Position numbers and translations under genes: made by a program
Notes under the pieces: model-generated
Told to the model about the DNA's origin: nothing
Databases searched by the model: none
The model's input: the letters and a program-made list of their open reading frames with translations, nothing else
In this document: one piece after another, positions 1-64,000 of the stretch
Layout: every line of letters starts with the position of its first letter
Position numbering within the stretch: position 1 is the stretch's first letter
Assembly: GCA_017654855.1 (NCBI GenBank)
Contig: CM030336.1
Location: 806,001 to 870,000 of the forward strand
DNA: 64,000 bases
Source: Podospora anserina
Taxonomy: Eukaryota
Reading direction: 5' to 3'

Positions 1-3000
1 TCCTTTATTTAATTAAAAGAAAATTATTTTTATTTTATATAGGATTACGGCGGATAGTAAATATAATATAATTAAAAGAAGTATTTAAGAAAAGATTATC
101 GAAAGTAAAGTTTAACCGGGTAATAATTTAGAAAAGCGATTATAGACTTTACTATTTACGCCTATTAGCCGGCTTTTTAATAATAAATAAATTTTTTTAA
201 AAGCCGTTATTCGAATTTATAATATCCTATTACTATATTATAACTTTATTTTATTAATTTTAAAAAAAATATTAATAATATTAAATATAAATTTAAAATA
301 TAATTTAATTAATAAAACTATAATTAAAAAATTTTATTTATTAATAATATCGATAAACCTATAGTTTAAAGGCCTTTATAGAAATTTAATTACGTTTATA
401 AATAAAATTTAAATTCTAATAATATTAATTAGGGTTTTAATTTTATATTATTTTTTTATTATTAATAATATTAAAGCTTTAAGTTTTTATAATCTATTAT
501 TAAATATTTTATTTTTTATAAATATAAACTTTACTTTTAATTTTATAAAGGGCTATATAATTAACGTAAATATATTATATAGGAGAAAACTAATTAAAAT
601 TTATATAGTAAAAAAAGAGGTAATTAATAAAATAAAAATAAAATATAATAATAAAAATCGAAGTAATACTTTTCTTACTAACTAACTTTTATAGGTATTT
701 AAAGGATTAATTAATAAAGGAATACTTATCTTTAAATAAATAACGGAGGAACTAAAAGAAAGGAATAAAGTAATTAAAGGACTAAATAAAAAAGTTAAAC
801 GTTTTTTATTTAATTTTATTTTAAAGAAATTAAGTTTATTATTATTAAATTATTATTTAACGTTTAATATTATTTTTTATAAAAATAAAGAAAAGGGGGA
901 TATTAAAAGTAAGGGAGGAAAGAATATTAATAATTAAAGGGAAAGAAAGAAAAAAAATATAAAAGACTATTAAAAAAAAAAGTCTTTATTTTAACTTAAA
1001 AGAGTAGAAATTACGATAAGAACTTTAACTTTAAACGAAATTTTAAAGAAAAAACGACCGTTATTACTAACCTTTATAATAAATCTATATTTAGTACTAT
1101 CGTTATTATTATTAAAAATATTATTACCGTTTAATTAAAAAATTAATAAAATAACTTTATTTAAACTTAATATAATATTTTTATATTTAAAAATATTTAA
1201 TTAATCCTTTATTTAATTAAATTAATATAACTTCTTTACTATATAATTATATAAATATTATTTACTTCCGTCCCCTTTTAAAAAAAAAATAATATAAAAA
1301 CTAACTTAATTATTATTTTTAAATAAATTTAATTAATATTTACGGATATTATTATTATTATTATAATATATAAAAAAGTAAATAAAAAAGTAAAGCCGGT
1401 TAATAATATTAAATTAAATAATAATATTCCTAAAGGAAATCTAAATTAAAAAGTAAAAAAATAGGCGGTAATTAAAGAATCCTTATAATATAATTTAGAA
1501 TTTAATAATATTATAATCCTTAAATTTTTTAAAATAATTAAAGGATTATACTTTACTTTAAAACGTTTAATTAATTTAATTAAATAAATTATTAATATTT
1601 TAATAAATTAAAAAATTAAAATATTTATAATAATTTTATTCGTAAAAGAAATTATATTAGTATAAGACTTTACCGAATATAAATAGATCTTTAAAAAAGT
1701 TTTCACTATTTAATATATTAGGACTATTTTTTATAAAGTATAATAAAATAAATTTATTTCGATCTTAAAGCTATTCGTAAAAAAAATTATTAATTTCTTT
1801 AAAGAACGAATTAAGAAAAATATTATTAAAGAAATATATAATCCTTACTATAATAATTAGTTTTTAATAAAGAAAAAGAATAATAATTTTTATTTAATTA
1901 ACGATACCTAAAAATATAATAAAGTTATATAACGAAATACTTTTATTTTACTAAATATTAAAAAGTTTAATAAAAACTTTATAGGATACTTTATTACTTT
2001 TTTATTTAACTTTTTTTCCGAATATAATTAAATTAAATTAACTTTAATAAATTAAAATTTTATTACTTTCGCGATACCTATCGGCTTATTTAAAATATAT
2101 ACCTTACTTTAAAAAATTATTAATTTAATAACTTAATTCTAAAAAACCGTAATTAAAGTCTTTTAAAATTTTATCCTATAAGTATATCGGCTATATTTAA
2201 ATAATATTATAATAAAAAAACTAAAGTAAAACTATAATAATAATAAAAAAAAGTTAAGAGTTAAAAAGTAGGTCCTAAAGTACTTAAAGAATATCGATAT
2301 AGTTTTATTTAATTATAAGCTTATAAGAATTATAATTATAATTATAAAATCCCTTTAATATAAACGGGAAATTATTATTTTTAATTATTTTTATATATCG
2401 GACAGGCATTTTCCTAATTAAATAAAAATAATAAAAATAAAGGAATAGCGAATTTATTATAATTTTAAAGATATTTATATTTTTTTAAAAATTACCGGCT
2501 ATTATCGGCTATAAATACTTTTCTTTAATTTAATTATAATTCTATTATATTTTTTAATAAGGAAGGATATAAGATAGGAATAAATAAAAGTTTAATAGGG
2601 TACGATAAAGTAATTTACTTTTTTAATTATAAAAGTACCGTATTTAGCTTCTCTAACGTTTAATAACGATTATTTCGGTAAAATCTTTATTATTTTTAAT
2701 ATAAGTTTAATAAAGTAGGGAACGGTAATTAAATAAATAAAACTTAATAAAAAACGGTATCCTTATTAGTTTAAAAATAGTATTTAAAGCCCGGCTAAAT
2801 AAAAATATAATATTATTAAAAGGGAGTTAAAAGGATTATTATATATTTTAAAGAGATTTAAAAGGTATTTTTTCGGGATATATTTTATAATAAAAACGGA
2901 CGTTTAAGTAGTAATCTACTAAGTCTAGGGGGCGGTTAATAACGTTCCTGGCGCTTTAATAATAAAATAATTAAAATAAATTAAACTTTTCGATTTTATA

Positions 3001-6000
3001 ATTATTTATATCCCTAAAAGTAAGAACTTTATAGTAAATATATTATCGAGAAAGCTATTTAATTCCTTTAATTTAAGGGAGAAAAAATTAAAATTAAATA
3101 TTAATAATAAAATTAATATAAAAATCTAGAAAAATAATATTTAAAAAGTAAGTATTTAATAAATAAATATTAAAAAAAAAAAAAAAAAAGTTATTAAGTA
3201 AAGCCCCTATTTAAATAAATTATAATTTCTTTACTCTTATATTATTATTAAGTTCCTCGCGATTAATACGGAATTAAGGGCTAAAACGAGGTTTAACGTT
3301 TAAATTATTAAAAATAATACTTTAAAAATAATTTTCGAAAACGGAATTTTATTTTTTAAATTAAATAAAAAAAGTTTTTTCCTTAAAAGAATTATTAATC
3401 TTTTAATCGAATAAAAAAAAATTTTTAATATATATTATAACGAAATAAATTATAAAGGACGGGAAGTTACTTATACCCGAATAATAAAAAATTATTATTA
3501 GAAAAGTATATATATTAATGTCGAGGCTTAAATTAAAATATATAAATAATATTAATAATAAAGCCCGAAACGTTAAGAGGATTAATATTTATATATTAAA
3601 CTTTTAATTACTTTATTTACGAAATAGTATTTAAACGTTTAATTTTTATTAATAACTTTAAAAAAAAAAGTTTATTTTTTAGAAGCGAGGGATAATTTAA
3701 TTAGGTATTTAAAAGTAAAGGTTTTAAATTTAAATAAGGTTTTTAAGGTTAAAAATTTTATTTTATATAATATTATTTTTAAATAAAGTTACTTTTTAAT
3801 TATAGTAGTGGACGGCGGATTAGAATTTAAAAAGGAAGTTATTAAGATTTTAAAGAGGTTAAGAGTTTTTCGGGTAATAGTTTTATTTTATAACGTAAAA
3901 GTAAATAGAATAACGGAGTTTAATTATATTTTAATTATATCGATATTAATAAAAATAATAAATAGGACGGGGAAAAAATAAAAATAATAGCTCCTTTATA
4001 TATTATTTATTAATAAAATTATAATATAAAGTATTTATAAATATAATATTTTTTATTTAGTATATAGGTTTAACTTTATTACGTTAATCGAAAAGGATAT
4101 ACCGTTATAGAGAATCGTTTAATAAAAAAAATTAGTTTTAATAAATTAAAGAAATATTAAAAGGAAAGAACGATTATAAATTTAATAAAAGTAAAGGCAA
4201 AACTATTAAAATCCCAGGAAATAAATCTAACTTTAATAGCTAAAAGGATTAATATAGTAAAATAAAAAGTTATAATAAAAAAGAATAAAAAAGGGATTTA
4301 TAATATTAAATTTAAAAATAATATAATTAAAAAGGGGGATTTAATATTAATATATAAAATAAATAGAAAGTTAAATATAAATATAATAAAGAAGCTATAA
4401 TATTATTAGGACGGCCCTTTTAAAGTAAGGAAAGTCGAACTAAATAATATTTATTATTTTTTAAAGATACTAAATAAAATATTATTATAAACTTTTTATA
4501 TATTAAATAAAGTAAAGAAGTTTTTTAGGTTAGAAAACGTATATATAAATAAAGAGGATATAGATATATAGTTAGAATTAAAAAAAATTAAGTAGGTATT
4601 TAAAAATAAAGTAAAGGAAGGTATAAATATAATGGAAAATAAAAATAAAGAAAAAAAGATAGTAGAAAAAATATTAAGGAGAATAATAATTAGGGGGAAG
4701 ACTTAGATAGAACGGAAGAATATTAAGGTATAGAAGAGATTTAAGAAGGGCAAAAGTATAGAGGTAGTCCTAAAGAAGGGTAAACTAAAAGACTTTTTAA
4801 ATAATTAGGGAGAAACAATAACGAAAGCGTTATAATTATTATTTTTCTTTAAAAGAATATTAAAATTTATATTATAAAAATAGAGCTATAGGAATTATTT
4901 ATTTTTAAAAAAAGGAAAGATATTAAGGGAAGTAATTAATTAAAATAAAGATTATTATATTAAATTTTTAATTTTTTTTTTTTCTTTTCTTATTATTTTT
5001 TTTTTCAATTTACTTTTCTTTTTATACCCCTTTCTCTAATTTAAAAAAATAAAAAATTATTTTTTTTTTTTCTTTTTTTCTTTCTTCTTATTTATTTATT
5101 ATTTCCTAAACTCTTTATATTTAACCCGCTATTTTTCCTACTCCTAATCCCAATCGACTTTCTTACTATTAAAAATTAAGTTTACGGTACTACGATCTAA
5201 CTTTAATAATTTACTATTATTAAAATCTTTAAAGTAAGGACTATTTTTATTAATATTAAACTATAAATAATAAATACTTTTATATTAATAATTTTTATAT
5301 TTCTAATCGAGGTTCTTTTTTCTTATATAACTAAAGTATAATTATATTACTTTAATTTTAATCTTATTAAAGAACGTTACGAAAAACCGGCGATAGTTTT
5401 AATTATATTTATTATATAAATTAATATAATTAAATTTAATATATTAATATTAAATTAAATTTAATTAGGGAGGCGGTATTTATAATAATCCGGTAATTTA
5501 AATAAATAAACCTTTAAAGCGATAAACCCGTTTAATAATTTCGAAGAATTAATATCCGAAGAATTATTTATTAAACCGTTTAACGAAAATCCGTTTAACG
5601 AAACCGGTCGATAATACTTTAAAAATATAATTAATAATAGTTTTATCCGTATTAATATCTTTAAAAAGTAATTACTATTCTTTTTTACCCCCCTTTTTTA
5701 TCGGATTAAGGAGGAATTATTTAAAGTAGAGGGGAATAGTTATATATTTAAAATTTAAAAGGAAAATCTTAAAATATTAAAAAGTAGTTTAATAAAGGAA
5801 AAAAATATTATAATAAATATTAATACTTTTAAGTATAATAAAATCGTAAATATAAATAGGATATTAAATTTAAACGTATTTTTTATAAGTAACGCTTTAA
5901 TTATTAAGAGTATAAGTAAGGTCGGTAAGATAATAAATAAGGATAGTAAGTAAAGGTTTTTAAATAAGGTTTATAGCGACCTCGGATTAGTTATACGTAA

Positions 6001-8530
6001 TAAAATTAAAAACTTTTTCGATTTAATTAAAAAGTTTTTTAACGAAAAAAATTATAAATATTTAAGTAGTAAAGTCGTTAACCGTTTAATCGAACGAAAT
6101 AATAGGTTTCTTTAAAAAAAAAGTTATTAAAAAAAAGCGATTAATAAGTATTAAAAAAGATAAGGAATAAATAGGAATAAAAAAAACTAATATAAGTATT
6201 TATAATTAGAGGATAGGACGGTACGATTAGTTTTATAAACCTCTATAGGAAAGAAACTTATTAAAGTATTCTTTCCTCCTTAAATAATTTACGTAATTAT
6301 TTAATAATTTTATTTTATAAATTAAATAAATAATAAAAAATAAAAACTTACCGAAAACCTTTTTCCCTTTTTAACTTTCTATTCTAAAAAAAATTCTTTA
6401 CTTCCCTTTTAATAATCCTTTAATTATAAATTATATTATATATTACTTCCTTTTAATTTTTATAAAATAATATTATTAATATTTTTTATAAAGTTTATTT
6501 ATAATATATTATAAAAAAAATTTATTACTATTAAGAAATTTAACTTTCCTAATAATTTTATTAAAAAAATTATTCGGAAAGCGCGTCTTTAAAGTATCGA
6601 TAGAGTTTATAACTTTAATCCCCCGCGTAGTATTTTCCTTTTTTAAAATAATAATATTTTTTAACCTATTCGTTTTAGCCTTAACTTAATTATTAACCTA
6701 AAAAATTATATTATAGGAAGGCGGCCCGATTAAATTAATATTACTTTTATAAAATAATTTTCGATTAATATTATTAAATATTTTTTTTTTAATTTAAAAA
6801 TAACGACCCCCCTTAATCGGACTTATATTTATAATATTTATATAACTTCCTTTATTTATATTATATATAATTTTTAAAATTAATTAAAAGTTAAATAATA
6901 ATTTATTAATTTAGTTTTTACTTACGTTTTTCGGTATTTTCTTTAAAAAATCCTCGAATATTATATATAAATTCCTAAAGAGCCTTTAAACTCTATTATA
7001 ATAAAATCGTTAATATACTTTTTTTTACCTAATAATAATTATAATACTTTTAATTAACGATACTAAGTTTTCTTTATTTATATTAATAACGGAAGTTATT
7101 AGGTAATAAATATTTACGACGTTACTATTAATATTTTAATTTATATAGATTCGTTAAAAGATTAAAAAGGGTATTAAATTAATATTATTTTTTATTTAAT
7201 ATTTTATATTCGTTATATTTTTTATTATAGTTTTAATATAAAAGTAAGGAGGTTAGTCTATAGTAAATAGGGCGGGGCGTAAGAATATAATTTTTAAGTT
7301 TTAAAGTATTATTATATTTATTTTTAGGGAAGTATTTTATACGGTAAAGAGGAGGATTTAATAGTAATAAAAATTTAAAAAGGAAATTATTATTATAAAA
7401 ATTATAAAACTATAAGCGTTACGGGGAAAAAATAATAAGGTTATAAATAATTTATATAAAAAGGTTTTTAAATTATAAATTTAATTAAAGGATACGTAAT
7501 AAAAAATAAAGGAGGAGGGGCTTAAAAGACTTAATAAACGTAAAAGAATTTAATCTATTAAATACTTTTTCGTTTTTTTTTAAGTTTTTATTAATTCCTT
7601 AATTTATTTCTTTCTTTAATTTTCTATTAACTTTAATTATTATTATTAAAGGAAATAAATACATTATAAATTTTTTTTTTAATTATAAAAGGTTTAAACT
7701 AAGTAACGTATTAAATAATTTTTAATAATTAAATAAAATAGTAACCCCCTTTAAGTTCCGTACTCTTATAATAATAAATTTACCGTTCTTTTTTAAACCT
7801 ATAATTACCTATCCCCCTATTTATAATTATTTAGGATCGCTAATAATATACCTTTCGCCTAATTATATATTTAGTTTTATAAAATAAAAGTAGGCTTTTA
7901 AAGTTTTTTAAAAATAAAAGAAGGAGGTCGTTAAGTTATTAATTATAATAATTTAATAGGGACGGAAGTATATTTTAAGATCCGAAAAGTAAGGATACTT
8001 TTTTTTTAATTAAGGGAGAATAAATAAAGGGATAATAAAATTATATTGTTTTCCTTTTTTTCTATTAAATAATATTTTTTTTTTTTTTTTATTTATAAAG
8101 GATTTTTTTTTTATATATATATTTACTTACTAGTTTATAGTAGTTAAATGTAAAGGGAGGTTTAGTTTAGGGTACGGCTATAAGCCTAAAAATATAAATA
8201 AGGAAGCGGGGCTTTTAGAGGACTTAGGGGTTCAGGGGTTATGTATATAAGCGGTCTGCTTCGGACATTCTATTTTAGACAGATTATCGACTTTTATTCT
8301 TTTCTTCGTATTTTGTGCCTTACACGCGTGCAGGCAATTCTGGCCCTCTGATCAGGCCAATCCGGTGCTTATTATGTGGCCTGCGAGCCTATAGTGTCTT
8401 TTCTTTGTCCTACGTGAAGTGCGGCCTGCGAGCGAGTCACTGTCACGCAGGTGTGTTCATTCTGAGACCTGTTGAGGGTATATTTGTGGTGTTGTGGTTG
8501 TTTTGTGTGTTTTCTCACTATTTCAGTATA
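1..8530 (+). mobile_element. RIP-degraded Ty3/Gypsy LTR retrotransposon (element A); 5' part lies outside the window
   Basis: Very AT-rich with TpA excess. Reversing C>T/G>A by eye recovers pol motifs on +: YKKVDKKVKPV-like (~1370), RT FLVKKKNG..RLINDAQ (~1860) and YLDD-like (~2195), RNase H DAS..GWG (~2700), integrase VVDGG.EFK (~3805). Pol ends ~4800; putative 3' LTR at 8149-8530. Confidence 0.85.
8149..8530. repeat. LTR (3' LTR of element A or a solo LTR)
   Basis: ~380-bp GC-richer block starting TGTA and ending TATA (RIP of TACA; alternative end TTTCA at 8525). Internal TATATAA at ~8244. GTTAAA on both sides could be a TSD. Confidence 0.6.
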
Positions 8531-11500
8531 GTTAAAAGATTTTATATTATTAAATAACCCGGAGTAAAAGAATACTTTTAAACGATATAACTATTTAGGA
8601 AACGACTCGCGGCCTTTTACGGGGGCCGGTAATCTTTAATAAACTATAAACGGTATTTTTAAAAGTATCGGCGTAAAGTAAAGATATAGGATAACGATCC
8701 GGTATTCGTTAGTAAGGTCGTTATTATATAGGGAAAAGGTAAGAAAGATAAACGCCTTTAAATTATAGCGTATTAAAAAAATATTTAGGTAATAATATTA
8801 ATAAACGAAGGTATAGAAATAAACCTAATTTCGTTATAATTTATATATTAAACTAAAATACTATAAAAAAAAATCGTTATATAAAAACTATTTCTAACGT
8901 AAAAGGTTTATAAAGAAATATTATTTTTAAATATTATAATTAAAGGAAAAATAATTTTAATTATATTCGATATTATAAATATGAAACCCTCGAAAAATAT
9001 AATCCTAAAGTAATTATAGTATAAAGACTATAACCTAAATATCGATTAAAGGGATAGTAGTTATTTATAATTAAAGATTTTTTAAAAATATTTAATTAAC
9101 GATAGGAGATTAAATATACGTATAAAGTAAAGTATAGGATAAATACCCTCTACGGTATTACCGTAAGGAGCCTAAAAAGTAATAATATATTCTATCGATA
9201 TAAGTAATAAGATCGAAGAAATAAGGTTAATAATATTAGTAGAAATATCGGAGGTTAATAAATATACTTATTATAATTACGTAGAAAAAGACGAAAAAAA
9301 GGCGGTACCGGTAGAATATCGAAGACACTTAGCCTTTACGGCTAAGTATTTAAAGGGATTTCTAGAGCGAGGATTATAAAACTATAAAATTAAATTAAAA
9401 AAAGGAATTAAACTACGGTTATTTAAAGTTTACTATATTAACGATAAATAGAGTAAAGAACTATAGAAATATTTAAATAAAAATTTAAAAAAAAGATATA
9501 TTAAGGAATCTATATCGCTAATAAAATACTTTATATTCTTTATACTAAAGAAAAATAATAATTTATAATTATATATAAATTACCGTTAATTAAATAACGA
9601 AACGGTAAAAAATAATTACCCGCTACTATTAATATCTAAATTATAGAGTTAATTAATAGAGGTATAATACTTTATACGCTTAGATATACCTATCGGGTAT
9701 ACCTATATATAGATTAAAAAAATAAATAAATAGAAAATAGTATTTCGTATACTCTATAATTATTTTAAGTATTTCGTAATACTATTTAAACTAATTAATA
9801 TATTTATAACGTTTTAATCTTTTATTAACTATATAATCTAAAAGTACTTTAATAAAATAATAATATATTATCTTAACGATATTTTTATTTACTTACGTAC
9901 TTTAAAGGAATATAAACGATATATATAAAAGATACTTAACGTACTATACGGAACCGGACTCTTAATTAATAAAAAGAAAAGTGAGTTCTATATATAAAAG
10001 ATAATATATTTAAAATATTTAATATTGTTAAATAAGGTTCGTATAGAATTTAAAAAAATTACCGTAGTTAAAGATTAACCTACGCCGTAATTATAAATAT
10101 ATATTAAAGAATTTTTAAAGTTTATAAATTTTTATCGGATATTTATTCGAAGGTATATAAATATTACGCGATTATTTAATTATTTAATTAAAAAGGATGT
10201 AGAATTTCGGTGGGGGTAGGAAAAGAAATAAGCTTTCTAAGAACTAAAAAAGGTTATTTTAAAGGACCCGGTATTTAAATTATTAAACCTTAATCGATTA
10301 TTTAAGGTCGAAATTAATATATTAAACTATACGATTAATAAGTAATTAAGATAGTAAGATAATAATAAAAAATTATATTTAATAATTTTTTTTTAAAGAA
10401 ATTAAAGGAGGTATATTAAAATTATTTAATTTATAATAAAAAGTTATTCGCTATTATTAAAATATTCGAAGAATAAAAGCCTTACTTTAATAATATTAAT
10501 TATAAAATATAGGTTTATATAGATTATAAAAAACTATGATATTTTATTATTATAAAGGTCTTTAACGCGCGGTAAACGCGATAGTTAAAGTTTTTTTCGG
10601 AATTTAATTTCTAAATTAATTATAAAAAAGGTTCGGAGAACGCTAAAGTAAACGTACTTAATAAACGTACCGACTACTATAAGGATACACTTAGGGAGTT
10701 ACTATTATTATTTAAGGAAGCGCTAGATAGTACTTTTAAATATCTATTATAGTCGTAAATAAGGTATTATATAGTATATCGCGAAAAAGCTACTTTTAAT
10801 AAATATTAAGGGAAGTTAAGTAGTAATATTATAAAATAATATTAATAAGAAAAGCTAAAGCTATAAAATATTTAAAAAAGTAGTTAGGGAAGACTATAGT
10901 ATAAAAATTAAATATACGTAAAGCTAAGTAATAAAATAGTATTAATAATAAATATTTATAGATTAAAGCTCGGAGGATATATAAATATTATAAAGATTAT
11001 AAAAAAAATTAAATAATATTTTAATTAATTAAAGATTAAAAATAATATTAAGGAAATTATTTAATTATATCATATATATAAAAAAACGAAGGTTATAAAG
11101 TATAAACCTTATAAATTTTTAAAGCTATTATTAATAGTAAAACGATTATAGAGTTTAATTATAATAAACTTTATTATTAAATTACTAAAGTTTAAAAATA
11201 CGGTAATCGGTATTAAATATAATAATATATTAATAATAATCGATAAGCTTATTAAATAAATATATTTTTTATATTATAAAGAAATTTAATTAGTAAAATA
11301 ATTAATAAATATAATATTACGGTATATTATAGTAATATATATATAGTTAAAGGAATTTATTATAGATCGTAATATTAAATTTATATTAAAATTTTAAAGA
11401 ATATTAATAACGAGGTTAAAGGTAATAAAGAAAGTATTTTCGGTCTATTACCCTTAGACGGACGGTTAAACGGAACGGCTTAATTAAATCGTAAAATAGT

Positions 11501-11745
11501 ACCTACGGAATTATATTAATTTCGAGTAAAATAATTAAATTAAATTATTATTTATAATATAATTAACGTATAATATATCGTTAACGGAAACTATAAAAGT
11601 TATACCTTTCTTTACGAATTTCGGTTATAAGGTGGACCTACAGTAGGGACTTACGGTTAAAGTACTTAAAGCTAAGGTTAAAATAAATAAAATATATATA
11701 TTCTATAATAAATTTAAGTAAAAACTAAAGTTTATAAAAGAAAGG

Positions 11746-12377
11746 TGTTAGCTGGTAAGCCCTGATAGGCCTATAATATAGAACCTATACAGGGTTGCTG
11801 TAAAATACAGCAGTGCGCAAGCGGAAGCGGGAGGATACGACGGCAGTGCCGAAGGAAGGTAAAGCACTGTAATACAGTGAGGTATAAGGAATAAGAATTG
11901 CCTTTATTACCCTTGGCCTTGGCCTTTGGCCTTAGCCTTAAGCTTTTGCCCTTAAGGAAAGAAAGAGAACTATTCTACAGGAGAGAGGAGAGGTCTATAT
12001 ATAGGCTTTTGTAGGCCTACTGTGGATCCTGTAGGCCCTGGAAGCCCCTATACTATTTTAGGTATTTAGTGGGCTTAGGTGAGTCTAGTGTAAACTCACG
12101 GAAATCCATCGAACCTTCGGTAGCAAGGGTGCCCTGTAAATCATGCTATTGTGGCGACTTACTACGTAAGCCTGTAGCTACTTTAGAAGGTTCCAGTATC
12201 CTATTGACTAAGCCTTAGGCCACAGTAGCCCTGTAAGCCTTCAAGGGTCCCTTATAAAGAATATTCTAAAGGGATCTAAGCCGGGAAGTTCTATTACTGC
12301 TTATAGCAGTACTGCCCACTGTAATATTAATCTGTAGGGCAGTAAGTAGGGCACTTAGTAGTACCCACACATTAACA
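11746..12377. repeat. Solo LTR, 632 bp, no TSD (probably recombinant)
   Basis: TGTTA...TAACA termini. Nearly identical to 14154-14786, differing almost only by transitions. Flanks AAAGG and AATTA do not match. Confidence 0.9.
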
Positions 12378-13489
12378 AATTATAATAAACTTTATTACTA
12401 AATTACTAAAATTAAAAAATACGGTAACCGACGTTAAATATAATAGTATATTAACGGTAGTTAATAAGTTTATTAAGTAAGTATATTTTTTACTTTATAA
12501 AGAAATTTAATTAATAAAGTAATTAATAGATATAGTATTACGGTATATTATAATAATATATATATAATTAAAAAAATTTATTACGGACTATAATATTAAA
12601 TTCGTATTAAAATTTTAAAAAGCGTTAATAACGAAGCTAAAGGTAATAAATAAAGTATTATTAGTTTACTATCCTTAAACAGACGGTTAAACGGAATAAT
12701 TTAATTAAATCGTAAAATAGTATTTACGGAATTATATTAATTTCGAGTAAAACGATTAAATTAAACTATTATTTATAGTATAATTAATATATAATATATT
12801 ACTAATAGAAACGACTAAAATTATATTATTTTTTATAAACTTTAAATATAAGGTAGACTTACGGTAAGGACCTAACGTTAAGGTATTTAAGGCTAGGGTT
12901 AAAGTAAATAAGTTATATATATTTTACGGTAAATTTAAATAAAAATTAAAGTTTATAAAGGAAAGGATACGGAAATATTATAATATTAAAAGGCTTAAGG
13001 GACCTTACCTTAAAAGGAGGAATATAGTATTCCTTTCTATACGTAATTTATGTACTAAAAAACCTAATAAAAAGCTGGACTATAGGAGAATAGGCCTATT
13101 TAAGGTTAAAAAAAAGATATTAGAAACGGTATTCGAATTAAAACTACCTAGTACGATACGTTTAAGGTTATATACCTTTTATATTTTACTTTTGGAACCT
13201 GCATTACCGGTAAGTAAAACTAATATATAGGTAGTGGCGGAGAATAAAAAAGAAAAATACGATATAGAAAAAATATTAGATTTATAGTTTAATAGAAATT
13301 AATTAAAGTATTTAATTAATTAGTTAGGATATCCGGCTATAAATAATTTATAGAAATTAAAAGTAAATCTTAATTACCCGAATAAATAAAAAGAATTCTA
13401 TTAATAATATTTAAATTAATTAAAATCTAAACGATAAAAAGATCCGTACCCAAACTATAGAGGGGTATTTATAAATTTAAATACGGAAA

Positions 13490-13559
13490 AACCCCGACGG
13501 GAGTCGAACCTATACCTTCGACGTGGCGGTTAACGTACTATAATCTACACTATAAGGTT
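13490..13559 (-). ncRNA. tRNA-like sequence (GCC in a 6-nt anticodon loop) inside Gypsy element B
   Basis: Minus strand folds as a cloverleaf: acceptor AACCTTA/CGGGGTT, D stem GTGT/GTAC, anticodon stem TTAAC/GTCGA, T stem ATAGG/CCCGT with loop TTCGACT. B box GGTTCGACTCC. T run at the 3' end. Stem mismatches are all G>A/C>T type. Confidence 0.7.
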
Positions 13560-13610
13560 AAAAGGTATAAAAAGATTTAAATATAAATAATATTATATAT
13601 TTTAATTACT

Positions 13611-14897
13611 TTAGGAAGGGGAAGGCGCACTAACGGCGGTATTTTAGGAGGTTAGGAAGGAAGGACTAGCTACGCCGGGGTCCAGGGAGAGGTCAGGTGG
13701 CTAGTCGAAGCCTAAAAAAGGATTTAGGAAAGAAAAGTCGGTACTAGGAGTAATAGTAGTAGGAGGATCGAGCGTAAGTATTACCTCGCTAATAATAGCG
13801 GTACTTTACTCCGATAAATATTATTTTTACTAACGAAGGCAGGATAAATATATAATAGTTTCCTATACTTTATATATAGCTTTTTCGGCTTTATAGTAAA
13901 CGTTTAAAAATCGCTTTTCGGCGGCTAGTTCTTTTAAAAATAAATAACGATATTCGGTAATTAAGTATTTAACTAAATAAAGTTAAACGGAGTATTAAAA
14001 AAAGGACGGACTAACTAATTTATAATAATAAAAGTGCCCGACGTATTATATAAATAGCTTTAACGTATATATTTACCGTAACGAAAAAAACGTTTATAAA
14101 GATAATAAATTAAATTACGGTAATATAAAAAAAATAAAGTATAATAATAAAACTGTTAGCTGGTAAGCCCTGATAGGCCTATAATATAGAACCTATACAG
14201 GGTTGCTGTAAAATACAGCAGTACGCAAGCGGAAGCGGGAGGATACGACGGCAGTGCCAAAGGAAGGTAAAGCACTGTAATACAGTGAGGTATAAAGAAT
14301 AAGAATTGCCTTTATTACCCTTGGCCTTGGCCTTTGGCCTTAGCCTTAAGCTTTTGCCCTTAAGGAAAGAAAGAAAACTATTCTACAGGAGAGAGGAGAG
14401 GTCTATATATAGGCCTTCGTAAGCCTACTGTGGGTCCTGTAGGCCCTGGAAGCCCCTATACCACTTTAGGGTATTTGGTGGGCTTAGGTGGGTCTAGTGT
14501 AAACTCACGGAAATCCATAGAACCTTCGGCAGCAGAGGTGCCTTGTAAATCATGCTATTGTGGCGACTTACTACGTAAGCCTGTAGCCACTTTAGAAGGT
14601 TCCAGTATCCTGTTAACTAAGCCTTAGGCCACAGTAGCCCTGTAAGCCTTCAAGGGTCCCTTGTAAAGAACATTCTAAAGGGATCCAAGCCGGGAAGTTC
14701 CATTACTGCTTATAGCAGTACTGCCCACTGTAATATCAATCTGTAGGGCAGTAAGTAGGGCACTTAGTAGTACCCACACATTAACAAAAACCTTTAAAGT
14801 TAATAAAAGCAGTTAAAGTTAAATAACGATAGTATTATAGATTAACGTTCGGAATAAAAAATTATAAGGATTTAAAAACTCTATAAGGGTTAAATAT
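13611..14897 (-). pseudogene. RIP-degraded antisense ORF of element B: Zn(II)2Cys6-like cluster plus coiled coil, split by solo LTR 14154-14786
   Basis: Six TAT/TAC codons (RIP products of TGT/TGC) spaced C-x2-C-x6-C-x8-C-x2-C-x6-C at ~14048-14136, allowing one 1-nt indel. Frame continues across the solo-LTR TSD. Probable intron ~13973-14019, then ELAAEKRF.. coiled coil and an acidic/Pro tail. Confidence 0.6.
14154..14786. repeat. Solo LTR, 633 bp, with 5-bp TSD AAAAC
   Basis: TGTTA...TAACA termini. AAAAC at 14149-14153 and 14787-14791. Second copy at 11746-12377. Confidence 0.93.
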
Positions 14898-14999
14898 TAT
14901 AGTAATAGGGAGAAGAAAAGGATTTATAAATAAAGAAAGTAAGCGATAAACGGTTATTTTAAGCTTTAAATTGACGGGACTTCGACCTAAGAGGAGGGG

Positions 15000-15423
15000 T
15001 ATTATATTATAATTAAGTTAAATAGGTAGGACGGATTATATATAAAGTATAAGACGTATAGTTAATCGTTAGTAAGACTAATTAGGATAAGGATATACGA
15101 TTATAGATAGTAGACTAGGAAAATAGAGTAATCGCGGTAATATAATTAATAAGGAATTATAAAGGATTATAACGATTATTATAATTATTAGGAACAAGCG
15201 GAATAATTACTATAATTAGAGCTTAGCACAAGGTCTATATATACGGAGGAACTAACTAATATAAATAGATAGTTCCGCAATATGTAATTTAGCTTATATT
15301 TACGGTATTTAGTATTTATATTAAAACATCTTATTATGCACTGTTTAGCTGCACCGAACTAATTATTAGAAGTTACCTTTAACTAGTATCCCTTTCAGAG
15401 GTTCTGTATAGGGGTTCGTCACA
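15000..15423 (+). repeat. 3' LTR of Gypsy element B
   Basis: Follows the polypurine tract, starts TATTAT (RIP of TGTYAC), ends GTCACA, internal TATATATA ~15236. Abuts transposase sequence at 15424. Confidence 0.75.
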
Positions 15424-16981
15424 AGTAAATAACCCTCTAAGCCTCACACGTATTTTTTTAGCTCTCCGGCGCTTACTTAATCCTTTATTAGCCTTATAGA
15501 GCGAAGAGACCTCTATACGAAGGAGAGCTACCTAGTATATTACAGTTATTATACCCTTAATAAATTAATTTACCGTAATTAATATTAAAGTCGGGAAATT
15601 ATTTTAATAATTAATAATATAAGTCTTAATAAACGTTAATTATAAATTAGTTTCTCGAGGGTTATATAGTATTTAAGAGATTTAAAGTTATATAATATTA
15701 GGCTATAAGTTTAAAAGTATTAACGTATAAAGCTTTATATTTAGTTTAGAAAATACTTTTTTTAAATTATATAATATAAAGTTAATACCCGTAAAGCTAC
15801 TTTATATATTTTTTTTATTATAAAAGCGAAAAAAGCTTTATAGAAAGTATAATGGAATTTAAATTTATTTATATAATTAATATATATATATATTGAATCC
15901 TCGATTTAATAACCATACGCCTATTTTAATAGCTTAATATAATTAATATTAAATAATTAAAGGAGGTAAGAAGAGTATAGAGATATATAAAGCATAATAA
16001 TATTATTTTATTAATAATAACGTTTAAATTTAATCGAATAATTATTTTTATAGCCGTCGAAGATTAATAACCGGTATTTACCCTTTATATAAAGCGCTAT
16101 ATAATAATCGAAATACTTAATTTAATTTAAATTTATTATATTAATAATTTAATTATTATTAATAATTATAATATATTAAATAAATAATAAATTATATTTA
16201 ATATATTAATTAATAAAATAATATTACGCGGCTAAAATAATAAAAGGAGGGATAGTTTAACTGAAAATATTAATTTTTTAAATTATAATTATTTATTCGC
16301 GGTTATTAAACTAAATTAATTTTACTTTACTAAAACCGTCCGAGGTCGTAATTATTATATCCGCGAAAATAATATTTATTATAAACTTAGTTTCGTCGAA
16401 ATTATAAATATCGTTATTTATAATACTATATTTAACTTTAATATTTTATATAAGCGTAAACTACTCGGTAATAACCTTTAGATTTACGCACTTAGCTCTC
16501 TAATAATTATATTTACGCGTAAAACGCGTATCGAGTTATAACTAACGTTTAACAAAATTATATACCTAATGTTTACTAATAAAGGGCGCGTCGCGTATAC
16601 GTAATAATTAATAAACTATATCTTCTACACCACGTAATTTTAATAGAAAAGCTCGCGTATATAGTTTAATAACGTATTAAATAATAGCCTCCTCTTCGGA
16701 TTAAGTAAGCTTCTTCGATTTGGGCGTAGTATCGCGTCGTGCAGGCCGGCCAGCGCGCCGACGCCCTAGAGTCTTACGATCGACTCCATAGATCTTAGCT
16801 GCGGCTCGTTCGCTTAGATTCTTATCGTTTTGAAGTGCTTGGAGGGCTAAAATTATGTGGGCTTCATTTGAATCAGAAGGCATCTTGGATAGTTGAGGAA
16901 ATTGTTATTGAGTGCGAAGGTGTTATGTTACGAAGGAAGTGGGTCACTCGCTTATATGGGTCACTCGCTTATAATATACGT
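15424..16981 (-). mobile_element. pogo/Fot1-type Tc1-mariner DNA transposon, RIP-degraded, 3' end cut off by Gypsy insertion
   Basis: ORF 16883-16701 is an HTH-psq transposase N-terminus. Downstream CENP-B/DDE remnants (NFDET ~16390-16404; LSKRRRAKK ~15455-15481). Terminus ACGT at 16978-16981 followed by TA. Two GGGTCACTCGCTTATA direct repeats in the TIR (16941, 16958). Confidence 0.9.
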
Positions 16982-17912
16982 TACATAGTATATGCCTTGT
17001 TGAACTGGTAAAGTATGGTGTGGTTCAAACAGCTCAATAGGCCAGGCAAAGGACAATCACATAGTGAAATACAACTTTGAGATGATCTCACACAACAATC
17101 CATCATCTGTTGACCTGTTGCCGATTGGGGAAGAAATTACTATCGAGCAGCACGTTGCCGCAGCCTCTGAGTCTGGACTTCCCAAAGTGGACGGCGGCGA
17201 AAGATCGGTCCAGGCCCTTGGGCTTATCTTGCAGGAAAATCTTTATTGAAATCTCGCATGTCTGCTTGATCTGCAGGTTTATCACTCAACTGCGCTTACT
17301 ATTCCCGACGTAGGTACTGGGGGAGGGAGTGTGTTTAGTGTCCAGTGTTTGACGGAAGGAAAACCCCAAAAATTTCAGAACCCTCATTGACCATCTCCTG
17401 ACCCCTCCTCCACACCGTAAACAAAGCGATCAGCATCACAAGAATCTTAACACTTCCGCCGTATACTTTGCGACTTCTCCCAAATAGACATGGTAGCTGT
17501 TCCTTTTTTTCTTTTTTTTTCCTTTGTTTTTTCCTTGTCTGATGTGGCATATCGGCTATTTTCCAGGACCGACTTAGCATCTCCCGTTCAGTGTAGGTCC
17601 ATCTTGAGACAATGGCCGAGGGACCTTGTTGGGGCGTTATCTGTAAACGGACCCATCTTGAACCTACTTGGTGAAGACTGTAGCGTGTGTAGGCATGTAA
17701 TAAGTAAACATCCACCTTCAAGTCTTTTTGGATTCCCATCTAGACTGACGGCTATGAATATTGGTGTTTTCAGAATGTTGAAGAGATCTTTAGATGTATT
17801 GCAAGAGCACTGGTTGACATTATTCATCAAGAATCGGTAAACATTCACAGGTGGGAGGCCGGTAATCTTAGCTTGTTGAGTTAGAACCACTGACTTTTGC
17901 TCTATGTTGACA

Positions 17913-19316
17913 CTATATACTATTCAGAGCCATCTTCGCCTTCTCGCTGCTGGTACCGCAGGCCACGCCCATCATAGCCTGGGCCATGTCTCTGAACAAT
18001 TCCACCTTGATCTCCGCCATCAACTCTCGCTTCACCTCTTCTCTTATCGTTCCCAGAAGCTCCACTCGTAACTTGTCCATGAGCTCCTCCCGCAACTCTT
18101 CCATCAACGTTTCCCGCAGGCCTTTCCGCAGCTCTTCTTGCGACTCTTCGGTTTTCTCGGTCACCAAGCGCTCAGTGTCCTCCATGACTTTATCTTGCAG
18201 TTCGACGTGAACACCTGTGAACTGGTCGTCGATACGGTCATTCACATGATTGATGAGATGTTCTGCCTCCTCGCTGTTGTATCTGCAAGGTGATCGGGCG
18301 GCAGGCTCCAGAATCATCATCTCGAGCCGTTCGATGCGACTTTCCAACCCAGTGTAGCCCTGAACTGCCTGGCCGGGTGTAGAGTCCTGAAACATCTTCT
18401 CAAGCCGTTCGATACGACTTTCCAGTTCGGCGTTGTTCTCCCTGAACACACGACCCTGGCCCAAGTCGAGCAAGAGCCGCTTGTCGGTTCTCGAGGAAGA
18501 CAACGGTTCACTCGTGCGCCGCCGTTTTCGATCTTATCAAGCCAATGTTAGCATGCACCAAAAAAGAAGTAAATAAAAATACATACCTGGCGGGGTAGCT
18601 AGTTGTGTTGGGTTTTGGTAGGGAGCCTTCTCGACATATGGTGGCGGTGACAACTCTTCCAACGTCTCCATGACCAGATTGTCGCAACTAGGCGTTGGCC
18701 GAGGTGCGGCGGCAGTATTGCCAAGGTTAACAACCTGACCGCCTGCACCATGATACAGCCTACCAATGGCTGCCCATCTCTCATCGGTCTGCAAGTCGTT
18801 GAACAAAAAGACAGACGGCAGCAACGAGAGCTGATACCGAACCTCGGGCACCAGCTGCAGCATGTTCAGGTAGACGGTGAAGTCTTGAGCAGATGCGAGG
18901 GCCTTCATGGTATCCAGCAGACCTTCGGATCGCGCCTTTGGCACCAGAGGACGGTTTTTTGGCACCACGAAGACAGGCGCCTGCGTCATGCTGAAGCGAA
19001 GGCTGATAAAGTTCTTGGAAGGATCACGCTGCATCGCCGGTATAGAGGGACCAGTGCTGTGATCGTACCCGACGGAGTGTATGTTTTCTGGGTGGACGAA
19101 TATGTAAACGCTGACTTTGTTGGGCTTGCCGCCTTTGAGAAATATACAACCGTGAAGCGCAAAGAGGGCTCGGTCGTTCGAAGCATCAACGTGCAAATCC
19201 ATACGAAGATCTGGAGTATGTTGCAGGTGTCGGTTCGCATCCTCCCACTCCACCACGCCAGCTCGATCCTTCAAATCTATTTTGCAATGTCTTTCATCGT
19301 CGCTCGAATCGTCCAT
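17913..19316 (-). CDS. Hypothetical protein with basic NLS-like motif and C-terminal coiled coil; 2 coding exons
   Basis: ORFs 18537-19436 and 17913-18503 join through intron 18586-18533 (GTATGT..CTAAC..AAG), giving PP-DRKRRRTS. First in-frame ATG at 19316. Probable 5' UTR intron ~19484-19409. Confidence 0.75.
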
Positions 19317-20704
19317 GGCGTAAAAATCGGGACCGTCGCGATTATCAACTCTGTCGTTCAAGGTGTCATCAAGCTTGTCACCGTCAATTTCACCTACCTC
19401 CCTCGAGCTACAAGCCCCGTAAGCACGGTTAGACACGATGGTCCAGTAACAATATCACGACAGGACAAAAAAAAAAGAGATACCGCCGCCCTTGCTAGAC
19501 GACACAATTGTTGGCAGGGCTCCCACGAACGGAAGCAAGACAGCAAAGAGCGCCATGGTCAGCTGACTCCAACCGTCTTGCGGCCTATCTCGAGCCCCAG
19601 TCCTTTCAACAGGCGTTGCCTGATGATTAGGATTTGGAGAGATTTTATGGCTCTCGACTCGCAGGACGCTTGCTTTGAGCGTGCCGTCCAGGAGGTACGG
19701 AACGGTCGTGGATCGATAGATGCACGACGCCGGTATTGATGGAAAATGGGGAAAAGAACCGAAATGTGTGGTTGGTGATGATGATGCCGCCGCTCTTGCG
19801 CGACCACGCAGGTGTCGGTAGGTATCGCACAAACGGAGACAGGGCAAAGAGCGCCGTGGCCAGCTATCTCTCTATCCCCACGGCCTACCAAGGAGTCAAT
19901 AATGATGGCTCTTGGCTTGTGCGATGCGTACGTCGAATGCGGCGTCGGGGAGAGACGGAACGGTAATTCACGCAGGCACGAGGGCCTAGGCGAAGTCACA
20001 CCGGTACCATCAAGTCACTGACCCTAAGGTAGAGAATGGCTGAGTGGATTCATCGCAGATGTCATCCATCGCGCCGATGGCGACTCGACTCGAGGTCGGA
20101 GGCTGAATGTCGATGAAGAAACGGTTGGATTTTGATGGAGTTGGTGGATGGATGGAAATGAATGGGGAGAGACGTGGAGCCTCTTTTCGACTTTGGTCAC
20201 GGGGGAGCCTAAGGCTTTTGAAGCCGCACGGGCCACAGAAAAGCTGACACATCATGCCAAGCATAAAACCGGCCATAACATGCCAAGCATTAGATGCAAC
20301 AAGCAGACAAACACATACATCATGTGCATAAGTTTAAGCACAACACGCGAGCATAAAGCGCAAGCATAAGACAACGTTGCTTTGATCTGAACCAGGATCA
20401 TCAAAGTCCCAACCAACGCCATTTCTCCAACAAAGCCTTCGAAAAAAGAGGAAGAAAAAAGTTAAGTTATTTGTATCAGCATCTATATCTACCAGAAACG
20501 TCTCATAACCATTGAAATATCCGTCTGTCATTTTTTGCCTTCCCGATATGACCCCATCTCCTCAACATTAACTGCTTTAGACTGACCACCAAAATTACTC
20601 AAAGCAGGCAGAACAACCCCCCAGGTATCATACGAAGAAACTAGAAATCTTGGTCTCCGATCCTAAATAATACTCCAGCTCTGGATACCCTGTCACGGCA
20701 TCAC

Positions 20705-22510
20705 TTACTGCCCACGGTCGCCCAACCAAACCAATTCCAGCACCCCGTCCCGCCCAGCCATGGCGCTCCCATCCACATTCTTCCACCTCCAATCATCCGC
20801 CCTCCTCACATAAACCTGCCTCACCACCATCCCCTCCTCCAACACCTCAGCCTCCTGCAAATCCCAACTCAGCTTCCTCCCCGTCTTGTGCAGGCTCGGC
20901 CTCTGCGGTCCCATGATAAAATCCAAATTCCACCCATGGTTCTGCGGCGCCGCATGGAACGTCGCCTCGAACTGGTTCACATCAAAGTCGATTCCCTGCG
21001 GATAATACGCCACACTAAATCCATTCGCAATCACAAAATCATCCTCGGTCCGAAACCTCTGCATCATGCAGTCCTCTCCACAGACATTCGACACCTTGGT
21101 GTAATGCCACGGATAAGCCACATGCCATCCCCCTCCTCGATAATGATGCAAGCTCAACGGCTTGATCCCCGACTCATAAAACCCAGACGGATCCCCATAC
21201 AAGTCCAACTGCCACAGCTCATTCAACAGCGTGAGCTTGTAGTTTGAATTCTCATAAATGCACTTTCTCAGCAAGATATCCCCCTGCGGTCCCCACCCCG
21301 AGTTCGCCTCCTTAATCTTCTGCTCCGTTTTGCAACTCTCATACCTCTCGGCCACCAAACCCGCCATGGGCACACTCAGAAACACCCCCGCGCCCCCGAA
21401 CGCCTGCGACCCATGCCTCTGAATGTTATTCACATCCTCCGAAAACGTCCCAATATACATCGGAAACCCGTCATCAAACTCGTCAAACCTCTCCTTCAGC
21501 GCATTGAAGCTCGGAAAGAAGGTGTCATCATCGCACGTCACCAGCCACTTCTTCCTCGGCCTTTCCGGGTGGTTATACATGGTCGGCACCAATGCCAAAT
21601 ACCTCACGGCCATGATATCCTCTGCATTAGACCGATACACATCCACATCGATCCCCGCCGTCGTCAAGATGTTATGGGTCTCCTGTAGCTGCTCATCCTC
21701 GGCATCCAACAGCATCAGAAGCAGCTTCCCACCGTTAGTATTCCCCTTCCCATCTGTCAACCAATACGTCCACTCGTTCACCGGGCTCGTCTTCGGATCG
21801 CTGAACCGTTTGTACGTGGTCGAGACACCAAACATGAATTCTGATGCATTGGCACTTCCGGGGAATGGAGACTGCGAAACGGGCGCCACAAGGGGCTCGG
21901 GGCACGACTCGGCTTGATACGGCTCGGGGTTGTTGAGGTCTACTGTCCTGATGGTGTCGGTCAGGAAGCTTTGGTTTAGCACCGTCATGGACTTGCGGCG
22001 TATGGGCTGACGGGAAACCTGGATATATCGTTTCGTATACTCAATCTGGCCCCCCAGCTTGTACTTTTCCTTCCACTGCTTCAGCCGAGCAATGTCATAA
22101 TTGCAGTCCATAGGGATGGATGAGTTGACCAATGCAGTCGCAATATCCCCTGTGGAGCTGGCCCGGTGTGGCTCTGTCGGTGTCGGAAGTGTATCTTGCC
22201 AGTCGGCGCCATGCTTCAACGGTCTCTGGAGATATATCGCTTGCTTGGCTGACGCGGCCGTCTGGATGATGGCGGTCTGTACTTCGGCACTGGATCTGAG
22301 AAGGAGGGTACTGATGGCGAGAATAGCAAAAGTCAGGACAAGAGCTCTCGCCATGGGGCTCCGCATGGGGAGGCAGCGGTGTGGGTTCGGCATCAGGGCC
22401 ACCATGCTGCCGCTGCTGCGTCTGCTGCTGCTGCGTGTTGACGTCGTGGGCTTGTCAAAGTTAACGTCCGAGGTTGAAAATCTCAAAGCTTGACAGTCTG
22501 CAGCCGGCAT
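20705..22510 (-). CDS. GT31 / Fringe-like glycosyltransferase (type II membrane; resembles fungal GfsA-type galactofuranosyltransferases)
   Basis: N-terminal TM anchor; WLVTCDDDTFF DxD motif; AFGGAGVFLS; GDILL; PLSLHH. Start may instead be 22405. Confidence 0.88.
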   Translation of the reverse strand: MPAADCQALRFSTSDVNFDKPTTSTRSSSRRSSGSMVALMPNPHRCLPMRSPMARALVLTFAILAISTLLLRSSAEVQTAIIQTAASAKQAIYLQRPLKHGADWQDTLPTPTEPHRASSTGDIATALVNSSIPMDCNYDIARLKQWKEKYKLGGQIEYTKRYIQVSRQPIRRKSMTVLNQSFLTDTIRTVDLNNPEPYQAESCPEPLVAPVSQSPFPGSANASEFMFGVSTTYKRFSDPKTSPVNEWTYWLTDGKGNTNGGKLLLMLLDAEDEQLQETHNILTTAGIDVDVYRSNAEDIMAVRYLALVPTMYNHPERPRKKWLVTCDDDTFFPSFNALKERFDEFDDGFPMYIGTFSEDVNNIQRHGSQAFGGAGVFLSVPMAGLVAERYESCKTEQKIKEANSGWGPQGDILLRKCIYENSNYKLTLLNELWQLDLYGDPSGFYESGIKPLSLHHYRGGGWHVAYPWHYTKVSNVCGEDCMMQRFRTEDDFVIANGFSVAYYPQGIDFDVNQFEATFHAAPQNHGWNLDFIMGPQRPSLHKTGRKLSWDLQEAEVLEEGMVVRQVYVRRADDWRWKNVDGSAMAGRDGVLELVWLGDRGQ

Positions 22511-24367
22511 GTCGTTTGTACTCGCCCTTGTCCGTGGAGACACTGTCACTAGCCCAACCGTTTGGGCGGAAGGAGCGACGCTTCACCGTGTGCCCGTGCC
22601 GTGGTGGCTCCCTGATGGTGCGGAGGAACGAAGGCAGACTCGGAACAGGAAGGAAGCTTGCAAATGTCGCCGTTCAGCCCTGGCAGAACTGACTGGGAAC
22701 GCCGAAACTCTGGACTGGGAAGTCGGGGACAAAAGCCAACGTGGCAACTCAGCAAGCAATGAGGAACCAGCAAGGAAAAGATAGCAAGAAAAGACAGCAG
22801 TAGTACAATGTACGGTCCGACGCGGGTACAACGACACCTCAAGCTCACAAGATGGAGGCACGGCAATTAGGAGGACCAAAAGTGGCGTTGCCATCAAGTC
22901 AGAGATATCGGAAGCTCAGGGGAACGCTCGGAGCCATGTCGACCGGGCGGACATCTTTCGGGCCATTTCCCAGGCGGCATGAGGCGTCGAGCTAATTCTT
23001 ATGGCGGTGACATGGAACGTCATCGAGTGGGAGTTTCCGAGGCAGGAAGGAAATGCCCGGTTTGATGCAGGTACCCGGGGTGGCACTGGCTACGGACGAG
23101 TTGGCAGCTGAAGTCTCAAGATGTTCCGACAGTGGATGGCGATCTCCATTTATACCATTCGACTCCAAGCTACCTACCTTATTTTTTGCAACTCATCTCA
23201 ATGTTCTTCTCGACCTAGATGCCATCATACATCAATAGCAACGCCCACCACCCGCCCCCGAGCTCAACATCCGTTTGTCTCCACAAATCCCACAAATCCC
23301 ACCTCCCACGCAGGAACCCGGCCAAGCAGCCTCACATCCCCTAAGCTCCCGAGTGTTACCTGAGCTGAGAATCACTACCTAAATACACGATTTTGCACAG
23401 CAACAACATGCAGACGACCGCGTATTCTGAGCAAACGTGGATACTTATGATCAAGGCGTTTGCTTCCTATGATGATTCCAGAAGATATCTAGACAGAGTT
23501 TCCCTTCCCGCTAATAATATCGGAAATGGAGCTCACGGCAATTGGCTTCAGGGGTAAGTACGCCACCACACGCTGTTGCAGATCTCCGATCGGTCGGAAC
23601 CAGCAATTCTCGTCCCACATCAAAGCATTTGTTTCAGACGAAAAGGCACCTTGGCCCTGTCACCTCTCTTCGTACCTCTGGCACACTCGCACAACAACAA
23701 AAGTCAACACCAAATAATGGAAAACCCCTTGTGCTTTTTTCTCTCGTCTCGAAATCCTTCCAGATTCTCCACTGAGAGTCCAAACCCGAATGATTGAACT
23801 TTTATGTAATGTGAGAGGAACAAGACAGCCAACTACCCCCCCTTTGACGGGTCAGGACTGTCTCAACCTCCCGAACGTGTTCCTCCTGTCTTCCGTCATC
23901 CCACAAACACGACCACAAAATCTTGCCGAAGTTGAACTCGGTGTACCGTGAATAAAATTTTCTTTCCGTCTTGCCGATCACGTTGTACTCTCAATCTGAT
24001 AAGAAGACATCCTATCCCCCTCTAGACCATCCCATCTTTTCCGCCACCGCATCTGGAGCTCTCGACTGGAGGTCTGGAAGTTAACCGCCAAGGCACGCTA
24101 GGGAGCTTGTTGTCGTAGCTCCCGCTGTCAACCTCTCTTGGCTCGCCTCGGCGGTTGCTTTCAGGGGTACTATCTTCCGAGAGCAAGAACAACAAGAAGA
24201 CAATGCTTTTAACTCATGTACTGCTACCTATCTATACAGAACACCAAGGTATCTAAATCCAGGATTAGAAACAGAAAAAAGAAAAAGGAAAAAAGTGTAC
24301 AACCCCATCTATCATCTGCAAACCATCGTCCAAGTTGTGTTCGAGCATCAACTTCATCCCCCCTCAC

Positions 24368-27300
24368 TCAAGGCTTACTCAACTGCTCCTTCCTAAAAAA
24401 CGTCCCAAAAGCCACACATATCCCCCCCTGCATCAACAAACAAACCCAAAACCACCCATTCCCCAACCCATCCAGACTCAACGCCAAATTGGGAAACACC
24501 GGCCCCGGCCCAACCGCGTTCGGCGCCGTCGCCCTCCCCACCGCCGTAGCCACACTCCCCAGCACCTGCGCCGCCACCAGCGCAAAATTGTTGTGAAACC
24601 TCGTCGTGGTCTGCAAAAGCATCATGCCCACCCCCGTGCCTTGCAACGCATCCAAGACCCCGAGCCAAAGCCATAACGATCTCGACAGCAGAGCCCCGCC
24701 CACGTCTGATGCCCAGGGGAGGGAGGTGCCAACCCCGGAGACACCCCAAAAGATTTGCGCCCAACGTGGTGCGCCGAGGCCGATGGCGAGCACGGGGAAG
24801 AGCCAGCTGTGCTCGCGCGACAGGTGGGCGAGTTGCCAGAAGAGCGCGATCCAGATTAGGCCAAAGAAGAGGATGATGAGCAGCAGGATCTGCCAGGGTT
24901 GGGCGTGGGCCGTCGTCCAGAGGAAGCGCCAGCTGCGGCCGTAGTTGGAGGAGAGCCAGTAGTTTTGGATTATGACGGAAACGAGGAAGCACTGGGCGAG
25001 ATGTCAATATGTGTGAAAGGTAGGGTGAGTGATGATAAACTTACGATAATTAGCTTGCGTCGGAAAACAGACTTGAAAAATGATGGGATGGACCCCGGAG
25101 TTTGGCGGTAGTAATCAGGCAAGCCGAGGTGGGTGACAACCGCTAATGCCATCATCAGCACCGCAACAGGGAGACAGACGGCCGACACAATCGTGTTGGA
25201 TGCCCGCGCCATGGGGATACCGTTGCTGTCGTAAGAACTGAGAAGAGATCCCCAGTACCAGAGACCGCTGATGTAAATCTGCTGTACACCCTGCACAGCG
25301 CAGGCACGGATGACCCATGTCCTCACTGGCGCACCGCCCTCGTCGCCAAAGTTGAGAGCAAAGAACATTGATCCGCTGGAAGATGCTGCTGCATACAGCC
25401 CAGAGGCTGTGTTCTGGACCCAGCCTCGCGCATAGAATGACTGCGCAAACGGCGCGCAGCCAGCAAAGAGAAAGGCAAGACCGTAGATGGCAAAAGGTGT
25501 AGACAAGACCCAGACAGATTTGAGATTGCGGGAACCGACCCACCAGCAAATGGACGTAGCGGCGTAAATCGAGGCAATAGTGTAAAGCGTTCCCGCTGTT
25601 TGACCCTGTTCGCCATTGAGCAGGGAAATCTGGTACGAGTTGGCAGCTAGGATTTGTCCAAGCGCCAAAATGAGAGTGTAAATAGGCCAGTCAAACACCT
25701 TTCGAAGCATGAACTTCTGCATAGCAGTCGTATGCGCCACGGGAGGCACATCTTCCGTCTCAAAAGTGGAAACATACTGCCCATGAGTGGCATGCAATTC
25801 GTCTCCATCCTCGGCTGAGTAGACCGAAGACGCAATACTGGGTGTGTAGGGGCTTGCTGGGCGGGATGGAACATCCAAAAAGCGAGGATGAACACGACCT
25901 GGCGAAGGTGGTTCCACAAGAGTGACCTTGGATGTGTTTCGAGACGAAGATAATCCGAATTTGATGCTCTTGTAGTCTTGGAACCATTGCTTTTCAGACC
26001 GGACCAGATATTGCTCAATGCAGAGATCGGTCTCTGAAGATTTGGCATCAAGATTCGCCAACATCTTCTGGAACTCGACAGTGTATTCGCCATCAGTGTC
26101 CGTGAAGAACGGGTCAACCTTTTGCAGTGCAAAGTCCTTGCGCCCTTTGGTGACAGAACGAATAGAGACATCTGAGTACCTCTTGGTATTTGGAGATGGC
26201 AGAGGAGGCATAAGTGGCCATCCTGCTGCATCAGACATCGGACTTCTTCCACCTGATGGCAGGCCGTTGTAGCCAGGCGTGAGAAACGAGGTAGGAGTGA
26301 TGGGTCGGCCAGACTGTAGTTCTGTCGGTGTGGGTGAAGCAGAACGTGAGAGATTTGTCTTGGAGAGTCCCACAAGTCGGAGGTGGTCTGGCTTGTCCCT
26401 GTGCTTCTGAGACTTTTGGATTGATGTGCTGTGAAGCTCGCTGATCTCTTCTACCCATCGCGCGACTGGGAAGCGCTGTTTGGCTGAGACAGCTCTCATC
26501 TTCGCACGAGTCTCGGTATCTGAGGCGAGGGCGCCCTCGATGGCATCTTTGAACTGACTGATGAGATGCTTGGCCGATGTTGATTCGACAGTGTAATACC
26601 ACCCGGGCATGTTCCCGAGGCCACCTGAAACTTGTTAGCCTTGACTGTAAGACTCGATCAGGGATAACGCTTACCAACTCGAGCTCCCACCCCCAACGCT
26701 CCTTTCCTCCCAAATTCCACTGCCACCAAGCCAAACGGCTCGTCGCGAGATGGAATAAGCGCAAACTCAGCACCACTGAAGATATATGGAGGCAGCTGTG
26801 TAAACTCTGGCTTGGAGAAAACCCGACCAGGATACTGCTCCATAAGTCTTGCCAATTTGATAGCAGCCAACTTGCCATAGAGGTCGATAACTGGCCCGAT
26901 AGCAATCAACTGCACCTTTGGATTGTGCTCCAACACAGACGGGAACACGTCTGCAATAATATCCACCCCCTTCTGCATAGACCATCGACCAACAAAGACA
27001 AACAATTCAGCATCTGCATCTTGCTTCAGGCCAGCCCATTCCTGGGCCTGCCGACGGAGCCCAGCACGCTTAGCTTCAAACTCGCCATCAACGTGAACCT
27101 TCTCAGCCTGGGAAGCTGCCTCAAGCTCCGGCGACCACTCAGCTGTGTCCGAAGGATCTGGATTTGGAAGGCTTCCAATTTTTGAGAGGCCCCAGAAAAT
27201 TGGATATCGTGCAAAACTTCTCTTGCCATACTTCTTGGAGACTCCCACCGCTCCGAAGCCGTGTTGGAACTCCCGCAGATAACTAGCTCCCGCGTGCAGT

Positions 27301-30300
27301 AAGTTGAAGACCTCGCCAAATTGCACAAATCGTTCCACAACCTTCTGGTCCAAGTTGAAAACCTTGCAGACCTCCTCCTTTTCTTCTTTCGTTCCAAGGC
27401 TCCACATTCCCTGAAATTCGGCGTTGTGAAGAGAAAGGCAGCATGGAATAACACGAGGGAGTAGGTACAATGGGGCAAGGGCGCCGTGGAAGTCGTTGAT
27501 GTGGTAAATGTCCGGGTTGAAGCGCTTCAAGGCCTCGGAAATACACTGATTCCAAGCCGAGTAGTAAATGGCGCTGTCAAGATCATCCATTCTTTCCGGA
27601 TACGGATTGGCGGGTGTTTGAAGGCGGAAAACTGGTGCATCGAGCAGAACGTAGGTGATATTCCGGAGCGTGTGGTATTGAACATCGACATTGTACTGAG
27701 AGCCGAGAATCGTGATCTCCATAGGCTCGGCACGTTGATCAACTGGGTACCCATTAGGATATGCGTTCTCAAGACCCCCAACACACGGGACGACCCAGAT
27801 GATATCTAGATGGCCAAGAGCTTTGCCCATCAGTTGTGCCATCACACCAAGACCACCGATCTTGATCTTGATCTTCCAGTCTTCGATATCGTACTCCATT
27901 GTGGCAATGAGGGCCTTCTTGCGAGGAGCCCCAATGTCCATATGAAGGCCTTGGCCATTCAACCCTCTGCCGGTTGTGTGTGATGTCCCGGGCCGTGTTG
28001 GACCACCGACAGAGGATGCATCAGACGAGGGTCGACTCGGTCGAGACAATGGCTTTTCCTTCATTTCGAAAACTTGCCGGAGCTTCTCAGACAGTTTACC
28101 ATGCTTCGTGACAGCGCCCGAAACATTGTGCTTGACTTTGTAAAACGACCCGGTGAATGTGAAGACGACGAGCCATCCCGTAAGCAACGGCAACACCCAC
28201 ATGAGCGAGAAGATTGTAATCTGCCGTACCCTGCTGCCTGCTGGAAACTTGCTGTATCTCATGGTGGCATCGTCCACTTCAAACCGCCATCCCACAAAAG
28301 GGGAAGGGGGAGACTCAGTGATGTTGACAACATTTTGCCTCAAGGACCCAGGGGGCAGTCTGTCAAGCACATAGTCGAAGTTGACATCACCGAAAATCCA
28401 CGTCTGGTCCGGAAGACCATCCGGGTTCAAGCCCCAAACGTTAAATTGCAGAGCGGTTGGCCACTCAGCCATGATATCGACAGACCAAACACCACTATCG
28501 GCCTTCTGGAGCATCTTGTTTGGAATGCCTGCGTCGAACCCGAACGCATTGAAGTGACCGTTGATGAAGAGGTGGGGGAAACGCCGGGGTAGGTTGGATG
28601 CATCCAGGTCACCTTCTTGCTGGTGATGGCTACTTCCAGCAAGCTTGCTGTAGTACTGACAGACGACATGCTCGCCAGTCCAATCCTGCAGGTTTGTTCC
28701 TGTCCAATTCTTGGCTGGTAGCCTGTAGTCTTCGCCCGTGTAATCGAGCCATGGGGTCCAGTTCGAGCTCCATGTTTGAGAACATCGGAACTTGGTGGCG
28801 CCTGCTGCTCTGTGGCGAACAAAGATGTCCTCTCCTTTAGCGTAGACAAGCTCCCTGGAGTAGTTGGCATGTCTGGGGAAGACCATGGGATTGTTCTGGG
28901 GTCCAACTCGCAACAGGAAGTGATCCGTTGATCCCGTACTGCCCGTGCCCGCTTTGTCGGTGGCATTCCGTACTGTAATGCGATGAATGCCATCGGGAAT
29001 GGAGTTGATTGTGGCGGCGAATTCCCACACCGATGCGACCTGACCAACGTATTTTGTGGAATTTTCAACGACATTCAGCTTCTTGCATCTCAGGGACCCC
29101 CTATTGAGCGACGCAACAGCTCCGCCGACCGTGTTGGATGTAATCTCGATGGAGTTGAAAACACCCTCACAATCCATCTCCTGTGAAAAATGTATCTGTA
29201 TCTCCACAGATGTTTTGCCGTCCTTGGCAGACTCCAAGCGATAGTCATGACCTGGGAGGAACCTGGTGATGACAGGAGCTGGGCCGACCCAACTTTCGAC
29301 GGGAACAAAGGCCTTGAACCCCCAAGCGGGGAAGCTGAGCTCACTCAAGCAGCCGTGAAATAACTCATCTTCATTGTCATCAATCCGCTTGGTCGAAGGT
29401 TCAAGTGTGTACTCCTCATAGGGGTATAGGAGGTTCCTGACCGTGGCACCTGCTCCGAAGGCTGATAGCAAAGCTGTCTGAGGATCAGAGCAGTTGAACT
29501 TGTAGTTGATGGTCCTGTTCTCGTTTCCTAGCATTAGCCACACCGGGTCCTCGCCATGAGGTACTGACGAAAAGTTTTGCAGTTGTTGATGGGGCATTCT
29601 GATGTAGCTCCATAGACCCAGCTCTGTGCCAGTTCCGTTTGATCCGGGAAGGTAGATCCAGTTGGTATAATTCGATAATTGGTACATCTCAAAGCCATCG
29701 TTAAGTGCCGGGTAGACTGTTCTTAGTTCCAGAAATCTCTTGACGACTGCTCGGATTGGGTGTGAAGGATCACGATGATCGAGGCTGACGTTGGGATCGT
29801 CGCAGCCGTAGAGGGCAGCGTCGAGGGGAAAATTGAAGTACTTTTCAGATCCGACTTTGTAGCAACCGTGAAGCTCCCATGCATTCGTTGAAGTCATGGG
29901 CTGACGACCGTAAAGATAATTACCGGCGATGTTTTCGAGCACATAAAAGGCCTGCTCCTCGCCCCAGTTGACGATGGGGATGCCAGGCATCAAGAGAGAC
30001 ATGATGAAGGCGCCAACCAGGTACTTTTGCGTTCCATTTTGAATTGATGGCCAGCGGAAGACATCTTGGTTGGACACGCCAAACATGTGACGGGGGTCGA
30101 ACTTGCCAGTGTTGGCGTTGATAAAATCCGTCGTCATGAGCATATCTTGCCACCCCTCTGCCCAACTGATCCGAGTATCCATTTCAGCGCCGTATTCGCC
30201 ATCGATGCCGAGAAATCGTGTGAGAGCACGATAAGCAGAATAATGAAAACAGGCAGAGTCCAGCGCTTGTACGGGACGAATATACGAAGACGGGCTTGTT

Positions 30301-31538
30301 TCGTTCGTTGCGTTGTAGCTCTCGGCGGGTGTCGCAGCGAACATGGGAGGCTCTTTGCCTCGACCATAATACAGAGCGCCTAGCGCATTCCCACCAACGA
30401 TTTCGCCCGGAATAAAAAAGTTGTCTTTGCCATATTTCTTGGCGCATCCCCTGATGTACTCGGACCAATCTGCTTGAGCGTCGAGTGTGATGGTCAGGCC
30501 CTTGTCGATACGAAAGCCATCGATGTCGAGACTTGCGATAGTCATGCAAGAAAACAGCTTGATCTTGTCGAGAACACTTGGCCGCCACTCTCGGAGACGA
30601 TCCTGGACGAAGCCAAACTTGGATAATTGTTTCTGCCATTCTGGGTACTTGCCAAAGGACTCGACATCACCATACTGTGTGGTGTTAGCGAAAGTTATAC
30701 GACACAAGGGAGGTTACATCTCATACCTGGTCAAAGTCACTGGTTCGACACTTGGTCATCTTAGACATCACATCGTCTCCAACAGGCTTTCCATGCTCAT
30801 CCCAAAACCGTGGATATTCGCAATCAACTATGGTCTCTCCCAGCGGAAAATCCCAGTATCTTCGGGGTGACTTCCATACGGCTTTGTGTTCGGTGAAGCT
30901 GAAAGGTGTGGTCGTGTTGAGGTATCCTTCGAAGCCAAGAAGATCACCCATCGTCGAGATGGTATTTTCGAAGACAACATACATGCCACGTCGGTGAATC
31001 TCGTCGATGGCCTTTCTCCAGACCGCAATTGTTCCAAAGTGTTGGTCGAGGAGAGTCAGGTCCAATGGACTGAATGAATCGGCCGACCATGGCTGGTTGA
31101 TGAAGGGACTGCCACAAATGTAGATTGCCTGTGTCAAGTCAGTGACCCTGCTCCAGGCTCATCATGAGAGAAGCAACTCACCTTGATACCCATGCCCTGA
31201 AGATAATCAAGCGTGTCCATGAGACCGCTTACATCGCCGCCGGCCCGCAGCTGGGTTGAAAGAATGTCGACCTCGAAAGCAGTTCCATTGGCGTTGTCGT
31301 TTGATGGGTCGCCGTTCACAAATCTGTCAAGAAAAAGAGAGTAGAATGGCATTCGCCAGTTCTCTGGAGATGATTGGAACTCATGGTCAGGCCACTCTCC
31401 CCAATAGTCGAGGGGTGTCCGGGCCGACTTGTTCTGGTTGAGGTTGTATTCCTCATATTCTGGGATATATGGAAGTGAAAGACTGGACGCTGCAAAAAGA
31501 AGCAAAAGAAAGAATGACTGTACCGACGCACCCATCAT
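24368..31538 (-). CDS. ags1: Alpha-1,3-glucan synthase (GH13 extracellular domain, GT5-like domain, multi-TM C-terminus); 5 exons
   Basis: Signal peptide; FLDRFVNGDPSND; DGFRIDK; KIKIGGLGVMAQLMG; LIPSRDEPFGLVAVEFG; C-terminal TM bundle. Introns 31181-31129, 30726-30675, 26674-26625 and 25044-24992 keep the frame. Confidence 0.96.
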
Positions 31539-33685
31539 GGCGGAAAGCGAATGATAGCCACCACGAAGAAGTGTGCGAGGTGAATGGAAGGGATGTGGGT
31601 GGTACACCACATGCAACGAGTGTGAGGGTGCAAAAGACAAAAGCAAGACAAGAAGAGATCACCCAGGAAGGATGTTCCCGTGGGAGAACTGGGACACCAG
31701 TCTTCCATATCGCGTTCTCACAGACGCCCGGGTGCCTCCTGGGCTCAACTTGCCTGAGGCCACCCCCTAACCGCCTCGTAGAGGCAAGAAGCATGATGAC
31801 GGGGGTAGAATATCGCCGCTCATCCCTGATCACGGCGCGTGGGATGCATCCTTCTTCCGACGTTTCTCAGCATCTTACAGCTCATCCCCCTGTGCAGAGA
31901 TGCTCAGCTTGAGAGCCTCACATCCCTATTCCGTTTAGTCACACAAAGTGATGGGAGTCAAGGCTCAAGGTGGTCCACCGTGGCGGTTTCAATGGGTCAA
32001 GGCAGTGTCCCTGGGTGTGGCCTGTGGTTCTGGCGGGCGGGCCGGGAGCAGGCTAGCAATGTCGGTAACACTGATCCTCCTGCTCGGGTTGACGATACAC
32101 AGAGAAAAGCTTCCTTTCTTTTATTTCCTGAAGGATTTAGGGGAGATGGAGGCTAATTCTCTATGTCATAGTCAGCGGCCGGCTCTTGGGAGATGAAGCA
32201 GGATGTTTGGAAGAGGTGATGTCTGTGGTTGTGGAGTCACACCAAGCTTACATGAGTTCTGACGACGAAGGCATCATGCAAGAAAACTTATTAATGAGCA
32301 GGTACCTGCGTACCAGCATCTGATGGGCGAGTACGGAGCGGCAAGGTCGAGAAGGGGACGGGCAGACGTGCCGTCGCTGACGAAGTGATTGGATTGATAC
32401 CTTCCGTACCTGCATCCGAAGAAACCTGACAAACGGATATCGCCCCTGCATCACCCATCCATCAAGCTCACAATCTGAGACCATGTGTCGGCACTTGCCA
32501 CAGCCCTGATTATCAACCAGTTGCTCCTGCCTTTTGACACAGGCAGTCGTACCCACTTGAACAGATCCCTTCCCCGCCCTTTGAAATCGCTCTTCCAGTT
32601 TTGCGAGTTCTTTCCATTGAGCCTTGAATCCTGCAAGCATTGCATGACTCACATTGCTTCGTGGACTTTTTTTTCACGTATTCTGATGCCTGTTACACGA
32701 CGTATAACAAGTTCATCATATTACGCCGAGCCTCATCGGCTTACCCTATGTCTGGCCCATACTGGGAAAGCACGTCTTTGGTACAGCCTCTTGGCATAAT
32801 GTCGTATTGGGACCGGCATTTGCCGTTTTGGTGTGTTCTGCAAGTCGTTCCCTACTTTTTTGCACAGCGTGACATTGACGATCTTGTTTCAGATAGGCAA
32901 GATATAAAACTGTTAGCGCTAGGGCTGACTGTCTGCGCCGAAAGAAGACAGCACTGTTCAGCCGCATTAGAAACATGCAAGATAAGAACCTGGAATACGT
33001 ATCCGTACGCGCCGCATTCTCTACCATCGTCAACGACCGCCGCCGCCGCAGAGATAACCAGATTGGGAATCACACCAATCGCCAGGTACCACCGCCGCCA
33101 CCCACGGGACGAGTTTGATATGTCCCGCCTCGGACGGACGCTAACCCGGCGCTCTGGCTTTGAAAATCTATGTGTGCTCCCGTCTCAAGTGGCTTTCATA
33201 ATGTTATCTCACTGGTGTATTCGTAGCAAGTCAGCATCCTGCCATGGCAGAGATGCATATCCAACACACCCACCAGAATCTGCCTCGTCAAAGAAAAGAA
33301 AAGTCACAACCCCTGGACCTTGCATTGATCCCAATTCGGTTGACCGATTTTCCAAACCTTCTCCAGGTCCCGGGAGCATGGGCGAGAAAGGCCTCACCAT
33401 CGGTCACCATTTGGCCAACAGCCCGAGGTCATGGCCCATGCGGGGTGTCTATGTCGACACCTGTACGGGTCTAGGTCTGCAAACGATGCGTGAGAGGTCA
33501 GCTTACACGCTCTCCGAGGCGTGTTCCTTTTCACTCCCTTTTTCTTGTGTCACTGCAAGAAATCTCACTCACAGTCTTTCCTTCTCTCTCACACGCTGCC
33601 ACGGTTATCGTCAAGCTGAGGGATTGTCGATCGCTCTCGTCCATTCTTTTAGAAAACATATCTTGTCGTCACTCATTCAGTCACA

Positions 33686-34472
33686 ATGTTGTTTCATTTG
33701 TCAGCTCGACTCGGCCGTAGTTTCTGGGCCCTCCTTGCGGTACTCATGGGGCTGCTCATGGCTGTCGCTCCGGCGAGCGCAGCCATGTCCCCCACAGAGA
33801 TCGCGGTCGCTTGCCACAGCCTTGCCCGCATGGCATTCGACCTGAAAGATCTCGTAAATGTGGTTGCGCAGAAGAGAAATCCGGGACCTTTCCAGGTATG
33901 TGGTGCTCAGCCCTGGCATCCGGAAGTCTCGGGGGCTGTTGTGCTCGTTGCGCAACACTGACACGACACGAGCATTGACAGGATATCCTTGACGAGTTCA
34001 ATGATATTTCCGACTCTTGTCTCTCCAACATCTCGGTCATGATCCGCTCTTCTGTCGTGACTGACCAGGCGGACCAGCAGCTGATTTACGAGGCTTACTC
34101 CAATGTATGTTTATCTTTGATCCACTGTTCTTGTTAACTTGTTTGTCCCGATAACTAATCTTTTGTCTGCGGTATCAGTTTATCCAGGGCCTCTTTGAGC
34201 TGATGGACTCCGTCACCGAATCTGCCCCGGTCCTCATCGTCCTCGATAAGCAAGCCGAGTTCCGTATTCCTGCCGCCGTCCGCGAAGTCGCCGGCGTCGT
34301 GGATGCTTTACTCTATCAGCTCATGGCCATCTTTCCGACCAACACGTCCTATTCATCGCAGACTGCAAACCAAAAGACCCAAGTCGATACGCACTTTCGT
34401 CAGGCCGTCCACGCGTTCCATCTGGCTACGGCCAACACTGGATCGCCATACTCCAACACCACATCCCTTTAG
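33686..34472 (+). CDS. Small secreted helical protein (possibly UVI-1/HsbA-like); 3 exons
   Basis: Hydrophobic signal peptide ending ASA. Introns 33896-33981 and 34105-34178 join the frames into a ~208-aa product. Family call is by resemblance only. Confidence 0.78.
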
Positions 34473-35148
34473 TAGCCCGTCCGATCAGGTACATAGCAGA
34501 CCCGTGGTTGCCACCAGTTGTATACTTACCTAAAGAAAAAAGACCTGGACATTTTCGTTCTTGTAGGTGTGTAGTTAGTCGTGTATTATTATTGTTGACG
34601 TCCAGATTGTTTCGTTCCCCTTCAACTGTGCATGTCTCATGTCATTGCCTATTAGATGTCCAGATAAAACGACGCCGTGATGGTTCTTTGGACGTGGACC
34701 TCCTTTTACCCCTGATCGCCATCCCAACCCTAACCCCTGTCCGGCGGCATAACGGGTTCTTTAATCCCGCGCGCCCCGGACCCCGCCAAGGGAGCCAACC
34801 CCATCAAAGGAGGGGCAAGGCGCATCTGCCTTCTCCATCTCCATATTAGCCTGAAATAGCCTATTGTTCAACTGTCGTCATGTGCGACGGCGAGAAAACC
34901 TCAGCAAAAACACCCACGCGCCGGGACAAGTGCGACCGGACCGAGACCTGAGCGAAGCAAACCATGGCGACTCGCGGTTGAGTCGCGTCGTCGCACGGGA
35001 GAGGGGGAGCCGCCATCGCAACCACCCATTTGATCCCCCCTCTCCCCCCCTCCAACTTGGGCTCCTAAATATTCACTTCTCCAATTTTCCTGTTCGTCTT
35101 TTATTTTTTCCAAATCAGTGACATCATCATCACATTCTCGTTCCAAAA

Positions 35149-36253
35149 ATGTCCTCCGACGCCCCCCTCGTCTCTTTTCTCCCTTTGGGAGCCATCATCC
35201 AAGAGCTTCGCGTCGGCGACCTCAATATCGTCCAGGGCTTCCCCACTCAGGACCTCTACGTCTCCCACAACGGCCCCTTCTTTGGGGAGACCATCGGCCG
35301 GGTTGCGAACCGCATCTCTAATGCCAAGCTTGATAGTCTGAATGGGGGCAAGACGTATAGCTTGGCTGCGAACAACGGGGTGAATAACCTCCACGGAGGA
35401 GTCGTTGGTTGGGGGAAGAGGGTCTGGGATGGGCCGGTTCCTGTTGGTGTCAGAGAGATTCCTGGGGTGGGCAAGATTGAAGGCGGGGAGAGCGTTAAGT
35501 TTACGCTTGTGAGCGAGGATGGGGATGAGGGGTTTCCGGGGGAGGTGAAGGCGACGGTGGTGTATACTGTGGGCAAGCAGACGGAGGGGGGGAAGGAGGT
35601 TGTTGTGCTGGGGATGGAGTACGAGGCTGAGCTGGTTGGGGAGGGGGTGGAGGAGACGGTTGTCAATATGACGAATCACTCGTGAGTTCTTTACTCCTGG
35701 AACAGGACACTGGGAGAAAGGGTATATATGCTGACTTGCTGGGGATGGCAGTTACTTCAACCTTACCGGCGGCTCGTCAATCGAAGGCACGGAGGTCACC
35801 CTCGTGACGAACAACTACCTCCCCGTTGACGACGGCGGTATTCCTACCGGCGGTCCCGCCCCCTTTGCCAAGGTCCAGGGACAGACTCCGTTTGTTCTTG
35901 GTGCTCAAGAGCCGGATATTGACGACTGCTTCGTTGTTAACGAGGCCGCTGGTTCTATTCCTATCGACACCCGCGCCGAGTCCCTGACCAAGCTCGTCAG
36001 CGCTAGACACCCCGAGACTGGCATCCACCTCGAGGTTCTCAGCACCGAGCCCGCCTTCCAGTTCTATACTGGCAAGTACATTGACGTGCCTGAGGTGGCT
36101 GGCATCCCGGCGCGCAAGGCCAGAAGTGGGTTCTGTGTCGAGCCGAGCCGTTATGTGAATGCGGCGAATGTGCCCGAGTGGAAGAGCCAGATGCTGCTCA
36201 AGAAGGGGGAGAAGTACGGGACGAGGACTGTGTACAGGGCTTGGAAGGAGTAG
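35149..36253 (+). CDS. Aldose 1-epimerase (galactose mutarotase family)
   Basis: FGETIGRVANRI, NNLHGG, NMTNHS|YFNL across intron 35682-35751, QFYTG, GFCVE. Confidence 0.95.
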
Positions 36254-36349
36254 ATTGCAATTGCACCTACATGATACCGGGTAGTCTGACAGAATGAATA
36301 AAAGTAACAGGCCATAGGCTCTTCATAATCCTGTGATATCCCCTGAGCA

Positions 36350-38994
36350 TCACTCATCCTCGTCCATGATATCCTCCCCTTCCTCCTGTTCCTTTTCCAC
36401 CTCCTCCATGGGCCTCTTCGCCGGCCCAGCCTCTTGCTTCCTGTACAAACCTGCCAGCACCTCACTGGTACTCGCCTCCTCAATCCCCTTATCCTCTCGT
36501 TTCCTCACAAACCTCGGGAACCGCAAACTCAACCCCTTGTCAGGGTGCACCATTCCCACAGCAGCAGTATAAGTAGGACTAACCGTCACATCCGCAAACG
36601 CCACCTCCCACACCTCTGTCGGATTAAACCACACGTCCGGTTCCGGCCCGTAATACTCCACAAACCCTGGCTTCTTCCCCAACGTCCTCCCTTCAATCGC
36701 TGGGTCGTAATATGCCTTGTTAGCTTTGTAGAAGTTGTCCGTGAAGCCGGACATGCACTTGCACACTGCCTCTAGGGAGCCTACATCCTCATTTCGGACC
36801 GCTAGGAGGAACGGGGACCAGAACTGGGACTTGCGGCCTGTGCCGTGCCAGGCAGCGATGGGGATTAGGTCCAAGGGCTCTGAGGAGGAGGACAGGGAGG
36901 TGGAATAGTCCTTTTTTACTTTGAGCCAGGAGTCGAGGCGTTTGTCTGGTTCGTAGGTTGACAGGAGGGGTTTGCGGCGGGATCTTTTCTGGGGGGGTGG
37001 GGGGTTGAGGGGGGTTTTGTTGGTGGTGGTGGTGGTGGTGGTGGGTTTGGTGTTGTCGAGTAGTCCAGCGGCGGCAGACTGGTCCTCGTAGGGAATGTCG
37101 GGGAGGTTATCCAGAATTTTCACCATTATCCCCTCACATTTTGTCTCTAAGGCGGACTTGAAGAAGGTGAGGACTGGTTCGGAATCTTGTGAGGTCGCGT
37201 CTAGGCTTTTGACCCAGGTGAAGTGATGGGGGATTTCGATGAAGAGTGATCGGAGCATGTCCCGGCGTTCGCGAAAGGGGCGGTCGAGGAGGGGTTGGCC
37301 GTTGAGGTACATCAAGTCAAAGGCGAAGAGGCAGACGTTGATGGTTATGCTGCCTACGGCGACGTCCTTTCTGGCGCGGTTGGAGAGGGTTTGAAAGTTT
37401 TTGAGCTCGCCGGTGGTTTGGTCCACGGCGACAACTTCGCCTTCCATGATGAAGCTTTGGACATCTTCGCCTCTTATCTTGGGCACCAAGGAGACGAGGT
37501 CGGGGTATTTGTCCGTCATTAACTCGAGGTGACGGGAGAAGATGGAGACTTTGCCGTCGGCATCGCAGTGAACCTGGGCGCGCTGGCCGTCGTACTTGTA
37601 CTCGCAGGCAAAGTCTCGCCCCTGAAGCTTGGTGAGCATCTCGCTGAGATCGCGGGTGATACTGCCTAGCATGGGACGGAGTGGGATGTGGAGGTTGAGA
37701 CCACAGCGGATGGGCAGCTCGTCTGATATGCCAATATCAAGAAGCACTGGGATGAGGTCATTATAATCTGGATGTCTGGCAAATGATGCTTTCACGAGCT
37801 CCTCTCCTCTTGACCATATCTCGGCTAGTTCTTCCTTACTGAGCTTCGCTAGCTCTGCTGGCTCCCTAGTAGGGAAATCCGCACCGGGTGGCTTGGAGAG
37901 AAGAAAGGCTCTTGAGAGAGCTATCAGCATAGTCGTCTTGACAGCACCGATACGAAGCTAGAAGACGTTAGCTATGCTTACGATGGTCATGAAGTGGGAA
38001 CACGTACATGCTGACACAAAGTGCGGACGATATATCTGCTCTCCTCGCCTCCTCGAGCATCTTGCAACAGTCTGTCCACAATACGCTGTTTGATGTCTCC
38101 ACTACCCTGACCTTGTGTCTTTGCAATCTTGACCAGAGACTCAAACACACCCTTGATGGTCAGTGGCTTTGGTTTTTTCAGGGTGAAGCTTTGCTTCTTC
38201 TTGGCCTCAAAGGCAACATCACCCGGATCACCCAATCTGTCATGCATGGCTTTCAGCGCCCGGTTGTCAAGTCCGCATACTTGCTTTAGTGCTTTGGAGA
38301 TAGCCGAACCTCCCAGACCAAGCTCCATGGAAATGTATGGGGGTGAGATGGCATTGGTGGCCAGCCATACTGCGGGCAACAGGCTGTTTGGATCGCCCTC
38401 AATAAGTAGACGAAGACAGTTGACAAGCGTGTCCACGATCTTGATCCTGCTTTGGGTACTACTGACAAGCACAAAGCACCGTGTAAGCAAGGCGTAGGAT
38501 GACTTGCCGCGTTCGGCAGCCCATGATTCTTGGAGCTGCGGGACGTATTTGGATGGATCAAATGTCAAGGGGCTTTCATCCAGTGGTATTGTGGCTGTTA
38601 CTTGATCTTCCACTGCCGTGACTGACGAAAGCGATAGAGTGTTCTTGGATTTTGCTGTATCAACCTTGGGGGATACGGACAACTTCAGTGGTGATGGAGG
38701 AGCTGGAAGAGCTGGTGATGTATTTGGTTCTGGCTGAAGCTGTTGTTGTCTTTGGTTTGATGCTTGGACCTCTGCATCCCACTCAGCCTGCAGCTTCCGA
38801 GCCAGTTCCTCGTCAGTCAATTGCTCATCCGACTTCTCAGACTGTGAACCATTTTGTTGAATCTCAGAAGTGGTTCTTGATGACGATCCATTCTGCTGTT
38901 GCTTGGCAAAAAAGTACTGTATTCCTTTGGTCGCCGGGACTGCAGCCTTCTTCGTATCGGAATTGAGTTTCCTCTTCTTCGCCGGGCTCGCCAT
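36350..38994 (-). CDS. ATP-dependent DNA ligase I paralog (fungal Lig3/Adl1-type)
   Basis: KYDGQR motif I, EGE, FAFD, EGIMVK, WLKVKKDY, SLRFPRF. N-terminal NLS and PIP-like IQYFF. Intron 38007-37958. Confidence 0.93.
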
Positions 38995-39550
38995 GATGAG
39001 ACGATGTAAGCACGGTACCTAGGTAAGGTTTATCGTGGTAGCATGCGGGCGTTCGATGGAAGAGAGGGATTAAAAGCAGCGTCCCGAGGCTATTACCTTA
39101 TCGAATCACCCTCCACATCAAACTCTGACATGTGAGAAATTGGGTGGGGAAAAGCATAAATACTGGGCAGCTTCCCTCAAGTTGTGAAAAGAGAGCTCTG
39201 ATGTACTGTTGAACTCAACCCACCTCCAAACCGATCAATGACGTTCCGGCGATGCACTGCAATCGCAGCAGCACGCGTCAGCCAGCGCGAGGCAGGCGCC
39301 AAAACAGCTGACTGGCAGCCCCGCGCCGAGAAAGCGTAAAGCTTTGGCCATCTCCGTTCAGCGCTAGCCTGTTCCGGAGCGCCAGCGGGCTTGGCAGGCT
39401 TTCACACACACATCCTTGAAAAAAAGAGCGGGAAATCCCAGCCCCACCATGCGAGAGGAGAGCGGGAAAGGAAAGATTCTTGACGGGTTCGCGCAAGACC
39501 CCCCGAGTGTCGCTTTTCCTCCTGCAACCCACCCCTCCTCACACATCACC

Positions 39551-40511
39551 ATGGCCAGCACACTCAATATGAACGGCGAGGACCCCGTCGAACGGCCTCA
39601 GCAGATCCGCGACATCATAGGAGGTCTCGAGCGGTACAACCCCCAGGCCGCTGAGGTCCTCGAGGCCTACCTCCAGCAGCAATGTGAGGAGAAATTCACC
39701 GACTGCAACGCCAACAGGGCACTGTTGAAGCTGTAAGTATCTCCCATGTTCCAACTCGCTATGGCTTATCTGGTTTTTCATGATGTTGTTTTTTATAAAC
39801 GTTTCCTATTAGCCTGAAAAGCGGCCTAACAACCCGCACAAGCTGAGGTCAACTTAATGTGTCTGATATACAAACCATCTGATGTCTTACTGTCTTGGAG
39901 TCGTCTTGTTGAACAAAGGATCATCTACTAACCATTGTCTGCTCGGCGCAAAACACAGGTACCAGCTCAACCCAGACAGGATCAAGGACGAGATCGTCAC
40001 CAACGTCCTCGTCAAGACAATGACCCAGTTCCCCTCCCCTCAGTTCGACCTTGCCCTTCACCTCCTCTCCCCATCATACTCCAACCCCGGCCCAGGCTCC
40101 TCTTCCGACCTCGCCGAAGCTGTCGCCAAGCTTAGAACACTCAACAGCCACCTCGAGGGCGCCAGATACGACCACTTCTGGGCCACCCTCGAGAGCGACG
40201 ATATCTACGCGGACCTCACCACCGACATTAAGGGTTTCGAGGAGATCATCCGCGTCAAGATCGCCCAGCTCATCAGTCTCGCCTTCCGTGAGATCAATAT
40301 CAGCGTCCTCGAAAGCTACCTCGGTCTCCGCAGCGAAGCCGAGGTCAAGACCTTTGTCACCGAGACCTGCGGCTGGAAGGTCGGTGACGACGGCATCGTT
40401 CACATTCCTAAGAACTCTGAGAACGAGGCCAAAAAGACCGAGATCCGCGAGGACGTCTCCATTGACATGTTCAGCCGTGTCATCAAGAGGAGCTGGGAGG
40501 AGAATGCTTAA
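39551..40511 (+). CDS. eif3k: Eukaryotic translation initiation factor 3 subunit K
   Basis: GLERYNP..NRALLKL|YQLNP across intron 39733-39958; PCI-type C-terminus. Start 39551 or 39569. Confidence 0.93.
39775..39870 (+). ncRNA. Putative intronic box C/D snoRNA
   Basis: Box C ATGATG(T) at 39780; 14-nt guide ACGTTTCCTATTAG at 39799-39812 complementary to LSU rRNA CUAAUAGGGAACGU; box D' CTGA 39814; box D CTGA 39863; flanking stem TGGTTT/AAACCA. Host intron is 226 nt, the longest seen in the window. Confidence 0.78.
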
Positions 40512-41048
40512 AAACACCAAACTACAAAGATACCATATTACACACACTAATGAAAAGGGTGTTTTGTGTGATGGGAAACGGTTCATTGTAGAGTACTTTT
40601 TTGAGACGAAGCGGTACTTTCCTTTTTCTGTCTATTGCGTCTCGCTGCTGCGGCCGGTTACCCCTTGTTTTGCATTCTGGCGGCGGAAAAAAAAAGCCAA
40701 AAGCTTCTGACGGCGTTCATGGGATTTTGCGGAAGCGATTCGGGGATAAAAGGGGGGAACAAGGGCCTTGGAAGAAGGTTTTATACTGGGCTTAGAGTTG
40801 ATCATTAGCCTTGGGCCATATTCACATTATACCTCTGGACAAAAAAAGAAGAAAAATAACCCAAATATGCCATCCTCTGTCCTATGCTGCTTGTCATGTT
40901 GAATGGTTTTGGTGTTCCCTGACTGGGCATCCGTAGACTCTGAAGGGGGGCTGGTGTACAATCAACAGTAGGTTTCATGGCAATTTTGGTATCTCATTCT
41001 CCCTTCCTACATCTCGATTCATCTAAAACACGACCCTTCCCCCTATCC

Positions 41049-42395
41049 TCACCTCTTAACACTCAACTCCTCCCACTGAACACCCGCCCACTCCTCCAAA
41101 TACCCCCCTTCTCCCCCTTCCACACCCCTCTCCTGGCAATCCCTCTCACAAACCCCCACAATAACCGTCCCCCAATCCATCCCATCCAGATCCTCCTCCT
41201 CCCCTTCCAACTCTTGAATCGCCTGCGGCGTCATCTGCACCTCAAACACCCTTCCCCCACCACAATTCCCACACCTCGGCATCCCCCCCTTTCCTCCCTT
41301 CACCTTTGCCTCCCCCTCCCCATCCTTTGCATACAGCATCTTCCCCACGGCATCACTCTTGCTATACAACAGCGGCTGACCAGCAAACTCATACCTGATA
41401 ACCTGCTCCGGGTTCTGCCCCACCCTGTCGGCAAACTTTTGAAACACAGTGTCCATGCTCGACTCAAAAACCTCCTTGTCTTCTTTACCTCCTCCACTGG
41501 ACGAGCCCTCGCCCGAGTCAATGTCCATTATCTGAGTCTTTTGCGAGATGGGCGCGGGCTCAGGGTCGAGCTGTTCGTAGTCTGCCTCTGCTATCCAGCG
41601 TACAGGATAGGATTTCGGGAGGAGGGAGGAATCTGTCGGCCAGGGTTCGGGGGGTGGTGCTGGAGTGGCAGGGGGGAGGTTGAGAGATAATGTTTCGGCG
41701 AAGGATTTGGGGAGTTTCTCCTCCTCAACTTCGACGGGGGTGGGTTTTGGTTCCGGAGCAGCCGGGGTCGGGGCCGGGGCGGCGAATGGGTTGGTTGAGG
41801 TGGTGGTTGGCTTGGGAGCAAAAGGGTTTGTTGAGGCAGAAGCAAACGGGTTACCACCCGAGGAGGAGGAGGTTGGCTTCGCGCCGAACAGCGCCTCCCC
41901 TAGGCCGAGGGTAGACGCCTTGGGAATGACAGTGGCTTCTTTCGGCTTGGTTTCCTGGGACTCTTTGGCTGCCGCAACAGCATCAGGCGATACCCTCAAC
42001 CCTCTAATCGCCCTGATACTCCCCTCATTTCTCCGGCAACTCTTCCTTCTGCAGGCGAACACATAAAGCCGGCGTTCGTGGCCGGGGTATCGGTCTGGGA
42101 GCTCGGCGTTGAGCTGGAGCAGGAGCACCATGAGGTCTTTGCAGACTTTACACCGAGCCAGCGCGGCGGAGGGTGGTTTCGAGGGGTCTAGCCATGTCTG
42201 ATTGAGACTCGGTAAGTATTTGATCAAGTTGAGTTGTTGTCTGCCCGTGGCGCAAAAAGGGTGACTTACTGGCTGTCCTCCAAGCCGGCTGATCTCCTCT
42301 CCTTGTGCGTCCTCCGAGGCGTACCCCAGGAGAACGTTGGTCTCCTGGAAATCATTGTCCTCGGCGCCCGAGGAATCGCTGTCGTAGGGAGCCAT
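41049..42395 (-). CDS. TSR4: Tsr4 / PDCD2-like uS5 chaperone
   Basis: SRLGGQP, CxxC..LLLQL, RRLYVF, FADRVGQNPEQVIRY, CxxC..FEVQ, GMDWGTVIVGVC. In-frame 72-nt intron 42269-42198. Confidence 0.93.
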   Translation of the reverse strand: MAPYDSDSSGAEDNDFQETNVLLGYASEDAQGEEISRLGGQPVSHPFCATGRQQLNLIKYLPSLNQTWLDPSKPPSAALARCKVCKDLMVLLLQLNAELPDRYPGHERRLYVFACRRKSCRRNEGSIRAIRGLRVSPDAVAAAKESQETKPKEATVIPKASTLGLGEALFGAKPTSSSSGGNPFASASTNPFAPKPTTTSTNPFAAPAPTPAAPEPKPTPVEVEEEKLPKSFAETLSLNLPPATPAPPPEPWPTDSSLLPKSYPVRWIAEADYEQLDPEPAPISQKTQIMDIDSGEGSSSGGGKEDKEVFESSMDTVFQKFADRVGQNPEQVIRYEFAGQPLLYSKSDAVGKMLYAKDGEGEAKVKGGKGGMPRCGNCGGGRVFEVQMTPQAIQELEGEEEDLDGMDWGTVIVGVCERDCQERGVEGGEGGYLEEWAGVQWEELSVKR

Positions 42396-42786
42396 TCTGT
42401 TCTATGTTTATGGAGAATCGCAACCAATACCGGGCTTGATGGTGGAAAACTTTGGGGTAGCAGTCGCAAAGCTTTTCGACAAAACTTTGGCGGGGTAGGA
42501 AATATTGCCCCGCCATCCAAAGCCGACTGGCCAAGATGACGGCGCTGCCTCCGTCCAAGCAATTCCGATGGGATGAAATAAATACGCGTCTACATGAGGC
42601 TTCTGGCACTGGGCCATATTTAGAGTGCATTACTGGTTGTTTAAAGCCCGTTGACCCAAAGCAGGCCATCGTTCCCCGGAGCTTACACATTTGCCAGTCA
42701 CCCATAAGGTTGATGTGTTCAACAACGACGGTTCGTCTTTTATTATGTCAAAGAGGTATCTTACGAACAAAGTCTAAACTATTTCT

Positions 42787-44706
42787 TCACTGCTCGGGAC
42801 CATCCATACCCGGGCCAGGTCCACCTGATCTGCCCATCTGTCTCGCCTTCAGCAGCTCATCGCACAACAACAGGTTGGACGCGATACCCGAGCTGGAGGC
42901 AATGCAGTTTCTCAACACACGGAAAGAATCGTACACACCCTCGAGGGTAGGATCCATCGGCTCGCCTGTAGCCAGGTCAAGGCCGACAACGTTGCCATCA
43001 GCATGCTCATCGTGGAGAGCAGCCACTAGAAAGAGACATGTTAGCAGGTAGATCGATAAAATAACAGGGAGGGCCCCACGTACAGGCATCCTGAATGTCA
43101 AGACCAGCGTTGGCGGCCAAGGTCTTGGGAATGATAAGAAGAGCGTCGGCGAAGGCATCCACACCCCACTTGGCCTTGCCTCTGACAGTCTTCTTGAAAG
43201 CATCGCTCTTGAGGTGCATGGCGCAGGCGACTTGGAAGGCACCAGCGCCAGGAACAACGCTCTTGTCGACAATCATGTTGTAAACACTTCTAAGACCATC
43301 ACGAACGGCATCTGATACCTGGGCGATGGTGTGCTGGTTGGGGCCCTTGATAAGGAGGGTCACGGACTTGGGGTCCTTGACGTCCTCAATGAATGTGTAC
43401 TTCTCCTCGCCGAGCTGCTGCTCGTAAACGAGGCCAGCCCAGCCGAGAACATCTGGGGTCAGGTCATCGACGCTGTTTTGCGCAACACCGCCGCAGATGA
43501 GTTGTAATCTCTCCATGTTTCTCCGCTTAGCTCTGCGCAGCGCGAGGATGCCGTTCTTTGCGAGGACGTCGAGGGACAGGGGGTCGATGCCCTTCTGGTT
43601 GATAATGACAAAGTTCTTCTTGCCGTCGCTTCCGCACACCTGCTTCTTGAGATCAACAATCTTCTTGAGCTTGGCGTCAACGAAGCGACGCTCGCTTTCT
43701 ACCAGCTTATCCCGCTGCTCGGCACTGGAGTAGAAGAAGCTCGAGTTGATTTCGGTCTTTTCATATTCCAAGCTCACATTGAGGGTGAGAATGTAAGCGT
43801 TCTCGACACGCTTGGGCATATCGGGATGCCTCGCGCCGTGGTCGAGGGCAAGGCCCTTGATGAGTTGTGTGTCGGAGGCAGTGCGGTGCTGCATCTTCAT
43901 GATCTCAACCATGTGCAAATCGGGCTTCTCGGGGGCTTGGTAGATAGCGAGGACGGCATCGACGATAGAGGGGGTCAACGTTTGGGCAAGGCTGGCACTC
44001 AACTTTGTGGCGAGAGAGGTTCTGGCGACGGAGAGGAGGAGCTCACGGTCGACTTCGCGGGCAAGCTTGAACTGGTCGAGGAACTATAGACAGTCAGTCA
44101 GAGGGAACTCACAACGGTGTCTAGCTGCAACCACAAACCTTCAAAGCCTCGTTCTTCGCAATCTCGAAGCCATCTGTAATGATGCGAGGGTGGAGACCCT
44201 CCTGAATGTAGCGGTCGGCCTGCTTCAGGAGCTCGCCGACGAGCAAAACTACTGATGTTGTGCCGTCTCCGCAGATATCGTCTTGTGCTGTCGCGGCCCG
44301 CGCAATCATAACAGCCGTAGGGTTCTGTATTTGCATCTCGCGGAGGAGGACGTTGCCATCCTTTGTCAACTTGATCTGTTACCCCTGGCGGTCAGTCACT
44401 GCATATCGTCCCCGCTTCGCAATCGATTCGTACCTGACCGGCGCCGTCGACAAGCCTGTGCCCAAAATGTTAGCCAAAGCGACCCCGAGTATGCCAGAGA
44501 GTATTCATACATCTTGATGGTGCCCAGAGGGCCCAAGTTGGACTTGAGGACATCCTGGAGACCCTCACCAGCGGTGATGTTGACCTTGAGAGCTTCGCCC
44601 CGCCTCTGTTAAACACCCAAATTAGCATCCCGGTCGTCTGGTTGTATCAGGCGGATTCGCGTACCCTGGACTCGGCCTTGGGGTTGAGAAGCTGTGCGGC
44701 GGACAT
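42787..44706 (-). CDS. CCT6: T-complex protein 1 subunit zeta; multi-exon
   Basis: [58 protein letters not shown]. Five GT-AG introns including one 22-nt micro-exon. Confidence 0.97.
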
Positions 44707-45168
44707 GGTGGCAGACGGACAGCGAGGGAGGTATCTGACAGTTCGGGGGATCGCAAGATGTGGAGGTTCGCTGCGCTGAAGCTTGTCGCCAATCGACAAC
44801 TTTTTTTTGCAGTGCTTTTTAGATTCCAGGCGGTGGTTTAGGCGGAGCGGCAGGCAGCGACAAGGGGTGAAGGAGCTCGGACCACGGCTCAGGAGAAACA
44901 CCCCGCCAACACGCTTATTGATAGCTGGCTACCTCTTCTGTCACCATTCTTCCCAGCATTCATAAGTACCCACTATCATCACATCATTGGTGGGAACCAT
45001 CCATCTCACTGTTGTCTTCGTCAGGTTGGGGCATCAACAACTCACCATCGGGAATCCATGTTTGCTGGTGACGGCTTCAGGAATGACTTCTTGTCTGATT
45101 TGGCTTGGATAATTCATTCTTTGTATTAATTCTTTGAGTACCTGGCGAGAAACGCATCAATCAGCATC

Positions 45169-47004
45169 ATGAAGGGGGCACTCAGTCGCGCCTCCACTGT
45201 CCTAGCAACAGCGCTCTCGCTAGCTACGGCTCTTCCGTCATATGAACCGCCTCAGAAACAGCCAACACAGCAGGTGGCCATCATAGGTATGTTCTTCCTT
45301 AATTTGACATTTGGAGGGGTTTTACTTCTGTTTTCATCTATTTTCATCAAAACCGATGAAGCGGCTCACTAATAATCTAAATAGGAGCTGGGGCTGCGGG
45401 CTCGTCTGCTGCATATTACTTACAACAATATGCCAAGCAACATGAGCTGCTCGGAATTTCCGTCAACATCACTCTCTTTGAGAAGACGGACCGTATTGGT
45501 GGACGAACTCTGACTATCAACGCATACGATGACCCTTCACAACCAATCGAACTCGGCGCAAGCATATTCATTGAGAAGAACCATATTCTTCACGATGCCC
45601 TTCAAAGGTTCAACCTGTCTAAACGGATTCCAGATGAAGACTCAGACCCCAAGCTCGGCATTTGGGATGGCGATGAGTTTGTCTTTACGGTCAACGAGCG
45701 TGATTCATTCTGGTGGACAGCCCTCAAGGTCATTTACAAGTATGGAATCATGGCACCGAGACGAACTCAGAAGTTGATGGAAGCTACTATCGCCAATTTC
45801 TTGAAATTATACGAGGAGCCCAATTTCCCTTTTCGATCCCTTACCCAACGGGCGTACGAGCTTGGTCTGATTGATGTTACCGGGGTTACCGGGGAACAAC
45901 TATTGAAGGCCAACAACATCGATGATCGCTATGCACACGACATTATTCAGGCCAGCACCCGAGTAAACTACGCCTCGAACTTGGTCCGAATCCACGGTCT
46001 GGACACCATGGTAAGCCCTGATGCTATCGGTATTACCTCTCAAGCTAACCGTGCCACAGGTCTCAATGGCGCCTGAGGGTGCCATGGCTGTCCAAGGTGG
46101 TAACTGGCAAATATTCTATAAAATGGCTGAGGCATCGGGCGCCAGTCTCTTGATGAATTCGTCTGTGGCTTCTATCGGATTCTCGTCAGAAACCAATCAC
46201 TACTCTGGCAACAAGAAATACCTTATCCGCACCAAGTCCGCTACATCGGAGTCAAATGGGGGAGAGGATTACCCCGTTGCCTTTGACAACGTTATTATTG
46301 CCAATCCCTACCAATTCAGCAAGATCTCAGCAGAGGAGGGCGTCATTCAACAAACCATTGACGAGATCCCCTACGTCCAGCTCCATGTCACCATTTTCGC
46401 GTCGCCTTACCAGTACAGTCCCGCGTTTTTCGGCTTCACCGAGTCAAAGGATGTCCCAGGCGGTGTTCTCACAACCCTTGCCAAATCTGATGGACCAACC
46501 TCTGGGGTCAATGGCGCCGGCAAGGCAGGTTTCTTCAGCGTCACAACCTTGCGCACGACCACAAACCCCACAACTCAAAAGCGGGAGTTTATCTACAAGA
46601 TCTTCTCGCCTGAGAAGGTTAGTCCTGAGTTCCTCAGTCGCCTGTTTGGAGTCGAGGTGCCCGATTCCTTCACCACAGACCCTGATGAGGAGGGCTCAGT
46701 GAGTCCCATCACCTGGTATCATCCCCATGTCTTTTACTCGTATCCTCAAGCCTTGCCACGGGTAACGTTCCAGGACCCTATCATCGGTCCGGGCCTGTAT
46801 TATACGTCTGGCATGGACAGTTTCATTTCCACGATGGAAACCAATGCGCTAATGGGCAAGAATGTGGCCGCCTTACTCATGGACGATATTTTGAAAGCGG
46901 GCAAGAATGGCTGCAAAGGGGCGGAGGAGATGCACGAAAATACTCTGCTTGATCAGTTTCGGAGTGGCCCAGGGAGCTCAGAGAAGGACATGAAGGATTT
47001 GTAG
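45169..47004 (+). CDS. Prenylcysteine oxidase / lyase (FAD-dependent, signal peptide)
   Basis: VAII|GAGAAG Rossmann motif across intron 45287-45384; IELGASIF; ASTRVNY; V.GGNWQIF; FISTMET. Second intron 46011-46059. Confidence 0.9.
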
Positions 47005-47860
47005 ATATATGTGGTGGGTAAATGACCCTTTGGCACCCGTTGTTTCCACGAGATGCCACTGTCGAACAATGTGGGTGTGGCTGGCCACAAAGAAGCCTTT
47101 CTTGGACCTCTGTGTCACATCAACCCCAGTATGTGCTGTCATACGTCAAGCTAGTGGTTTCTGGCAGGTACATAGCATGATGTGCTTCCTTGATGTTGGC
47201 ATCCCATCATATCGGGGACAAAATAATGGGGCCCTGCAACCGGCCAGTAGGCCTTCAAAGATCATTGAAGCCCTGTTAAAACAGATCCAAGGCCTATTGA
47301 CAACTCCTTAAGAATATCAACTCTCTTTGCAGGTATGTCAACTATACTAATAAAAGAGATATGACCTCTCTTTGATGGTCTCTTTGCTGTGTTCAAGAAC
47401 CCTTATCCCAAGTTTGAGTAGCAGTGTCTATTTTTTTTTGTCCACGGCGTGCCCATGTGATCGCTGTCTTGGTGAAAGCCACAGGTCTGAAAGCCAGCAC
47501 ATGCAATGAGTCAGCAGCTGCCTTGGATGTGGCGCAAATCTCCACCTTTTCCGAGGTGGCAATTGGCTGGGTGCACCGCCGCAAGATACGTCTCCCCTCC
47601 ATTGTCCAGACATTTTTTGGGGATCGCTTTTGTTATGACGCAGCTTCCCTCACGCCTTTGCCCGACAGTCGAGTCCAGTCCTGTGCACTGGGTCGTCACT
47701 AAAGGCGCCGGTGAAGGTCTAGGTATCATTCTCCATTCTAAACCACAGCTTTACAAAAACATCCCTTTGCGATCTACTTAGTTGTATAGCGCCTTGTCTG
47801 TTTTCCCCGCCAAACAACCAACACCCCGCATCGTGAACTTTATTCGAATCGTTGGCAGCC

Positions 47861-50435
47861 ATGTTTGCCCTCAAAGGCAGTAAGTAACCACTTGAAACCC
47901 CCGCGACTCCCCCACAAAGCAAGACAGCCCAGTGCGCGACGGCCGCTGATGTTGCCCATTATGTCGCTATCACCTGCTAACTACATCAACGCAGTCTCCC
48001 GCCTGATCTTTGGCTCCAACAACCAGGAGTCCATGATCGAGCTGCCCCAAGGCCAACTCTACCTTGTTCGACCATTCTCACCCAAGGGATATTCTGAGCT
48101 TCTCTTCAAGGACGCTTCCGCTCGCATTCGCCGTACCGCGCAAGAATTCCAATACCAGCTTGTCGTCCAGCGAGTTTACGAAGAGGGCGAGGCTGAGCTG
48201 TTTGCCGAGGAGGAAGGGGACGACCTCGAGGCCGATGCCGACATTCTAGCTGCGGAGCGCGACGAAAAGACATTCCTCCTCGACGAGGCGCTTCATTTCC
48301 GCGTCGAGAACCGAGAGGGTAGCGAGAGGGTACTCTGCTGGAGAGACTTGAGTGGCGACGCCGGAGACGTTTTCGAGTTTGTTTGCGACGGTGGTATCTT
48401 GCCCGCCCAAGTGAAGCAGTTCGAGCTTATCGCGAAGCAGTGCCAGTACGAGCGCAAGTACCGCAAGCCTCACGCCACAGCTTCTAAAGAGGATCTCCTC
48501 CAGTTCGAGTTCGACGAGCAGCCGATCCCGCCAGCCAGCCCAATTCACAGCCCTGTCCTCACCAGGTCCATCGAGTCCTCCGAGATGTTTTTCCCCAAGG
48601 CTAAAGGGAAGAAAGACGTGGTCTCCGACTTGGAAGTAACGCCGACGAAGAAATCTCCTCCCACGCCGACCAAGACACCGACCACCAAGGGTAAGGAGCG
48701 GAATATGGGTACTCCCTCGGCCGTTGCTCATCCAGAGGCTCGCGAGATGTTGGCTGCTGAGGTTGCCGAGCTCCACTTCTTTGAGTTTCAATCGGGCGCA
48801 TTCGTCCTGAAGGATGAGTCTGTCACTGCAACTGTCACGGAGATCGGCAACTGGAAGTACTGGTTGCAGGTCGGCAGCGCCGACCGTGACTGGATAGGCG
48901 TCCCCGTCACAGAAGACCTCAATCCCGTCTTCAACTTCGAGTTCCTTTCTTTCATCTTCAATCAATTTCACGAGGATGGGTCAGCCTATTCATGGCTTCT
49001 TCGATTCAAGGATCAGGCGACTCTAGAGCGCTTCCAGGAGGGTTTGATGCAGGCTCTTTGGGAGCAGCTGAATCAGATCAAGTGGTCCAAGATCAAGGAC
49101 AAGGAGCGTGACTACGTCACCGACGCTTTCAACGATTTGACCATGGAGGATGCCGAACAAGAAGAGGAGGAGGAGCATTATGAGGATGCAGAGGAGGGAA
49201 GCGAAGATGAGGACGATGACAGACCACGGAGCGAACATTACGATAGTGACGAAGACGAAGACGATGTGGACTACAAGCCCAAGGACGGTGAGACCAACAA
49301 GCAGATCGCTGTCGGGTACAAGCATGACCGGTCGTTTGTCGTCCGCGGTTCCAAGATCGGCGTCTTCAAGCACACCCCCAACAACAACCTCGAGTTCAGC
49401 ACCAACATCTCCAAGGTTGAGACGGCAGATGGAAAGCTGTTCTCGCCTAAGAAGGTCATGCTTCACAACGAAGACCGCAACCTTATCTTGCAGAAGGATG
49501 ATGACCCGAACAAGCTTTATCGCATGGATCTCGAGTATGGCAAGGTCGTTGACGAGTGGAACGTCCATGAGGATATTCCTGTGGTCACCTTCGCGCCCGA
49601 GAACAAGTTTGCGCAGATGACCCACGAGCCCACGTTCCTTGGTATTAGCAAAAACGCGCTGTACCGCATCGATCCCCGTCTGTCTGGCACCAAGCTGGTT
49701 GACGCTCAGCTCAAGCAGTACGCCAGCAAGAACGACTTCTCTGCCATTTCTACTACCGAGAAGGGCCATATCGCCGTGGCTTCCAACAAGGGTGACATTC
49801 GTCTCTTTGACCGTCTCGGCATCAATGCCAAGACACATATTCCTGCCCTTGGTGAACCCATCATCGGTCTCGACGTGTCTGCCGATGGTCGCTGGGTCCT
49901 CGGTACCTGCCGTACTTACCTGCTGCTGATCGATGCCCAGCAAAAGTCTGGCAAGAACGAAGGCAAGCTTGGCTTTGAGAAGTCCTTCGCTGCCGATCAG
50001 AAGCCCCAGCCTCGCCGCCTTGCTCTGAGCCCCGAGCACGTTGCGCAGTTTCACCACGAGACAGGCAAGGGTGTCAGCTTCACTCCTGCCAAGTTCAACA
50101 CCGGAGAGGGTGTCGAGGAGAGCAGCATCATTACCGCCACGGGTCCGTACATCATCGAATGGAACCTTAAGAAGGTTCTGACCGGCAAGAAGACGCCCTA
50201 CCTCATCAAGCGGTACTCGGACGACGTCAAGGCCGACGACTTCAAGTTTGGCACCGACAAGAACGTCATTGTCGCGCTGCCCCACGAGGTTAACATGGTT
50301 AGCCACACCCGTCTCAAGCGGCCTACTCGTGAGAGCATTGCTGGCGACTTTGGGCGTCGTGCGTCTCGGTTTGGCACCCCGGCGAAGAGTCCTTCCAAGT
50401 TGAGTAGGAGTGCGATTGTGGAGGAGGCTTTTTAG
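47861..50435 (+). CDS. VID27: Vacuolar import and degradation protein Vid27
   Basis: MFALKG|ISRLIFG across intron 47880-47994; GQLYLVRP.SPKG; acidic linker; DRSFVVRG, YRMDLEYGKVVDEW, GDIRLFDRLG beta-propeller. Confidence 0.94.
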
Positions 50436-50975
50436 TTTGCTGGGGTATGCAGTGTTGGGTGACTGGGATGGATTGTCGTTTGCTTTTCTTTACTTGCTGA
50501 ACACTGGGAGTACCGGTTTCGTGTGTTGTTTTTGACGCCTTGTTGCGTCGTCATGTATGCAGGATGATGGGATAACCGTGTGCGTTTGTTGTTTTGTTTT
50601 GTTTAGCATCGGGAGTTGAGGTAGCTTTCTTGATGAGTAACGTCTTGGTGTTGAGGGAAGGGGCTTGCTTGGCTGGGTAGGTAGGTAGGATTGCTGGATG
50701 ACAGTTAGGGCATCTTGGTCGATATGACCTCAATTGACTACGTAACACGGCTCGTGAGTTTGAGGAGATCTCGGTATGTTTTTGATTATCGTGTTCTTCA
50801 CTGAGCACTGTTTCTGAGTCCAACTACCTCTCCTCGACAATTCCCCACAGTTCGTGGTTAAGATTCACAGTCGCAATTGAAGGTTCAAGCAAGTGCAATA
50901 AGATGAAATTCGTAATTCATAACCTAACTAAAAAGCAATCTGGTATCATTTCACTCCTCATCCCAATCCATCCCT

Positions 50976-51758
50976 TTACAAACCCCTCCTCTCCGTCTCC
51001 TGATACGTCATCCCACCCTTGCTATCAACCCTCGGGTCTAGCTTATTCAACAAGTCCGACTTGTGCGGGCCAGCGGTGTTTGGAGCCGGGCCCGGCAAGT
51101 GGCTATTGCCTACACCCCCCATTCCACGATGACGACCACCATCCCGATCAGAATCCACCCTCGGATCCATCATGTTTCCCGCCCTTGTCCCATGAGGCCC
51201 GTAGCTCCCCTCCGGAATGGGATTCCCGACGGCGCCGTAGCCATGTTTAGCGGGCATGCTCCTCTGCCTCTCCATGTCGGAGTCAACCCTGGGGTCGAGG
51301 GTGTTCGCCATGCGGGAGGAGTGAGGGCCGTAGGTGCCTTCGGGGATGTTGTTTGGGTGGGAGGAGAGGGGTCCGGGTCCGGTGGCGCCGTGCATGGTCG
51401 GAGGAGCGCCAGCAGGGCCGCCGCTGAAGTGCTGGTTGCGGGAGGAATCCATGTCAGAATCGACGCGGGGGTCGAGGGCGTTGGCTAGTCTGGATTTGTG
51501 AGGGCCATAGGTGCCGGAGGGGATGTTGTTGTTGTGTTGGGATGGGGGAGGGGGGAGGGGTTGGTTATCCCTGGTTGAGTCGACTGCTGGGTCGATCTTG
51601 TTGAGGAAGTCGTGCTTATGGTGGCCGGCTGTTGTGGGGGCTGGGCCGGAGGCGGCGGACTGCCCGTAGGTGGGGGGCATTTGAGTTGCTGGGAGGTTGG
51701 GGTTGATGGAGGAGTTGTTGTCACGGCGGAGGCCGCGTTCGTTTGGGGAGTTGTACAT
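50976..51758 (-). CDS. Fungal dehydrin-like hydrophilin with DPR repeats
   Basis: Five G[P/H]H.S...N.[L/I/M]DP[R/A]VDS repeats in a Gly/Pro-rich hydrophilic protein. ATG at 51758. Confidence 0.85.
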   Translation of the reverse strand: MYNSPNERGLRRDNNSSINPNLPATQMPPTYGQSAASGPAPTTAGHHKHDFLNKIDPAVDSTRDNQPLPPPPSQHNNNIPSGTYGPHKSRLANALDPRVDSDMDSSRNQHFSGGPAGAPPTMHGATGPGPLSSHPNNIPEGTYGPHSSRMANTLDPRVDSDMERQRSMPAKHGYGAVGNPIPEGSYGPHGTRAGNMMDPRVDSDRDGGRHRGMGGVGNSHLPGPAPNTAGPHKSDLLNKLDPRVDSKGGMTYQETERRGL

Positions 51759-52556
51759 GATGGGTTGTGGTGGTGGTGGTTTGCTGCTGTGCGGTTGTGT
51801 TTGTTGTATGGTTGAGTTGGACGTCAAGAGTAGATCTTGGATTATGGTCCGCTGTGGACAGAAGGGGGTATATATCCCCATCTGTTCTTCAACTCATGGT
51901 CTTTCACATCGAGATATCTTCCTCCCCAAGTGTGATCTCATACAACGTCATACTTGGTAAGGTGAGCGATGTGGCGTCAGGGTCTGAAAGGCAGGCACGG
52001 CATCAGCAAACGATCTCCTTCCGGAACAGCACACGCAAATGTTGGAATTGCATGGCTGGAAAGTTGATTTGATCAATGGATATTCGGGCCGCGTATTTGT
52101 TGGTCATTCTCACGTTTCCTCGGGTGTACCCGTGACGGGGGTGAAATGACGTCGCTTGGTCTTGGACCCTGAATCCGTCAAAAAGTCGCCACTTTTAGTG
52201 ACCGTTGACATCAGGCACGGGACCCTGTCATTGTGTGTGGCTTGAGTTCGAGATTGAGCATAGATTTGATATTGTTGTGGCTATTTCGTTGTAAGATTTC
52301 GATGGTGAAGGAGAAGGGAGCTCGCAGCAAAGCCGTGGTGATGGTTTCTCACAGCAGGTTGTGAGACTTTTAGCACGGCAATTCTCCTCGCTGATTTCAT
52401 GAACTTGCAATGAGTGAAATAGGCTAACTGTAAAAAGATCACTGCTTGTCATATGTGCTACGGTATTGTAGAAAATATGAGGAGAGTCATACACATCATA
52501 ACCGCTTCATTATTGTACTCCTTTCAAACCCGACCCAACCCATGATGCCTCGCAAA

Positions 52557-53261
52557 TTACATATCCCTTCGAGGTCCATTCACCAACCGGTTCACCGCCA
52601 TACCAGCTAGTGCACTCCCTACAGTGCCCATCTTGGTACTGCCCTTTTCCTCCTTTCTCTTCTCTGCCGCGGCCCCAATAGCAGCAGCACTAAGAGCTGC
52701 TGTCGCAACTCTAGCGCCTTTCGCACCTGTCCAAGACCCAGGCTGGTTCCTCACGCGAAAAGCCTCGATTGCCGCTGCATCAACAGCTGATTTGAGGCCC
52801 TTGTCCATTCGAGCCCTGCTGCGACTCCTTGTTGCCGGATCAGCGTAGGAACTTCTATGGGTGCTCCGGTGACGGGAACGTCTGGAGGGCGATGAGCTGT
52901 GTGCACGACGACGAGAAGAAGTGGTGTAGTGATCATCACCACGGTACGACCGACGGCTGTGATCTCTATGATGGCTGTGGGATCCGGAGTGGTAATGGGA
53001 AGAATGTCGGTGACGATGACCTCGGTCGAAGTCGTCGTAGTCTCTGTCGTACCCTCGGGAGTGGTGTCTGGACCCAGAATAAGATCGATGCTTGTCGTCC
53101 AGGCCAAGCCCTGCCATGGCATCTTCAACCTTGCCTAATGCTTGTCGGCCGAGAGATCGATGCCGTCTTGGCCGGGACTCGTAGTCGTCGTAGTACGCAT
53201 TGTCGTAATCGTAGTCGTAGTCGCGATGGCTGCGGCGTCGGCCGCGGTGATGGTCTGACAT
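52557..53261 (-). CDS. His/Arg/Ser-rich hypothetical protein with conserved-looking C-terminus (DUF3824-associated type)
   Basis: Long ORF from ATG 53261; C-terminal AAIEAFRVRNQPGSWTGAKGARVATAAL and glycine-zipper-like tail. Confidence 0.75.
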   Translation of the reverse strand: MSDHHRGRRRSHRDYDYDYDNAYYDDYESRPRRHRSLGRQALGKVEDAMAGLGLDDKHRSYSGSRHHSRGYDRDYDDFDRGHRHRHSSHYHSGSHSHHRDHSRRSYRGDDHYTTSSRRRAHSSSPSRRSRHRSTHRSSYADPATRSRSRARMDKGLKSAVDAAAIEAFRVRNQPGSWTGAKGARVATAALSAAAIGAAAEKRKEEKGSTKMGTVGSALAGMAVNRLVNGPRRDM

Positions 53262-54495
53262 CTTGTTGCTTACTGCAAGACTCCTAGCGATATATCGAGT
53301 CTCAAATTGAGTGTTGGATTTGTCTCTCAAACGACCAATTCATGAAAAAAGTCAGTGAGGAGTCAACGGGTATTCAATCTCGTCGGAGTCTGCCGCCAAG
53401 ATTCTCCATTATCTTGATTTCGATGCTGGTACTGATATCACCTTGTGGCGTATCTCGTGTCTGTGGGGTTGCGTCACAAGCATCTTCTACTAACCAACTA
53501 AAATACAGGTGACAGTTGATCTCCATCTTCACCGTGAAGCTTGGTGGTTTCGGTGCCGAAATACCGATGGTGGTGTGGAAGTGTGACGGAGCTGTCGGAT
53601 TAGTCATGGTCATTTGGGGGTATCACTGACAGGTATAATAAGAAGTCCACCTCAGCTCATTGCCCCCGTCGCATTTGGCCTTGGAGCTTCCAAGTTCTGC
53701 GCTGTTCATCTCGGCGTGTCAGGTCTGCTCAGGAAGGTGTGCCGTTGTGGACTGGTGGTGGTTGTTTGATTTGTGCGTCTAGCGCATCATCATCATTCAC
53801 TTCCTCTCGGCGGTGGTAAGTTTCTGTCTCCCCCCTAAATTGTAAATGACACATTTGGATGGCCAGGCATTCTCATCACGAGTACGAGACTGAAGCTAGA
53901 TATTCAACGTGAGTGATCCTTCTGCAAATATTGATGATTGACTCGGTGTGCCTGGTGAGTTGCGTCGGCTTATGACGTCATTTCTCCCACCATCGGATCA
54001 AAATTCCAACTCCGAAGGAAGTTGCATTTTCTCAACCAACCACACCGAATGGAAGCTCGCACTCGAATCAATGACCACGCGAAGAATTCCCATGTCCAGA
54101 CACATTCTGCCATCAAGGACGTCAGGATCGCCCGGTCCCACCCCACGCGTTCTGCCCTGAGCCTCACAGCTGCATCCCTCAGATCAAGGTAGCATTGGGA
54201 ACAATATTTTTGCAATAATGGCAGATCAAACCGGCAGGGAATGTGGTGATGCTTCTATGATGAGAAGAGTCTCACTTGAGGGGTCTCTTGGCGGCAGATT
54301 CAGCCAAGATATATTTGCGTCTACCCCTTCACATTAACATCTTTTATGATATCAACCAGTGGGCTCTCACAGCTTTCTTAGAAGCTCACACCACCACCAA
54401 TCCCCGCCGGCTACCATCAACGGGTACGCGATCTCCAAGATCACCCTTATTCGCCACACTCAATCCTCCAGACAACCAAATTCGGGAGCCTAACA

Positions 54496-54930
54496 ATGGC
54501 ACCAACACTCCAACCCCGCCAAGTCGTAGTTACCGACAGTAACGGAAGCAGCGGCGGAGGCCTCGACACCGGCGCCATCGTCGGCATTGTCATCGGCACC
54601 ATCGCGGGCATCCTCCTGCTCTGGTGGATCATCCGCTCCTGCACAAAACCCAACAGCCGCCCTGACCCCGACAGACAAGGCTGGTACGACGACACCCCCC
54701 CTCGCCGGTCTAGGTCCAGGTCTACACACTCTCATCGACACCACCATCACCACGGACGCCATCACAGCAGAAGCCACAGCAGAAGAAGGTCCACTTCTCG
54801 TCCTGTTATACTGGAGAAGCCCGCGAGGGGTTACGCTATCCCAGTCGCTCCGCAGCAGGCCTATGTCTACCCGAGTGCGGGCCGGTCGAGGAGCAGGAGT
54901 CAGGGGAGATATTATGCTTCTGGGTATTAA
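54496..54930 (+). CDS. Small single-pass membrane protein with Arg/Ser/His-rich tail
   Basis: ATG in ACAATGG context; TM segment GAIVGIVIGTIAGILLLWWII. Confidence 0.8.
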   Translation: MAPTLQPRQVVVTDSNGSSGGGLDTGAIVGIVIGTIAGILLLWWIIRSCTKPNSRPDPDRQGWYDDTPPRRSRSRSTHSHRHHHHHGRHHSRSHSRRRSTSRPVILEKPARGYAIPVAPQQAYVYPSAGRSRSRSQGRYYASGY

Positions 54931-55112
54931 AGGAATACGACGATTGGGTATAATGGGGGAACATGATGATGGGAATTATGGCGGCATGGGTAACAAAACA
55001 ATGAATGAATGAGCTTTTCACCGTACATGTACAAATATACCCTTCAGTCTACATACAATTTTAAATCTTTCGCGACCTTTGTCCAGTTCAAAATGCATCT
55101 CTCCACAGCAGC

Positions 55113-56402
55113 TCATCCACGCCTCCTCCCACCCCTCTCCAGCTCTTGCTCAGAAAGACGTCTTGCAGGGGCAGGGGCCCGTGTCTGTTTCTGCATCCTA
55201 GGTGATAGCTCATACTCCTCATACAACCCCAGCGAAGAAGGCCGCTGTCTTTCCAACGGACTCGACCCCTCACGAGATGACTCTCTCCTCGACGGCGGCC
55301 GCTGATAAGAATGCTCCGTCTCCCCATACCCCCTCGAACCGGTGGAATGCCTCTGCCGATGATACTCCTCCTGCTGCGACCTCTTCGCCGCCTTCGCAGC
55401 AAGATACTCCTCCAAATCCGCCCCCGACACAATCTTGCACCCCGCCATGGTAAAAACCTTTCGAATCCACCCCTTGATCATCTCATCCTCCACCTCGGCC
55501 AAGTCCTCCTTCTTGATATACTTTCGGTTAAACTGCCTGTTCCCCGGCGTCTTTCCTGTTAAAAACGACCAAAGGGTGATAGCAAGAGCATAGTAATCAT
55601 CAAACACCGTCGGCGCAGGCAACGGCAGCCCCTGCTCAAGACATTGCATCCTCTTTGGCGTCAAATACGAATTCGTCACATGAAGTGAGTTCCAACGGTC
55701 CTTGTTTTCTTCAATGAACCTCGCCCCGGCAAAATCAACCATCTTCAGCCTCTTCGCCGGCTGCTGCTGCTGCTGGCCGGGAGAGAAAGAAGTAGGCCTG
55801 CAGTTACCCCAGATGAACTTTGACTCTTTGATATTCCCGTGGACGATGCCTCTTTTGTGTAGGTTTTCCACAACGAGAAACATCTCGACGACACACTTGT
55901 GCCGTTTGTGGATGGGAATCCTCCGAGCACGGAAGGGCTCACCACCCTCCATGATTACGGCCTTGGTGCCGGTTGAGGGCCGGGAGCCTTTCCAGACTAC
56001 CCTGCTCAGCGGCCGCATGGTGAGGCTGCCGGCTGCTTCCATCAGCTCAACCTCCCGCGAGGTCATGTTGGACTTGTAGACGAGGTCGTCTGAGAACCGG
56101 TAGAGCATGCCCGTGTTGCCTATCATGGAGGCAATCCACCTTTCTGGGGGGAAGTCGAGGATGGGGTCGTCATCGTCGATTATGAGCGGGAGTGCGGCGG
56201 TGGGAGGGCTGGGCTCGGGGACCCGAGGGATCTCCTCGGAGCGGCGGTACTTGGATCGGTCACGGTGTTTGTGTCTTTGCTCGTTGGTGTCGGTGCGTTC
56301 AAAGTGTCCGAACGAGGCGCGGTGCTGTCTCTTTGATTGGACGTGGAGACGGGCTTCGGATTCGAGGATTTCGTGAATGTGTTCTGCCGAGATTCTGGCC
56401 AT
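55113..56402 (-). CDS. Protein kinase-like fold protein, probable pseudokinase
   Basis: LVYK, REVELME, LHKRGIVHGNIKESKF, KMVDFAGA, DDYYALAITLW. Catalytic Asp and Asn are replaced. Confidence 0.8.
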   Translation of the reverse strand: MARISAEHIHEILESEARLHVQSKRQHRASFGHFERTDTNEQRHKHRDRSKYRRSEEIPRVPEPSPPTAALPLIIDDDDPILDFPPERWIASMIGNTGMLYRFSDDLVYKSNMTSREVELMEAAGSLTMRPLSRVVWKGSRPSTGTKAVIMEGGEPFRARRIPIHKRHKCVVEMFLVVENLHKRGIVHGNIKESKFIWGNCRPTSFSPGQQQQQPAKRLKMVDFAGARFIEENKDRWNSLHVTNSYLTPKRMQCLEQGLPLPAPTVFDDYYALAITLWSFLTGKTPGNRQFNRKYIKKEDLAEVEDEMIKGWIRKVFTMAGCKIVSGADLEEYLAAKAAKRSQQEEYHRQRHSTGSRGYGETEHSYQRPPSRRESSREGSSPLERQRPSSLGLYEEYELSPRMQKQTRAPAPARRLSEQELERGGRRRG

Positions 56403-58071
56403 TGTGTTCTTCAACTTTCAAGTTGAGGAGAGGGGAAGGGGGGGGGGGATATGCAGGTAGGCGCCGTGTGCTAAGCGCGTGGCTGTTGGAAAGGAAGGAG
56501 GAGGATCTGCCTGCTGGGCCATCACGGAGGTGATGGTGGTGGACAAAGGTGAAGGTGAAGGTTTCGGGGACTCCACGTTGAGCGGGCTTGCGCAGCTTTC
56601 TCGCATTCCGGTGGAGGTGTTGGACGGGACTCCGGTGCTTTGTTTGCATCGACAACGTCTTGCGTGGCGGTTTGATTCCATGGGAACAGCAAAAAGTCAA
56701 ACTCTATCTGAACGAATTCCAAAGGAAACAACCACGCTAGCGAGAAAGCCTTGAGTGACAGAAGCCCGGCGCCATGAACGTCACTTCGTTGGTACGTTAC
56801 CACTCGTAGCAGAAGCTCGCCCTGACTATCTCTTCCCGTCTCAGTACACTGCGCCATCCAGGCGGTTCTTCCAGAAAGATTCCATTCTTCTTCGGCTCCA
56901 GTTGCTGTGAGACGGCGGCTATTGTTCATTTACACCGAGCCTTCTCCAATATTCCTTGCGCCTAGCTCGCCTATCTGCATTGTACTACATGTCGTGCCGT
57001 GCGGCATGGTGATCTGGTGGTTGCCCGCCGGCGCCCGCATGTCAAGAACAGATTTGACTCGTAACGCATGCGCCAAAGGATGAAGTCGAGGATAGGTCCC
57101 GGAGTTTCTATCTCTGAGGCTTTATGGTGCCGCTGACACAGCACCACCCACTTGAACCAAGGTAGTGGACCGTGACGGACGGAGGATTGTGGGATAACTT
57201 GAGTTCATCTCATCGTCACAATCGTGATCGCAACGGAGGATGTGATGAGTGTGATTCCGGTGGATGTAGCATCACCACATGGCGGTCAGTCAACTACCGA
57301 CGTCCAAATTCCTATATTTTACCAGATAATTCCAGTTTCTGGGATCGCTTAGGATCGTTTTCTCCTATCACCACCTCCATCAGCTCGAAATCCACAAGTC
57401 GGGCAGATATTTCCCCACAGAGATGGCGGACTCGTTCTCTTTTGGTGCCGTCACGCATGGCAGATGGGCGACTATTAGCGCCTCACAGCATGGCCCCCGG
57501 TGATGTCGCGCTCCTTCCAGCCTCTTGGTTGCATCCGCCAAGACGACCTCGACCGACGTCTGGGGCAACCTGCCGGACCAACCACCAAGTCACAAATTCG
57601 GACCAATCACAAGATGTTCATCGTGACGGACATGCCAAGGGCGGCAAGCACACCTATTTTTACACCTGTGGACATCTGGGCATCGGACGGTGCTGGACCC
57701 CAGATAATAACTCCCATTTCACCCCCAGCAGTTCCGTCGGTGAGATGCGATTCGCAAAGGATGGCTCCGTGATGATAATTTCTCGCATGATAGCAAGAGT
57801 CTTGTCAGCTTGGCATCATGGAAGCTTCTGCACTTTCTGCACATCTGCACTCCACCGCCTCCACACTTTTCCATGCCACCGCCATGCTGAGGGAGTTGAG
57901 GGATTGAGACCTCGATCTGGCTCAGGCCCGAGCGTCCTGTATAAGGTGTGATTGAGCCCATGCATGGAAGGACAAGGTTCCTGTTGATCCAATTCCAACC
58001 TCAACATCAGTTGATCTTGAGCGTGTCTTCTCTTTTGTTGTCCGGCTCGTTGCCACAAGCTTCTCGTCAAG

Positions 58072-59910
58072 ATGTGTACCTACGACTACACGCCATACAC
58101 CGGCTGCAAGCAAGGTGAGCAGCATTTCTACATCCAGTGGATGAAGTGCAGCAAGGCCATCGAGACGGGTGGCAAGTACTGCCCACCGGAGTTGTCTGTC
58201 GAGGTCGACGCTATCCGCAAGCTGTCCGGCAACGTTCTCTCATGTCCTGTCCACGGCCCCATCGCCATTGAACAACACGAGTTTGACTTTGTCGTCGCCA
58301 AGGTCCCAGTCGAGCAACCCCATGACCAGCCCGCTCGCCGGGGAAGGTCTCGCACAGCTTCACGACGAGGGACAAGTGTGAGCCGGTCCAACAGAACACC
58401 CAAGACCGACACATTCGGAAGGGACTTTGAGGAGCTTCCAGAGAAGAAAAGACGGGAGTCAAGGGCTGTTTCACCAACGGAATCTGTCAACTCGGAGTCT
58501 TCTGGTACCATTCCAGCTCGACCCAGGACATCGGATGGACTCAAGAAGGCGGATAGGAGTGGAAGTCAGGATAGGCGGAGGAGCTCCGTGGCTCACTCAC
58601 ACCGGCGTGTAAGCTCAGCAGACCTCAACTTGATGCCTCGTCGTGCGTCCACCCTGCGTCAAAGCAAGGGTGACAGGCAGTTGCCACCACCGGCTGAGAT
58701 TCCCGAGCATGCGGAAGCACAGGAGGAGGAACCACGTGGTCGTCAGCCACGACCCAAGACCACGGTACATATTCCTGCTGGGACTGGCATGATCGGCTTG
58801 CCCTCCAGTCCAGACATGAACAAGAGATCACCGGTGAGCCGTGCCAAGAGTGAAGGCAGGCCAACGCCGCCTGATACACTCACGGCAAGAATTGACACAG
58901 CATTATCACCCAACACAGCGCTGGGCTCAAGCGACAGCTCCCCTGAGCATCCATCCGAACCTCTTCCATTTGGCCCAAGGCGATCCAGCGTCAGGAGGAC
59001 CACCACCCGCAGCATCCGCAAATCCACAGACGAAGGCCCTATGGGTCGCATCGACGAGCACGTTGCCTCAGGAGAGGACGAAGACCAGCTCCAAGCCAGC
59101 GGCCTTCACATCACGACCTCAAACATCACCCGCTCAGGAACAAACCGCACCACCCGATCATCCAGGGTCGGCATCTCCCCCGAATCCGAATCTGACTTCC
59201 GATTCCCACCACCTCCCAGCCGCAGCAATAACTCCTCCCCCATCTCCCGCCGCGGCAGCGAGACCCGCCCTCCCATGCCCGCCAGCCCCCTCTCCCCTGT
59301 CTTTCCCCGCTACAACAGCTACACCAGCAACGACGACGCCTCTTCCCTCCGAAGCAACCAAAGCAAAACCTCCCGCCGCTTCGAAGACCAAGTCGCCGAA
59401 GGCAGAAAATGGGCCGCCGCAAGAGAGCAACACATGTCCATCCTGGCCAACCATTCCGAGCCTAACCTCCCGCTCGCTGGTGTCCAAAGCAGAAGGGAAT
59501 CAGCCGACAGCGGGTACCGCAGCGGCCACCAGGGACAGCTGCCCATCCCACCTAATTCCCCTCCACCAAGGCAGACAACCCCCAACCCCATCCAGCAAGA
59601 ACCAAAGAGACGGACGTTGCAGAAACATAACGGCCAAGCGCCCTATCAGACTGATCTTGGGTTGCCATCGCCCAACACGTTGTCTCAGCGGAGACCGGCG
59701 CCGTTGCAGTTGGGAAATGTGCCGCCCTGTGCGCTGCCTGTGTCGCTTTACTCGCCTTCGCCTCTTGGTCAGAGTGGTGGGACTTCGAGCGGGGAGGTCA
59801 GCCCGGGGAATGTGAAGGGGAAGGTGCCGCTTTTGCAGAGGATGGGGTTGAAGAAGAAGATTAGTGGGTTGTGGGAGAAGGGGGGGAGTCAGAGGGCCGT
59901 CGAAGCTTGA
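58072..59910 (+). CDS. Hypothetical Ser/Arg/Pro-rich protein with N-terminal Cys/His motif
   Basis: 612-aa intronless ORF; MC-x9-C-x5-H...C...C...C-x2-H N-terminus; TATA-like TATAAG at ~57940. Confidence 0.85.
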   Translation: MCTYDYTPYTGCKQGEQHFYIQWMKCSKAIETGGKYCPPELSVEVDAIRKLSGNVLSCPVHGPIAIEQHEFDFVVAKVPVEQPHDQPARRGRSRTASRRGTSVSRSNRTPKTDTFGRDFEELPEKKRRESRAVSPTESVNSESSGTIPARPRTSDGLKKADRSGSQDRRRSSVAHSHRRVSSADLNLMPRRASTLRQSKGDRQLPPPAEIPEHAEAQEEEPRGRQPRPKTTVHIPAGTGMIGLPSSPDMNKRSPVSRAKSEGRPTPPDTLTARIDTALSPNTALGSSDSSPEHPSEPLPFGPRRSSVRRTTTRSIRKSTDEGPMGRIDEHVASGEDEDQLQASGLHITTSNITRSGTNRTTRSSRVGISPESESDFRFPPPPSRSNNSSPISRRGSETRPPMPASPLSPVFPRYNSYTSNDDASSLRSNQSKTSRRFEDQVAEGRKWAAAREQHMSILANHSEPNLPLAGVQSRRESADSGYRSGHQGQLPIPPNSPPPRQTTPNPIQQEPKRRTLQKHNGQAPYQTDLGLPSPNTLSQRRPAPLQLGNVPPCALPVSLYSPSPLGQSGGTSSGEVSPGNVKGKVPLLQRMGLKKKISGLWEKGGSQRAVEA

Positions 59911-60395
59911 TCGGGTCTGTTCATTCATTGGAGAAGTGAACTTTTATTTTGTTCATTTTTTTCATTTTGCATATACTTGCTGTATCATTACTGGGGTGTT
60001 ATTACATTGTAGCATTAGCATTGGGAGGGTCAGTTGATGAAGAATATTGGGAAGAACAGATACCCCGCCTAGATATGTTCGCTTAAGGAGCAGCTTGTTA
60101 GATTGACTTGAAGTAATTCAGATTGTATCGTGAGTTTTATGCAAAGAATGTCGATGCAGCATGTTGAGATCATCAGAGCAGCGTTGCACAGAAGCGGGCA
60201 GTGCCCCTGTAAGGGAGTCAGTCCATGAGCATTGGGCTGCCCTGGTTTACTTACAGTCATCCTGGCATATTACATCTGAGTGGATGGAGGAAGATGTGCG
60301 GGCTCAGAAGCAAAGAAAAGGAAAAAATGTTGGAACATCATCTTCCTGACAGTTTTGATGTAGGTGTTGGAGGTAGTGCAGAAAGGCAAAAGATA

Positions 60396-60492
60396 TGGGC
60401 GACCCCGGAATCGAACCGGGGTTTCTTCGGATCGTATGTGATGTTCTGAGAACAACCACAACGAAGCGTCCTGACCACTAGACTAGTCACCC
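60396..60492 (-). tRNA. tRNA-His(GTG) with ~25-nt intron
   Basis: Acceptor GGGTGAC/GTCGCCC, D arm, anticodon stem CTTCG/CGAAG with TT-GTG-G then intron, T arm CCCGG-TTCGATT-CCGGG. Confidence 0.95.
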
Positions 60493-60851
60493 GGTGAGGT
60501 ATTATTGGATGGGATAAAGGTGTGAATTCTCAGTACATGACAATAACCACAAACTGCCTCTCCATTCGCTTCAAGGGCTGGTTTTCTTCACCTTCACCAA
60601 GCACAAGATTACCCGTTAATATTCGAGATAGCTCTTTCCCACACTAACAGGTCTCCCGTTCACCGAACTAGTCGGTCGCAAATCCTTGCTGAAGCGCTGA
60701 CGACGTCGATTGGACGGCAGCGCCTGTTGCCTTGGCTGCACCTCGGCCGCAATGTTGCTTTTAGAAGCAAAGAAAAGACTGAGCCTACTCATCATCTTCT
60801 ACAAAAACATTTGTTTGGCACCCTACGTTTGTATGTCACCCAGCCGACATC

Positions 60852-61773
60852 ATGGAGTTGCGTGATGACTATGAGACGCTTGCCTACATCGTCAAAACCA
60901 ACAAAGCACTGACGCCGTTGAGCCGGGAGACTCAACGCTTTCTGCTTATGAACTTCCTCTCACTGCATCAAAAAGTAATTCTGCGTCTTCGAGCGGAGAT
61001 GATGGCCACGGTTACAGAGGTGCGCGAGCAAAATCGATCTCAGAGCCGAGGGACGATTCGACACCGGCGTACCATCTTACATGGCGGCGAGACTTTGAAT
61101 TCGAGAATGGGGTCACTTCTCAGTCGATAAGGTACCTAATCTTTCATTTATTTTGTCATATTGACGAGTACTTCTTGACTCTAATCGATGTGCCCTCGAT
61201 AGCTGATGCCATTCGTAACTGTGAAACCTTATCCCATGAGACGATATCAATGATCGACCCATTGATGCAATCCCGCTTTCAAAAGATTGTCGATAGGGTT
61301 CTTGAATCCCTTGGATCGAGAGACCGTCGATTCATGCAACAAATGAGGTCGATAGTTGATACGGAATGGCGCGAAAGGATTGTTCTCCCTGACAGTCACA
61401 GGCCTGTACCAAACATAAGTGAACTGGAAGAACTGAAATCCGGGCCGTTTCGCGCCAGCTTTCGAGAATTGAACAGAAAAGTGCGGTTTGAGAGGCAGAA
61501 GACGGAGGCATTTACAGAGCGATTTTGGATGGGTGTTTCGGGGGCGTTGCAGTAATCGCACCCATGATTCTGATGGTCTTGAAACCGGACAGGAACACGA
61601 GCTTGGTCACCGTCTCAGTTGCCACGGTATTGTTCATCCTCGTCCTTGCCATTGGAGGAAAGGGACTGGGCGGTAAAGACGTGCTGGCAGCAACGGCGGC
61701 TTACGCTGCGGTGTTGGTTGTCTTCGTTGGTACAAGCATGGCTCCAGCTTCTGGAGGCGCGGGAGAGACTTGA
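60852..61773 (+). pseudogene. DUF6594-like membrane protein pseudogene
   Basis: C-terminal TM helices ending ATAAYAAVLVVFVG. Premature TAA at 61128-61130 just before intron 61132-61202, and a 1-nt frameshift near 61535. Confidence 0.7.
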
Positions 61774-62630
61774 ATACGGGACAGGAACGGGCACTGATGA
61801 CTTGATGACCTGCTTTTTTGTACTTTACCAGAACTATGACTTATGATCTAGAACACGATATTCGAGAGGCATTTTATTTGAGTTCCCTGAACGTGTCACA
61901 CCCTGTCCAGCAACCAACCCGGACCGCCGGTGATTTCTCAACTCTGCCCTTTCCACGCAACAACTTGCTCCTATCCTCTTCCTTTCCATTCCTTGACCAT
62001 TCCCAATAAAGATTACTGCAATCCACCTCCTACTTAGCCTTCTTATACACCCCATGCTGCAACGCCTCAGGATTATGCTGCACATGATGTCCGTGCTGAT
62101 CCGTAAACAGCACCTGTCACAGACAAATAATCAGCCTTATTCCATTTATCCACCTCTGTATACCGGCTCAACATACCTTAGGAGGGTGCTTCACCCCTTC
62201 CTTCTCTGCCTCCTTCTCCGTCGTCACAACCTTCTCCACCTCCCCCTCATGTCTGCCGCCTCGCGAGCGGGCAAAAACATGGTCTCCTTCGTGAATCGGT
62301 TCGCCGTTTTTGTCTTTGAGGGTCGGCATCTTGAATTGGCTTTTGTGCAGAGACGAGGTTCGATGGATATGTCACACTTCAGATTAGAACGGGCTTTTCT
62401 GGATGGTGGTTGAGGTTGTTCTGTTTGAAGATTCGCAAAATATTTGGAGAGGGAGATGGTGACGTCACAAATGCTTTCATGGGCGCTGCTTTTTGTGACG
62501 TGGGTTGTTTTCATGATACACGATAAACTCTCCAATCGGGGTCCCTGATTAAGTTCTATCTACACTAGATACGTTCAATTGTCGGCTGTAATCGTCTGTC
62601 AGACGGTAACCAACAGAATTCTATTTTATT

Positions 62631-64000
62631 CTATGCCAAGTTTTGCTTATGTTTAAAGTTAAGAAAGCCATGCATGACGATTAAATCATCCCGATGGGCA
62701 ACCGTCACTGTGTCCTTGGCCACCATCTTGAGCAAGAAGTCCCCGTGAACGCGCCAAAAAGGAGGAAGAGAAAGGTGGCTTGCGTACGACTTGACTTCAG
62801 GGATGTCTTCAAGTTCAGCGAGCATATCTAACCGCTGCGAGTGAGAAAGATCACGGTGGAGCGTGTAAGTCCGATGATCTCCTTGATTCCTCCGAGAGAC
62901 GAAGCCCGTGAGACGGCATCAGCATGTCCGTCGGGTCTGGTCAAGATTTGCGAGAGAGCCAGGGTGGTTCTTCTGTTGAAAATGACATGTGTTTCGCGAG
63001 GGGTGAAAACGGGGCCCTGGAGTTTGACTGGTAACCGAGTGGCTCTGCACCGGCTTGAAGCATCCATGATGACTAGAAGACGTGTGGCCGAGTTCCACTC
63101 AATCTGCTGAATAGCTGCCGAGTGCACTTACAGTTCCGTAACTTGTTTCCCAGTCTTGATCTCATGTACAGGAACCGTGCCATCTTCCCGGCCGCAAAAA
63201 ACCAACTTGTCATCACCGACAGGTGTGATCACAGTGATGGCATTGCTTTCGTCAAAATAGCGATGCATCAGCTGACTCGGCTCAGGGGCAGCAGCTCGGG
63301 GTCTTCAGGGTCGGTAGAGTTGTCGTCAGTCATATTCTTTCTGACCAGGACAGCAGCAGGGTCCTGGATGGTATTGATCTTGCACCCTCAGGAGCCCGGG
63401 CAGTCACCTTCATTTGTGCACTTCTTCGGAGATTATCTGTAGCCGAGGTTAGTCAGGCAATAATGAGCAGAATGAAGCGGGCTACTAACAGTCTTTGTCA
63501 ACTAGCTCGATGGTGGTCTTGAAGCTATCACGGAGTATTATGTAACAAGAGTCCGAGTTGCTCGTAAATTTGCAGAGACGTCGGTGATCAGCTGGGGGAT
63601 GTTCAGCTCTCTCGTTCGGTAGCCCTGCACATCCGGTTAGCCCTTCTGTCCATGGTCAGCTCATAGTAATGAACAAGTTCCGTACCAATCACAGCAGATG
63701 TTTTATCCACAATCATTTCACCAGCTGTTGGTGTCCCTTCAAAAAATGACCACAGTTGGATATCTTTGGATACGTGACGGAGATTATCGTTGATATCCTG
63801 TTCTCACAAGTTAAACACGTAACCGCAGGTAACCGGTGGCAAAGACATAACGCGGGGCATCTTAAGGTGACAGTGTCCGAGTCTGGAAGCAGCTCCTTGA
63901 CATATGCTTCGGCGCCTGTTGGAATAGATAGGGCGAGATAGGACTTGAGGTAGACAGCCGAATTGGAGCCTCTATGGGGGGGTGTCCAAGAAGTACAATG
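62631..64000 (-). pseudogene. Decayed alpha/beta-hydrolase (PGAP1-like)-[NACHT]-WD40 NLR-like gene; continues beyond the window
   Basis: Minus-strand remnants FLDTPHRGSN, LWSFFEG..IVDKTSAVIG and ADHRRLCKF, then WD40-like LVFCGREDGTV..HEIKTGK..L*VHSAAIQQIEWN..MDASSR. Contains stops and frameshifts. Confidence 0.72.

Follow-up and report, generated by a model that had tools for sequence, protein, structure and literature searches.

How does a tRNA-like sequence come to lie, in antisense orientation, directly behind the pol gene of a fungal chromovirus, and did it belong to the element? The question is raised by a stretch of 64,000 nt from Podospora anserina (contig CM030336.1; hereafter the window), of which positions 1-17000 form an AT-rich block (GC 0.13-0.38) followed by a gene-rich stretch with a GC content of about 0.52. 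P. anserina is a dung saprotroph with active RIP. An initial annotation of the block had recognised a tRNA-like Pol III gene, carried antisense in the 3' region of an element damaged by RIP, and had taken it for a captured unit that could supply a primer, act as a TFIIIC insulator or terminator, or produce antisense RNA. The features discussed here, including this sequence (hereafter the relic), are collected in Table 1.

Table 1. Features in and around the AT-rich block, in positions of the window; the RIP substrate index is (CA+TG)/(AC+GT).
Feature	Position	Strand	Basis or remark	RIP index
E2, second copy of the E1 family: protease, RT, RNase H, integrase core A	8790..11745	+	Pfam, self-comparison; protease by eye	
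LTR B, other family, TGTTA...TAACA	11746..12377	+	GC 0.45	0.85
E1, RIP-saturated chromovirus copy, 3' part	12378..13437	+	Pfam, translation, homologue P0001	0.02-0.17
E1 integrase core A'	12378-12966	+	translation	
E1 SH3_Tf2-1	13024-13200	+	Pfam	
E1 chromodomain	about 13255-13400	+	translation, homologue P0001	
E1 in-frame stops past the chromodomain	13402-13407, 13417-13419, 13435-13437	+	translation	
RIP-saturated post-pol DNA holding the relic	13438..14153, resuming 14787 to ~15450		~1.37 kb in total	
10-nt direct repeat ATAAAAAGAT	13434..13443 / 13567-13576	+	would bound a 123-nt insert	
Candidate polypurine tract, AGAGGGG then TA (putative LTR start, TG to TA by RIP)	13459..13467	+	read from sequence	
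5-T run at relic 3' end, possible weak Pol III terminator	13487..13491	minus	read from sequence	
RIP-decayed tRNA-derived relic, apparently Gly-GCC-like	13490..13559	minus	Infernal, ARAGORN, B box, pair count	
Alternative candidate polypurine tract, 13-nt G-rich purine run	13613..13625	+	read from sequence	
LTR B', solo LTR, TGTTA...TAACA	14154..14786	+	flanks 0.03 and 0.07	0.90
pol, A and A'				0.02-0.06
Zone before the relic	12967-13440			0.17
Relic zone	13441-13600			0.15
Zone behind the relic	13601-13850			0.20
Zone before B'	13851-14153			0.03
Zone behind B'	14787-15100			0.07
Genes				1.28

The relic was aligned by Infernal with the Rfam tRNA model RF00005 from end to end (model positions 1-71 of 71; 13559..13489, minus strand), so that the coordinates and strand given initially are right. 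The score of 16.8 bits lies below the gathering score of 29, with an E value of 1.1 for 501 nt searched with 4227 families; rescaled by arithmetic to the 64-kb window and the single tRNA family, E is about 0.03. At the Rfam gathering threshold the relic is not reported, and the sole tRNA listed in the window is an intact tRNA-His(GTG) on the minus strand at 60396-60492, with a 25-nt intron and 53.5 bits, which is itself missed by ARAGORN in its default no-intron mode. The consensus B box that had been claimed is present: 11 nt of the relic, GGTTCGACTCC at 13510..13500 on the minus strand, match exactly. The pattern GGTTCGANTCC has two matches in the window, the relic and the tRNA-His gene, where 0.11 would be expected, and at least two matches occurred in 2 of 100 shuffles. 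The A box is only partly kept in the Infernal alignment.

In the Infernal pairing, the 21 stem pairs comprise 12 Watson-Crick, 6 G.U and 3 A.C pairs and no pair of any other type; thus, each non-canonical pair can be derived from a canonical one by a single C>T or G>A change, precisely as had been asserted for the stem mismatches. When the relic's 21 pair positions were slid over both strands of positions 1-17000, giving 33,860 sliding windows, the relic was the only one with no other pair; none had one, and three had two. This pattern, transition-compatible throughout, is far from chance. ARAGORN found no tRNA at this place at its default setting or at a 90% threshold; at 80% and 70% it drew a 71-nt cloverleaf labelled 'Gly|Arg'. 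With an end-to-end alignment and an exact B box, the derivation from a tRNA that was first proposed is upheld, and the relic, judged from its sequence, is a real, tRNA-derived and mutation-riddled copy of a tRNA gene, now dead. From its anticodon loop it looks Gly-GCC-like, presumably resembling eukaryotic tRNA-Gly. The 6-nt loop with GCC described in the initial annotation is the one drawn by Infernal, whereas ARAGORN at the 80% threshold draws 8 nt; neither is the 7-nt anticodon loop of a tRNA gene. The D loop, AGAUUAUA in the Infernal alignment, has no GG, so that G18, whose absence had been noted, is indeed missing, as is G19. The earlier view that the relic is not a decoding tRNA holds.

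Past the discriminator there is no CCA and, as in a gene copy, a T run. Five T are indeed present, but as a terminal T run they are weaker than they sound, since three of the five are tRNA positions, namely the discriminator and two acceptor-stem bases; moreover, RIP can turn C into T, a caveat for reading the run as a terminator. As RNA, the relic has a predicted folding energy of -14.5 kcal/mol against a shuffle mean of -16.4 kcal/mol (141 of 200 shuffles were at least as stable), and its minimum-free-energy fold is not a cloverleaf. It was also correctly stated not to be a primer-binding site, being a full-length, gene-type copy without CCA that lies behind pol rather than at the 5' LTR. 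Besides itself, no site complementary to its 3' end was found in the window, a search in which at least one match occurred in 31 of 100 shuffles. No further copy of the relic exists within the window by the Rfam gathering search or the GGTTCGANTCC pattern, and 13560-15400 holds no other tRNA-like sequence, one chance microRNA match (E 8) being all that was returned.

The element beside the relic is a plus-strand Ty3/Gypsy pol riddled by RIP, recognised by the Pfam models RVT_1, two RNase H models and SH3_Tf2-1, and present as two copies, E1 and E2. One stretch of integrase core occurs in both, as A in E2 (11157/11158-11745) and as A' in E1, and self-comparison gave 82.7% identity between them, with 91 transitions and 11 transversions. 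In E2, a protease-like stretch was seen by eye near 8790-9080; gag, a zinc knuckle and a 5' LTR were not found in this copy. A purine-rich run in the integrase coding region, at 11736-11745 in E2 and 12957-12966 in E1, resembles a central polypurine tract and lies exactly at the junction with LTR B. The end of pol in E1 was placed with P0001, a protein of 773 aa with a chromodomain (PF00385) on record and the lone long homologue, only 1 of 1658 candidates having passed. The alignment of P0001 covers 12379-13371, and a projection of the last 17 residues of this protein reaches about 13423. Together with the in-frame stops past the chromodomain, this puts the near end of the relic, at 13490, 52-88 nt after pol; it thus lies directly behind pol, the initial annotation having placed the cloverleaf about 60-130 bp after the chromodomain/pol end. 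These 52-88 nt are all the DNA between pol and relic, and no LTR lies there. E2, in contrast, is cut at 11745, where it is joined to the foreign LTR B, and has lost everything past the integrase C-terminus; therefore, the relic region exists in the window in one copy only.

A scan of viral contigs with P0001 found no relative. A metagenome scan with a transition-degenerate T-arm/acceptor motif returned 3 loci, all of them prokaryote- or phage-type tRNA clusters (Gln, Glu, Lys). Among sequencing runs, 16 of DNA type contain about 0.8 of the sampled words; no RNA run was listed as containing them, and small shares occur in four runs that may be RNA.

The relic region appears at first sight to be bracketed by a pair of LTRs, B and B', which are 632-633 nt long and 96% identical (24 transitions, 1 transversion), and which self-comparison paired as 11720-12379 and 14129-14788 at 95% identity. 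These bracketing repeats are foreign, later LTRs. B' is flanked on both sides by AAAAC (14149-14153 and 14787-14791) and is therefore a solo LTR that was inserted later. B has no target-site duplication and abuts exactly the end of A in E2 (11745) and the start of A' in E1 (12378), which identifies it as a recombination scar between two insertions, joining E2 to E1. Their RIP indices mark both as sharp, nearly un-RIPed islands in saturated DNA. In the most economical account, two old chromovirus copies each received an insertion of a later LTR family, and recombination between these insertions left one LTR joining the left part of E2 to the right part of E1. Solo LTRs that escape RIP and ectopic recombination between LTRs have been reported in the Podospora complex (PMC10787394). 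Two other arrangements were considered and rejected. B and B' could have been the E1 family's own LTRs, in a deleted copy nested in a full one, but they are nearly un-RIPed and B' has its own 5-bp duplication; and B, A', the following DNA and B' could have formed a single element inserted in E2, but the E2 sequence does not resume after 14786. Apparent LTR pairs in such transposon nests can thus be later solo LTRs joined by recombination. Since B' is not E1's own LTR, the 3' region that holds the relic is not bounded as first appears.

A partner for the post-pol DNA was sought by BLAST after purine/pyrimidine recoding. This method recovered only A/A' and B/B', and relaxed settings gave noise equal to that of shuffles. 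In 1-9300 the best hit reached 58 bits, which was matched by 8 of 20 shuffles (the A/A' control scored 1078), and in 17501-64000 there was none. With no LTR partner for this DNA, E1 has no LTR that can be assigned to it and may be truncated. A Pfam search in six frames of 13400-17500 returned only a weak HTH_psq match (E 0.0016), which belongs to the RIPed remains of a Fot1/pogo-like DDE transposase (minus strand, about 15450-17000), where DDE-type motifs were also seen by eye.

RIP provides the evidence on timing. That RIP acts in P. anserina is stated in its genome paper (PMC2441463). In the relic 1 CpA, 1 TpG and 9 TpA are left, and its zone has an element-like index, in agreement with the initial view that it was present while RIP acted. 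As the relic is RIPed and the later-entering B and B' are almost untouched, it was present early in the life of the E1 copy, which favours arrival with or before the element over a late private insertion. Nevertheless, RIP leaks into adjacent single-copy DNA, up to at least 930 bp from a repeat in Neurospora (cited in PMC2973834), so being RIPed is no proof of membership in the element. A host gene at 50 nt from a repeat would be just as likely to show such damage, and RIP therefore does not separate arrival with the element from arrival before it.

Two layouts of the DNA behind pol are possible. In the first, AGAGGGG at 13459-13465 would be the polypurine tract and the TA after it a RIPed TG, a change at LTR starts that the methods of the crapaud paper mention as a caveat of RIP (PMC10787394); the relic would then begin 24 nt inside U3. 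In the second, the 13-nt run at 13613-13625 would be the tract and the relic would lie in a 3' UTR of roughly 200 nt, where it could be part of a 123-nt insert between the 10-nt direct repeats.

Our preferred reading, which we hold tentatively, is that the relic was a tRNA-derived passenger in the 3' tail or at the U3 start of the element and was RIPed with it; we infer a joint arrival with the element, and neither an earlier nor a later one. tRNA-derived DNA would have inserted earlier into a parent copy, as is thought for the LTRs of Helenus and Cassandra, so as to lie antisense either in a short 3' UTR or, within the 3' LTR, in roughly the initial 100 nt of U3. The integration of E1 would have brought this segment along, and RIP would then have mutated it with the element, breaking 3 stem pairs, weakening 6 and erasing most CpA/TpG. 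While intact, the passenger may have used its internal promoter to bind TFIIIC and Pol III, yielding a short antisense transcript. The position argues for this reading: at 52-88 nt past pol the relic occupies the normal place of spacer, polypurine tract and LTR, so a relic inside the tail or LTR requires no loss of an LTR, and structure thus favours a place inside the element. AGAGGGG with the TA behind it, 24 nt ahead of the relic, points the same way. The argument is weakened by the lack of an identifiable LTR for E1. Against a passenger it also counts that the relic is found in one copy only, E2 lacking the region, and that 13560-15400 holds no second tRNA-like sequence. As precedent, 'not a few' LTRs in Repbase are said to contain tRNA-like segments (PMC10886601), and the subfamilies of crapaud, the main chromovirus of the Podospora complex, have a hypervariable 5' half of U3 (PMC10787394); on the other side, the latter paper never uses the word tRNA in its main text.

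The relic could instead descend from a host locus at this site: a host tRNA gene would have been there first, transposons would have piled up around it, E1 would have lost its 3' LTR in a local rearrangement, and RIP leaking from both sides would have killed the gene. We consider this doubtful. In its favour, the block is a nest of elements with LTR-mediated rearrangement and the Fot1/pogo-like relic, neither an LTR of E1 nor a partner of the post-pol DNA can be identified, and what follows the discriminator is gene-like. However, the deletion would have to remove the whole 3' LTR, spare pol, the tail and the purine run, and end some 25-50 nt from the gene. The arrangement also differs from known tRNA-targeted insertions. 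Ty3 and the Dictyostelium elements DGLT-A and Skipper-2 target tRNA genes, with an LTR between coding part and tRNA gene and at fixed distances, whereas here the tRNA sequence has the element on its 3' side and no LTR separates it from pol; the likeness is that of an LTR element beside a tRNA gene. The genome (35.5-36 Mb, 52% GC, chromosome 5 rich in nested repeats) is described as having 361 tRNA genes, which by arithmetic with ~36 Mb gives about 0.17 expected per 17 kb (PMC2441463). RIP leakage, which this reading needs, is documented in Leptosphaeria (Van de Wouw 2010, PMC2973834), and would explain C>T and G>A damage in a short sequence that RIP does not itself target; that study concerned effector genes, whereas here a tRNA gene would be affected and the damage is near saturation.

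A private, later insertion, in which a tRNA-derived retro-copy or SINE-like unit of 95-123 nt entered the tail of the dead E1 during RIP, appears unlikely to us. Podospora RIP is weak and slow, which would leave time for such an event, and direct repeats of 9 nt (13475-83 / 13575-83) and 10 nt (ATAAAAAGAT) flank the unit. With the 123-nt unit removed, the pol stop, a spacer of about 40 nt and the 13-nt G-rich purine run would follow each other in canonical order. Neither repeat is significant, however: the 9-nt repeat is equalled at 6.4-6.7% of control positions (p 0.064-0.067) and the 10-nt repeat at 13.9% of 2980. The space for a body is at most 46-85 nt and there is no A-rich tail, and the later arrivals in the block are un-RIPed whereas the relic is RIPed. 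The P. anserina genome paper does not use the word SINE in its main text (PMC2441463).

A more far-reaching reading, to which we give little credence, is that the lineage built its variable 5' U3 by antisense capture of a host tRNA gene, and that the exact B box was a TFIIIC/Pol III site at the 3' border of every copy. If true, antisense capture would be a way both to diversify U3 and to provide heterochromatin or transcription insulation that is not described for autonomous fungal Gypsy elements.

We consider it very improbable that the relic descends from a selected, family-wide Pol III unit of the chromovirus, serving as primer, TFIIIC insulator or terminator, or source of antisense RNA. 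Its position and early presence would fit such a unit as they fit a passenger, and the B box, the main TFIIIC contact, is exact; as the B box contains no CpA or TpG, however, RIP would have spared it anyway. Cassandra shows that a usable Pol III promoter can reside inside an LTR (PMC10886601). On the other side, the window contains one copy only, the 3' end of the relic is complementary to nothing else in it, the defects of the anticodon and D loops go beyond what transitions alone explain, and the RNA does not fold. Being antisense to the element, the relic cannot drive its transcription as the corresponding parts of Helenus or Cassandra do. The primer, insulator, terminator and antisense-RNA functions of the initial annotation find no support here, and the present sequence is dead.

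Finally, a chance resemblance in AT-rich DNA, compatible with a score below the Rfam gathering score and the ARAGORN default and with a thermodynamic fold no better than that of shuffles, is considered extremely improbable in view of the end-to-end Infernal alignment, the exact 11-nt B box (0.11 expected) and the pairing, with the relic alone among the 33,860 sliding windows in having all 21 pairs transition-compatible.

tRNA-like sequences in LTRs are already known from the Helenus TRIMs, also called 'TRIMp3' (Kojima 2024, PMC10886601), which are non-autonomous elements of 311-1263 bp with a tRNA-like part in both LTRs, in sense orientation and presumed to be the promoter. The fungal members, described from Pucciniales and a few Agaricomycetes, are linked to Copia (PMC10886601). 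The earlier statement that a unit like the relic had not been described must therefore be narrowed: it stands for autonomous Gypsy elements of ascomycetes, for which no report was found in open-access literature text, but fungal LTR elements with tRNA-like LTR sequences are known. In its main text, the Helenus study makes no use of the word Ascomycota (PMC10886601). Like the relic, the Helenus segment is tRNA-derived, has a conserved B box, belongs to a non-coding part of an LTR element and is unlikely to be a working tRNA, and its proposed origin is an insertion of tRNA-derived DNA into an LTR, with fungal examples (PMC10886601). Unlike it, the relic is a single antisense copy beside the pol of an autonomous ascomycete chromovirus, with no LTR pair. 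Helenus is recognised by tRNA-like parts in both LTRs with a primer-binding site and a polypurine tract between them, and the surroundings of the relic have no direct repeat partner in the window; for the 5-bp target-site duplication around a Helenus element or solo LTR, the candidates here are the non-significant repeats of 9-10 nt. The relic thus falls outside the definitions of Helenus and of a primer-binding site, and, with no significant duplication and at most 46-85 nt for a body, probably also outside that of a SINE.

The Cassandra TRIMs of plants, as described in the same study, share with the relic a module derived from a Pol III gene inside an LTR element, but this module is 5S rRNA in sense orientation, its transcription has been shown, and the elements are non-autonomous (PMC10886601). 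Closer by host is crapaud (Westerberg 2024, PMC10787394), a chromodomain Gypsy element of the same host group, whose full copies are RIPed to 14% GC, whose solo LTRs mostly escape RIP and in which ectopic LTR recombination occurs. E1 and E2 are at most candidate crapaud copies, and the post-pol DNA has no likeness to the crapaud-LTR-sized GC island at 8149-8530. This un-RIPed, GC-rich island of about 380 nt, situated where gag of the old element is presumed to be, is probably a third solo LTR: its first bases are TG, a TATA-like motif follows after about 100 nt, and GTTAAA flanks it on both sides. In size it would fit the crapaud LTR (about 400 nt; PMC10787394).

As it stands, the relic illustrates how RIP destroys a short copy of a Pol III gene within a nest of transposons. 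Were it family-wide, tRNA-like LTR modules would extend from the non-autonomous TRIMs of basidiomycetes, animals and plants to an autonomous ascomycete chromovirus, and the relic could offer a clue to the diversification of U3 in Podospora LTRs.

Two host genes were recognised in the gene-rich part of the window. One is an alpha-1,3-glucan synthase-like ORF on the minus strand (26658-30713). The other is a VID27 ORF on the plus strand (47790-50432), 99% identical to a cluster of 10 proteins, six of them named, which are P. anserina S mat+ PODANS_5_830 of chromosome 5 and those of five sister species; the next named matches are Cercophora samala (93%) and Triangularia setosa (92%). By this ORF the window is assigned to the P. 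anserina complex and, within it, to chromosome 5.
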